A stretch of DNA of 62,288 nt, filler included, from Perkinsus olseni (GCA_013115125.1; 14 parts of 14 records of this genome joined end to end with filler, not necessarily neighbours in it), one strand, 5' to 3'. Counted from the first letter of the whole stretch, positions 1 to 62,288 are shown. A program made the numbers and translations. The notes: generated by a model from the letters alone, not told the origin.

Positions 1-303
1 ACTCCCGAGCAAAGTCCGTTACCAACATCCCTATCATGGCCAGCTCGCGAACCCGCAGCATGAATTAGAACAACTCAGTCGGATCATAGTCGAACTCGTC
101 GGATCCGAGATACGGGACACAGCACACAAACCGCACCACATGCACTCCCAAGTGAGCCGCGCACACGACACCTTCAGGTTCTCGAGAAACACGAATATCG
201 GAAACATTGAAAAGCATGCATTCAAGCTTCGATATGCTGTACAGCTCCCTCCCCCGAACCGAGCCGATCCATACTGAGCATGCCGAGAGCTGCTCGTAAA
301 CCC

Positions 304-3010
304 TCATCCTCGGGCAGGTAAACCTTGATGCCATCTTGCTGTGCTTGGGCCTCGAGCAAGCTGTACCGTCCAGCTGAGACAAAGCATCACAATCAACTTC
401 GCAGTAGCCGAGAGATGGTAATAAGACGATCTAGACAGACGAGAGCGAAATCTGGCGTTGCCGGCCTGTGAGCTTCTGAGTGTCTGGCCTACATACGCAC
501 TCAGAAATCCCGGGATAGTTCCCCAAGCTATCGGTCGCCTCGAATAGCCTCGTTCGTATGAGCCGTCCCTACTACATGCATAAAACTCTTCAGTGATCTG
601 CCGCACTTCCTCGGTAGATGGCGCTATGAGACGGTGGATAGGGATCTGCCGTTCTCGAAAACTGGGCACCAGGGCATCGGGGTACAGCTGTGTCCGGATC
701 TCGTCCTGAGGGCGGCAACTGAGGCTCCCGAGTAGCCAGGTGGGCATTACAATAAGCCGCCTTATCCCAAGGCCGAAGCGGGCGCTCGTACCCATAACGA
801 CAACCTCAGGGAAGCGAGCTCGGAGACGAAAATACAGAGAGTCCAGCTGGAAGAGGGAGTCCCTGAGGGGCACAAGTACGAAGCCTTTGCGTGTACCATA
901 GCAGAGCATGAATCATTGGGGGGAGGCAGTCCGGTAGAAGGAGAAAACGACCGAACCCGTAGAACGCTGGCGCTTAGCCGGAAAGTCCTCGCAGCTCCTG
1001 TTTTTCTTCAGATGAGCAGTGCACACAATCGCTGTCCCGTTACTACTTGTGTAGCATATCGCACATAGTGGCACAGACTATCCACTTCCTCTGCTCGTTC
1101 CAGGCCGTGTCGTGGTTCATCACCTCGTTATAAACGACCTCAAACTCCTTCAGCGGATCTTCGGACGCCCCACAACATCTCGACCTGCCGTCAAATGCCG
1201 CTCAAGGTCAACAGCAAAACTTGCGAGGACGACCACCACCCTTCGAACCCCGATCGAGAGTAACACTGCGCGCCCCGAGACGATTCATGGGTGACATCGA
1301 GGGAGATAGGGAACGGCCCCGACAGGAAACTGGCTACACTGGAGGCGGCTCACACTACCCTGGTTACACTACTACAGAGATGGCTAGTGTTTACACTCAC
1401 CCTTGCCCATCTTGATAACGTAGACCAGCAGCTTGGCTCGATACATATGCCGCAGCACTCGCAGCCCCCGGAGCCTATCCTCAGCCGCTCCCTCTGTGAT
1501 GCCAGGCAGGTCTGTGACTTTGTTATTCACGCCGTCACGGAATCGAATGACCTGTCGTTGGACTTCCCGGTCGGAGAACGGTAGAGCAGCACTACTCCCG
1601 CATGTGGTCGTGTTGTCGAGTACTCCTCCGGTCCAATCCTAGTCATCATTCGGCACACTGAGGAGGCAATGGAGCTCTTGCCACTGTTCGGCTTACCCGA
1701 CCGACATCAAGAGGGGTTGCAAGACAGCGGCAGCAACAACGCCTACCAGAGCGACATCGGTGACCAGCCTGGGCTCCAACTCTAGTTTTCTGCCCTGCCC
1801 TGGTGCCCCAAGACGACCGTCGTGCTTCTTGAAGCTGCTGTACCCCACTCCTGAGACCACCGCCCTGACCACGCATTCCCGCGAGACCCTGTGAGACCTC
1901 CTTTCTCTCCCGCGCATATTCGTATCATCTCCTTGTCGGCGAGGAACTGATAAAGGAACCTGCCGAACTCACGTGGCACCCAGTCTCAGGAGACGGCATC
2001 CTACCGAGACCGATGGACGCTACGATTCGCATCGGACTTGTGACCGGTCTTGACTCGCTCCCTGACGATCGTTCCAGGCGGGACATAGATTGTGCAGTCG
2101 TCACCGTGTATACCTGCCATCGCACACATCCCGGAATGGTAGGGCCGGGAGGATCTTCTCTCGACAACCTCTGTCTGTTACCTCTGCCGTGTGGGTTCAC
2201 TTGCCCTCCATCGCCACCGTTCTTGGCGTGGACCTGTATCACACCCGATAGCCTCAAGCCAAACCCCCTTTCCCCGACCTACCTCTTGCTTCACGCTGAG
2301 GAGGCTGCCAATCTGATCGGTGCAACGCATGAAGACATGTCCGCCGTGGCCGCCGTGGCCGCCGTGGCCGCCGTGGCCGCCGTACCCTGGACCCTTGAAG
2401 CCGTACGTCCTGGATGAACGTACCAGTATTTACCACTGACTTCGATGGAACACCACCAAAGGCCCTCCAGCAATGCAGCGATGCGAGGGCTCACCTCTTA
2501 GTCTTGGGTTTAGGGTCGCCTCCGCGGCCAGCTCGTAGATTCACCCACATCCGATCCACAAAGGGAACGTTGTGTCTGATGAGAACAGCCTCAGCCACGT
2601 AGCAGCTCACCAGGCCGCGCTGACCTCGGGAAGGACTCCATATCAGCCTTCTCCGTCACCGTCTCCAGCACACCATCGCCACCAGCTCCCTCCAGGGACG
2701 AGGGGGCCGAGGACAGGTCCCAAGTATTACCTGCCGAGCCCCTAGTCGGACCTACAGCTGCCACCGCTGTGCGAAGTCGCCTACCTGCCTCCATAGTGAA
2801 TACCTCCCCCCTACGAGTGACCGGTCGATCGACGAACTGAGGCTCATAGCCATCGCCGTTCTCCGCAGCATCAGCGGCGTACAGATCCGCCAGACTAACC
2901 ACACCGTCATTCGCGGATTCCCCCGTACAAAACCGCCGAGGCAGCTGTATACAAAACGTACGCCGGGGGAAGTGGTCCAGAGTCCGGGCCAAGGCCCCCA
3001 ACCGAATCAT
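304..3010 (-). CDS. Obg-family GTPase (mitochondrial MTG2/GTPBP5-like), multi-exon; 3' end uncertain
   Basis: Exons spliced by eye. Arg-rich presequence-like start MIRLGALART (ATG 3010). Obg fold: FVDRMWVNLRAGRGGDP, GPGYGGH..., IYVPPGTIVRE, ELEPRLVTDVALVG. G1 GKPNSGKS (~1675-1698), G2 YSTT, G3 DLPG, LRHMYRAKLLVYV, G4-position TMCD, G5 GTSARFGLGI. Short GT..AG introns lie between the blocks. Confidence 0.82.
2341..2383. repeat. 9-bp tandem repeat (CCGCCGTGG)x4+, part of a GGH x5 run in the Obg glycine-rich loop
   Basis: Read directly; the minus strand translates YGGHGGHGGHGGHGGHV. Confidence 0.9.
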
Positions 3011-3277
3011 CAACTGTGAACAGCACCCGCTGTCACCATCACTCACCGGCCTCACTGTCAACACAAGTCTCGTGTGGTCGATAGAGACATTGAGCTTCAT
3101 GAGCTCATAGGCAGCACATGCTAGGACCAGCGGACTTCCTCGCCTTCTCCTCTCGACGCCGTCGTGCCCCNNNNNNNNNNNNNNNNNNNNNNNNNNNNNN
3201 NNNNNNNNNNNNNNNNNNNNNNNNNNNNNNNNNNNNNNNNNNNNNNNNNNNNNNNNNNNNNNNNGAGTTTCATGAGC

Positions 3278-4401
3278 TCATAGGCAGCACATGCTAGGAC
3301 CAGCGGACTTCCTCGCCTTCTCCTCTCGACGCCGTCGTGCCCGTTTCTCTTTCCGTCGTACTGCCGCTTCGTCGTCCATCAGTCTGCCCTCCAACCACGA
3401 CCTACAGGTAGGGCGTGTCTTAGACCCCCTCCTGTGGAAGCTGCCGGGCCTACCGTGCAAACTCCGACCTCATCGAGGGGTCCAAGTACCCCAAGTCCCA
3501 GCTCGTTCCATTGGTAACTCGGTACTTCGCTCGCTTCCCGGAGCCGCCGCTCTTGGGAGGCGAATCCATATCTAGCCTCCACACGCATGTGCACAAGAAT
3601 ATCAGTGCCATCGCCGTCACGATGACCGCTCCCGCAAAATACAGCTTCGCTCCGCTAGAGTCCAACCCAATCGGCACCAGTGGACACAACACCCTATACC
3701 GCCCATCTACCTCGCACAGCTTAACATATACGGGGCCCGTATATGTATATCGGTAAGAAAGAAGAGCATCCCGGCTGGGCCGTATTACGCGCCCGAGAGG
3801 ATACGACCGATCCAGCGTGCCGAAGAAACCGCCGCTGCGAAGGAGGGAATTGGTGTCCTGCAGCAGGGCTTCCAACAGACGATACAGCCCCATAGGCAAT
3901 CGCTCCCTCTCATCATAGTGGACTTCCACCATCCTCTCCGGAGCAGGCTTCAACACGACACTCACCACCACGCGATCAGCCTCCGTAGGCGTGGAGCCTC
4001 GCGAGAGGAGCTCCATCTGGAAGCGTGTCGGGTCCGTGTTCAGGATGTCCGCCAGCTCGTATGCGAAGCGGTAGTTGAATTAGTCCCGGGCCGGATGATC
4101 CGGCCCGGATCAGATGCAGAGAGATTGTTAGAGCCTCTTGCTGTCAGCAGCTGAGTGTCCGTATCGTCACGTAAGGTCAGGCCGCGACCAATATGCCAAG
4201 ACGAAGAGGACTCTTCTTCGTCTCTTCTTAGAAGAGTCATGTCGCAGCGACATTGTCGCTAACTATGATGCTTTGGCGGGTCATAGCATGCGGCCCTCGA
4301 CCTTGCGCATAGTAATGAACACGCCAAGAAGGCTAACGAGCGATAAGGAAGGACCCACCTTATGCCTCGCTCGAATCGATACACACAGTACTGCTGCTCA
4401 T
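3278..4401 (-). CDS. Hypothetical single-pass membrane protein, probably spliced
   Basis: ORF 3450-4016 has a hydrophobic stretch LYFAGAVIVTAMALIFLCTCVW. A signal-like segment lies upstream (ATG 4401) and a basic tail downstream. No family recognised. Confidence 0.35.
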
Positions 4402-4413
4402 TATATGGCCCAT

Positions 4414-4513
4414 NNNNNNNNNNNNNNNNNNNNNNNNNNNNNNNNNNNNNNNNNNNNTTAATTAATTAANNNNNNNNNNNNNNNNNNNNNNNNNNNNNNN
4501 NNNNNNNNNNNNN
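4414..4513. other. Artificial contig spacer (N-run + TTAATTAATTAA + N-run, 100 bp). Repeated at 8923, 13429, 17929, 22403, 26875, 31327, 35774, 40217, 44638, 49059, 53471 and 57882.
   Basis: The same 100-bp spacer with an all-frame stop linker occurs 13 times. Contig lengths never increase (4413, 4409, 4406, 4400, 4374 ... 4311, 4307). Confidence 0.98.
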
Positions 4514-5222
4514 CTTGACAAAACCCTTGGGGAGTGCTCGGGACATACTCAGGACCAACCAACCGAGTAGAGGAGCACCGGTAGTACGCAATCTGCACCC
4601 ACAACATTAGTTAGGCTCTCGCACAGTTTGTGACACAAATTTTGTGCGGTACACTCTACGGCGGCGAACTTCACCGGGCGAAATAGTGGGTTTAAAATTT
4701 GAGCCTTCAAGCTCTCTTAAGACAACGGGAGAAAAGCGTATCCGACGTCGCGGGTACCTAGCGGGGTAATACCCACTGGGTATTCATCCCGAGCTTTGTT
4801 ATTATTAATTGTTGTCGTAGCCCAGACAGTACTTGAATATTACTCGAGTTATTCAATATATAACCTATAAAGCTCTTCTACTTCGCCACTGGTATGCTGC
4901 CATTCTCCTGTGAGGCCAGTCTCCATCGCTGTCGAGCTACCCTTGCAGTTTCCCTGAGTGGGAGCGCGCAAACTCGGCGAGAAGATCATCGCCTTTGAGC
5001 ACTACTTGTTTTCCGCAAGGGATGCTGAGCACTTTTTCTCGCGGACCTTCGTGCTGTGTCATCTCCATCGAAGGCTTAGGAGCCTTGGCGACAACGAGTT
5101 TCCAGTGTTTCCTGGGACGATATGATACTGAAACTTGTCAAGGTTTGACCAGCTACTTGATTCCATATCTCCACTCTGCATTTCTTAGATTTAGTTGAGC
5201 GATTCATCTCTCACCACGTGAT

Positions 5223-6313
5223 ATGTCAGTGATACGCATCTTGTCCTTAACGTCACTCGTCATCCCCGTTGAACCTGAACCGATTACTCTGCCGTTGACT
5301 AGCGGCCGCGTGCCTCTGTCTTTCGATGGTCAACCGCTCAACTTCGAGCTGGATTCTGGTAGCGCTATGAGTTTCGCTTTCTTCGGCCCATTGTACGAGA
5401 AAGCGTACGGCAAAGGTAGCTGCCAGAGGAGCCGTTATGGATGCTATGTCTCTCCCTCGGACAACCCTTGTGATGATATACTCTCGAGGGAGAGGTGGGA
5501 GGAAGAATTCCCTGACGGTGAGATTTACGAATACGTGGAGCACGCGGTGACACTCGCCGTCGGCAATCATACTATTGAGGGTTTCAAGGGCGGTTTAGTC
5601 GTGGAATATCCAGCGCATTACCGGAGAACTCCATCGGCCATGCTAGGCTTCTCGATCGGTGACGCCATCATTCCAGAAACGTTCTTGGAACAGCTCAAGA
5701 GGCGAAGGGTGATCACGACCCTCTCGTACTCGATCCATGGCGACGAGCAAGGACCAGATCTTTCAGGGATGCTGACGATCGGTGATACGAAAACACCTAC
5801 TGCTCCATACATAGCCCTCAGCAAGCGAGCATTTGCACGTGGAATCTTGGCGGTCCCGCAGGGTCGGGTGAGACTATTGGACTCTCTGGGAAATCAGGTT
5901 GCGAAACGGCGTAAGCGGGGCAAGGCCAAGCTCGCAGCCGTGGATATGGGAGCTATGTCGCTCTTTGTTTCCGAGGGAGACTTCGAGGATATCATTGAGA
6001 TGGCCTGGGAAGAGATGCGCAAAGATGAGGCGGGGTTGAGTATCCCGAAGAAAGGGCAGCTTCTGTGTGAGAGTACTTGGGTGCGTATGGTGAGGAAGGA
6101 GGCTCTTCCCTATTTACCAACACTGAGCTACAAAATCGGGAGCCCCCTAATACTATCGACATCAGAATAGAGCCGAAGCATTATATAAGCTCCTGTGATG
6201 CCCTATGCTGTCAAATGGATATTGATTCTCGTAGCATCGAAATAGACAGTCTTGGGCACCCGGTGTTCCGTGAGTATGACGTCGGCTTCGATTTATCCAG
6301 AAGGTGGCTCTGA
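5223..6313 (+). CDS. Pepsin-like (A1) aspartyl protease paralog 1, with a 1-nt frameshift near 6140-6148
   Basis: N-lobe LDSGSA, C-lobe VDMGA, LSYSI, GMLTIGD. The C-terminus IEPKHY...LGHPVFREYDVGFD lies in another frame (6077-6313). Colinear with paralog 2. Confidence 0.8.
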
Positions 6314-7107
6314 CTTCATCTCTGGTGGTGGGCCAAGCTCGACAGCTGGCCCTTCGACGGGGCACATCAGAAGCGAGTCGACAGGGCGAACAAAGAAGAA
6401 GCCGGCTCTCTTCGGGAGGTTCTTTAGGACAGTAAGGCAAGTTCGAGCCAGTCTTGTATGACCAAGTCTTGGAGGCCAAGCCCGTGTGGCTGATGTGTGC
6501 TCACAGCGCCTTCGAGCGATATGGCAGTGCTGCGTTGTAGTTCTATTACCGTGCGCGGAGCGAAAGGGATCCTGACCACAGTGTGGTCACCACACCGAGC
6601 TGTGTAGGAGAGTGGGTATGGGGTCGGGCAGTTCTCTACTGTCCTACTTCACAGTGCTGGCAACTGACCTCTAGTTGGGTGCTCGACTCTCGAACTTCGA
6701 CAGCGAACACCGGCTGCTGCCCAGCTGGTTGCTGAGCAACCAACTGGCTGTACTGCCATTGTGCTGACAATCCAATATGCCAGGATAGTTGGTGAGTTAC
6801 CTATCGGTTTGAGGCCGGTATCCGGACTCGACCTTGTCGCGTGTGATTGGGACAGTTGCTACGTGGCGGAACGCTCAGTTTGCATTGCATCTGTGTTCAA
6901 GATCATCTGGGAGTTCAAAAGCATGCACAGCTGTCGCCTTCGTCGAGTCACTATCACACGAGTGGGCGAGCGCAGTCTCAGCGAGACAGAGGGCCCAATT
7001 CGTGCGTGATATCTTTTCCGACCCGAGGCAGTTGCATTCCTCGAAGAATTCGATGTTGTGGCGTTGCTCTCGATAACGTTGAGGCCCTCAACTTGAGGGG
7101 CCCAAAA

Positions 7108-8304
7108 ATGGTACAGATCTGGAAATGTCCTTTGAAGCAGCCTTTCCTCAGTTCAGTTGAAGTGATTCTTTCATCACCAATCAGTCTGTTGAAAACCCTC
7201 CTCACGGGGGCACTCGTTTTCATCGCTGAACCTGAGCAGATTAGTCTGCCGCTGGCCGGGGGATACGTGAGTCTGTCCCTAGACGGTCAACCGATCGAAT
7301 TCAGTTTGGATACGGGCGGGGCCAGGAGTCTCGTTCTCTTCGGTCCCTGGTTCGAGTGGATACACGGCTACGGTAGCTGCCAGCGAAGCTTCTTCGGGTG
7401 CTATTTCTGTCCTCGAGATAAACCCTGTGGTGACATATTCTCGAGGAGAGTATGGACGGTACTTTACGGTGGAATTGAATCCTACTCATATGTGGAGCAC
7501 AGTGTGACTCTTGGCATCGGGAACCACGAGGTTCGGGATGTCAAGTTTGGACTGATCGTGGACTACAAAGGTGGATACGGGCAATTCCCTATGCCCATAC
7601 TTGGTCTCTCCCTCGGCCGCGCCAATATTCCAGAAACGTTCTTAGAACAGCTCAAGAGGCAACAAGTTATCGACAGCCTGTCGTACTCGATCTACGCTAG
7701 TGCGCTAGGAGATGGCATCACCGGAATTCTGACGCTGGAAGATTCCGTGCCCACTAGTGTTGCATACATTGGCTTCAGCAGGAAGAGCAGCTGCCACTCT
7801 GATGGGAAGATATCTGCCTCATTGTCACCACTCGGCCTCTTCGACTCCCATGGCAAAAAGCTGACGAAGCGCCATGATAGCGCAACCAACGAACCCGCCC
7901 TCGTGGATGCGGGAGCTTCATCACTGTATATACCTCCGAAAGAGTTCGAAAATATCATCAACGTGACCTGGAAAACCTTGAGGAGGGAGAGGGCGAGCTT
8001 TAATATCACTAAGAAAAGCGATCTCATGTGCGAGAGTGCGTGGACCAAGATGCTGAGAAGAGATGTTGTTCCCTATCTGCCTACCCTCGGCTATACAATC
8101 GGTGACGAGCCTCGAACGATGAGCATCAGAATAGAGCCGAAGCATTATATTCACTCATGCGACTCTCACTGCTGCCGAATGGATATCGATCCCGATAATG
8201 TTGGAATCACTCTCTTAGGCCATCCGTTCTTCCGAGCGTACGACGTGAGGTTCGACCTTACCAACAAACGGCTGTACTTCTCTGACAACGGGGAGAGCTC
8301 GTAG
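7108..8304 (+). CDS. Pepsin-like (A1) aspartyl protease paralog 2, intronless; start uncertain
   Basis: LDTGG, ILGLS, VDAGAS, LLGHPFFRAYDVRFD. Tandem paralog of 5223-6313. Confidence 0.85.
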   Translation: MVQIWKCPLKQPFLSSVEVILSSPISLLKTLLTGALVFIAEPEQISLPLAGGYVSLSLDGQPIEFSLDTGGARSLVLFGPWFEWIHGYGSCQRSFFGCYFCPRDKPCGDIFSRRVWTVLYGGIESYSYVEHSVTLGIGNHEVRDVKFGLIVDYKGGYGQFPMPILGLSLGRANIPETFLEQLKRQQVIDSLSYSIYASALGDGITGILTLEDSVPTSVAYIGFSRKSSCHSDGKISASLSPLGLFDSHGKKLTKRHDSATNEPALVDAGASSLYIPPKEFENIINVTWKTLRRERASFNITKKSDLMCESAWTKMLRRDVVPYLPTLGYTIGDEPRTMSIRIEPKHYIHSCDSHCCRMDIDPDNVGITLLGHPFFRAYDVRFDLTNKRLYFSDNGESS

Positions 8305-9078
8305 CCTGCCGTCTACTGGGTGTCTACAGCGTCAATCGATACCAAAGCCGCTACCCAAACGGGAAAGTAACGTTGCTTCATCGAGAGATTCTCTTGAAGC
8401 GACTAAGTATTAGAGATAGAGTCTCGCTGCTGCGCGAATCTACCCGCTGAGCCTAGTTGATGAATGTACGTAGATGATTTTACCTTCGGCGAAGTGGCAG
8501 AGCTGCGTTACAATCTCGTTAATTGAATGGGCTGGTGAGTCGTTGAAAAGAGAGCACCTTCATGACTGTACAGATGATGTCGCCCTGAGCAAGGGTAATT
8601 GTTCAATGTGAACTCAGGCTACGTTTTACAGTGCAGCCTACGTGTCAAAGTCAACCAAGCGTTGAGCCGACTACGTTGGCTCGGAGTGGTTTTTACACGA
8701 TGTGCTTTGCAGTGCTCACCCGCAAAAATTAGAATCTCAGTCTGTCACATCAAGAAGGCTAGAAGAATCACTCGACTAAGCTGATGTCTTTTCCCAGCTC
8801 TTCTTGATGGCCGTCTTTCTACTTCCAGGAAATTATTAAAGTGCTAAGCCATTCTGGGTACCAAGTCCACGGCAAAAAATCCGGGTTCCACCTCCATGGG
8901 TCGGTTTTCCCACCCATGCTCTNNNNNNNNNNNNNNNNNNNNNNNNNNNNNNNNNNNNNNNNNNNNTTAATTAATTAANNNNNNNNNNNNNNNNNNNNNN
9001 NNNNNNNNNNNNNNNNNNNNNNTATATTGTCTATAGGGAGCGAACTGTTCGCGCCACTCTGTGAGAAAAAGTTTATTA

Positions 9079-9150
9079 GTGTGAGTGGTATGGTGGTTAA
9101 GGTAGCGGACTCTCGATCGGAAGATCGCAGGTTCGAACCTATGTGCGGGG
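9079..9150 (+). ncRNA. tRNA-derived (Glu-CTC-like) Pol III cassette, not an intact tRNA
   Basis: A-box-like TGGTATGGTGG, loop CT-CTC-GA and B-box GGTTCGAACC at tRNA spacing. The acceptor stem does not pair. Confidence 0.55.
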
Positions 9151-9499
9151 ACTCCCTTACCAGGGAGGAAGTACAGTAGAGTGGCATTAACGGGCGCGAG
9201 AGCGCGAAAATTTAGAAAAATAGAGCAGGCCAGCTAGTAGACACGAATCGGATAGACTCTATCCGATAGAGGGTGCCACCCACTAGCACACTGGGAAGGG
9301 TCGGGGATAAGATAGCGGCAAAGCCGCTGAAGGTGTACGTGAGTAGAGTAACAAGCGGAGCTAATGCGGCCGATGCCCCCTCGAAGGGATATTAAAGACC
9401 GCAAGAGAGGAAGCATGTGCCACGAAAGGCGTAGAGGCGTGTAATAAGGTGGCACTACGAACCCCCGAGCGTGGGGGCCCCGGGAAGGAGTAGTCCCTC

Positions 9500-10986
9500 T
9501 AAGAGGGAACGTCCCTCAGGGAGCAACTAGGCCGAAGCAGACGTGTAGTAGTGGAGTAGGCAGGGAAGGAGAGAACCACGGCGTGTCGGGATCCCCCGCC
9601 GATAAACCGAGCAGCCGATAAGGCGCTCAAGGCCAAGCGAGGGAGCCCGGGAACCGCAAGTCCGGTCCGGCACAGAACCTGCGTGTCGCTACAGGTGGTG
9701 GTCAGCTGGGAAGTTGCAGGAGAACAGACCATAACACGGCGCCAAGGAAGTTCCCACAACGAGCAGAGAGTGTTGGCACAACACTGGGAACGTTGGGATC
9801 TGGCGAGTCACAGAGACCCGTAGCATGAGGTACGGCGCCGCCGTGACGGCGGTCCAAGCCTGAGTTAGTCGAGTCGAGTACAGACGGAGGCGCCAAGAAA
9901 CAAGCAGCGAGGAGGAGAGCACGGATCGTGCACGAGGGGGGAGGGGAAGCCAGAGTGGCGCGTGAACGTGACAGCGGGCCGCTGGCAAAGCACGAGGGAG
10001 CGGGGTAGTGTGCAAGGCACGACCCCTAGGTGAACGGAGCAAGGAGCAGTCCCAGCCTCGAGTACGGGCGGAGGCGCCAGGGATCCTGGCCCAGGGGACA
10101 CGCGCCGGGGAGAGGAGCACGGAGCGCGCACGAGAACCGTGAACGTGACAGCGTGCCACTGGCAAGGCACGAGGGGGAGAGGAAGTGTGCAAGGCACGAC
10201 CCCTGGGCAAGGCGCAAGGAGTGACGGAGGCAGTGTAGCAAGGCGAGACTCAACCGCAAAGGGAGTCGGAGGCCCAACCCGGCGCGTTATAGAAACTGTC
10301 TAGGACGCCCATTCTAAGAGAAAGGGAGCAGAAAGTCTACAGCGCAGCCGACAACAGAATGTCCGACACCAACTCGGCAGTTGAAGAAGGGGTCAGCCGC
10401 CTCGCTGGACGTGAATGGCGTAGCCGGGTGGTTGTGGGAATACGTTGCCGTGAACCACATCGCGATCCATTTCTCCCGAGTAGCCTCAGAAGCAAACCCA
10501 GCGGACAAGCCGTCCCGAGGCGAAGCTGAGGAGGCACACTGGGAAGAAGTGGCGTGTGTACCCCCGGCGTTCGTACTGGCGGGAGGCGGGTAGCACGACA
10601 GGAGGGAGGCAGAGTGCGCCAAATGGGAGCGTGAGAGTCCCGAGAGTCGTGAGAGACTGCAGGTGAGGGGGGTAGCACGATAGGAGGGAGGCAGAGTGTA
10701 CCGAATGGGAGCGTGAGAGTCCCGAGAGTCGTGAGAGACCGCAGGTGAGGGAGAGCCCCAAGGAGGAGAGGGCGGCGGAACAAGGTGAACTCCACCTGGC
10801 GGGAGCTGCAAACCAAGCTCGTGTCCGGAGCGACGTAGGTCAAAAACATCGACAGGACACCCGGCACTACCGTGCCAGACGCTGACCTCTCACGATGAAC
10901 GGCTCGGTGACGTACACCGCCCCGCACGCATACACACGATTGTCTCCTGCGGCGGACTACCGTGGATTTTCCTTCGACACACGGAG
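9500..10986 (+). mobile_element. Internally deleted DIRS/Ngaro-type element remnant
   Basis: 10381-10593 encodes a DIRS-type RNaseH C-terminus (IHFSRVASEANPADKPSRG, cf. VERVPSHLNVADKPSR at ~38450). 10841-10976 is homologous to the pre-YR region at 55320-55425/18545-18551. Internal duplications at ~9917-10030/10115-10208. Confidence 0.6.
10588..10751. repeat. Tandem duplication of an 82-bp unit
   Basis: 10588-10669 and 10670-10751 are near identical. Confidence 0.9.
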
Positions 10987-11139
10987 TGTATCGATTACTT
11001 AATTGGGAACTCAATACCCAAGGATAATAGGCAACAAGTATATAGAAGATAAGATAAGTGGTAATGGAACAGTGTAGTAGGCTATAAGTGAGCTAAGCTA
11101 AGATATCTGTATCATCACAGCTAACACAAGAGCATTACA
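10987..11139 (-). repeat. Candidate short 3' LTR (TGTA...TACA, ~153 bp)
   Basis: Starts ~30 nt after the integrase stop, behind purine-rich GAGAGTGGAAA. AT-rich. Ends where Ngaro-like host sequence resumes. No second copy in the window. Confidence 0.55.
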
Positions 11140-11171
11140 GTGTTTCCACTCTCGACGTTCGAGAGAAAGAG

Positions 11172-13428
11172 TTAATGCGAATAACGATCAGGCGTGCGAA
11201 TCACTCTACCAGACACGAGAGAAATGCGAACATTCTCATCGCGATTGGAAGGAGTAGCTTGGGAGACAGCATCAACATCGGTATAATCAGAAAGGTTCCA
11301 ATGAAAATCGTCATCATCAGCTACAACATCATCATGCTCAAGGGCGGCATGCTCAACAGCAGGATGCTCAGCAACTGGATGCTCAGCAGCATCATGGTCA
11401 TGTTGAGCAACATCCAATTCACCTGGTGGTTGATAATTTCGTTCCTCAACTCTCGCGGGCAAGTAGTCATCAGAGCTGGTGTCGTCCACCCATGTACAGG
11501 GTGTATGAAGGTCAACAGTAGTCTGGCTGCGGGAAACCGCTGCAGCAGATGACGTCGTAGAAGGCGAATGTGTAACCGACAACGGAGACGGCACTGTAGT
11601 AGGTGTCTGTGAAATACGGGGCATAACGGTCACGGAGCGAATCTGATTACGATGAGCCACAAATGGTTTACCAATACCATTCAGAAGAGTGACCAACCTA
11701 GAAGACTGCGGAGAGAGACCAGTACACCAAAAAGGGCCGAGCCACTTAGACGAAAGTTTTGAGGATCTCACCGGATTGTAATACCACACCCAGCCAAAGA
11801 GCAGATAACAAGAGCAGTGGCAAGCACGCATACCAAAGCTTTAACCCGGACTTTCGGATGAGGTTCAGTACAATAGAGTTAACCTTCTCAATGGCACCAT
11901 GTGACGCTGGAGAATATGGAGGACTGTGGAACATAGTACAGTTGAATCTGGACAAAAAATTCACCACTTGGCGAGTTTTGAAATGTGATCCATTGTCACA
12001 ATAAACTCTAGGTGCCACTCCAAAGTTGGAAAAATATACCAACAATGATCTCATTGTAGTGGAACCCGATGGCTGTTCACCCTGTGATAATACGAAGCAT
12101 GTAATGTACTTCGAAAACACATCTTAAATAGTGGGAATCCATCGACCATCGACGGATAAGTAGTCCATACTTATCACTTCCAAGGGACGAGTAGCCAGCA
12201 TACTGTTCAATCGAGCATTATCAGGGGTAGGTCGTCGAAAAGCCTGACAAACGGAACAGCTTTCCGTCCAAAAGTTCACATCATCTTCCAACCTCGGCCA
12301 ATAGCAGCTAGCCTTAATAGCTTCCAGCATGCTCTTGTGGTGTAGTAGAGTCAGCTTTCTGAGCCGAGCGCAACTCTTCCAAGCTAATAGGGCTTTTGAA
12401 TTTGGCCGGTAAGTCATCAATAAATAAGACCGAAGTATCAGCTTTTGGCGCTGTAGTGGAAGTGACATGGTCAGCAGACGACGATGATGGTGATGATGAT
12501 GATGATGATGGACCAACTCGATTATCGTCATTCTCCTTATATTCGTCAAAGAAGGCGTCGGGGTCGTAAAAGTGGGTTACCAAGTAAGTGAGGAAATCAT
12601 GCCTCGTGAGAGCATCAGCAGGATTAAACTTTCCCTTCACAAGATAGATGTGGAAGGGATCGATATCAGACAATAGGAATAATGGGAATAGGCCTGAGGA
12701 ATACCATGAATACGGCCGTTTTTAATAATGGATACACACAGAGCAGAATCACTGAATAAGTCTACAGAATACTTATCACGAGTAAGGCACTGAAGCTTAC
12801 TAATACTAGAGAAAGCAAAGCGAATGCACATCATTTCCTTATACGAGATATTAAGGGGAATGTGCTTAAGTGGAAACAAATAATTCTCAGAATATACCAC
12901 AACATCGTTTTGCTGAATGCTGAATCCCATACAATATTTACTGGCGTCTGTATAGATGCGAAGAACTATAGAAGGAGATATATATAACGGGAACTTGCAA
13001 GGTTTACATGTGGTTGCGAAATCGATAAAACGCAGTACTAGCGCAACTAAATGAGGATCCAACTGAGCTGAGCGCGATGACTTAGCAGTAGATGGCATTG
13101 AAGAAGAACAGGTGGATTGTACTCTATTAGCGAAAGTTCGCAACCATGCACTATATACAGGCATCTTCGGGATCACACCAATCAAACGAGCAACATCACT
13201 GAACGTCAGGTGATGAGAGTCGGCAGACTTCTTGGCGTCGAGTAAGACAGTTTTCCATCGCTGATCTTTCTCGGCACCTACAGAGAGCCACTTCACTCCT
13301 GAGTTCAGATCCGTGAAGATGGCAATACCAAGAACAGCAGTAGTAGTAATACGATCCGTTTAGCCAACTTTGGTTTTGCGGAATTGGTACGCTCGTTCCT
13401 CAGTGGGCAATGGTCGAGCTTAGGAGGA
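11172..13428 (-). pseudogene. Degenerate LTR-retrotransposon pol (RNaseH-integrase), several frameshifts
   Basis: IYTDASKY, KEMM, LFSDS, NPADALTR; zinc finger YWPRLEDDV..CSVC; ISMDY, CDNGSHF, GAIEKVN; KWLGPF; tail GRVIRTPDRY. Confidence 0.9.
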
Positions 13429-13528
13429 NNNNNNNNNNNNNNNNNNNNNNNNNNNNNNNNNNNNNNNNNNNNTTAATTAATTAANNNNNNNNNNNNNNNN
13501 NNNNNNNNNNNNNNNNNNNNNNNNNNNN

Positions 13529-13614
13529 CAGGAATTGTTGGTAGGGACAGGACACAATTAGCTATGGAAATGGTCTGGCAATGAGAACACAATTGTCTAC
13601 ATTCTTCCCCGTCT
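13529..13614 (-). repeat. Polypurine tract and start of a 3' LTR (TGTAGAC at 13601), truncated by the contig end
   Basis: AGACGGGGAAGAA is directly followed by TG, shortly after the integrase stop. Confidence 0.7.
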
Positions 13615-13633
13615 ATAAGATTAGTGGAAGTCT

Positions 13634-14437
13634 TCAGTCATAACCATAACGTTGTGGCTTCCGAATAATACGCCCATAGCGGGAAACTCGATGCAAGTTG
13701 CCAATAGGGTCACCTTGTCGATGTACTTCCGGTATATTAGCTTCTTCGTCCACAATATCATCATAGGTAGGAGTCCATCTTGGAGGTAAGGATGGAGGCT
13801 CTCTCATCGTTGGCGTCATTTTCTCAATAGGACTCGGGCCATGATGTGGGGCAGGATCTAGACGAAGGCGATTAGTATGACAGGTAAAGACGTATCCAGT
13901 TTTATCAACACATATCCGATAGGTCACGTCACTCGATTTAGAGAAAACGGTATATCCTCGTCGCCAATGGGTCTGTAACTTGGAACGTAACTGGTCGAAG
14001 TAGACGAGTACGTGAGAACCGGAGGGATAGATAGGATGACATTCCGCCTTTTTATTGAAATGCCGCCTGTACGCAGATTTAGACTCGGCAAGCTGGCCTG
14101 CGACATAGTCAATAATAGTAGCATGTACAATATCATGGGGTGAAGTTGTAGTCAATGGAGTTGGACTGAGCAGATACGGTTGAAGTGGACGTCGGCCGAA
14201 CATTGCTTCGAAAGGAGAGATACCTATAGATGTCTGTTTAGTGACATTGTACTCGTAGACGAGCTTGGGTAGAACTTGAAGCCAATTACCACCAGAATAT
14301 ATACAAAGGTAAGCCTTAAGTCGATCCAATAAGGTTCTATGGAACCTCTCTACTTGACCATTCGAAGCAGGATGCGCAACCGAAGAGTAACGCACCTCTA
14401 CCCCATATCGAGAAAGAGTCTCGAGATAGTGAGAGTT
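13634..14437 (-). pseudogene. Ty3/Gypsy-type integrase C-terminal part, cut by the Ngaro insertion
   Basis: HPASNGQVERFHRTL, YNVTKQTSIGISPFEAMFGR, tail RYGRIIRKPQRY. The DNG motif expected just upstream is replaced by the Ngaro end. Confidence 0.9.
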
Positions 14438-14990
14438 ATACACATCATACGGAGCCTTGTTCCTGACATCTCATGACGTTGGGCAGAGTGGACGTCAGGT
14501 CGAAGATCCGTACGCTGCTGTGTCGATGTTCCCGGTACGCAGTGTCGAATTTCATGGTGGGTGGTGCGGGAGGGAATGTTTTTCTTTGGCGAGCTTCCTA
14601 CCTCGCCTATACATTAAAGAACCTTAAGGCCTTGAGCGGCGGCCATTGTGCTTGCGTGCGGCTCCTGTAGTGTACGTGCGCACAAACTGCGTCGTGCGCC
14701 ACATACACATCATACGGAGCCTTGTTCCTGACATCTCATGACGTTGGGCAGAGTGGACGTCAGGTCGAAGATCCGTACGCTGCTGTGTCGATGTTCCCCA
14801 TGTACGTGGAGCGTCGGATCTGAGTGTCCACTCCGCCCGCGTGCGTCTGCCCCCCACGAGGAAAGAGACGCGCCTGACTGTGGTCGAACGCAAGTCGTGA
14901 CGTATTGGATAGCTGTTCGTAGTAGTGTCGAGTGGCTGCGAAGTCATAATGTTATGGAGAGGACCCATGATGATGGTTAAGCCTGACCGG

Positions 14991-16031
14991 TTAGTGATGC
15001 TGTAAGATGTAGACTGACTTGGTCTTGGAGGATGACCAGCCACCTGCCTTGTCGATGTTCTGATCGGAGAAGCCTGTGGTAGCCATGTCGGTAATGAAAC
15101 CACGTCGGAATGCATGGGAGGAGAGGAGCTGGTACCGTTGTCCAAATCCGGCACGGGTCGCACACAGCCTCAACAAGTTGTTGAAAGTTGATAATGACAT
15201 AGACCGGATAGGTAGGGTTATGAGCGATTTAGTCGCTTCCACGGGGCAGAGAGAGGCGCCAAGAATATGACATGTACAACGGCGACACATGGTCGTCGAT
15301 TTGGTCGTATTCTTACGTCTGAACAGCCTCAAAGTGACAGTGTTCTCGTGGATGTGGAGGGAACGATTGGACTCGTTGAGAAGTTCGGATGGTACCCTGC
15401 AACTGAAGCAATAAGTCAGGACGATGAGAGCTTTGAAGAGATGGAGTTTATGTAACGTAGCTTGTCGAACTAGGCTCTTAAGGAAGTGGAGAGAGATGCC
15501 TTCTTTTTCCTTGCGCTGTTGAGAGAGAGCGTTGGAGCAACCACGAGCAATGGCCTTTGTGAGTGGGTCGTCAAATTGTAACGGGTACTGTAACAACAAA
15601 TGTGCCTTCCGTAGAGCAGGTAAATACCGAACGTGGGAAAGTCTGGTCGTGAGGAAGGCCCGAATCCTCTCCGGGGAGGCAGGGATGGCTGGCGTAGAAG
15701 GAAATGTGTCCCAGCTCCAAAGAAGATAAACCTTCAGCGCGCATCTGTATGAGCGCCAAGTAGCAGATTGTAGGCTGGCTTCTACTAGTTGCTGTTGTGC
15801 TTCTGGAAGGGAGGGTAAACCGCTAGCTAGCAGGGAGGCTCGGTAGTCAGGGTGTTGGCGAACGATGCAGATCTTCAGAGACGTTCCTCGTGGGAGAGGG
15901 ACAGATGGGATCCATTCCTGGAAGAGGGATAAAGAGTTGACACTATCTGTGTGCATAGCATCTAATAGTTTTGATGGTTGGCGAATAATATTGGTGATAA
16001 CGGTGGTAATGTCGAGCTGAGTCATTGTCAA
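14991..16031 (-). CDS. Tyrosine recombinase of the DIRS/Ngaro element
   Basis: Catalytic R (CRVPSEL), LCPV, HAFRRG, GGWSS..Y; N-terminal ATWRSYR. Confidence 0.92.
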   Translation of the reverse strand: MTMTQLDITTVITNIIRQPSKLLDAMHTDSVNSLSLFQEWIPSVPLPRGTSLKICIVRQHPDYRASLLASGLPSLPEAQQQLVEASLQSATWRSYRCALKVYLLWSWDTFPSTPAIPASPERIRAFLTTRLSHVRYLPALRKAHLLLQYPLQFDDPLTKAIARGCSNALSQQRKEKEGISLHFLKSLVRQATLHKLHLFKALIVLTYCFSCRVPSELLNESNRSLHIHENTVTLRLFRRKNTTKSTTMCRRCTCHILGASLCPVEATKSLITLPIRSMSLSTFNNLLRLCATRAGFGQRYQLLSSHAFRRGFITDMATTGFSDQNIDKAGGWSSSKTKSVYILQHH

Positions 16032-16173
16032 TGGAAAAAGAATGTAGCCTGCCTAGGGGGTTGAGATGCCTGAACACAACCCGTGGAGAGTTGAGACGAA
16101 AGGGGGGATGTAGCGTAAGAAGTGAAAAAGGTCCATAAGTGTTCAATGACGCGTTTGTAGTGACGGAGATGCG

Positions 16174-17928
16174 TTAAGAGGTAGTGGACCACCAAGATGG
16201 TAATTTGATGGTCACTGGAAAGCCGCAGTTGGTGTAGGGGCATTCACCACGTGATAGCGTATCCGCTGGATTCAAGGCAGAGGGAACATGAGCTACGAAG
16301 AAATGATAGATTTGAAGATCAGCAAGTCTGCGCCAAAATTCTCCTGCCATGGTATTCAATCTTTCCGAAGGACTGGAGCCCCTAAGTATGAGATATTGAC
16401 ATGTACTGTTATCCGTGAAGAGAAGCAAGCACTTGTTAGCGCACCAAAATCGGAGAGACTCGATAGTGGTAGTAGCAGCTAGCATCTCCAGAGTATTGAT
16501 GGACTCCTGTTGGAGTTGGAGTTGTAGCTGACCATAAAATAGTGGTAGTTGATGTTGAGCCGGAGAAAATATTCCTATACCATATGAAGTAGATGCATCC
16601 GAGTAGCATATGAATGGTTTCAGAGATGAATGTAGCTGTGTTTCCAGAATAAGGTCTCTGGCGTAATGTTGAGCTTCAAGGAGTTGAAGGAGCATAGATA
16701 GAGCCGAGCGAACGGATGCATCCGCGATAGGCTTCCCTAGCGACTTCCGAATGAGTACTCTGCATGGTGCACGACCCAAGCGCCCGAAGAGAGCCTCACA
16801 ACAGAAGGATAACTTGCCTGCGACTTTGGAGTCCACGATAGTTGACTTGGACAATGCGATGATATCGGCATGTAACCGTGTTTTGCGTTCAGGAGTGAGC
16901 GTCACCCTACATTGGCCATGGACTAAGCTGACTTGCAGTCCCAGAAGGACGGTTTCCTCGGCTGGAGGAATAGTCTTAGCATGTTTGATCTTAGCGCCCG
17001 TGAGACCGTGTAAAAAGTAGAAGAACTCCATAGCAGAACCGCTGCATTCGGCGAGCTCAACTGGGAAAAAATCATCCATATAAGCAAAACAATTGCACAT
17101 CGCTAAACAGCGCATGAGGTGGCAATGTAATTCACTGATCCTCAGAAAATTGCTCACACTGGCGCTGGCTCCGAAAGGGCAGACACGGGGAACGAAAACT
17201 TTGGGCATGTTATCATTGTCATTGAACATTCCTGCTGCTTTGAATGAATCAAGTAATCGGAATCTGTCGATAAGCGGATTGATGATCGAAGCGACCAATG
17301 TGAAGAATTGCTTCCGGAGGGAAATCTAATTGTACCAATAACTGAGCTACATGTGGTAACCGAGGCATCTCAACTTTGTGGAGAGTAGTGGCGCCCTGGT
17401 TGAATGCGCGACCCCCCACCGAGAAGGAATAATTCGAGATAAGTCGCACTTTGTCGCTCTGGTCTATTGCAAAGAGCGGGGATGCGAAGTCAATCCCCTG
17501 AGGTAGGCTATGAAGAGTATATGGGCCTTCTGCTCGACCAAGGCCTATCTCGTTATACACATTGGAGATAACTGCTTGTTGTAAACGTTCGTCGCTAACA
17601 GTCTTGTTCAAGTATGATGCTACCTTGCACAGGTTGGAGTGCGATGTAGACAAGTGGGATCGGGACCACTTGGCGATACGAGGTTTAGACAATGCTGGAA
17701 GGTAGATAACCCTGGGATTTCTCCAAGAAGGGGAAATCCGTCTTGTAAATTGTCAGGAATATCCCTATCCGCATAGTTAGTAAGATCGATCAAGGCGGAC
17801 ACAGCATTGATGTTCCAGTGTGATGCTGCTCGAGGGGGGATGTAATTGGCAGGTAAGTCCGAGACCCATACTTGAAGGGCTTGTATGTTGTGCTGACGAA
17901 CCCAGTTGAGCTCTTGCGGAGATAAACA
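16174..17928 (-). pseudogene. DIRS-type RT/RNaseH, frameshifted near 17255 and 17700
   Basis: GFPLLG, DHQSAYRQI, CPFGASAS, AYMDDFF, YSDAS, LEMLA, FTDN, NPADTLSR, spread over three ORFs. Confidence 0.9.
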
Positions 17929-18028
17929 NNNNNNNNNNNNNNNNNNNNNNNNNNNNNNNNNNNNNNNNNNNNTTAATTAATTAANNNNNNNNNNNNNNNN
18001 NNNNNNNNNNNNNNNNNNNNNNNNNNNN

Positions 18029-18551
18029 ATCGATCATCATCAAATCGATCACCGCGCCAGTCGACAGCGACAACCGCGCCAGTCAACAGCGCTCCATAAC
18101 ACCGCGTCTGTCGAGGAACTCGCAAAGTATCTGGAACTCCCCAACCTCGACTGTACTGGGACAGTGTCCCCACGCCGCGACGTCACCGGCGTTGACCTTC
18201 TGGAGTACTTCGGAGTAGTTCGGAGGTGGTACGGTGGTTCTCACAGTAGAAACCACTATTACGGTGGCACCGACGGTGCCGCACCGTACTCCCTCCTTGC
18301 TTTTCGATAACTCTGTGATTTTCTGGAGATCTCTCACTAAGAGCCTCTCAGGCACCCGTTACTGAGCGCTAGAGCCGAGCCTGCTCAGCAGATTCTGGAG
18401 ACCCTCAAACGTTCCAGGGGAAAGGTGCCAAGTCAGGGCTCGTGAACATGTCCGACCGTTTACGAGATTATCTCCGAGATGATATCTCGCGAGGACGGTA
18501 ATTAATGGTGAGAAAAGGCCCCTTAATATACTTCTCATACCGAGGGAAAAT
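18029..18551 (-). pseudogene. Degenerate N-terminus of an Ngaro-type tyrosine recombinase (host of the LTR insertion)
   Basis: TLSQYSRGW...CEFL in shifting frames resembles TFSQYSSGFRSYLSF of the YR at 38637-39962. Confidence 0.5.
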
Positions 18552-18836
18552 TCTTGGAGGACGGCATCCTTGTACGTCTTCTTATTAGTAGAGGGACTGT
18601 TATCTCCGTAATTACTCATTGGAACACAACCAGAGGAGGAAAATAAACCTGCAAACTCATAGTTATCGTAATGGAGGAAACTACTCTCCACTAGCGTCAT
18701 TGTGTTAGGCTGAGCGAATCACTTAAGAATCATAATAGACAGCCCGTCACAATAATCAAAGAAAATACAATAATAATGCCAAGGCTCGGGATCGAACCCG
18801 GAGCCTCCATCGGCGCACCGAGCACATAGTGCTACA
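18552..18836 (-). repeat. 3' LTR, 285 bp, TG...GA ends; identical by eye to 55035-55319
   Basis: Directly follows the integrase stop. Downstream flank begins ATTT. Confidence 0.88.
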
Positions 18837-18844
18837 TGCATATC

Positions 18845-21800
18845 TCACTCATCTCCAGCAACAAAAGGAGCAGTCGACAGTATATTAGAAGATTCCAGCC
18901 AGCGCTGGACGACAGCAGGTATCTTCCGTGCCTTAGTAGGAGTGAAGACCAGCCAACAATCTTCAGGCCGAGCATCCCAGCAAAAACCCTTCTCTCTACT
19001 CCAAATCCCGGAGGGTCTCTGAGTCAGATCTTGAACTCGAATTCGGCCATCAGGTAGCTTCTCGACATACTCCAACACATAACCTGTCTTAGTACGAGTA
19101 GAGTAGTCACCGGTCATATCAAACCAGACGATGAAGTCGCCCTTAGCAACTTCCGATAGAGGCTTAGAATTAGGACACTTATCCACGATAAGTTCATTAA
19201 TCTCACCTCTCACATCATCAGCGGCCATTTGAAAAGCTTCATCTTTAGAACTAGTAATATGAGGAGCCAAAGCATTAGCGTGGACATTCTGGTTCACATT
19301 TTCTAGTCGATAAGAGTTATCGCCATTGATCGCAGCCACCTTAAAGGGACCTTTACGCAGGCGTTGGTGACTAGAATCATAAGGGAACCAATAGACCGAG
19401 TCACCGATCTTCCAAATTGAGGAAGTACTTTCGCAGAAGAAGACACAAGGGCCAAGAACTCCTTCTTCGCAGCGTCATCTTCACGCAGACCACGATAAGC
19501 CAAATACTGAAGGTCCACAAACTCCTTAAGTCTTGTAGCAAAGTCATGATCCAAGACAAGAGACTTGTCTAATTCAGCATCATCCATAGTCAGATCTTCA
19601 GCACCAAAGGCCAACTCACAAGGAGAGACTCCATAACTCGGTAATTGAGTCATATTGTGCTGGTTCACAGCTATCATAGTACTAATCAGCCAAGACAAGC
19701 CTGGTCGATTAAAAGCAGGGTTGGAGGCTCTATTCGCGCCTCGAATAAACCCATGTAGACGTTCTACAAGCCCTTGACACTCAGGTTCATAAGGAAAACC
19801 CACATGGTGACAGACATCCCAAATCTTCAGAAATTGAGAAAATTTGGCAGAAAGAAAAGCCGATGAACCATCAGTTTGAAGTTCAACGGGCTTCCCATAA
19901 GTCTGGCTCCGTAATAAAAGGGCTACAATAGCTGAGTCAGTATCCTCCTTAGAGGCCGGATACAAAGCTGCCAGTTTAGTACCACAATCAATAATACTAA
20001 CAAAGTAAGATATAGTCAAGGCTGACTCCTTACCATGAACCAGATCAGGCACATTATCAGATTCTTCTCTATATGCGAAGAAATCCATCTGCAGCCGTTG
20101 AAACCGTTGGGGCGGTTCCAAACGAACTGAACGTATACGCGCCGAAGGGGCCAAAGTGGTACATTTACTCTTTTGACAAGAGGAACATCCTTGCACAAGG
20201 CGACGAATATCTCTAGCCATATTCGGCCGAAAATACTTCTGCTTAATGTTCTCATAGCACCGCTGACCACCAATATGGGCCGCAAAAAGAGGATGGTGAT
20301 GGTTCTTGAAGAAGAGGTAGGATCTGGCCTTACCCGAGGGAACGTAGACCTTAGCTAGCGAATCTCGGTGATTAACCAGGAGGACCAGTCGTTGTTGTTC
20401 ATCAAGACCACAGCGCCTATGCAAAGAGCACAACTTCTCGCAATCCTCATAGTGGGAGAAGATAAACGAGCCATCTCTCGTCTCGCCATCAAGATAAGCG
20501 AATAATTCCTTCACTGGGACCTTGTAGAGAATGTCCTCAGACTCTCGTTGAAGAGGACCAAGTTGTTCTCGGAATTGTTCTTCCGTAAGCTTCAAAAAGA
20601 GACGAAGCTCTGACTTCTCGATAGGGATAGGTCCTTCATGAATGGACTCGTCCTCATTAAGAATAGAACCTTCGGCTTCAGAATCATCACCGTCTTCTTC
20701 TGACAGATCATCATCAATAGACCGAACCACATAGTCGCTTATCCAATTATTAGATAATTGGTCATCCAAGGGTAGGTCCATCTGATCATCGGCCTCAGAG
20801 ACTGGGGCATTGTCATTGGCAACCATGGTAACAATAGGCTCGGGCATCTTCATCTTCTCAGGCAGACGTGAGAGAAAATCGGCTACCCCATTAAGTCGGG
20901 CATGTATGTGCTCAAAGCTTATGGAGAACCCTTTGGTCTTCAACTTCTGCTTGATATCATCGAGTTGGGTTACCAGCTTGGCCACACCATTCTGGTCAGT
21001 TTTGGCAAGACGAGCCAAAAATTTATTACCAAAGCCTTGTTGTGCCCATGCTCTCGAGACATCACTATCAGTAAATATAGTGATCTGATAGGGACCATAA
21101 TGCTGTTGGTGTAAGGGATGGAGTTGATCACACCAGAAAAGGATACGTTCGCAAAGAATAACTAGACCATAGAACTCCTTCCTGTTGGTGTGCCAGTTCC
21201 ATTCAGACTTGTGCTCCTTAAACACATAAGTACCTTCTTGAAGTGTAATACGGTCAACCATATCAATAGCATCAGGTCCTTGATGAAGTTCATGACAGGC
21301 AAACAATGCAAAGGCACACCCTTCCTTTGAGGAATCAGAGAAACCAACAATTTGGCGTCTGTCTTCAATAGAATAGTGACCCTTACACTCTCTCAGGTAA
21401 GTAAGACCAGTATCGAGCAGTTCTTTATACCGCTCCAATTGGGATCTAGAAACTTGTAGTTTCTTATTCCAAGACTTCTTATCAGTAGGGAGACCAACCA
21501 CTCCAGCCCACATCTTGAGAGCATTCTTGATGTAGTCGGTGACACCATGTTCTCGGGTAGTCTCATGAAGCCTGCCTGTGTGTTGGAAGACTCTTCTTTT
21601 AGTTAATGGTAAAATCTCTGTAGCCGGAACATCCTCTGGGTTTATACAGTCGATACGAAGAGATAAATCTTGAGTAAGAGACCACATAGAACCCAAATGT
21701 CGCTCAGGCTTGTCAACCTCCACCCTACTCATCTTATCTAGGGGGAATTCGAAACCAATTAGAGTAACTTCGACTCCCAATAGCCGCTTGAAGATTTCAA

Positions 21801-22317
21801 CAAGTAAAGGAGGACCGCTTATCATAAAGTCGTCAAAGAAGTAGGCCAACGTGATCTCGATGTCGTCTCTGTGAACTGGTTTATCTTCAAAGCGGAAATT
21901 ATATAATACCGACTCTTCGTCTTGCAGCTCCATGATGACGTCGAAGGCTGCATAAGCCAGTTGCTCCATCAATAAAGTCGCCGCGTATAATGAAGAGGGT
22001 CCATGTTGGACCCCAAATATAATTCTCGAACTCTTGAAGAATGAACCATTAAACTTCAGGTAGGATACTCGCTTCCCTCCTTGGCGGATTCGGTAGAAGG
22101 CCTTCTTCAAGTCTAGAAACCAGACCTCATGGCCTTTCTGGTATCTTGATCGTGCCAGACTAGTCATCCAGAAGGGGTCTTCTTTAGTCCGACCAGCTTT
22201 AGGGGTAAAGAAGTTAACATACCGAGCGTCGGATACCAATCTACACCGGGTAGTTTTATGAGATCCTTGAACTAAGGGTCTCGATATAATAACCTTTGAC
22301 TTATCAATATTAGCCAA
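18845..22317 (-). CDS. LTR-retrotransposon Pol (RT-RNaseH-integrase); 5' truncated, one frameshift near 19415
   Basis: LDLKKAFYRI, IFGVQHGP, YFFDD, GFSDSS, IFTDS, NGVADFLSR, H-H-CSSC zinc finger, QMDFF, TDGS, GLVERLH. GPF motif and an extra tail lie in the shifted frame (18845-19339). Confidence 0.93.
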
Positions 22318-22946
22318 CTCTTCTTTAGATGCTAGGTGGACGGAGGCCTCGCTCTATGCGGGGTACCTCACAAATGTAGCGGCCCGAGCGGGGAAGGACC
22401 CGNNNNNNNNNNNNNNNNNNNNNNNNNNNNNNNNNNNNNNNNNNNNTTAATTAATTAANNNNNNNNNNNNNNNNNNNNNNNNNNNNNNNNNNNNNNNNNN
22501 NNTCCTTCTTGACACCACTATCACCAAATGTTAAAATACATTCTTGGTTCACTATTTCTCATCTTGCCTGTAATTCCGTTTGACGGATTCCTATCCGCCA
22601 CTATGTTCGGGTTCAGCGTTGAGTTCATTAATTAGCACCCCGCCTTAATTATTGTTGGCCATGAATGTAATTAGGCTGCTCCGTAGTGCCGAGGTAGCTG
22701 CACAGTTCAAGGGCAGCCTTGAGAGGCTTCGTCTCCGAGCTGCACGCTGCCTTACTTGACAAACTCTGCTCCTCTCTTCGGCTTGCTCGGTCCGAGAATA
22801 TCACTTGATAATGAGATCAAGCATCTACTCTAAGATATGCCCTGGTTGCCCAGTCTTGCAACCTCAGTCACTACTGGACTACAGCGACTGCAAGTCGGAG
22901 TGGCCCATCACGCCTAAAACAAACGAAACCGATGACATTTTTTATT

Positions 22947-25900
22947 CTAGAAACAAATTCTGATATTGTTACAAAATATAACACCGACCCGCTCCATCGT
23001 CAACGTGAGTATAACGTGGATGGTATAGATACCAACGAGAAGCATTCTGAAGGGTAGGGGGGATGACGGCTCATGCTCAGCCAATAGTATATGCAGTACT
23101 TTGTACGAAAAGACAGTCGCATAGAGCGAAGCCAGAAGTTTTGCAGGAGGAACAGACTGAAGGCTCAGATGATACGTCTTCACAGCGTCTCTCAGCGTAA
23201 TTGATATCGCAGAACTCAGGTAAGTGAGACATAAGGATTCGTACAGCGTCCAATTCTGGTAGGACCTGACCGCTGATCCTAAACTCACAGGAGGAGAGGT
23301 AAACCAAGTCTCGGACTCGACCATTGAGAGAAGCACGACTTGCAGACCAATTCCGAGTACCACATGTAACGTCGTGAGACAAGCTTCGACCGCGAATGGA
23401 TTCGGGGAGGGCGTTGCCGACAAAGGTGTGCTAAATCTCGGTCTCAGGAAAAGAGCGGTGAGCAGGAGGGAGGGCAGAGAGTAGATGAGGTCAAGCCTGG
23501 CGTACTGGGGGTCGGTGAGGTTGTCACCCGAGTGGTAGAGCAATAGTACACACGACAATTGAAGTATTGAGTAAGTTACCGCGAGCCGAATGAGAACGAC
23601 AGCTGCTACCATGGCCCCTCGTCCTTGCGACATGACCTCACAACACAACCACGGTCCTTTGGATGCGTCGATACCGACGAGGCAGCCCCCTGCGAGGTAC
23701 TGTAACGCACCAGTTGTGTTCCATTTCGAGTAAGGTGGAGCAGAGCTGACCACAAGGCCGACCGCCGCCGCACAGAGGGCGGGGATGTCATTCGTACCAT
23801 CGCCACACATCATCACAGTCCGGCCAGAAGCGTTGCAGCAGTTCACGAAGTTCTTCTTCGACCAAGGCGTCATTCGAGCATGCACTGCCTCCTCCTGCAT
23901 CAACGGGTATCCGAGACTGCTGCAGGATAGCAAACCGATCGCGCTGGCAGATGCCCGAGCAGTTCCCTCAGCGTCACCGGTACACAGCACACATTTCACA
24001 TCAGCTTTGGTCAGTTCCCTAACCGTCTCGGTCGATGCAGAGTGGACGGTTGTATGGATGAAGATGAGCCCCAAGAAGCGAAGGTTGCAAGGGAGCATCC
24101 ATCCGCTCTCCTCCACGTTCGAGTTGTCCCGACAGGCGTAAGCCAACACTCGCAAGCCGCTTGTTGTATACCGGTCGAGTATCTCATAAAAATTGGACGG
24201 TATGGTCGAAGGCTTGCAAGCAGCGTGGATGGCTTCGGGTGCTCCCCGGACGTAGAAGACAGTACGGCTGTCAGGAGCACCACAGAGGACACCCGTGAGC
24301 CGTGTGGTCGCATCAAAGGGGGAGTGAGCTACAATAACCGAGTCAGCTTCTGTTGATGAGCCGGGCAAATGTAAATCTTCGACCGAGAAGCAAGACGAGT
24401 AAGTAGCGAATGACTGAGTTCCGCTGACGGTTGGCACCCCGTCGTGTTGACGACGGTTCGACGCTCTCGTCGGACTCGACTCGTCCCTGCCATCCTTTTT
24501 GAGTTTCCCATCCTCTAGTCGGTGGACGTAATCGAGGATCGCTTCGTCCACAGGACCCAAAGCACGACGGTTTCTGTCAGAGCAATGGGAGACCTTCAAG
24601 GCACGATGCAACAGGTCCGCATCCGGCGTGCAGGGCACATGATGGGGATTCCGTACCACGACCATCGGGTCGCCACACGCCATACCGACGACTGAGGCTG
24701 CGCCAGTTGTTACCGTGTTAGTTTTATCTAAGACAACTTGATCCACTAGCCCGGCCAAGATGAGAGGTGGAATGGATCCCCGTTGAGCCGGCAAAACCCC
24801 TGGTGGCAGTCGCAGACTCGATGAGCACGACAGGTGTAAAACCAGTAATGCTACGGGAAGGGCCGGGGGAAGAGCATCAGTGAGGACATCCACAGAGATC
24901 ATTACTCGCTCTCGTAGTGTAACCTGCTGTAGGGATGACCAACTAAAGATGAAGGCAGTGAAGCCAGCGGCGGCGAGGATAACTACACAGCCCAACACCG
25001 CCCGCTTTAGGCGTATCTCAGCTGCACCACTTCGACGGTTGGCGACAGCCTGTAAATGGAGGCCTTGGAGTGTTTGATTACCAGTAGCTATGACCAGGAA
25101 GGCGGCGTCTACTGTGGCATTGACCAGTCGGCCTCCACAGAGGAGCAGAGACTCGGGACCTGGGGGGAACCCTGGGCTAGCCGCTAGGAGCGTGTAAACT
25201 TCAGATTCGCCAGAGATGAAGGAGTGCTCGATGGTAGCAGAGCCTCGAACTAAAATACAGTCAGCAGGGATCGAACTCGAGGCCTGCAACTTCACGACGT
25301 CGCCGGGAACTAGACCTGTGACAGGAGCCTCCTCCGTCATACTGTCGAAGCTCACACGACAGACCATGCCCTCTTCGGACTCGTCTGCAGCTCTCTTCGT
25401 AGCTTGGTATGTCTGATGCAAAAGCCGCAGATGGAGGCCCCGGGCCAGCACAGTGAGTAGGAGGATAGTGAAGGCGTAGTCGTAATACCCGTCCAACATC
25501 CAGAAGCCAATCGATATACCTTGGAACCACATAACAGGAGAGCACACGAGGTAGGTCCAGAGGGCCCGTCCGAGCCATACCCAAGAGCTCGAGGGCAAAG
25601 CACCACTCAGGGCTGTTCCTTTGAAGATACGTAGTAGGCCATTGCGCTCCTGTGCCCCAGGCGACATCAGCTCCTGAGGTATCGAGTCGTAGAACATCCC
25701 CCGGCGGAACACTCGTTCTGTGGGCATTAGAATGTACGCCACATGATTCAACAAGAACCATACCGCGCCACCATGGCGGTGGAGCGGTATTTTCAGAGGC
25801 TTCAGTGAGGCACCCGTGAGTTGGACGAAGTGCCCATCACAATCAATGTGAGCGGTAGCCTCTTCCTGCGAGTCCGGGTCGACAAATCGGCTGTAGTACG

Positions 25901-26000
25901 CCGGCATCGACCCAAGCTCAACTCGGTAGGACCCCATTCGACGATTAAAAAAAGGCGACTCCAAGCAAGAGTCGACAGAGGAACGACCGAGGAAGCCCAA
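22947..26000 (-). CDS. P5-type (P5B-like) cation/polyamine-transporting ATPase, intronless; true start probably further upstream
   Basis: LVPGDVV, IPADCILV, ISGES, PPALP, DKTNTVT, RGAPE, GLRVLAYA, CTGD, ARMTP, MCGDGTND, C-terminal TM helices. Confidence 0.92.
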   Translation of the reverse strand: MGFLGRSSVDSCLESPFFNRRMGSYRVELGSMPAYYSRFVDPDSQEEATAHIDCDGHFVQLTGASLKPLKIPLHRHGGAVWFLLNHVAYILMPTERVFRRGMFYDSIPQELMSPGAQERNGLLRIFKGTALSGALPSSSWVWLGRALWTYLVCSPVMWFQGISIGFWMLDGYYDYAFTILLLTVLARGLHLRLLHQTYQATKRAADESEEGMVCRVSFDSMTEEAPVTGLVPGDVVKLQASSSIPADCILVRGSATIEHSFISGESEVYTLLAASPGFPPGPESLLLCGGRLVNATVDAAFLVIATGNQTLQGLHLQAVANRRSGAAEIRLKRAVLGCVVILAAAGFTAFIFSWSSLQQVTLRERVMISVDVLTDALPPALPVALLVLHLSCSSSLRLPPGVLPAQRGSIPPLILAGLVDQVVLDKTNTVTTGAASVVGMACGDPMVVVRNPHHVPCTPDADLLHRALKVSHCSDRNRRALGPVDEAILDYVHRLEDGKLKKDGRDESSPTRASNRRQHDGVPTVSGTQSFATYSSCFSVEDLHLPGSSTEADSVIVAHSPFDATTRLTGVLCGAPDSRTVFYVRGAPEAIHAACKPSTIPSNFYEILDRYTTSGLRVLAYACRDNSNVEESGWMLPCNLRFLGLIFIHTTVHSASTETVRELTKADVKCVLCTGDAEGTARASASAIGLLSCSSLGYPLMQEEAVHARMTPWSKKNFVNCCNASGRTVMMCGDGTNDIPALCAAAVGLVVSSAPPYSKWNTTGALQYLAGGCLVGIDASKGPWLCCEVMSQGRGAMVAAVVLIRLAVTYSILQLSCVLLLYHSGDNLTDPQYARLDLIYSLPSLLLTALFLRPRFSTPLSATPSPNPFAVEACLTTLHVVLGIGLQVVLLSMVESETWFTSPPVSLGSAVRSYQNWTLYESLCLTYLSSAISITLRDAVKTYHLSLQSVPPAKLLASLYATVFSYKVLHILLAEHEPSSPLPFRMLLVGIYTIHVILTLTMERVGVIFCNNIRICF

Positions 26001-29000
26001 CGCGAGTGCAGTGACGTTGGAAATAGATACGTTAACACGAGGCCTCTGACTGCTCCGAAACCGACACTAGGAGACAAAATTGTATACCACGCCTTCCGAG
26101 CATCTTTCCCGCATGTGGAGTCTTTGCGCGGGAATGAACGACTTGGGCTCGACGGCCTCGGGCAGTGCTGCGGTCGGTCTCGAACTTCGGTCATGTTAGA
26201 TGATCTGGGGGACTCAGAGCACTCAAAGTGGCATTGAGGAACGCAACAAGCCCGGCATATATATGCCTGAGAAGTGAGACAAGCCGTTGCGTGCCGTTGC
26301 AAGTGGTGAAGACTTTCTCACTATTACACAAGGTAGGCCCTCGGAAGTTTGGCCGGGAGTCGCACTGAATGACGTCTCTCATCGTGTCCAGGGACGAGCC
26401 CAGTCGTAACATGAAGTTGTCCCTCTCGTACGTTAAGTGCTGAAGTCCCCATTCCGACGAGAGGCAATGCATTGACCTAGTGATACGAACATCAGGGACA
26501 GTATTTGTAGACAAAAGGACAGCTACTAGCTTCGGTAGCTACTAGCTCGTCTGCCGTAGTATCTCACAGGAAGATGTAGTGCACAGAGAAAGTCTGCTGT
26601 AAACGGGCTTCTGACATTCATTCGGTCTCTGTGAATTGGGGAGAGTTCGAAAGCCTCTTCTGTAACGTCTCTTTCGCATAGTTTTTCGTTTTCCCCCTCG
26701 AAGTTTACTCCATGCGTTGCTCCGTTTCTACTGTTGTCGCTCTCGCCGGTGCCGTCGCCGTGGCTACTGCCACTGAGGATGCTTCTCACAGATGTGCTCC
26801 GAGGTCGATGGATGCCGCGAGTCCAAGTATGGTTCATACTGCAAGGGTTGGATGACACCTTCCACCTGCTTCGGNNNNNNNNNNNNNNNNNNNNNNNNNN
26901 NNNNNNNNNNNNNNNNNNTTAATTAATTAANNNNNNNNNNNNNNNNNNNNNNNNNNNNNNNNNNNNNNNNNNNNAAGATGTATGAGTATTGGAGACATGA
27001 GTCGAAAATGTACGACTATTTGGTGTACGAAACGTGAACATCCCTCCTTCTGTCCTGCTTCTCGAGCTGCTCGACCTCCCACCATGTACGATATCTCACA
27101 AGAACATCGTTGAAGATCTCGTTGAGACTACGATTCGTCCTGAACCACAAAATACACTTTGTCTTCGGCAACAGGAATGATTCCTGCTAGAGGATGTGTA
27201 TTCAGCTATCTCGCAGCTTGATCCGGAAGCATAAGCTCAGTACTGTCTTACTGCATAACATGGCGTGCGGCGGAGAAAGCTCTTTCAAGCTCTTGAGTTC
27301 CAGACGGGATAATCGAAGATAAGTGAAGTAAGCGTGCTACAGAGCACTGCTCTGAGAGCAGTCATTGCAGAACAAGCTCCAGTAGTCACGGAAGTCAGCT
27401 GCCGCAGCAGTACCATGCAGTCCTAAGTGAAACAACAGATTCAGGGTGCAAGACAGCATGCACCGGCAGGCCCCGTGAAAAGACGCCCACCTTCAAGGGA
27501 GAAGAAGCCCGTGATACTTCATTTGTTGACGCCTGTCAGAGGTACTTGTGTACTGTTGTTGGCAACCATGATGACTCAATAACGTAACACTCCCGGATCT
27601 GATGCAGATACCTTCTACTGATAATATAGTTGAGTTAGGGGTGAGCAACTGGACCAGCGATAGAATAACCAAAGCTGTACTCTGATGATGGTAGTAGTTG
27701 ATACGACGAAGGGATGATCACTCGCAGGAGGCGAGGAGCAGAGCAGATCGGAAAGTATTGGGGAATTACTGCAAAGACAAATGGCTACTCACTTACAAGC
27801 GCACATAGTCACAACAGCAGATAATCGCATCAAATATCCAGTGCTCGGACTAGCAGTTTCAGACTCGGCAACATGAAACGGTTGTGCCGCGCTAGCCGCG
27901 ATAATCGATACTCAGGGACTTAGAGACAGACGGTGTGGTACACTTGTGGCCCGCATTGCTGGGTCGAAGAGAAGGACCCACTCTCTGTCTTGGGAGGCCC
28001 TCGTTAGACTAGAGAAGACCAGAACCAGCTGACGCCGGAAAGATGATGGTGGCGTATTACCGCTCCCGGATGATCCGCCGGCTTTCTCCGGTGAGAGACG
28101 GGTCTTGACAAGCTCTCACATAGACTCGAGACATTGCTCTCAAGCCTCCAACGCAGGAGGACGAAGCCGATTGGAGTTCGTCCGATGAATCTTTGAAGAC
28201 CCACAGCGACTCGATGGTTACCCGGAAACCATTCCGAGTTCCGAGACATTATTCGGAAAAGCAGGGCTACGCCGCAAGATGTCGGAAACCGTTTCCGAGG
28301 TAGCCTAAGAGACCGCCTTGGAACCTAGGGCTAGAAGCGACGAGCGCAAAACCTACTGCTCCCAGTATTTTGATTTGCACCGTACGAATAGCTTAGCTAC
28401 GGGCTCCCAGCTGGTTAAAAGAGAGCGAATCGCCAGTAATGCTGTTGCGACACGGCTCTTTGCCCGCTGGACGCCCCGGACGCCGCGATCGACGACTGGC
28501 TTTCGTGCAACCCAACATCACCTTCTGCGCTAGGAGTATTCTCCATATAGGAGCGATAGTGACGGAATAGACCAAAGATCAAGAACCCCTGAAGTACGTG
28601 AGTATCACAACGTATGATTAACAAAGCGATACGATAAAATACGGACTTCATAATAAGCATCACGAATAAGGATTGGTCGCGTCACAGAGATATCTTGTAA
28701 TCTTGTGGGTCCTCGATCCTCCGCTATATCTCAATAAATCTGGTAATGAGTATGCGAATGAAGAAAGGATCAACCTGGTTTATCACGAACCCTTGTTTGA
28801 TCGTATCATAATATGATCGGCTCACTGGAATACGTGAGTCACGTAACGTGACCATAACCAGATCAGAATCAACAAAATCATTACAAATGCATACATCCAT
28901 CGAGTATCACAGTATCACCGCCTGGGCCCAGTAACGTTTTTATAACAAGCGCATTTTGATGAGACAGGCACCCCCAACTCTCCGTCACTGGCAGCTATTA

Positions 29001-29149
29001 ATAGTAGGATAGTAGGAATTCGAATATTATATAATGACATTTCTCGAATTTTTCATTTTTTCCGGAGCACTTTATTTCATTCGAAAATTTCAGAATGGAA
29101 AAATCGAAAAAAAATACTCCCGAGCAAAAAGTAACCAACCCTGATGCGG

Positions 29150-31040
29150 AGCCACACTGAGAAGGTTGTTATGGAATGCCACAGTGATTAGTAAACCCAA
29201 TACCAAGTGAGTTTGGAGAGATATAACTTATGTACAAATACTCAATGGGAGAGCACTACAGCTCATACAGCTTGAATCCGCTGAGGGACACACACCTGAA
29301 TATCCAACACAGCGCAATAACAATGATCATTCTATCACAAGGTGGCAGTGTGAATATTCGATAGATACATATTTGATCGATATAAAAAAGGGATATTTAC
29401 AAGTGAAAATAGATGAAGAAGTACATCCACATTTATGTATTAGAGTACCGAACTTAGAAAATGAGTATTAGGGTATGATATCAATGCCCTTCAGGCTCAG
29501 TATAGCGCCGAACTTCGGCGGCCGAGTGCCTTACTGAAATCTCAAAGTTGAGCAAGAAAACTTTGAGAGTCCCAGCCCTGACTGAATGTTGTATCTTCCT
29601 TGAAGGCCTTCAAGACCTTGTTGAATTCTATATTGATGATGGTATGGCAGAGAAAAATATTTCGAATTGATAAAAAAGTGTTTAGAGAAGAACCACCTCA
29701 CATTAGAAGAAGCCGAGAGACTAAGAAAAGCGAGAGTAGAGCCGTCCAGGTTCGGCGCGCCAATGTATATGCGTATACATGCGAAGTTGATCGCTCTTTA
29801 CGAGTTAGCTGCTCTTGTAGTTGTCTCTTTTCATATATTGGCTCTTTCCGGCCTATCATGTTCGTCAATCGCGTACTCTATTAGGTATCCAAATGGACAA
29901 TGATGACAACGGGTCATGGAGGAGCAAAGGACGAAGGCCTGTATTGAGAAGAAATGAAAACGGTTCAGTTACAAGACAACAAATAAGTTCGTGGGTGGGT
30001 GAGCTTGTAGCCCACTACCCGATTGCACGGTGGCTTCGTAGCACGTGCGCCATGTTGACGCGTTGTTTTATGACTGATGGCCAGTGTCCCTGACCACACA
30101 GCACACAAGCTATCTGTCCCCATATCTTAGCCTAGCGATTCCCATTTGATAACGATGATATACTCTTAATAACAGTCTCTTGAGCGGTCCTTAATACTTG
30201 GGTTGGCCACGACTGGTAACATGGTGGAGAACCCTGATGCGCTACGTTCCCTTTGCGTCTTGCTACCTGCTGGGTATGCAGGAGCTCTACTATGATCATC
30301 TCATGAAGCAGTGGACTCGTTTTCTCAAGTGGTCCCTTCACATTAATCTGTATGTGGTTCGCAAGCTCTACTGTATCTTACTACTCAATCACTACTTGAA
30401 AACTTGTACTTATCGCACTGCGTATCTACTTCTTCTAGTGATGGCTATCTCTAATGAGGAATACATTGGCGAACCTATCGGATTAGGCATCTGACTAATA
30501 TGATGAATGGTCTTGGATGAAACGGCTTGTGTGATTAGCGTCCCAGCATGAACATGGGTTTTATGTTGAGCTTGGGCCACGAGACATTTCGTCGGCACAT
30601 CAGTTCGATCATATTGATAATGTGTGGTGTGGCTCGTTTAGGTTGATGTCACCTGACGATAACCGTGTTTTTGAGGTGACGGAGTCGTATGACAAAGTTT
30701 CGCCGCACATAGTAGAAGTATGTGATAAAATACAAACCGACTTGGAACATAGGGGCGATCCCGTCAAGGGGCTATGGACACTAAAAACCGAAGAGGAATG
30801 GATATTATATGTCGATGCAAGTAAAGTAGCTTACGGCGCGTGCTTGTCTATTGGTCGAGTGCGTGCAGAAGATGGATCTTGGATAAGACCTAAAAACGAC
30901 CACTGGCATATAATTTATATTATATAAATGTAACTGAATTAGAGGTGCTGAAGGGACTCGCATCAGTTACAATGTATCTAAAGGCTAACAATATGGTTGG
31001 TAGGAGGAAAGAAGTATTAATTAGAAGTAATGATGTCTCG
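29150..31040 (+). pseudogene. Degenerate LTR-element RT/RNaseH interrupted by several small insertions
   Basis: IDIKKGYLQV (~29375), MPFRLSIAP, YIDD (~29630), VLGIQ, TRQQISSWVGEL, LYVDASKVAYG. Confidence 0.75.
29739..29878. mobile_element. 140-bp insertion, GAG...CTC ends, TA duplication
   Basis: Removing it plus one TA restores in-frame KARVLGIQMD in the host RT. Confidence 0.7.
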
Positions 31041-31734
31041 TCGTATTGGCATACCTATGGTATTCTGCTAGTCGTCCTCTACTCGCTCTGTTGTCGACGT
31101 CGTCGGAAGTGACGACAAGTTGTCGTCACTTTCGCTATTTTCTGCTGCTGTCATCAATCGCATTTGGTAATTGTTATCATCGTAAGGAGGGATTTGTCGG
31201 CTGCCTTAAGGTTGTTGGCAAATCGCCCAGTGGTAGCAGACTGCTACTAGCAGGGTTTCACCCAGGCGTACCCCACGCGCCTCCAGGCGCGTGCCGCTTA
31301 CCATAGTATCGGCTCAGGCGCGCCAANNNNNNNNNNNNNNNNNNNNNNNNNNNNNNNNNNNNNNNNNNNNTTAATTAATTAANNNNNNNNNNNNNNNNNN
31401 NNNNNNNNNNNNNNNNNNNNNNNNNNAGACCAGGAAGGATCTTCCACTGTCAGAAACGCGAAGTAACCACCCGAGAACGTAAGTCTGTATAATACGGGCG
31501 AAGCTTTCCACGGTGAGGACAGCCGGAGCCTTTCAGCGTTCACACCTTCACAACGTAAATGGGACAATTGGATAAGAGCCAGCCGTGAAGACCCATCCTT
31601 CCCTAGTTTCCGCTACGACACCTCTCCCGGGCCACATCCACGCTCTGAAGGGCTACTAGATCAGTACTACCTATCATGAAACGGAAAAGAGGGCCACCCA
31701 TGGGAGCGACCATAGCATCGTAATGGAGAGAAAT

Positions 31735-31808
31735 GCATCATGATGGGTTCGAACCCGATACCTACTGTCATCAAAGCTCTTGCTGCTCATCCCCAGTTGT
31801 CCACAACT
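31735..31808 (-). ncRNA. Weak tRNA-derived A/B-box sequence
   Basis: TGGACAACTGG ... AGGTATCGGGTTCGAACCC at near-tRNA spacing. No convincing stems. Confidence 0.3.
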
Positions 31809-32048
31809 AAACTAAACAGTCGTTCTCTGACATCTTATAGAGTGTTCATGAATAATCGTGGAGGAAATCCAAGATCAGCAAGATCCGCAAGTGACGATAA
31901 ACGTTCCGAAATAGCACTAAATTTTACACCGATACAAACCGGTAACATAACGGGTTAACGAAACGGCATAATTGATACAGGGGTAAAGAAATCTTACAAT
32001 TTACAGCGGAGCGAAGCTCTCGCGAGAACGGGACAAAAACAGGGGGTG

Positions 32049-35000
32049 TCAAAAAAGCAAGTTGTCGGGGTTCGGTATCACATCACGGTTCAATTGCATC
32101 AGACAACCGAAGAGGGAATCGCTAATGGAGAGAAATAGCCGACTCGAGTCGGGGCTGTAGCCAAGACCTGCTACATTCCCGAAGATATCAACGACCTGAC
32201 GACCATCAGAAATGACCGCGCGCCACGAAATTATTCTCTTACCTGCTCGCATGTGAAATCAGACGCGGTATCAACCACATGAACCAAGTCGGCCGGCTCG
32301 GCAAAAGCCAAATACCTGAGAAGGGCCTCCTACAGCGACGCTGCGACAGCACATCACCGTCCATCTCCAGAGAAGTGGCAGGTCCTGACTGCTCCGAGGA
32401 CCGTCCCTAGGGACCGAAGGGGCTGGTCGGGTTTAAGGTTACGAACATCCCACACACGACAAGTACCATCCTGAAAAGATGTCGATCCGCATGGTCTGTT
32501 ATCATGATACAAGGGAATGCCTTCGGAGAAACGCAAATTCACTGGCTCGACCAACTAGAACGCTGCAAAGAATCACACTAACAGGTCTCGCTAAGAGCAA
32601 TGGGAGCGAAACAATGACACTAACAGTGAATCCGAGTCTCTGCGTAAGCGGATAGAAAAACGTGTCTCCTGCTCGAGCCAGACACGAGCTGCAGTGATGA
32701 TAGTCTAATAGAGATCATCACCACATTCTACAGAGAAGCGCCGGATGCTACAAATCTGCTAGGATATAGTAGCATGAAAACCCGGATCCTAGAATCCCGA
32801 TACCTCCCAAATCGATCGATGCCAGTTCGTGTAAAATTTTCCCCCGCGCAACTCGCTAACGTCCGAGTGCTCGAAAACTTGCCAAGATTCGTTTATAGCC
32901 TAAGTCAACCTAAAGATACCCAATATACCTGATTTCCGGTAGCCAGGAGATTGCCATTGGGATGCCAGGTAGAGCAGAAGCCATAGTCCAGATGGCCCTT
33001 CAATACTAATGCCTTCTGCAACTTGGCGGAGTTACGACGGTCCGAAATTATCACAGCTCGATCGTCACCCGAGGCACAGAGGACACGAGAATCCCGCGGG
33101 TTAACAGAAACATGATTCACCGACCAGGAGTATCTGAGTGACCGAGATCAGAAACCGCCAACATACTTTTCCGAGACGGACATCAGAGCGAATACAGGGA
33201 ACTTTAGAGAGGCACTGCAGTAGTACTACTCCGTAAATCTCAGTAACACCCCAGATCATTTATGCCTCAGACTAGAGGACACGGTTGAGGTTTATCAGAG
33301 TAATCTCGTCTCACCACAGGTGAACTTCATTCGAGAGGCGCAAGGATTTAATCGCTACCACTTTCGGACAGTGGCTCCGACACGAGAACCACTGTTATAA
33401 TGTGTCCTCCAAATCCAATTCGTAGCGAAGAAAACGGGAGACCACCGGGAGTGAGCTGCCCCTTCCTGTTAGTACGTGGCCTCGGAGACGATAGCTCCTC
33501 CGTGGGTGACGTCGATGTCCCGAAGGACTCGGTCATTATTGGCTACTATCAGATGGAGAGGCTCACAGCCCATTCGATAGAAGGCCTGTTGCTCGTAGAA
33601 TTGGCCATAAACCTGTAAAATGCACCATGCTAGGTTTGGACCTAAGACCCACCGATGACAGGCTCTACACTATCTGGGACCTTCATCAGCATGTGCTCCT
33701 CAAAGATACTCCCGTCCAAGTCCATCCTAGGGAACCTCCTCCTCTCGCCGTGCCCACTCTCCTCTTCCAGCGGCGTCATAAAAGCATCATCCATCTCGCC
33801 GTCAGCCTCCGTGCCACCATCACTCGAGGCCGTCCCCTCCACCGACATGCCACCGATAATTCGCCTAAGACAAGCTCTCACTGTCGAGCACCTCCGTCGG
33901 GCCTCACCGTTGAGGAGGCTTCTCATCCTCTGACACTCTAGGGGAGAAATAACCGCTGCTCGGCAGTATCAAGGAGAAATTGGTGATGTTGTTGCTGGCA
34001 TCGCTCATCCGGGCCTTCAACACCTGCCAACAATTTTTATCATGAGCACGGGTCAACCTTGGATACGTCCTGGCGGCTATCGACTACCTCGTGTGCATCG
34101 TGCGTTCTGGTGACGATGACCGTAGAGTCGAAGCCGCCAGAGACAGCAAAGCCCCTATTGACGTCGATGCTGGACAGAGTGTGAACCGGCTGGGAGTGCA
34201 TTTGGGTGGCCTCTCCCGTGAGAGTGTCGTAGCGATACAAGGTGGAGTTACAAACAAGATACACAATACCTGAAAAAGGCCAATTCCCATCTCGACCTTC
34301 GACCGGTTCTCATTGGCAGTACTGTTGGCAGTGGGGACGGTGAGATGACGAAGTTGGAAATGATCGACGGTGGGATTGAGTCTCCACACGGAGGGTTCCC
34401 CGCGGTAGCTTCGGCAGAATCGATAATAGCACAGGTTCACGCGATCCATCTGATAAAGCAAGTTGACCTGTTCCGTATCTTGCACGCTCAACCCGTAGAT
34501 ACCTCTGTTATGGCCTGCTTCCGCTTCTTCTCCAGAGCATCATTCCAAGTCACATTATTATAGTTCGAGAAGTCCTGTACCCGTCGCTCTCGATACTCGA
34601 ATCGATTAATCGCAAACCTGCACACACGAGAAATATCGAACAAAAAATTTTTCAAAGTCCCTCGTGTCACCTCTCCCATGGTATTCCCTGCGGATCTGTC
34701 TGCGACCTGTCACCCGGCTGCCTCCTAAACGCCCACTGGACCTCCGCTCCGGTGATGTCCCTCTCCGGAGTAGACGGTTGCGGCAGCAACGGCCTCACAG
34801 AAGATAGCAAACTGCGGGTTGATTGGATCGAACTCTCCTCAGTTATCCACATCCGCTGTCGAGAAAGCAGCAGAGGCGTCTCCCGTTCGGCCACCACGGC
34901 TTCTTCCGATTCCACCGATCCGAACTCGCTGCCGCAGCTCACATCATCGCTCGGGAACGACTCACAGCAGCTGACCTCACTATCACCTTCGTCCCACCTG

Positions 35001-35284
35001 GGGTCCCACTCCTCAGCAACATCGCCACCTTCCAAGGCCATGCGCGTACCAACTTTTTCGCAACTCTCATCGTCAATACTCCGACGTGACATGGCCGAAT
35101 CTTCGCTCGAGTAGCCCTCCTCATCACTCATTCTATCTCCAGCTCTCCTCCTAACTCGGAAAGTCCGTCGAGGCGGCCGACGGCGACGGCGGCGGGCCGA
35201 CTTGGATCGGCGACTTCGGTAGGGACGGGCAGGCGCTACAACCGGTGGTTGTTGCTGATAATGTGGGCCTCCACTACAGACCAT
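32049..35284 (-). CDS. WD40-repeat protein, C2A9.03/DUF2415-like, multi-exon
   Basis: DPQGIPWER, YRERRVQDFSNYNNV, VDHFQLRHL, LKGHLDYGFCSTWHPNGNLLATGNQ/DGTCRVWDVRN, AFAEPADLVHV, DIFGNVAGLGYSPD. GT-AG introns. Start uncertain. Confidence 0.88.
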
Positions 35285-36414
35285 AGCAGCATATACCACA
35301 ATGATAACAAGAGAACTCGACGGGGACCCGACAACAGGCCACAACAAAAGTAACTGACAGTAGGCACCAACTTGACCTATTTCGTATCTTGCACGCTCGA
35401 CCTAAGGAATCCCGCAACGAGACTCCCCAATGTATCCATGCCTACGAGACTGCGTCTCTCCTCAGGACACCATCGCAAGGCTCAGCCTGTCGTCCTTCAA
35501 CCAGGAAGCTCCCCCCTCTTCTCCATAGATCAAACTCCCCGCTGGAGTCGACGCTGCGAGCTAACGCCGCAGCTGCTTGGAGCTTCACTAACGAGAGCCT
35601 CACCTTTCCCACCACAACCACGACGAATTCGTCGCCGAGGATTCGGCGCGCGCCCAAAAACTAACGAAGCCAACCAACGAACACAGCGAGAGAGAGTTGG
35701 AATGTGAGATTCGCACGCCTCTCTCTCAGTATCTTTGTATATCGCCCGCCTAAATGTGTAACCGTGAAACCGCNNNNNNNNNNNNNNNNNNNNNNNNNNN
35801 NNNNNNNNNNNNNNNNNTTAATTAATTAANNNNNNNNNNNNNNNNNNNNNNNNNNNNNNNNNNNNNNNNNNNNGCCCAGGCTCGCTGATGTGTCGCTTGC
35901 GCGACAGTTTATGGTTTTTGGCAAACCCGGCGCCTTACCACCAAGCGGCCTAGCGATGACTCTTCTCCTCAACCATTGAAGGTGACACGCCGTAACTAGT
36001 GCTGGCTGCTGTTGATATCTTTGATGTTACTTGTTCGTTCGCTCTCGATGTTACTTCGTCAGCCGAGTCCTTACAGCTTTGCGTTCAGTCTCGTCGGTTG
36101 GCGGAGTCAGTCCGCACGGACACAAAGGCCGGGCGTTCACCTTCCACTAAGCCATCATCGACTACTCAGGTAATGCTACATCCCTTACGGGCTCTTAGTA
36201 ACACATCATGACCTCGCTCTCAGTCCGTAAGAGGATCTTCGAACCTCGGGATATCTCATTCACTCGTGTCAATTTCTGTTGCAGAACTCCTAGTAGTACT
36301 AGAGTTAATTCAAACATACCCTAGCCGTTCACTCGTCTCTCAAAGACATATCCTTCGCGTAAAACCCTTACTAGGTTTACATCCTACGTAGTGCCTATAC
36401 TATAGGTACCGCCG

Positions 36415-38556
36415 GTGTGTCTCGCTGAGCTAGAATTGAAACAGGTCTTGGATAGCAGTGACTCTCCCGACCCTCTCGCACCAGTCTCGCATCCTCGCCG
36501 TTGGAACCAAATGGTGACATACTTCACTCCTCGCCTCTGTCGAGTTGGCTCCGGGGTTCAGCCCCGGGCATGTCGTCATGATGCTTATGTCGATCTCGCC
36601 ACGGCCCCTCCGGAACGGGTTGACTCGGATGAGCAACTTCGTCATATGGCACAAGCCGCTGACTCGACCCATCCCTTAGCTGGCACTCCTGGGCTTCCTG
36701 ACACCGTTTTGGCGGCGGTCAATTTCCTTCGGCGTGTTGGTTTGCAGAACGTTAAGGGTCTTCGGGAGTCTGCTATAGCATATTGGTCTGACCGCGCTGT
36801 CGTCTTGGCGGATGAAGCCGCGAAAGTATCGGCTTCGATGCCCGACAACTTGCGCCGTATAGCTGGTCACTTGAACATTCCCCTTTTCAAGGAAATGCTG
36901 CATGCGTCTCACTACCCGGATGAAGGTTTGGCAGACGACCTAATCCATGGTCTCTGTCTCCATGGTTCCTTCGGCCCATTAGAGGGCGTTTTCCGTACCA
37001 TTCCCGAGGGCAAGAGGCGCCCACCCACTGAGTCGTTGCAGGAGCTACTTCGAGATGGCCCTCGTAGAGCGAGATCGCTGATATCTAGGGTAGAACGTGA
37101 AGAGTCTGATTTCACCACAGAGCTGTGGAACTCAGCCATGAAAGAAGTAGATGCTGGTTCTATGAGGGGTCCCTACTCGTTTAAGGAGATCGAAGAGCTT
37201 TTTGGGGACTTTGTTGCTTCCAGACGTTTCGCAGTGGCGCAACCCTCGAAGGTGCGTCCGTGTGATGATTTTCGACGTTCGGGCCTCAACGCCTCGATGT
37301 CTTTTATCAGTAAGGTTTCTTTTCCAAATCCGGACGCAGCAGTAGCTTGTGCTCGCTTGTTGGCGTCAACTTGTGGGACCGACGATCTTCTTTTCTGGAA
37401 GAGCGATCACACATCTGCATATCGCCAAGTTCCTTGTGATCCTGGTTCATATAAGTTGACTGTCATATTTCTTAAGGATCCTTCGTCGGGCAAGGCAAAG
37501 GCTTTCTTTCATGTCGCGCAGCCTTTCGGTACGGCGAGCTCGGTTTACAATTACTGCAGGGTCAGCCAAGCCTTGGCCCACATCGGCCGGATCCTATTTG
37601 GGATTCCAGTCTTGAACTATTTGGACGACTATTTTAGCCTGGAACCGTCTACCTGTGCGGATTCTGCATTTGATACTTGGACTTGGTTACATTCCGTGTT
37701 GGGATGGAAACTGAATCTGGATAAAGGGGTTCGTCCATCCTCGACTATACAGATTCTAGGTGTGCAGTTGTCGATCTCCGATGGCAAGATTCTTATGCAA
37801 GTTCCGAAGGAGAAGTTGGATTCACTTCTGCTCGACTTAACGACAGTTCTCCAAGACGGATTCTTGTCCTCTTCCTTCTGCTCAAAGTTGATTGGTAAGC
37901 TGAACTATGCATCTGGTGCTATAGAATCATCAGCCTGTAAGCCTTACATTCGCTCTCTTCTGCACTTTATGCATCATCAGTTCACGCCACTGCGAGGAAG
38001 CATATCTGCGGAAGCGAAGTCCGCGTTAGAAGGTTTTCGCCTGATTTTGTCTTCTTCGCACTACAATAGAGTTATTCCTTTGCTTCGTTCTGATTACTCT
38101 CTAATGGATAACTGCGTGCTCTACACTGATGCTTGTCGTTCGGGGGGCATTGGCGCGGTCCTTTACCAGAGCTCTTTCTCTAAACCGCTCTACATTTCCG
38201 ACTCTGTTCCCTCTTCATTTACTGATAAACTTCTTGATCGTCATAATAGTATTATTCCGTTCGAGCTTTATGCCGTTGTAGCTGGCCTTTCGTCCTTTGA
38301 GAAGTACCTGCGGCATAAGTGGATCACAGTTTTCGTTGACAATGAGTCGGTAGAGCGAATGCTCGTAAGGGGTTACTCGCCTAGTAACGACCTGAATCTC
38401 CTTGTAACTAAGTTTTGGTCCATCTGCGCGCGTTTGGGTCTGAAGGTATGGGTTGAACGAGTTCCCTCTCACCTGAATGTTGCGGATAAGCCCAGTCGTC
38501 GAATTTTTGATGAGTTCATTTGCAGTTTTAGCCGCAAACAGTTCATTTGTCCCTGA
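36415..38556 (+). CDS. DIRS-type reverse transcriptase/RNaseH
   Basis: KVRPCDDF, DHTSAYRQV, QPFGTASS, YLDD, YTDAC, FELYA, FVDN, NVADKPSR. Confidence 0.95.
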   Translation: MCLAELELKQVLDSSDSPDPLAPVSHPRRWNQMVTYFTPRLCRVGSGVQPRACRHDAYVDLATAPPERVDSDEQLRHMAQAADSTHPLAGTPGLPDTVLAAVNFLRRVGLQNVKGLRESAIAYWSDRAVVLADEAAKVSASMPDNLRRIAGHLNIPLFKEMLHASHYPDEGLADDLIHGLCLHGSFGPLEGVFRTIPEGKRRPPTESLQELLRDGPRRARSLISRVEREESDFTTELWNSAMKEVDAGSMRGPYSFKEIEELFGDFVASRRFAVAQPSKVRPCDDFRRSGLNASMSFISKVSFPNPDAAVACARLLASTCGTDDLLFWKSDHTSAYRQVPCDPGSYKLTVIFLKDPSSGKAKAFFHVAQPFGTASSVYNYCRVSQALAHIGRILFGIPVLNYLDDYFSLEPSTCADSAFDTWTWLHSVLGWKLNLDKGVRPSSTIQILGVQLSISDGKILMQVPKEKLDSLLLDLTTVLQDGFLSSSFCSKLIGKLNYASGAIESSACKPYIRSLLHFMHHQFTPLRGSISAEAKSALEGFRLILSSSHYNRVIPLLRSDYSLMDNCVLYTDACRSGGIGAVLYQSSFSKPLYISDSVPSSFTDKLLDRHNSIIPFELYAVVAGLSSFEKYLRHKWITVFVDNESVERMLVRGYSPSNDLNLLVTKFWSICARLGLKVWVERVPSHLNVADKPSRRIFDEFICSFSRKQFICP

Positions 38557-38636
38557 CTCTTCCACCCCGCTAATTTGCCGTTGTGCTCGGGTGTTGTGTT
38601 CCGCGTATCGAGGTCGCTTCAGTTTCCTTCTTTTCT

Positions 38637-39962
38637 ATGGTACAGCAGCCTCCGCGTACGCGGGAATATGATTTCTATTCGGCTTTTAACCTGAGCCCTT
38701 GGCAATTTGCTCAGCTACCTTTGTGCCTTCTGAAAGCGGGTATATTCGACTGGGGTGAAGCTCGTAGTCGTATGCGCGATGACCTTCTTGCTTCGGTCCG
38801 CGATCCAACGGCTCGTGCTGTATTGCGTGCCGCGGTGCAGTCTCCCTCCACTTTTCCGAGCGCCTACCTTCTACACGATTCCCTGATAAATGCAGTTCTT
38901 CAAGCTAGACTGCACTTTGATCTCCCTGAGCAACTTCTCCATGATACTCCCCCACCGGGAAAAGTAGCCCGGAGGTTCTCTGGTTTTTCTTCTTCTACCA
39001 AGAATTCGGTGGTTCGCGATCTCACTGCGGCTTCGGAAGTCCTCCACATCTTGGCTGTGGATCCTACTACTTTCTCTCAATACTCATCTGGATTTCGAAG
39101 TTATCTGAGTTTCGCCCATTCCGTTTCGTCGAGTGAGAAGCAACCCGCAGCTGGCCTCCTACCTGCAAGCGAGAGAGTCATGCTTCTTTGGATTGTTACA
39201 TTTCGGAACTCCGAGTCAGCATCCAACTATGTTACCCATATTCGACGATGGCACTCGTGGTTGAAGCTAGATATGAGTTGGGATACCTCGTCTTTGTCTG
39301 CTCACTTAAAAGGTCTTCGTAAACTGGTTCCTTCAGTGTCTAAGCCTCGCAAACGAATATCCCCGGCTCTCTTGTCTCGCATAGTAGAGAAGTCTTTCTC
39401 TCTCAAATTGCCTCTCATGGCCTTGGTCGCCATACTTGCGTACTCTTTTCTTCTCAGGGTTAAGTCAGAGCTCCTCGCAGTGACAATAGACGATATTTCT
39501 TTAACTCGGGAGTATGTTGCCCTTCGCTTGAAGAAGAGGAAAACTGTCCCGCAGGGAGAGACCATTCTGCGTTACTGTACTTGCTCTTCTAATTCTCTCC
39601 TGTGCCCTGTAGAGGCTGCGAAGATTTCCGTCGAGCTTCATTCGACTCTCCGAGTCCAATCTCCACTTCTATTCGGCAGCGTATCCTACCGCTCTATCTT
39701 GGTACACTTGCGCTCTATTCTGTCAGCCCTACACGTCAAAGACTCGTCTGAGTATGGGACTCACGCATTTCGACGGGGTCATGCCCACGCTCTAGCCTCG
39801 TCTGGGTCATCTCACGAAGAACTATGTAGGGCAGGCTCCTGGAGGTACAAGAGTGCAGTACCCGCTAGAATCTATGCCGATATCTCTGAGATTGAAGCCA
39901 TCGCATGCCGTCAAGCCCTTCCTGATATTTTGGAGAGTGACAGCGAATCTGATGATGACTAA
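38637..39962 (+). CDS. Tyrosine recombinase
   Basis: LLRVKSEL, LCPV, THAFRRG, GSW...IY. First ATG at 38637 (open from 38583). Confidence 0.93.
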   Translation: MVQQPPRTREYDFYSAFNLSPWQFAQLPLCLLKAGIFDWGEARSRMRDDLLASVRDPTARAVLRAAVQSPSTFPSAYLLHDSLINAVLQARLHFDLPEQLLHDTPPPGKVARRFSGFSSSTKNSVVRDLTAASEVLHILAVDPTTFSQYSSGFRSYLSFAHSVSSSEKQPAAGLLPASERVMLLWIVTFRNSESASNYVTHIRRWHSWLKLDMSWDTSSLSAHLKGLRKLVPSVSKPRKRISPALLSRIVEKSFSLKLPLMALVAILAYSFLLRVKSELLAVTIDDISLTREYVALRLKKRKTVPQGETILRYCTCSSNSLLCPVEAAKISVELHSTLRVQSPLLFGSVSYRSILVHLRSILSALHVKDSSEYGTHAFRRGHAHALASSGSSHEELCRAGSWRYKSAVPARIYADISEIEAIACRQALPDILESDSESDDD

Positions 39963-41573
39963 TTCGTTATAACTACTACTAAATTTGAGGATCTGGTTCC
40001 GGTTTTCTCTGTAAGTCGCAAGAATGAAAGGTTTCAGTGTATTAAATTTTTACGTTTGAGTTGGACGCCGGACCAAGCATCTCCTTTTGTCCTAGGGGTG
40101 CGATGCTTGGCTTTCCTCGGCGAGAGTGATCGGTTGGTCCGTGGGGTTGGTCTCACGATACCCTTGTGTGGTGTGCCGCCTTGCGCGCTGCCCATGGCCG
40201 TAGGTCGTGTACAGCGNNNNNNNNNNNNNNNNNNNNNNNNNNNNNNNNNNNNNNNNNNNNTTAATTAATTAANNNNNNNNNNNNNNNNNNNNNNNNNNNN
40301 NNNNNNNNNNNNNNNNAGTATCGTTCGGCGGGCCTCCGAGGTCTGCCGTTTCCTATGGTTCGGTAAAGCGGCCTCGAAAGGCGGATAGTAACTCTCGGAG
40401 GGTGTCCTTCGCTCGGCACCCGACGTATTCGGAAATCGACTCATCTTGGGCGGCTGAGGAGGGTGTCGTAGATAGTGACCGAAACTCGAGCGTCTCCAAA
40501 CTCTCCATTTGGGACGATCTCAACAGCGACCTTGGTTCGAAAGATGAGCCCTCCGTGGAACCCGAGCGGCGCCAGAAGAAGCCCAAGGTTCGTCATGGCG
40601 CTGTGATGGGCACCCAAGTCGAGAAGGCGGCATCGGTATCCCCAGGGTCTCTGAATAAGTACCGCTACGTCCCGAGCACAGTGGACGACATCACCCCGCA
40701 TGACTCGGTCTCCAACCCAGGAGCTCGCCTCCACTTCCGCTATGCTGGGGTGTCTCGGAAGTCGGGACGCGGTCAGGAAAAACGTCAGTCCTGGCGTAAA
40801 AAGCAGGTCCCACGTTCTGCACTCCCACGTGATGGTCTTTTCACAGTCTTCCGATAGTTCTCCTTCATTACCCATCTCGGAGAAGATCTCACTTTTGTGG
40901 GCCGTTGGATCGAACCCGTGGGGTTCCGTGTTGAAGTTGCTGAAATCATTGGTACGGTTCCGGTGAATTGAGATGAACACGCTGAATCCCCCCCCCCTCA
41001 CTAGTCCAACTCTGTGAGCACTGTAATTCACCCTATTGGTGTATCGAGTCAACATCGTAGGGTCGCTGCTACCTTCGCGGGCGATGTCCTCAGAAAGATT
41101 CTCCTGAAGTCAGTGGGAAAGCTATCGTCATAGGATTCCGACGACCTCCAGGGCCAGTGCAGCGGCACTCCTCGAAGGAGTGTTCAGTCCTACTGGCATT
41201 TTCCTTGTTGCGCGGACCCGACGGGGGCTCTGCGTGGCCATCGCATCATTGGGACTCCAGAGATCGTACGAGATCCTCTAACTCCGCCGTGACCCTAGGC
41301 GGAGTAGCTGCCCTTGTAGTCAGCTCACTCATGTCATCGTCGTCATCCTCGTGTACAGTCTCTGAGGATGTGTGTATGAGCGGGGCCTCTGAGGAAGATA
41401 TCAAGGCCTGCATCATGGGTGGGCCTAGAGAACTGCGACTAGCCTGTGGTTTATCTTTTCCCCCGTAGCCTTGGCCNNNNNNNNNNNNNNNNNNNNNNNN
41501 NNNNNNNNNNNNNNNNNNNNNNNNNNNNNNNNNNNNNNNNNNNNNNNNNNNNNNNNNNNNNNNNNNNNNNNNN

Positions 41574-44030
41574 CTCGATCGGCCCCTGTAGACGATGAGA
41601 GTCAGTGGCTAGCGTGGTTGGAGGACCTCGCTCACCATGTTGAGGGTGCTGCAGTAGCGACAGGGGACCCTCCCATGGTTAAGGTACACGATCCTGTGAC
41701 GAGGTCGACCAGCCTCAGTCGGTGTGTTAGAACTGGGTGGTGGAGGCCATTCAGCAGCCACCGGCCGAGCGATCGAAGTACCGAGACGACTATGAAGTGG
41801 CCCTGTTTCGCCCTTGCATTCTCTACTCAATACACCGGGCTATCGTCAAGGCCAGGTAGTTACTTCAACCACCCTGCGACACCTCCTCGCCAGGCACTGC
41901 TTCGGCACACCTACCGAGAACTCGGACGCTTCCTCTCTGTCCGGATCGGCCACCGGTGAGCTGGTGGAGGCCTCCGACCAGAAGCTAGGGACACCTCCGA
42001 GCTACTCATGCCATCCTCTCAACGATGAAGATGATCACCTGCCGGCTGCCGATGCGTCGAAGCCTTCGCAGGAGTGGGACTGTCTGATGCAGATGATGCC
42101 AGAGCGGTCATCAGAGGCTGAAGAGTGGCTGCCTTGGAAGGAGGCCCTCAGGGACGGTTTGAACGAGGAAGGGCCGGAGGCCGACGGATTAGCCCATGCC
42201 CCCAGGGTCCCGATTCAAGCGAAGCAATTGCCGCCTCCCAAGTTTGTCGCGCGTAGGTGCGCAGTCTGATAAACCTGTGCGGTTTGGGTGATCTCTGGTG
42301 CGCGGCCTGGCGTCGCATCCTCATGGACGATCTCGTAACGCCTATGGTGGCCCTTGGTTGCCGGAAGGACTTCAACGTCGCCGTCCTCAGCCCACTGCTG
42401 CGGTGAGTCTTCGAGCCCCCCTCCCCCCTTGTGGAGGCTCCTTGCAGGTACTTCTCGACGATCATACCGGAGCTCATCGAGCCAGCCGGTGTTGCTTCCT
42501 TCGCTAGCGGCTGTGGCTCTTGGAAGGCGATGGTGTGCTGGACGATGGCTCGGCTGCGGTGTCGTGGCCCGGGCAACTCGAACGGCAGGAACAGTATTAT
42601 CGACCGACGAGATCGAGGAATCTTCGCCATGATCCGCGTGAGTCGAGTGTTCCTTACCGTTGGCATAGCGTCGCCATGGTCCGGTACAGGACTACCCGTA
42701 CAGTACTCAAGCCCTGATAGATCTTTCCTGGTGCATCGAGTACCTCGAGGCCTGCAAGGAGAAGGGGTTCGAGGTCGGGGATAGGTGAGCCCTCGGAGAG
42801 CTCCACGACAGAAAATGCATTGGCTGCCTATTGCTCGCGCGGAGACTGTGCTAGCCTCTCCTCAGCCCGTCACTGATGGTCCAGCTCGCAGCTTCCATAC
42901 AGTTGGAGTTCCACCGGCGACTGCTCATCCCGAGCGCCCACACCTCTGATGTTCTCAAGCTGTATCTGCGAACATTCAACTCGGTTAATGTTCTCCTCGG
43001 TGGCGACAGGCCCGAAGCAGCGCGCAAAGTGAGGGCTACTGTAGACTTGACGGTAACGCCTCGAGTATTCGCCAAGAAAAAGACATGACAAAGACACGCC
43101 GTGGGACTCAGATGATTTGCCTTGCTCATAGAGGGAACTAACCACCGTGAATTGGTTTTAGCTCCTCGCGTTTGTGAGTTTGTAGCCCTCCAACGTCCAT
43201 ACCGGCTCAGTTGGACTCTCACTGATGTGCACATCTCCCTTCTGGGCTTCAGGGATCTACGGTGGTCATTAGATGCTTGGTGGTGTCGGTGTTGTATTGA
43301 GTCTCTCAGATCTTCGATTGGATATGCGAGCCCGTGGTGGCTTTCCTCCAAGGTCGTAGTGATACCGTTAGATGTGTAGTGGCTGCTATGCTTGAAGGAG
43401 GCTCTGAGAATGGGTGGGATGAAGACAGCAAACCGAAGGGTATTTACCCGGGCCAGCTACGACGTGATCTTCCTCAATTCACGATGAGGCGGGTTCTCTA
43501 CTGTACGCACTTGAGCGACCTCATCGCTGTGTGAAGCCTCCTGAGGGTCGCACCTAGTAGAAGTATTGTAGTCCTACGAAGCGTTCACGATCCAGTATAC
43601 TGTTGGTCCTCTTCTAGGTGACCACGGTCCCGGCGTGCCCGTGGCGCGGCTGAAGCGGTACAGTGCATCAGGCGAGTGGCTCGAGCTCTACAACTTCGAG
43701 ACACCGGTCATGCCCGCCACCGCCCAGCAGGGCTCGGTACGACTATCCTCTCCTCCGCTGGTCTCGGCTGCGGGAGGAAGATTCATACAAGTGTGGGATG
43801 AGAGGTGACCATCACGACGTCGAATTCAGCGGTTTCGTCGTACCTCTGCGAAGGCCCGATCTTTGTGGCTTCAGTGGTCGGGCAAGGTCCTTTCTGGACA
43901 CCTGTCGGTCTGCTAGATTCCCTCCAGCGTCGCAGCGTGGGAAGATAGAGTCGACCGAAGCTCAGATGCTACCCCTGCTTGTTGTTGGTGTCTATGGTTC
44001 CGAGGACATCTTCATCAGAGAGTAGGCAGT
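41574..44030 (+). pseudogene. Heavily decayed gag/protease-like retroelement region
   Basis: LPPPKF, decayed zinc knuckle YKCGMRGDHH, protease-like VYGSEDIFIRE. Many frame breaks. Confidence 0.35.
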
Positions 44031-45417
44031 AGCCGGTTCAATCCTCCTCCCTCTGTCAATGTGTCAGTTGAGTGTTACGTCTCTTCTTGAGTGGTTTCAG
44101 TTGCCCTCCTGCCTTGCCCCTCTACCAGGTACCGTGAGCTTATGTGCCAGCGTCTACTCGGCGTATCTTACGCATCGAACTCGCAGGCCGAGTCCACACG
44201 GGATGCGAACAATCTGATCACGTTAAAGAAGAAGTTCGGGAAGGACGCTCTACAGCCTTGTGATGTGAGTGGAGCACGGCTCCCCGCCTAACGCACCCAC
44301 GACTGTTCACGGTGCTGATCATCATGTACAACTCTTGAATGACGCAATGCCCTTGAGCTGGAACGTTGTGATGCCCTCGTAGAAGGCCTCTGTTCCCTCG
44401 TACAACGGATATGATGTCTTCGTATTCTGGACCGCTGGACAGTTGAACGCTCTCTCATGGCTCAGGTTATCCTTCACGACGTTGAGAACTCGAAGAAAGT
44501 GAGTACGCATGTGCTTCGAAGACTCACAGGCCACCACCGAGATATACCAGAGATCTCAGCCTTGATAGTAGCCCCCCGCACTCCTCCCCACTTCCATGGG
44601 CGCTGCCCCAGGTGTCAAGGCACTTCTGGCCCTCCAGNNNNNNNNNNNNNNNNNNNNNNNNNNNNNNNNNNNNNNNNNNNNTTAATTAATTAANNNNNNN
44701 NNNNNNNNNNNNNNNNNNNNNNNNNNNNNNNNNNNNNAATATGTTACTCCGAACATCCACTTTCGAGCCTTCGATGGCGTATACGCCGCCAATCGCCTCG
44801 AAGATGATGAACAAGACGCCTGAGCTACGCGAATCTTATAATTTGTCATGAGCAAGCTTCGACTTCCAAACCAACACGTAATGCCAAGGCTGATAGAAGT
44901 AATTTCCCCTCATTCAGGATTCAAAATCTCCTTCACGGGAATGCAATAAATATAGCAAGCGCAGCTTTCTAGAAAGATATCTTCCCGCCATAATCACCAC
45001 CAATGTTGCAACAACCACACCCAAAAGACGGGTGAAGTACGAACGATGATGACCGGCAGCAGCGGCTCTGAGTGATGGGCTGAGCTATCCAATATCAGAC
45101 ATGCTAGAGTCTAGCAGCTAGACAATCTCCTCCTCACAGTCTCTGCGTTGCGCTCCATCACATCCTCGCAGCTCACCAGCGGTGGTAGCGTGTTGGTGGT
45201 CTGTATGAAAAGTAAACCGTTAATGAAAGGCTTTGCAGATCCTCACTTCTTTCCTGCCACCATCTTTCCGTTTTCTAATACCCCGCACGGACGTCATTAA
45301 CAATACTATCTGTATGATGATAGTCGGCATCCCATCAGTAGTGGACTATCTCTCCGACTTAACACAATCGATAAATTCACATCACATCATAATAAATACA
45401 CATGAACATCATCATCA

Positions 45418-46299
45418 TCATCCTACACGCTCTAATTTCACCATCTCCCCACCAATGAAGATCTCCACTCCCGACCCGGAGGGTGAGAAGATATTCACCA
45501 ACTTTGGGCTCGCGGAGAATCGGTAACCGGCCATTCTCGAGGCCCAGTCAAACACCTCCATGTCACTTATGGTGTAGTTGTTCAATACGGAGAATTCCTC
45601 TTCCTCGGCGACGATTCTCTCCATCCTCATCCAACCAGTGGACTTGCTCTCCCCGGACGAGAGACTCGTGAACTCAAATTTGGCTGCGAAATCTTGAGAG
45701 ATCTCGAGGTTGATGCCGATGATCGAATCCCAGTGTCCCGAATATTTCCCAACCAGTGAATGTAATTGTGTTTTCTCTCCATGGCTTGTGGACGGCTGGT
45801 CGGACGACGAACGAAGCCTCTTAGGTACCGCGGTATCTTTCCCATTGAACTTCCGCTTCAACACTGGGGCATTCTCTTTCGCGAGCGCAGTTGAGTCCTT
45901 GCGGGGTCGAAGACGGTATACCCCGAGGTCGATTACGTTGAGGTACAAACGACCTTCTTGTAGGGACACAGTGAAGGAATAAGTATCAACTCCCACATTC
46001 AGCCGTTTATTCACATTTTTGCAGAAAGTGCCGAATTGTTGGACCCGGTAGCCGGGCTGCATCAGGGAGTAGCTGCCGTCAGGACGAGGGTAGCCTTTCA
46101 GGGTGGGAGATATGATCGCATCGGATCCCTTCTGTACCCTGAGCCGCAGCGCCTGATCTTCGAACACCTCCATTGTGAGGTCATGACCACCGGGTAGTTT
46201 ATCATCACTGACATATACGCCCGGTGTTAATTGCAGTTCATTACCAACCGTAGAAGCCTCGACAACAGCGAGCAGCTCGAAAACCAAGATCAACTTCAT
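45418..46299 (-). CDS. Predicted secreted protein of unknown family
   Basis: Signal-like MKLILVFELLAVVEA, then two beta-rich modules (PGVYVS..., VGKYSG...) joined by a basic linker. A paralog is adjacent. Confidence 0.75.
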   Translation of the reverse strand: MKLILVFELLAVVEASTVGNELQLTPGVYVSDDKLPGGHDLTMEVFEDQALRLRVQKGSDAIISPTLKGYPRPDGSYSLMQPGYRVQQFGTFCKNVNKRLNVGVDTYSFTVSLQEGRLYLNVIDLGVYRLRPRKDSTALAKENAPVLKRKFNGKDTAVPKRLRSSSDQPSTSHGEKTQLHSLVGKYSGHWDSIIGINLEISQDFAAKFEFTSLSSGESKSTGWMRMERIVAEEEEFSVLNNYTISDMEVFDWASRMAGYRFSASPKLVNIFSPSGSGVEIFIGGEMVKLERVG

Positions 46300-47530
46300 A
46301 CAGCAAGCGATGGGGAATTCGGCAACTTTAGTCGCGCGAGCGAGCAATCTTACTCGCCCGTGTACTGTCCGCTCGCCAGCCCGAACGGTAGTTTCCTGGT
46401 TGCGTGTCGTACAGCCTCCACTAGCGGCGCCCGTAGCGTTGCTCCGCCTACAAGTGCCTCACATTCAAAACTCAAGGCAAGGTGACGCTGATCAGTCAAT
46501 AGTACCTGGCGAGTATTACATGAGCTATCACATGCACACGTAGTTGGTAAATACAATGTATGCACTACATGATAACTGTCAATCAAAAGGGCAAAGGTAA
46601 ATAGACGAATACGAGTTATATTGGTGAATGTGATGCCAATATCAGAGGGCGACTATGAAGAGTTCAACATAGTGAGCGATAGCACGTGATTCAAGGTAAA
46701 ATACTCATTAGGCCAGGGCTGGGACTCCAAGCCTCTCGCTGTTGCTACCATGTCACACGGTCCGTCTGGGAAGCCATTCTTTGGAATCGTGGTTCAAATT
46801 TTCGGCTGAAGTAGAGATGAGTCGGTTTACCAAGACGTGTAGCCTTAGGCTACTGTAGCTACAGTGTAGCTGCCACATGACGTGTAGGCTAGTAGACTAA
46901 TGTGCACAGCTAAATCACTCTCCCACGTTAGATAGATGAGCAATGAAAATGTAAGAGCTAGTAGAACCAATTGAAAATGGTGTGGAATGAGCGAGTAATC
47001 GAAAGTATGTGATTACATGCAACAGGAGTGCATGAAATAAATTAGTGAGAATGGCAGCATAGAAGGTCACAAGCTGAGATACGTAGATTAATTTGAGTTG
47101 TTGTTGAAACGAGATGGTAGAAGAAGGAAGAGGAGAAGATGGAGGGGTGGAAATTCCTTCTTCCATTCCACCGTGGAATGGCTCGAACAAAGATGGGAGG
47201 AAGATATGTTTAGTCGAAAGTTGGGAGAAAATGGGTACTTGAAATGTGAATTTGCAAGGAGTTTGCAGGAGTGTTTGTGAAATAAACATGTAGATTCTGA
47301 GTTTCAGAATTTCTTTATTGAACGAGGGACAGCTTCGCTACGAAGGAGAACTCACAGGCGATAAGAGCAGCCTTGCCCTCATGGTAGGGAGATTCAGCGG
47401 TCATTTCCCGAGTTGAGTATGCAGAAGGGTCGCCGTATGCTGTAAGCCGTTACTCACTGAATTGATCGAGCGACTTAACACAATCGACCAATCCACATCA
47501 CATCATAATAAACACATATGAACATCATCA

Positions 47531-48004
47531 TCACCCTGCACGCTCTAATTTCACCATCTCCCCACCAATGGCGACCTCCACTCCCGAACCAGAAGGTGAG
47601 AAGATATTCACCAACTTTGGGCTCGCGGTGAATTTGTAGCTGGCCATCCTCGAAGCCCAGTCAAACACCTCCATGTCACTTATGGTGTAGTCGTTCAATA
47701 CGGACAATTCCTCTCCCTCGGCGACGATTCTCTCCATCCTCATCCAACCAGTAGACTTGCTCTCCCCGGACGCGAGACTCGTGAACTCAAATTTGGCTGA
47801 GAAATCTTGAGAGATCTCGAGGTTGATGCCGATGATCGAATACCAGTGTCCCGAATACTTCTCAACCAGTGATGGTAATTGCGCGTTCTCTCCATGGCTT
47901 GTGGACGGATGAGCCTCGACAACAGCGAGCAGCTCGATCACCGAAATCAACTTCGTAGTTTGAGAGACGGGAAACCCGGCAGTACCAGACGCGCGAGCGA
48001 GCAA
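47531..48004 (-). pseudogene. Internally deleted paralog of 45418-46299 lacking the ATG
   Basis: Signal segment is fused directly to the near-identical C-terminal module. ATG is replaced by ACG (TKLISVIELLAVVEA). Confidence 0.75.
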
Positions 48005-48288
48005 TCTTGCTCGCCCGTGGACAGCCCGCCCGCCTGCCCGAACGATGGAGTTTCCTTGGCGGCATCGCCCGAATCGTCATGTGCACACGTCGTGCGGAGG
48101 ACCTCTATCAAGTCATGAGGTAACCATTCGTGGTAAGCCAGTCCAAACCCAAGTACACTCGTTGCTATTGGAAGTCGGAGTCATCGTACGAATTGGAGTT
48201 ATGAATCGATGAACCCTTTCCTGCCCAATTGCCGCTGTCCGGCACACAATGTGTGTCCCCAATGGAAGAAAGTCTATCGCCAAGCTCA

Positions 48289-49058
48289 GGGGCCTATTTC
48301 ATAGGACGATTTTCCTTAAGATCCTAAGGGGTTAGGACGCCTTTCTAGGCCTTATGGCTTTCACATGGACCGATTCCTAAGCTTAGGACATAAGGGTAGG
48401 ACATTAGGATCTTAACATTTAGGATTTAGGAATTAGGACGCGGTTATGACATTAGGATAGGCGGTTAGGACGTATGGATTTCACGAGGCACTTTTCCTAA
48501 CGTTAGGACGCGTTGTTTAGGACAACATCGTAAAGTACCTCGGGGGGTACTTAATAGGCATCCTAACCGCGAAAATGGTAGCCGTGACACCTTCCGCTCC
48601 GCTAGAAGCTCCCCGGTTCTCTCCCGGCACATGTCAAATCTTCGGGACTTGTGTATTTTTGCAAGTTTAATTTTAGCGGCGTGCTGTGCAGTCTGTCTGG
48701 AAGTGCACTGCGAGTTGCAGACTGCAATCCTTGCAGTACTTTTCTCGTAGGTCTAGCGCCTGAGGTAGTCAACAAGGTCTCATCTTCATGGCCCGCGATT
48801 CAAGTGTTGCAGCTCGATAGGTTAAGTAACGCGTCTGTCACCCGCGAGACCGTCGGTTCGAATCTGGTAAATCACATTTTTCTCCTTTTTTGCTTGGTAT
48901 GGTAGGTTAGGACGTCTTTATCCTGAGATAAGGACGTCTTTAAAATTAGGATCCTACTGTCCTTTAAGGATTTTCATGTGAAACTGCTTGACTCTTTTAA
49001 GGACGTCCTAAGGTTAGGATCCTATTTTTAAAGACGTCCTAAATCCTAACCGGTTAGG
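48289..49058. mobile_element. MITE-like element with TAGGA(C) motif arrays around a unique core; right end missing
   Basis: Starts GGGGCCTATTTCA (Harbinger-like end, inference). Dense TTAGGA/TCCTAA motifs in both orientations at ~48300-48570 and 48900-49058. Confidence 0.6.
48803..48891 (+). ncRNA. tRNA-Asp(GTC)-like cloverleaf with a downstream oligo-T terminator
   Basis: Anticodon arm CGCG/CGCG with loop CT-GTC-AC. T arm GTCGG-TTCGAAT-CTGGT pairs fully with G:U. Acceptor stem is imperfect. T5 and T6 runs follow. Confidence 0.68.
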
Positions 49059-51320
49059 NNNNNNNNNNNNNNNNNNNNNNNNNNNNNNNNNNNNNNNNNN
49101 NNTTAATTAATTAANNNNNNNNNNNNNNNNNNNNNNNNNNNNNNNNNNNNNNNNNNNNTGAACCGGGTATTGTGTTATCTAGTACCGTGGTCGGTATAGG
49201 GAGCTCTTTAAATAAAACGCGATCCACAACAAAATCATTAAAAAATCATAGACCAGGAATCAGGGAAGCCCTCAGTTCCAAGAGTCCTCAAGCCTTCTCT
49301 TCCTCGACTCACAGGGCGGAGACGTATCTTCACGGCGCGATGACGAAGAAGCCCCAGACTTGCGTTGGGAATAAGCTTGGCCCAGCTCCTTGAGAGTATC
49401 AAAGACACCATCTACACTGGCGGGAGCCTCACGCAGTTTCTTGTACATACCAGGGTCCTCATCAGCCCAATAAGTACCAGCACCACGATGAGCACGGTCC
49501 ACAGCTTCCCAACTAGTCTTGCACCATTCATCATTACGAAGCTTGAAGGCAGCAGGCAAGTACTTAGATAGAACTCCCTTAGAACTCGTCGAGGTAGAAG
49601 AGTCCTCGTGAAGAGCCCTATTAACAGCAATGGTCTTGTTGTGACCCAGTAGATGACCATACTTTGCCTCATTCACGGTAAGTCCACTGCGACGGCCCTT
49701 CTCATCACGAACGTGAGAGAGGAAACTCTTGTCAGACCTACCAATGAAGAGCAAAGTCCCTTCACGGATCGGACAATCCGCAGCCTGTCTCATCAACTTG
49801 AAGAGTCCTTCTTCACAATGCTTGCGACAGCAGTATACCAGATGAGCATTAGTAGAAGGGTAGCCCTTCGGGTCCATGTCCTTGACCAAATTTATAGCCA
49901 TCACGGGAAGAGTGTTAGCGTCGATGCACCATCTTAGAAGTCCTCCTGCCGTAGGCAGCCAATCCCTGTACGGACGATCCTTAGTCGGCCCAGCAAGAAG
50001 TCCACTGACGAACAGTACACGTCCACCAGCAGAAGCCTCAAGCATCGAAGGCGAAAATAGTCCAGCCACCACATTAGACTTGACCGGGTGAGGGCCATTA
50101 AGTAGGGAGTAACAGTCCTCGCCAAGGTCGTGTCGGAGGGCATTTAACTTTTGACGCCAAAGAAGCACATCTTGGTCATTCTCGGACACGTAGTAGTCCT
50201 TCAACCAGCCCAGACGCTGCTCCAAGTTGCCTTGCTTATACCGAGGGAATAAGAACTGCAGCGTATGATGGTGATTCTCCTCAAAAGAGCCCGAATCCTG
50301 ACCCAACTTAGCAGAGCCCATAGCAGCATCAGCCACTTGAGACGGCCGTTCCCCTACAACAGGGGATTCTCGTTGCGCAAGGCGCTCTGGCGTGGGGGTA
50401 TCTTCTTGCAGTGGGGGCAACGGTCCAACACCAGCACCGGTATCACCCTCAGCCTCGGCATTAGCGGAATCATCGGCCACCGGCTCAGCCGCAGTAGGAC
50501 GGTCCTCAACGTCATCGTCCGCGAATACCGGGGGTTGAGCACGGCGCTCCCACGTAGGTCCCTTGGCCCACCGAGACGGTGTAGTTGCCGAGGGCCTCGC
50601 CGAAGAAGCAGCCTCTGTAGCCGAAGTCCTCGCCCGCAGATTAACCGGACGGGTCTCACTGACGAATTCAACGTCAGAGGATACCGAAGACCGAGCAGGC
50701 ATAGGCCACGGAGAAACAGCAGGGATACGACAACCGGCCCACGCCTCGCGCTTTCGCTCATTCTCACGAGACCGAGCGATAGTACCAAACGACTCAGGGC
50801 CCACGACACCACGACGGACATAGTCTAGAGCAGAAGCAAGTCCATCAGGGTAAGGAAGCCCATTGAAGACACAAATCTCTTGTAGGAGAACCACTTGTGC
50901 GGGGGTGAGAGTAGCCGATTCCTTGAGGAACCATGGCGCCCAGTCAGCCTTCAGAGTGTAATACTGATGCTTCAAAACCTGATATAGGTCCCAGGTCGCT
51001 CGAGTCCACCTCTCCGTGAGGATAGAGTCTGATATCCTCATGGGCGCCGGCTCGCCTCTAGAACGGGGAACCTCCATTCATACATCGCTGTTTCATACAT
51101 TGTAGGTTTCGTCCACGATTGTTTCATCCATGGTAGGGTTCATCCTGCTTGTTTCGTCCATGTTACTTCCGTCCATCCTCTTTCATACACGTCTCTTTCG
51201 TCCACGGGTCTTACGTACATGATTCTTTCATCCACGCCGTTTCGTCCAATCATGCTCTAACTCCGCTTCTTTCTTCCAGGGCTTTTCGTACAAGCCTTTC
51301 GTACATGTGCGTTTCGTCCA

Positions 51321-51374
51321 CGCTACTTTTAGACATATGTGACGCCGCGGCGTCACATATGTCTAAAAGTAGCG
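51321..51374. repeat. Perfect 54-bp palindrome, no spacer
   Basis: CGCTACTTTTAGACATATGTGACGCCG is followed by its exact reverse complement. Confidence 0.97.
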
Positions 51375-51419
51375 CGCGGCGGCTGCGCCGCCGGCGCCAT
51401 CACTGCCGCCATTACCATC

Positions 51420-51492
51420 TACCCCTACCCAGATTTGAACCTGGGACCATCGTCATGCTAGCCGGGAGCTCTACCAATTCCGCTATTACCAT
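51420..51492 (-). ncRNA. tRNA-derived (Ala-AGC-like) Pol III cassette inside the MITE
   Basis: TAGCGGAATTGGTAGAGC, loop CT-AGC-AT, CCCAG-GTTCAAAT-CTGGG hairpin. Acceptor and anticodon stems are decayed. Confidence 0.6.
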
Positions 51493-53397
51493 CTCCTACC
51501 ACAACCTAAGAATCTCACCGCCGACTCTACTGGTGAGTCACCAGTGGTGACGATCTAGCACCCCCCACATCAGGTTTTCTCTGTGGTGATCCCAGTGCCT
51601 AGAGGCTCCAACCACGAATGGAGCCAAGTTGAATAGGTTGGGTATCGCATGGGTGGTACTCTGTCGGAGTTCAGTAGGAGTCTTACAGCTGAGTAGGTTA
51701 GCAGCTCATGCTCGTCCTCCCGAGGTCGTGGGTTCATTTCCTCCGATAAACATTTGCGTGCCGTCAGTTTCATATGTACGAACCGCTATTGGACGAATGA
51801 ATTTTTTTCGAAAAGATCGTGGCCGAATAGATCACAACGAGCATATCTTTGGATCATCCGCCCATGGACGAAATAATCGCGTACGAAACCGGTTATGGAC
51901 GAAAAAATCGTGACCGAAACATACACTTTTTCGATGTACGAAAAGATCATGAATGAACCGAAATTTGTACGAAACAATCTTGGATCGAAGCTGCAGTGGA
52001 CCAATTGATCATGGACGAATCGCGGTACACCCCTCTAGAAACATCAGCCCGTGACGGAGTAGCCGGGGTTTGGAAAGTGGTATACAAGGGACCTTGAACC
52101 GAACGGTAGGGAGTACCAAGCACCGGATCTCGACGTCGGGGATCAGCCCTCGATGACGATGAGGCAGTCGTGGCTGGCAAGGGCACCAGAGAGTCCATCC
52201 GGAACGCTTGCACAGCCTTCAGCGCCGCATCAACCTCCTCATTCCACGGGCAAGTACCGGCCTTAAGCTCGAAGGGGTCATACGCCGGAAAACCAAGGGG
52301 GCGGCAGCTATGTTCATCACACAACCGCCAAACGATCAGTAAGCCCAGCGCGGTATGGATATACATTCCCATAGTGCCCTTAGAGTTCTCCAACGCCGCT
52401 CCCAGACACTTAGAGAGATCACCCAGCAGCGAAGGCCCATCAACCTTCGATGCAGCATCCAAAAGGCCTTGAGCGGTCCAACCCAGCAGCAGTGAATGAG
52501 TTAGGAAGCAGTAAGGGAAGGCCTTCAGCTGTCGCGGAAAGGTCCCACGGGTCGCATCGTCATCAATCTTGTCGTGAAGACAGTCCAAATGAAACGAATA
52601 ACCCGGAGCACCGACATGTCGTTGGAAAGCCGCCAACAGACCCTTAAGGTCACCCGCGGCGGGCCACGAGAAGTCGAAGTCCCTGACCTTATCAGATGAC
52701 CGATATCCTTGGCCGATACTCGCTGTCCAATTCGCAACCGGTAGCACTTGAGCACAGATGTCGCAATAGTAAATACCTTCGAACGAGCACCAAATACCGC
52801 AGCCCAAAGCATGCGTCAAAGGGTCCATCTCCTCAGGATCAATCCGACCATCCAAGTACGCTAAGGGAAGGAACAAAGCAGAGTCCAACCCAGCAGCCAC
52901 CTGTAACAACTGCACCGATTCTTGAGCCCTTGGGAACGTAGCACCAACCATACGATCTAACACCTCGGGGTACATGAAGGGAGACCCAAAAGCCAAACAA
53001 GCCCGCTGAAGTCGCGAGCGAGTGGAAGCCCTTTCCCACGTAGGCGAACAACGTGCTGACATGTAAAACCCAGCGCGTAGCAACTGCGTATGAGCAGGAC
53101 GAGGGTCCTGCCAGTGCTCTAGCCCCGAAGGGCGCACACCTCCCAGCTGCTCAGGCAGAAGGGGGCGTTCCTTATCAGTGTCCTCATTAAGATAACGGTG
53201 ACGATGCAACCAGTAGCGCCTTCCAGCCACCGGGGTTGGGGGATGATCAAAGCCCATTGCACGAACGAGGTCTTGGATATGACGACCGATACCCTCAGGT
53301 TCGTAGCAGTTGACCAAATTCCTCACCGTCGGAATCATAAGAACCGGAAGGTTGGTAGAGTTGTTACCAGTCCTGTCGGGAGTCATAGTCCAACGAA

Positions 53398-53470
53398 CTA
53401 GGCACACACACGCAGCAAAGCCGCTAGCCGTGCGATGTCGAGTCTGGCTTCATTGTGTTGCGATGGAGGT
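53398..53470 (+). repeat. End of an unassembled repeat; related copy on the - strand at 53581-53652
   Basis: CTAGGCAC..CGCAGCAAAGCCGCTAG..GTGCGAT..TCATTGTGTTGCGATG is shared. Both copies truncate an ORF at a contig end. Confidence 0.8.
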
Positions 53471-53649
53471 NNNNNNNNNNNNNNNNNNNNNNNNNNNNNN
53501 NNNNNNNNNNNNNNTTAATTAATTAANNNNNNNNNNNNNNNNNNNNNNNNNNNNNNNNNNNNNNNNNNNNGACTAATACGACCTTCATCGCAACACAATG
53601 AATGTCTAACTCGAGATCGCACGTCTAGCGGCTTTGCTGCGAGCGTGCC

Positions 53650-55183
53650 TAGATACTAACATTATCATAGACTTCATTAACCTTCTTAACATAAGCATTC
53701 TTGCCCTTGTTTTACCCTTATTCTTCTTAGAATTAGGCTTCTGGTAATCGTCCTTCTTAGAGTTCTTAAACGCTTTCTCGGCCTCGTAGAACTTGGCAGA
53801 AAAATAGTCATAAGTACATAACGATACACCATAGTCCACCTTGTTCAGAATAATAAGTAACTGCTGGAAAACTAGCTTAGGCTCCTTCGGATAGTCAGTC
53901 TGTCCATAAACCATATATGAGAAAGACATAGCTTCATAAAGCATTTGTCTAACCGAAATTAAACTATCATCAGTAATCATAACTTCCAAAGGATGATAAA
54001 TAAGCTCCATCATAACCTTCAGCCTTGACGCATAAGAAAGAATCTCATAAATATCTCCCTTATATAGCTTGGCTAAGGTCGTAAAAACTTGGCTCTCCAT
54101 CATAACAATATCATTAAATCTAACAACTCCAAATTTAATAGTAGACCATTTCATATTCAAATATTCAGATATCTTAGACGCCAACAAATCTGCTTCTGGG
54201 ACAACAAACCTCTTACTCAGCATAATACTCAGATTACGGCATGACTCCTTCATATAGTCAGTGAATAGCTTCCTATCCAAAGTCCATTTACGTTGCTTCT
54301 CCTCAGACCAGGAATCCACCTGATATTCGGATGTTCCAACATAAGGGACCCACTTAGTAATAACAGAGCCAGAGGGTTCTGAAGAATTGGATATAAGAAC
54401 CAACCACTTATCCCGTAACTCCTTAGTCAGTGAGGAAGGTACCAAATAAACCAGAGTAGCCAATATGAGAGCTGGGTGAGGACACTTTGCTTGAGCAGTA
54501 TTAAGTTTAGCAGAAACTTGAGACCACCAATACTCGCCTTGAGAAGTAGAAGGAATCCCTTCATAAGGCTTCAAGGACCAGTCCTTGCAAAAGGCTACCA
54601 CATCACAACCATGATCCCATTTCTTCGAAGAGGAAGATGAGGACGACCAGGAAGACGATTCATGGTGTGGAAGGGGATTAGCCACGAGCCAAGGATTAAT
54701 ACCATCAACACCCAAAACCTTCTTAACGGTTTCAAAGAAGACATCATTAAACTCATTAAGGAGAGCATCGGAGCCATCAAAGGTTTTACCAACAAAAAAA
54801 TCAGGGGTACAGTCAGGATTTGACCAATCCTTAGAAGTATAATAAGAAGCATACCATTCCTTAAACCACGAAGGTTCAGAAACAACAGAAGCCGAGACCT
54901 CACCGGGTTCAAGAGGAGGACCCTTACTACCATTCGTAATAGCCAACAGAGGCTCCAAACTAGGATAAACCTCAAGCGTAGGCGAAGCAGCAGTATTAGG
55001 GCTCATAACGACTCCAGTGCCGGACGGTGCATCATCTTGGAGGACGGCATCCTTGTACGTCTTCTTATTAGTAGAGGGACTGTTATCTCCGTAATTACTC
55101 ATTGGAACACAACCAGAGGAGGAAAATAAACCTGCAAACTCATAGTTATCGTAATGGAGGAAACTACTCTCCACTAGCGTCAT
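53650..55183 (-). CDS. Gag-like ORF of the 285-bp-LTR element
   Basis: Long ORF that starts in the 5' LTR and reads through the PBS. Lys-rich C-terminus with a probable frameshift near 53710, then a repeat insertion. Confidence 0.75.
55020..55034 (-). promoter_or_regulatory. Candidate primer-binding site TGATGCACCGTCCGG (tRNA-Gly 3'-end-like, one mismatch to TGG)
   Basis: Immediately follows the 5' LTR. Resembles the complement of a ...CCGGACGGTGCACCA tRNA end (from memory; not verified in this genome). Confidence 0.5.
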
Positions 55184-55319
55184 TGTGTTAGGCTGAGCGA
55201 ATCACTTAAGAATCATAATAGACAGCCCGTCACAATAATCAAAGAAAATACAATAATAATGCCAAGGCTCGGGATCGAACCCGGAGCCTCCATCGGCGCA
55301 CCGAGCACATAGTGCTACA
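55035..55319 (-). repeat. 5' LTR, 285 bp, matching 18552-18836
   Basis: Precedes the PBS and gag. Upstream flank ends in ATTT. Confidence 0.88.
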
Positions 55320-55431
55320 AAATCCAAAGTAGTCCTCTGCGGGAGACAAAGTGTACGTCACCGTTATTCATCGCAAGGGGTCGGTGACAGGCACTGTAGT
55401 GCCGGGTTTCCCGTGAATGTTTTTGTTCTTT

Positions 55432-55670
55432 TGTACAACCTCTTGTAGTGACCACTCATCAAGAGTTCCCCCTACTTAGGGAGTCCCTAATAGGGACCCT
55501 CAACAAGAGTGGGCACTTGAGTCACTCAAGCTGAGTGTGCACAAGGCCCTTAGTGGAATTCCACAATGAGTCTGGAGCTTGGTTTTGGCCCGAAGTTTCC
55601 GGGTCCTTGGAGGGAAGTGGATGTCACTCAGTGTCACTGATTCAGTGAGACTCACTGTGAGAATCTCACA
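55432..55670 (-). repeat. Candidate LTR of a third family (TG...CA, 239 bp, palindrome-rich)
   Basis: TG/CA ends. Preceded on the - strand by a decayed integrase-tail-like STTRQTRPV. Ends where Ngaro-like host sequence begins. Confidence 0.5.
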
Positions 55671-56197
55671 TCCGCAGACCTCTTCCAGCGAGTTCGTACG
55701 AGAGCTTCGGACCTCCCCAAACCTGCAGCGGCTGCGGAAAGTCGCTTAGCCCGAATTGACTACGACAGTTCAAACAGGACGCGTTTGACGCGTCGTGCTC
55801 AACAGTCGGCTTCGCAGTCGGGCGCTCGTCCACCGCATTAGGAATACGGAACCAGTGGCGAGGTGAGACTGTCCCTACTCCGACTACTCCGAGATGAACA
55901 TCGAGTGAGCAAATCAAACTGTCCGCAAAGAACTACCGGTTTCTCGTGGGGTTAGAGCCCGGGCCCCAAATTATGCTAATGCGGTAACTTCACTCCAATG
56001 GTCCGTAGACAAACCGCGTTCGAGTGACCATAGCCGCCACATCGTAGGGAAACTACCTAAAAGACCTCGGAAGTGGGCCCGAGCTCAGCGGGAGGGTGGA
56101 CCGAATAAGTCTGACAGATCCCGACGTACAACAGTTGTCCGAGCTGACGCCGCCTGGCAGGTGGCGCCTGCCGTATCGACTGTCAATGACGAGTAAG

Positions 56198-56355
56198 CAG
56201 GGATGGCCAGACTACCCCGTTCACTGAATATATACCATTTTTAGACCTACTTAGTGAAACCCCTGAGCGAATCAGTAAAACCCCAGAGCAATTTAGTGAG
56301 GCCCGGACCAAATTAGTAAAAACTCAGAGCAATTCAATAAAGCCCAGACTAAATA
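56198..56355 (+). mobile_element. hAT-like MITE end with ~21-bp degenerate tandem repeats
   Basis: CAGGGATGGCCA start; about five TTAGTRARRCCC..AGCAA-like units. Confidence 0.4.
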
Positions 56356-56477
56356 ATTGAAGCGGATGGGTTCGAGGCATCTGCTGATATTGACGACTCC
56401 TACGATGAAGCCTGGGGAGAAGATGTGGGTCGGAGCACAAATAGACCGACCAAAGAAAGGCATTGGAAGTTCCAGCG

Positions 56478-56524
56478 GAGCTTCTTCAAGAGGGTTCCAA
56501 TTTGGAACCCTCTTGAAGAAGCTC
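56478..56524. repeat. Perfect palindrome, 23-bp arms with a 1-nt spacer
   Basis: GAGCTTCTTCAAGAGGGTTCCAA-T-TTGGAACCCTCTTGAAGAAGCTC. Confidence 0.97.
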
Positions 56525-57046
56525 GTCGATAGTTTGCAAAGCCTCCTTGCTACCTTTAGCAGGCCACCATTAAGTTTTCGGGGTCTACATTACCCACCAT
56601 GTCGTCTGTAAGGACAGTTAGTAGCCGCCAGTTACCCGAGGATTGAGTTGGAAGCTCCAGCAAGCGGTCACGGCAAGGTATACAAGTAACGTCGACCTTT
56701 GGTATCCTCTGTCGAGAAGTACTTCAAGCACTCCTTGGTGGTGGACGGCGAGGACGACATCGTTGGTCATATATCTGTTGCTGCATCATTCTTGGATCAT
56801 CGACACACTACTACTGACTCAGTAGTACTGAGTCTACTGTCGATGGTAAGCGCATCATAGGGGCCGTGGTGGAGTATTTCGGTAGATACCGATGATCGAT
56901 AATCGATGATTCTTGCTAAGCAGTTTGCAGCGACGGAGCCTGTCTACATCTGATGAAACCCCGACCACCCTGTCGAAGGAACTCCAGTATAAATGTATCT
57001 TCTTAACTTCTGTGTCGCTGACGCGATTTGCTGGAGTTTCTACGAC

Positions 57047-57603
57047 CAGTAAGTGTTGAGCAACTCAACACGTCACGTCAACTCAAGTTGAGTTGACAAA
57101 CTCTGCAGATAAGAAGAAACAGGTTGTTTGGTAATCCGTTCCCTTCTTCCGTAAGCGTACCGTGCTACGGTTGGCTCTCGTAGTCCGTACCGCTCCGTAG
57201 TAAAAACCGTAAATTTGTCCATCTCTAGTGTTGAAGAACCTAGATGTTATACGGGGCCTTTGAGCTTGAATCACGTTCTTGACGCTCTATAATCATGGAT
57301 CATTACGCTATATCCCGTTTCTTATCATGAATACAGACCGCGGCTGGGAGGCGGTGACGCAGGCAGCTATCATGGCTGACCTGGATATACTGTACTCCTT
57401 CACGGTGAGGATAGCTTTTCGTACAGCGACCACCAGTACGAGTGGTAACTGTACCAGAAGACACTGTACGAGGACCAACTGTATCATCTGATACGAGACG
57501 ATAATTGGATGTGCTAATGTATTGTGTACCAGTTTGATTACAAATGTTCTGTTCTGGAACAAAACGTTGAACGTTTGACTGGAACGTTGAGTTCTGGAAA
57601 CTG
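57047..57603. mobile_element. Possible MITE with CAGT...AACTCAAC inverted ends
   Basis: Imperfect inverted termini and repeated AACTCAAC. No TSD found. Confidence 0.35.
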
Positions 57604-57981
57604 TCCGTTGGATTGTCTCGACAGCGGGTGACGAGGCCTGAGAGATCTTCCCGGACTCTCAAGCAGTACTCAAGATCCAGTCGTCTCGAGCATTCTGGAT
57701 GCTGCATCCACGGCCCCTTGGGATAAGGCGAGACAGATCTATCTGCCCTTGTCCGAAATGCCCTTGTCCGTAAACTCAGGTTACGAAACACTGGAGATCT
57801 CTCAATTACGGGTGGGAATTTGTCAAGGTGGCTCATGCGATCCAGGTGGCCCAGCTAAAAAACTTGGTCGCGGGCACCAAGNNNNNNNNNNNNNNNNNNN
57901 NNNNNNNNNNNNNNNNNNNNNNNNNTTAATTAATTAANNNNNNNNNNNNNNNNNNNNNNNNNNNNNNNNNNNNNNNNNNNN

Positions 57982-59239
57982 AAGGGACAACCGTTGCGTA
58001 TCGCGCACGCCCGGCGTCACAGTAATATAGTATCGAACCCGCGCTACCGCGCATTTCTGGAAGTTCACCTCATCGAAGCCGATGCCGACGGCCCCGCCCT
58101 CAGACTTCTGACCACCCGCGTCCCGGAGGTCGAACTGGACAACCGTGGCAAAGACCAGCGAGTCGGGGTCAGCATCTCCGTGTGGGGTACCAGTGGTTGT
58201 ACGAAAGAGGGCCACCAAAGAACCGTATATGAGGTGAGAGCCTAAAGTGAAGTCCACCGGCCTTTGACAAGTGAAGGCGACTTGTACGTAGGGGTCGCCA
58301 GTGCTAGTGACCCCGAAGGGCTGAGGGAGAGCACTCACATGCTCGCAGCACATCGCCCTCGCGGGAGCTCCAGTGGCCGTAGCAAAGCCCAAGGAGTAGG
58401 AGAGGGCCTCCTTCAGTGGAAGGAGGAATTCTTGTCGCAAACAGTAGTAGTGGGTGGCCCTATACAAGAGGACCTCCGAATCCTTTGTGGCATCCCATTT
58501 CCCTGAAGGCCTGTTGACCAGCTTGGACTTCAACCTGCTCGGTGGGACATTGTCTTTAATCTCATCGAGCGTGGGCATGAGATTGAACTCATGCATGAGG
58601 GAGTCGCACTCGGCCTCCTCATCTGCACTGAGCGGGGATGGACCACCACTGCCTGCGCCCCGACGATTCTTTAGGATGCGCGAAGCGCCACCAGTCTTAT
58701 AGAACTCTATGCGTTGGAGTGGCACCTGCAGCGGCTCTTCAGTCGACCCGATGAGCCTCGCCTGCTCGCGGAACTTCTCAGTGGGAATCAAAGCGGCCGC
58801 TTTGGCGTCTACTCTTCCCACCTCTACTAGCACCTTCATACAGGACACCATCTGATCCATTGTACGGACGTCTTCCACGTAGTCAGGAGTGGCCACGACC
58901 AGGCTCGCGCTCAGGGCTCTCAGCACTTCGTCGAACTTGTCCTTGTCGAAAGCCTCGATGCACTTGGCAAGGAGGGAGAAGAGCGCATTCAACTCGAAGT
59001 CGTCGAAGTCTCTGATAAGTATTCAGCTTATCCTTCAGACGATGCACTTCCGATAAGCAAAAGTCGACGTTCTTATGGCCATTGAAGCGCCTGACGAACA
59101 CAGCAGCTTCACGATAACTTTCAATGCGATCTCGAGGTGGTGGCGGCTTGGCAGTAGAGTCACTCTCAGAGTTGTGAGAGAATCGGCAGGCTGTGCCGTT
59201 CCTGCATATCCCCCTCTGGTAGAAGCGGCAGATCGGCAT
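57982..59239 (-). CDS. ZNFX1-like (UPF1-family helicase) 5' part with an N-terminal CCCH finger; frameshift near 59020; 3' truncated
   Basis: CRFYQRGICRNGTACRFSH. LMPTLDEI, THYYCLRQEFLLPLKEAL, LIYGSLVALF..VFATV match the ZNFX1 pre-helicase region as I recall it. Confidence 0.7.
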
Positions 59240-60989
59240 GAGGAATGCCCAAGATGGGCAACACTACTGAGGGGAGGAATCAAATATGGGATGCTTTTTC
59301 CGAGGGGAAATTCGACAAGGTATGGCTACGCCAAAACCAAACCTGCATGCCAAGGAGCAGCGGCCTCAGCCAGGCACCCTGAGGGGGTACTCGACGATGC
59401 AGCGTGATAAACCCTCAGATGAAAATTTCATGATGAAATATTTGCGGGGCCCGGAATCCGGGGAATACCCGCTGAGATTGCGAAGAAATGGTGAATCTGG
59501 GCGCGGGTTTGAGAGGCAGCATGACCCAGGCGATGAGAGCGGCAGAAAAGCGCCCAGACCCCCTGAACATTGATCCAACGCTGCATCATCAAACCTTCGT
59601 GAGACTTGCGACATTTATTCACGATCGGAAAAGCTACAAAATAAGCGACCCTACGATGCGACGCTAGACACGGCAGACACCTGAGGATTCATGTCGCAAG
59701 CCTGCGACGGACTAATTGTTATCGCTCAGATTGGGGCGGTTACTGATGCAGGTTCCAGGATTGATCACTGAACAGCAAGTGGGGCAAGTGTGATTCAGGC
59801 TACCTGCGAGGGATACGGCAGCTCTCTGCGTCAACGACAATGAAGCTTAACTTAATCTAATTCGAGCTTAACTACGAAGGCTTCGTAACGAAGCGATTGG
59901 TCCGATATTGCCCCCAACATCAAGCCCGCCCCTCCTCGACGACGTAGAGCCCTCCACCGTTCTTGCCGGCCTTACGTCTAACGTCACATCCCTGCAATTC
60001 TGGACTTTCCTCGGCGTCTGCTCGGGCTGGAGCGGGCAGAAGCACACGACAGTCGTGTCATGACTTCACGCTGCTCACGGTTCATATCGGGGAGCAACCG
60101 TGCAAGGGAAGGAGATGTGGAACTGAAGAACACGTGTATCAATGCGGGAAGCTTTGCTGCCCGCCCTGAACGGGGCTCGGAGGGAACTTATCTTAGTTCA
60201 ACTCCAGAGGTAGCTTAGAAGCCTCTGACCTGATGAACCCAACTGGATACAACTAAGACGTCTTGATATGCTAGGATTCTCAAGTCCTCAGCGCCAGAAG
60301 ATACGTTAAGAAGGAACTAGTAGACAAATACCCGCAACGAACAGTGAGTCATCAGCAGGCTGAGCGTTGGACAGCATGCTCCACTGCTGCTTCTATAATA
60401 GGAATCCTATTGGAACATTTGAATTATATCGTCCAGTTACTGACTGGTTCAAGCTGAGAATTTCTATCACACCGGTATTGGCCGCTTATGCATAACGGTT
60501 ATGCAATAACCCTCTTCCTCCCTAATTGACTTCAAACACTGAACGTAAGTCAAGCTGACGAAACTCCCGTTTTGACGTGCTTTACCCGCACCTTCATTCG
60601 ACAATAGTTATTCTGGTGTCGAGCCCAACCTGATCAAATAACTTTTTTGACCGCAAACTGCACGCGTGAACACACGGCGCTCACGATGGACCTCGTGGCA
60701 TGAAGATACTATGTGATACAATGACGAGCGTCACAACAGGCAACCGTGATGAGTTGAGTGAAACGCCTCCCGCTCCCACAGAGCAGCTTGCTGCTAGCTT
60801 CTCACGGAGCTGCGAGACACCCGACAAGAGAGAGTGAAGTGTTCGGAATCCTAGGTTTCAAAGTCATTTCACAATGAGAGCACAGTTCCAAGGCGCGTAA
60901 TGAATCACGAATGATGATCTGCCGAGGAGGCAGTGCCCACACATTGTCGTCGTCTCGTCGAAGAGTCAATGACGTACCGAAAAACGACA

Positions 60990-62288
60990 GGGAAATCAGA
61001 GGAAACAGTACGGCATACTACGTATGCATTCAACCGAGCATGTTCGCACGGAAAAATGATTGCCGTTTGCGTTCTCGAAGAGCGGTGCATTCCCTCCCGG
61101 TCCGGGAGACCCGGACGGCATTGTTTTCCCGTTACCGACGAGCTCATTGTGGTTTACCGGTAGAACCAACAAGACGGCTCGCGAAAACAAAGCTTTCCAT
61201 TGTGAACATAATCCTGGCCCATGAACCGTGTGATTCCCGTGGGCATCTTTCAAAACGAGATTTAATCGGAGTTGCAGATCGATGACCCTCCGATAGACAG
61301 TCAATTGGACCAATTGCCGCCGGTGATAACTTCAGTTGTTTGTCGAAGGACGAAGCTCTAGTGGACCGGTTACCTGTCGAGTTTTGGCACGACTACCCAC
61401 ATCCGTAGTGGCGCAGCCTGACGAGCTCTAGTGGCTGTAGCAGGGACAGCATTACTTTACGAGGCAGCCGCGGGAATCCTCGCAACTGGAGGTCGATCAC
61501 TGCTCCGCGAATGTTATGCTTACGCGTACACCGGGTATGATACCCGCTGGCACCGACCCAACAAGTGAATACGACACTCGTCGAGGGCCACTCGGTGTCC
61601 ATCGGCAATCACGGTTGACGAGGGAGTGTTCAGGGTAGTTCGTCGCGTAGTGGCACCAGCGACTCGGCATTCTCGAGTCGAGAATCTCGACGACTACCCT
61701 CGCGTGGAGCACCCTACACTGGACAAACTTTCCAGTCTGGCGATGGATTCTGGAATGCTTAACTGTAGGGCAAGTTCCCCATTCACCGCCACCTTGGACT
61801 TCACGGTAGGCTATGCTGCTGCTCGTGATCAATTCATTTTGGCCTCCGCAAGACCGGTGCTGAGTTCACTCTCCGCAGAAAGCCCGACTCCTTATGGGTA
61901 CTTGCAGTTGTGTTCGCAAGGCATAAAGAAGACGAGGAACAATGCATTATCGATACATCACTCCCCGTTGATAACAAGCCTGTCATCGATGTACCATTAC
62001 TCCAACTCCTGCCGACTATCGGCAATTCCGACACCCGTACCGGGGCCAGGGATTTCATCAGCTCGTCTATACTTGACGGCCTCCGCAATCTCACAGCTCT
62101 CAGCTCTTCTTCTGATGTTCCATCAATATTTTTTCCATATTCACAACCGCCGGCCAAATGAGATTAAACGACCTCCCCCTCCTCTGGTTAGCGGAAACTA
62201 GACGAGCATGGGAACCGCAGAAGTTGAGCTCTGCGAAGCAGAAGTGATGTTTAAACGAGCCAAGCGGCACGTTAGACAAAACACACAA
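60990..62288 (-). pseudogene. Very decayed LTR-element protease/RT remnant
   Basis: GLLSTGSDVSIM (DTG-like); RRVIDLQLRLN (RT-start-like). Confidence 0.35.

Follow-up and report, generated by a model that had tools for sequence, protein, structure and literature searches.

Worn tRNA gene copies in the middles of two small cut-and-paste transposons of Perkinsus olseni

Several repeats in a stretch of the Perkinsus olseni genome (GCA_013115125.1) hold tRNA-like segments with A and B boxes, and the question is whether transposons acquired these segments as working RNA polymerase III (Pol III) promoters or carry them as remains of tRNA genes. A sequence-only reading of this DNA had taken the first view, proposing that transposons of unrelated classes captured tRNA promoters repeatedly, for transcription or to escape silencing. 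The whole stretch that was analysed, here called the window, comprises 62,288 nucleotides including filler and consists of 14 contigs, unlinked and each about 4.3 kb long, with N/TTAATTAATTAA linkers between them. The span 48289–52031, which that reading had treated as one locus, includes one such linker, so the two MITEs described there (a TAGGA-repeat element and a 968-bp element) are not neighbours. Taken together, our analyses point to worn tRNA gene copies in the middles of these two small cut-and-paste transposons, a finding that is real and fairly ordinary.

tRNA ancestry of the cassettes

B-box-like strings are present at every coordinate named by the sequence-only reading, and the decamer GGTTCRANNC occurs 13 times in the window compared with 3.85 ± 1.93 times in shuffles (palindromes and the duplicated LTR are each counted twice in the former number). 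Such strings could be decamers that arose by chance in repeats of balanced G+C content, without tRNA ancestry, an explanation favoured by the 3.85 decamers expected per window and by the 47 "tRNAs" that ARAGORN calls there at a relaxed threshold. We scanned the whole window by nhmmer with a sequence-only HMM made from 27 annotated phage tRNAs, with the highest score from every one of 30 dinucleotide shuffles as the null; these scores ranged from 2.4 to 11.4 bits, with 10/30 shuffles reaching 7 bits and none reaching 15 bits. The top three matches in the window lie above all shuffles and correspond to an Ala(AGC)-like unit at 51420–51492 on the minus strand (33.6 bits, E = 1.7e-9, match 51420–51491, profile positions 5–71), a Glu(CTC)-like unit at 9079–9151 on the plus strand (19.8 bits, E = 3.9e-5, match 9079–9152), and an Asp(GTC)-like unit at 48804–48876 on the plus strand (15.5 bits, E = 8.5e-4, match 48812–48876). 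There is also a Thr(CGT)-like unit at 51680–51752 on the plus strand, recognised by phage blastn and in-register alignment and scoring just 7.3 bits (E = 0.33) by nhmmer; it was absent from the earlier list and shares the 968-bp element with the Ala-like unit.

Among the phage blastn matches listed, those falling under tRNA genes number 23/25 for the Asp-like unit, 4/14 for the Ala-like unit (which has a 67-nt match to a phage tRNA-Lys), 5/7 for the Thr-like unit (all five under tRNA-Thr) and 20/20 for the Glu-like unit (under tRNA-Asp or tRNA-Lys), as compared with 0/9 and 0/3 for two cassette-free control segments. All four cassettes align with real tRNAs gap-free and in register, with GTC (Asp), AGC (Ala), CTC (Glu) and CGT (Thr) in the anticodon slots and with the invariant G18, A21, C32, T33, C48, G52–C56 and C61 present in the ungapped cassette alignment. 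Judged by these comparisons, the Ala-, Glu- and Asp-like units are tRNA-derived relics, full-length and in register, and the Thr-like unit is probably tRNA-derived as well. Chance resemblance would suit the 6.8–7.3 bits of the Thr-like, LTR and orphan sites, a level that 10/30 shuffles attain, but is ruled out for the Ala-, Glu- and Asp-like units, which beat every shuffle and align full-length to tRNAs; it also sits poorly with Thr-like matches to tRNA-Thr that span 56–69 nt of the query in 5/7 cases, and as an account of the cassettes it seems to us extremely improbable.

Pairwise identity between the cassettes is 28–38 of 73 positions, and identity to phage tRNAs reaches 50/72. That the cassettes are no closer to each other than to phage tRNAs suggests separate source tRNAs, and not the one ordinary SINE family that the sequence-only reading had named as an outcome that would overturn it. 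A suspected further cassette at 48556–48646 was rejected, with 0/9 phage matches under tRNA genes and no nhmmer match. A 27-mer from the Ala-like unit had no match in a metagenome scan.

The cassettes are tRNA-derived (the Thr-like one probably), yet none of them is a functional tRNA gene. ARAGORN finds no tRNA gene in the window, and Rfam reports nothing at its gathering cut-off, which for tRNA is 29 bits. The best tRNA score is the 12.2 bits of the Asp-like unit (E = 4.3 in a 111-nt search), and tRNA matches at E ≤ 10 are absent for the Ala-, Thr- and Glu-like units in the searches (376 nt and 678 nt) covering these three, as they are over the whole window and over 48700–51800. Between 11 and 14 of 21 stem pairs survive per cassette, compared with 20–21 of 21 in four phage tRNAs: the Asp-like unit keeps 4/7 acceptor, 1/4 D, 4/5 anticodon and 5/5 T-stem pairs, the Ala-like unit 4/7, 2/4, 1/5 and 4/5, and the Thr-like unit 4/7, 3/4, 2/5 and 4/5. 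The acceptor stems are decayed, as had been described, and within each relic boxes A and B have been preserved best; the accompanying statement that all sites keep the B box is true of the strings, but partly reflects how the sites were picked.

Three of the five originally listed sites score above all the shuffles, and the LTR pair and the orphan match just a T-loop, at noise level. The LTR (285 bp, 18552–18836, minus strand) is 100% identical to its second copy at 55035–55319 (minus strand), and both hold a T-arm-like hairpin (18777–18816 and 55260–55298) that scores 7.2–7.3 bits (E about 0.33–0.34) with the T-arm alone aligning; matches to tRNA-Thr extend over only 21 nt, most matches fall in coding genes, and the element carries integrase ORFs, with a gypsy-type one upstream of the LTR. 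The orphan, a palindromic GGTTCGAACC at 31734–31784 on the minus strand (6.8 bits, E = 0.46), has only 24-nt matches. Both are best read as B-box look-alikes arising by chance. The Glu-like relic lies 56 nt into contig 3, and the Ngaro derivative said to adjoin it was not borne out: Pfam matches are absent from the ORFs beside it, and tblastx did not connect contig 3 with the DIRS/Ngaro-like contigs 4 and 9.

One clear and one probable non-autonomous TIR transposon carry three of the cassettes

The Ala- and Thr-like relics, which point away from each other and have 5′ ends 187 bp apart, lie within an element of 968 bp (51064–52031) with imperfect terminal inverted repeats (TIRs) and subterminal TTTCGTCCA/TGGACGAAA arrays. 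It is flanked by a 9-bp target-site duplication (TSD; CCTCTAGAA, 51055–51063 on the left and 52032–52040 on the right), and a contig from DNA run X7, representing an empty-site allele in another isolate, joins 51054 to 52032, the two sides sharing 9 letters at the joint. At 51063/51064 and at 52032 there are loose ends that continue into dissimilar flanks, those of other copies. Depth in DNA runs X1, X2 and X7 is 152, 77 and 55 over the flanks and 610–9973, 164–4168 and 1378–16964 inside the element, and in run X1 summed depth within it is 4–69 times that of the flanks, a sum over contigs that does not equal copy number. The element is thus a discrete DNA transposon that exists in multiple copies and has moved recently, with MITE-like features (imperfect TIRs, TSD, no coding capacity, multiple copies and evidence of insertion), and in this one element tested the cassettes are not the single copies that would have spoken against the original proposal. 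Its TSD has the 9–11 bp length of MULEs, or may be an 8-bp hAT-type duplication plus one chance match; none of 31 scanned window ORFs matches a MULE or hAT transposase family, and neither a parent tRNA locus nor an autonomous partner was found. A degenerate 19-mer from the element's end retrieved 70 metagenome loci, all by chance, and blasting the elements against these loci gave one 20-nt match.

Two further repeats lie within the element: a perfect 27+27 nt palindrome (51321–51374), and a truncated second Ala-like copy comprising the first ~34 nt of the unit (51387–51420, minus strand) in tandem with the first at a 74-nt period and 74% identity. Weak Rfam matches of the palindrome to plant miRNA precursors, far below cut-off, reflect hairpins only, and we rejected a miRNA-precursor identity.

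The 968-bp element interrupts a lineage-restricted ORF of ~1066 codons (49272–53449, minus strand) that is restored when the element is removed; the ORF is single-copy, and the flanks of the element are at single-copy depth. No Pfam family was detected in the ORF, a word-index homologue search was empty, and an exhaustive search of 1.84 billion proteins returned four weak or partial ones at E ≤ 0.001.

The Asp-like relic lies in the TAGGA-repeat element (48289–49058), whose left side holds TTAGGAC(G) arrays and whose right side holds the motif inverted, with families of direct and inverted repeats. It lacks a right end because contig 11 stops at 49058, and with inverted subterminal arrays as its only TIR feature it is probably a non-autonomous TIR transposon carrying the relic. 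Similarity between its ends and those of the 968-bp element is weak, and we do not assign the two to a single family. Part of what remains of the original proposal is that two non-autonomous TIR elements hold tRNA-derived segments of different isotypes (Asp in one, Ala and Thr in the other); the carriers are not of unrelated classes, both being class II TIR elements.

Passengers or selected promoters

We favour, with moderate confidence, the reading in which the cassettes, as dead remains of tRNA genes or tRNA-derived repeats, are carried passively inside the two elements. tRNA genes or tRNA-derived repeats would have joined the internal, non-terminal region of ancestral element copies, either by capture of host DNA at the DNA level during gap repair, in Pack-type fashion, or by insertion of a tRNA-derived unit into an ancestral copy. 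Later copying would have been passive, whenever transposase supplied in trans moved the elements, and the cassettes would now drift neutrally. A T5 run (48877–48881) starts directly (+1) after the Asp-like unit, and this run, together with the head-to-tail partial Ala-like unit, suggests that the source was genomic tRNA-gene DNA; a copy of a mature tRNA or a SINE body would be expected to look different.

Nested retroposition would instead have each cassette begin as a tRNA retro-copy, or as the head of a SINE of tRNA origin, that landed in an ancestral element, the remainder of the SINE having been lost or decayed too far. Precedents are at hand: tRNA-derived SINEs are described as common in fungi and other eukaryotes (PMC5063351), Kojima proposes SINE insertion as the way in which Helenus LTRs gained their tRNA-like part (PMC10886601), and the MER6 MITE contains a SINE body (PMC6887750). 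Against this, no TSD of at least 9 nt surrounds any cassette (the sole direct repeat is the partial tRNA-like unit of 74-nt period), an A-rich or simple-repeat tail and a shared body are absent, the cassettes are mutually unrelated, and at the end of the Asp-like unit there is a gene-type T5 run, with neither CCA nor a body. Within 0–50 nt downstream of the cassettes there are subterminal transposon repeats or a T-run, in agreement with the sequence-only reading that there is no SINE body or tail, and we consider nested retroposition unlikely.

The rival that follows the original proposal holds that the cassettes are selected Pol III/TFIIIC modules, outward-facing tRNA promoters kept to hold the ends accessible or to block silencing, a class II counterpart of Cassandra and the Helenus TRIMp3. 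Three cassettes from different tRNAs recur in two elements, their boxes are preserved better than their stems, all three face outward to the nearer end (a weak pattern, expected 1 in 8 times by chance) with T-runs at +1, +52 and +50, and the LTRs of fungal TRIMs, which hold tRNA-like promoters, supply a precedent (PMC10886601). B-box presence, being the search criterion, is not independent evidence for such modules, and the predicted transcripts would terminate inside the element, short of its ends. A DNA transposon moved in trans has no obvious gain from an internal Pol III promoter, and cut-and-paste movement needs no element RNA.

Copies of the 968-bp element bear on the same point. In run X1, the bins that hold the cassettes are at ~4–16 times flank depth, several-fold below the ~20–69 times near the element ends, a comparison that gives the share of copies with cassettes only roughly, since summed depth is not copy number and the subterminal arrays inflate the ends. 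Contigs that skip 51350–51448, 51358–51446 or 51486–51747 include some that leave out the B-box of the Ala-like unit or all of the Thr-like cassette; position 51736, in the Thr-like B-box, is T in all X1 depth, and at an X7 loose end this B-box is altered again. None of the 40 variants listed out of 166 falls at 51422–51493, in the Ala-like unit, so the Ala-like boxes could be conserved. Run X9, guessed to be RNA, has contigs only over the terminal parts of the element and none over 51384–51725, and is uninformative on expression. With core depth below that of the ends and cassettes missing or changed in some copies, the claim that promoters were captured for transcription or escape from silencing is not supported, and we hold selected modules to be distinctly improbable. 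Slighter still is the prospect that MITE families keep outward A/B-box modules beside subterminal transposase-binding arrays, such that TFIIIC/Pol III occupancy would open or shield the ends and prolong the mobility of cassette-bearing copies.

Relation to known elements, and consequences

Pack-MULE and Pack-TYPE elements are non-autonomous TIR transposons whose ends enclose captured host DNA. The 968-bp element resembles them in its TIRs, its TSD of Mutator-like size (9 bp), its host-derived interior, its amplification in trans and an interior that varies among family members; it differs in holding tRNA-gene relics instead of protein-gene fragments and in that neither a parent locus nor a MULE transposase was found, MULE being only a candidate superfamily. 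Dada transposons insert at a fixed site in tRNA or snRNA genes with a 6–7 bp TSD, and we rejected this identity for the 968-bp element, whose insertion lies in a protein ORF, whose TSD is 9 bp long and whose tRNA relics are internal. With tRNA-derived SINEs the elements share an A/B-box tRNA-like head and many dispersed copies, but body, tail and own TSD are absent, and copies are bounded by TIRs and the 9-bp TSD and move by cut-and-paste, as the empty site indicates.

The TRIMp3 elements Helenus, Cassandra and Ajax, as Kojima 2024 (PMC10886601) describes them, are mobile elements other than SINEs that have tRNA- or 5S-derived A/B-box sequence, are present in fungi and have a tRNA part unlikely to be functional. 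The likeness lies in carriers other than SINEs with such a tRNA part, whereas the carriers here, being DNA transposons, do not depend on an RNA template; the window's sole LTR candidate is not of this kind, having a T-arm only, at noise level, and a gypsy-type integrase ORF. MER6, according to Luchetti et al. 2019 (PMC6887750), is a MITE with a V-SINE-derived core consisting of SINE body and tail without a tRNA-related head; there too the interior of a MITE derives from a Pol III-type retroposon, in MER6 one spread by the burst of a DNA transposon, whereas here the tRNA-like units stand alone and the body is absent. Judged from listings of the full-text literature, subscription journals and Repbase aside, no paper appears to describe tRNA heads inside MITEs.

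The 968-bp element is a recently active mutagen, and a long ORF that it splits in this isolate is intact in another. Helenus inflates tRNA or SINE counts in rust fungi (PMC10886601). Were the cassettes to work as Pol III/TFIIIC sites, DNA transposons would belong with SINEs and TRIMp3 among the vehicles that spread Pol III promoters and possible chromatin boundaries across a genome. If the cassettes are instead passengers, as we favour, they matter mainly for annotation, in that MITEs spreading tRNA-like relics can push up counts of tRNAs or SINEs.

tRNA ancestry of the cassettes

Tests of tRNA ancestry separate three modules listed by the sequence-only reading, namely the Asp-like (48804–48876, + strand), Ala-like (51420–51492, − strand) and Glu-like (9079–9151, + strand) units, from its other candidates, and add a fourth cassette, a Thr-like unit at 51680–51752 (+ strand). 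ARAGORN predicted 0 tRNA genes in the window, where Rfam gave no match at gathering scores; at E ≤ 10 it reported no tRNA over the whole window or over a 3.1-kb subregion. Relaxed ARAGORN settings returned 47 "tRNAs" in 62 kb, which we discarded as noise. The sole unit with an Rfam tRNA match was the Asp-like one (12.2 bits, well short of the 29-bit cut-off, in a 111-nt search); searches of 376 nt and 678 nt around the Ala-like, Thr-like and Glu-like units gave no tRNA match. A sequence-only HMM built from 27 annotated phage tRNAs and scanned over all 14 pieces ranked the Ala-like unit first (33.6 bits, E = 1.7e-9, profile positions 5–71), the Glu-like unit second (19.8 bits, E = 3.9e-5) and the Asp-like unit third (15.5 bits, E = 8.5e-4), each above all 30 dinucleotide shuffles (best scores 2.4–11.4 bits, 0/30 at 15 bits, and a mean of 0.33 matches of at least 7 bits per shuffle). 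Within the noise range lie the Thr-like unit (7.3 bits), the two LTR copies (7.2 and 7.3 bits), the orphan site at 31734–31784 (− strand; 6.8 bits) and a site within a P-type ATPase ORF (9.1 bits).

When four 81–96-nt cassette segments and two cassette-free controls were searched by blastn in 2.3 Gb of phage sequence, the matches were weak. Annotated tRNA genes underlay 23 of the 25 matches listed for the Asp-like segment and all 20 listed for the Glu-like segment (36 records overall in each case), 5 of 7 for the Thr-like segment (51672–51760; every one a tRNA-Thr, spanning 56–69 nt of the query) and 4 of 14 for the Ala-like segment (including a 67-nt match to a tRNA-Lys; 4 others fell in capsid genes and 6 in unannotated DNA), as against 0/9 for the control at 48556–48646 and 0/3 for that at 51510–51600. 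For the LTR and the orphan, tRNA likeness was limited to 21–24 nt of the T-loop, in matches mixed with others in ordinary coding genes, and with their noise-level HMM scores chance resemblance is the better reading for both. Judged from these comparisons, the Asp-like, Ala-like and Glu-like units are genuine tRNA relics, and the Thr-like unit is probably one.

The four cassettes align with four phage tRNAs in register and without gaps, with G18, A21, C32, T33, C48, G52-G53-T54-T55-C56 and C61 invariant and with GTC (Asp), AGC (Ala), CGT (Thr) and CTC (Glu) in the anticodon slots. Whereas the phage tRNAs keep 20–21 of 21 stem pairs, the pairs in register in the acceptor, D, anticodon and T stems number 4/7, 1/4, 4/5 and 5/5 in the Asp-like unit, 4/7, 2/4, 1/5 and 4/5 in the Ala-like, 4/7, 3/4, 2/5 and 4/5 in the Thr-like and 3/7, 3/4, 3/5 and 2/5 in the Glu-like, which bears out the earlier description of the acceptor stems as decayed. 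Identity among the cassettes (28–38 of 73 positions) is no higher than to phage tRNAs (up to 50/72), so the cassettes have separate tRNA ancestors and do not belong to a single SINE family; direct repeats of at least 9 nt were found flanking none of the four.

Carrier elements and their surroundings

The 14 contigs of the window (4307–4413 bases each) are arranged by falling size and joined by linkers of 44 N, TTAATTAATTAA and 44 N (4414–4513, 8923–9022 and onward to 57882–57981), and adjacency of neighbouring pieces is biologically meaningless. One linker (49059–49158) sits within the span 48289–52031 given by the sequence-only reading: the TAGGA element (48289–49058) is truncated by the end of piece 11, the 968-bp element (51064–52031) lies in piece 12, and the remaining sites are spread over pieces 3, 5, 8 and 13. 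From its sequence, the source of the pieces is a repeat-rich eukaryote; domain content includes a gypsy-type integrase, a P-type ATPase and two DIRS/Ngaro-like retroelements with RNase H and tyrosine recombinase (13637–17325, − strand, and 36406–39959, + strand; mutual protein identity 27–43%). The 285-bp LTRs at 18552–18836 and 55035–55319 are 100% identical; in piece 13 the LTR accompanies an ORF without a Pfam match, in piece 5 it accompanies a long integrase-domain ORF, and the two pieces look like halves of one young gypsy-type element split by the assembler.

Two of the four relics are internal to the 968-bp element, a non-autonomous DNA transposon, and a third to the TAGGA element, probably another such transposon; each of the three is oriented to the nearer element end. 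The 968-bp element is flanked by CCTCTAGAA on either side (51055–51063 and 52032–52040), a 9-bp target site duplication (TSD) that fits a Mutator-like size; no transposase partner was found among the window ORFs. It has imperfect inverted ends and subterminal arrays of TTTCGTCCA and its complement, and it holds a perfect 54-nt palindrome (27+27 nt, 51321–51374), for which Rfam gave weak hairpin-type matches to plant miRNA precursor models and nothing else, followed by a GC-rich stretch. The TAGGA element is of generally similar build: TTAGGAC arrays occupy its left part and inverted copies of the motif its right part, and its right end falls beyond the contig. Just upstream, the ORFs at 45355–46397 and 47471–48056 form a paralogous pair (441 nt aligned at 92% DNA identity); their N-termini are hydrophobic, and neither has a Pfam match.

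In-silico removal of the 968-bp element restores a single, lineage-restricted, single-copy ORF of ~1066 codons on the minus strand (49272–53449), interrupted by the insertion at 51055–52040. We compared contigs from four public sequencing runs with 50700–52400. Flanks stood at single-copy depth (152/139 in run X1, 77/67 in X2 and 55 in X7), and summed depth within the element was far higher (610–9973, 164–4168 and 1378–16964, respectively). Contigs with loose ends at 51063/51064 and at 52032 continue into several unlike flanks, and X7 has a single 407-nt contig, of single-copy depth, in which 51054 is connected directly to 52032 and 9 letters can be assigned to either side. Depth, diverse flanks and this empty site together indicate that the element is discrete, multi-copy and polymorphic between isolates, and the intact site in another isolate that the insertion into the ORF is recent. 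Relative to the flanks, summed depth was 25–300x in X7 versus 2–69x in X1 and X2, a difference that points to widely unequal copy numbers among isolates or to a mixed sample.

The Glu-like relic had been placed beside an Ngaro derivative, an identity to which the neighbouring ORFs lend no support. Downstream of it, 9150–9700 (+ strand) is purine-rich with dense short GC hairpins; Rfam at E ≤ 10 gave chance-level matches only, and the adjoining ORFs lack a Pfam match. With the LTR and orphan at noise level as well, the proposed spread over unrelated transposon classes falls away.

Variation among copies and origin of the relics

The cassettes are multi-copy within the 968-bp element, at lower depth than its ends: X1 bins reach ~6x and ~13x flank depth over the Ala-like unit, ~4x and ~16x over the Thr-like unit and ~20–69x near the ends, with a similar shape in X2 and X7, and the cassette-bearing proportions are rough because depth is summed over contigs, which is not copy number, and is inflated by the end arrays. 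Some contigs skip 51350–51448 and 51358–51446, removing the Ala-like B-box, others 51486–51747, removing the entire Thr-like unit, and others 51498–51578; replacement and clean loss look alike, because intervening sequence is undefined at most of these joints. The Thr-like unit has at least 11 variant places, including 51736 in its B-box (T at all X1 depth), and a loose end in X7 alters that box once more; none of the 40 variants listed, out of 166, falls within 51422–51493 in the Ala-like unit.

These data bear on the proposal that the cassettes may be functional captured promoters, serving transcription or escape from silencing. The observation that all keep the B-box is partly a selection effect; the Thr-like B-box varies among copies, some copies have no cassettes, and cut-and-paste transposition does not depend on an element's own RNA. 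We regard it as improbable that DNA transposons here carry Pol III/TFIIIC modules.

The simplest account is uptake of tRNA-gene DNA by ancestral element copies, followed by passive copying and decay. Consistent with uptake, the Asp-like unit has its own terminator (a T5 run beginning at the first base 3′ of the unit), the Ala-like unit is tandem and the Ala-like and Thr-like units form a divergent pair 187 bp apart. The tandem arrangement (51387–51494, − strand) is the Ala-like unit followed head-to-tail by a truncated second copy of its first ~34 nt (74-nt period, 74% identity), the sole repeat found around the cassettes. One X7 contig has a backward joint (51492>51454) in this unit, which hints that unit number differs between element copies. 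The first T-runs lie at +52 past the Ala-like and +50 past the Thr-like unit, and no T-run occurs within 200 nt downstream of the Glu-like unit. Nested retroposition of tRNA-derived units into the elements is a fair second choice, against which stands the lack of supporting tails, bodies or TSDs.

Related associations have been described. Helenus elements, TRIMs with tRNA-like LTRs that are abundant in rust fungi and also occur in some Agaricomycetes, are proposed to stem from SINE insertion (Kojima 2024, PMC10886601), and MER6 is a MITE with a SINE body and without a tRNA head (Luchetti et al. 2019, PMC6887750). Among the listings of full-text literature searches, none pointed to a published description of tRNA heads inside MITEs. 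The observation in P. olseni is real but narrower than proposed: tRNA relics that are most likely passengers of MITE-like elements, one of them recently active.
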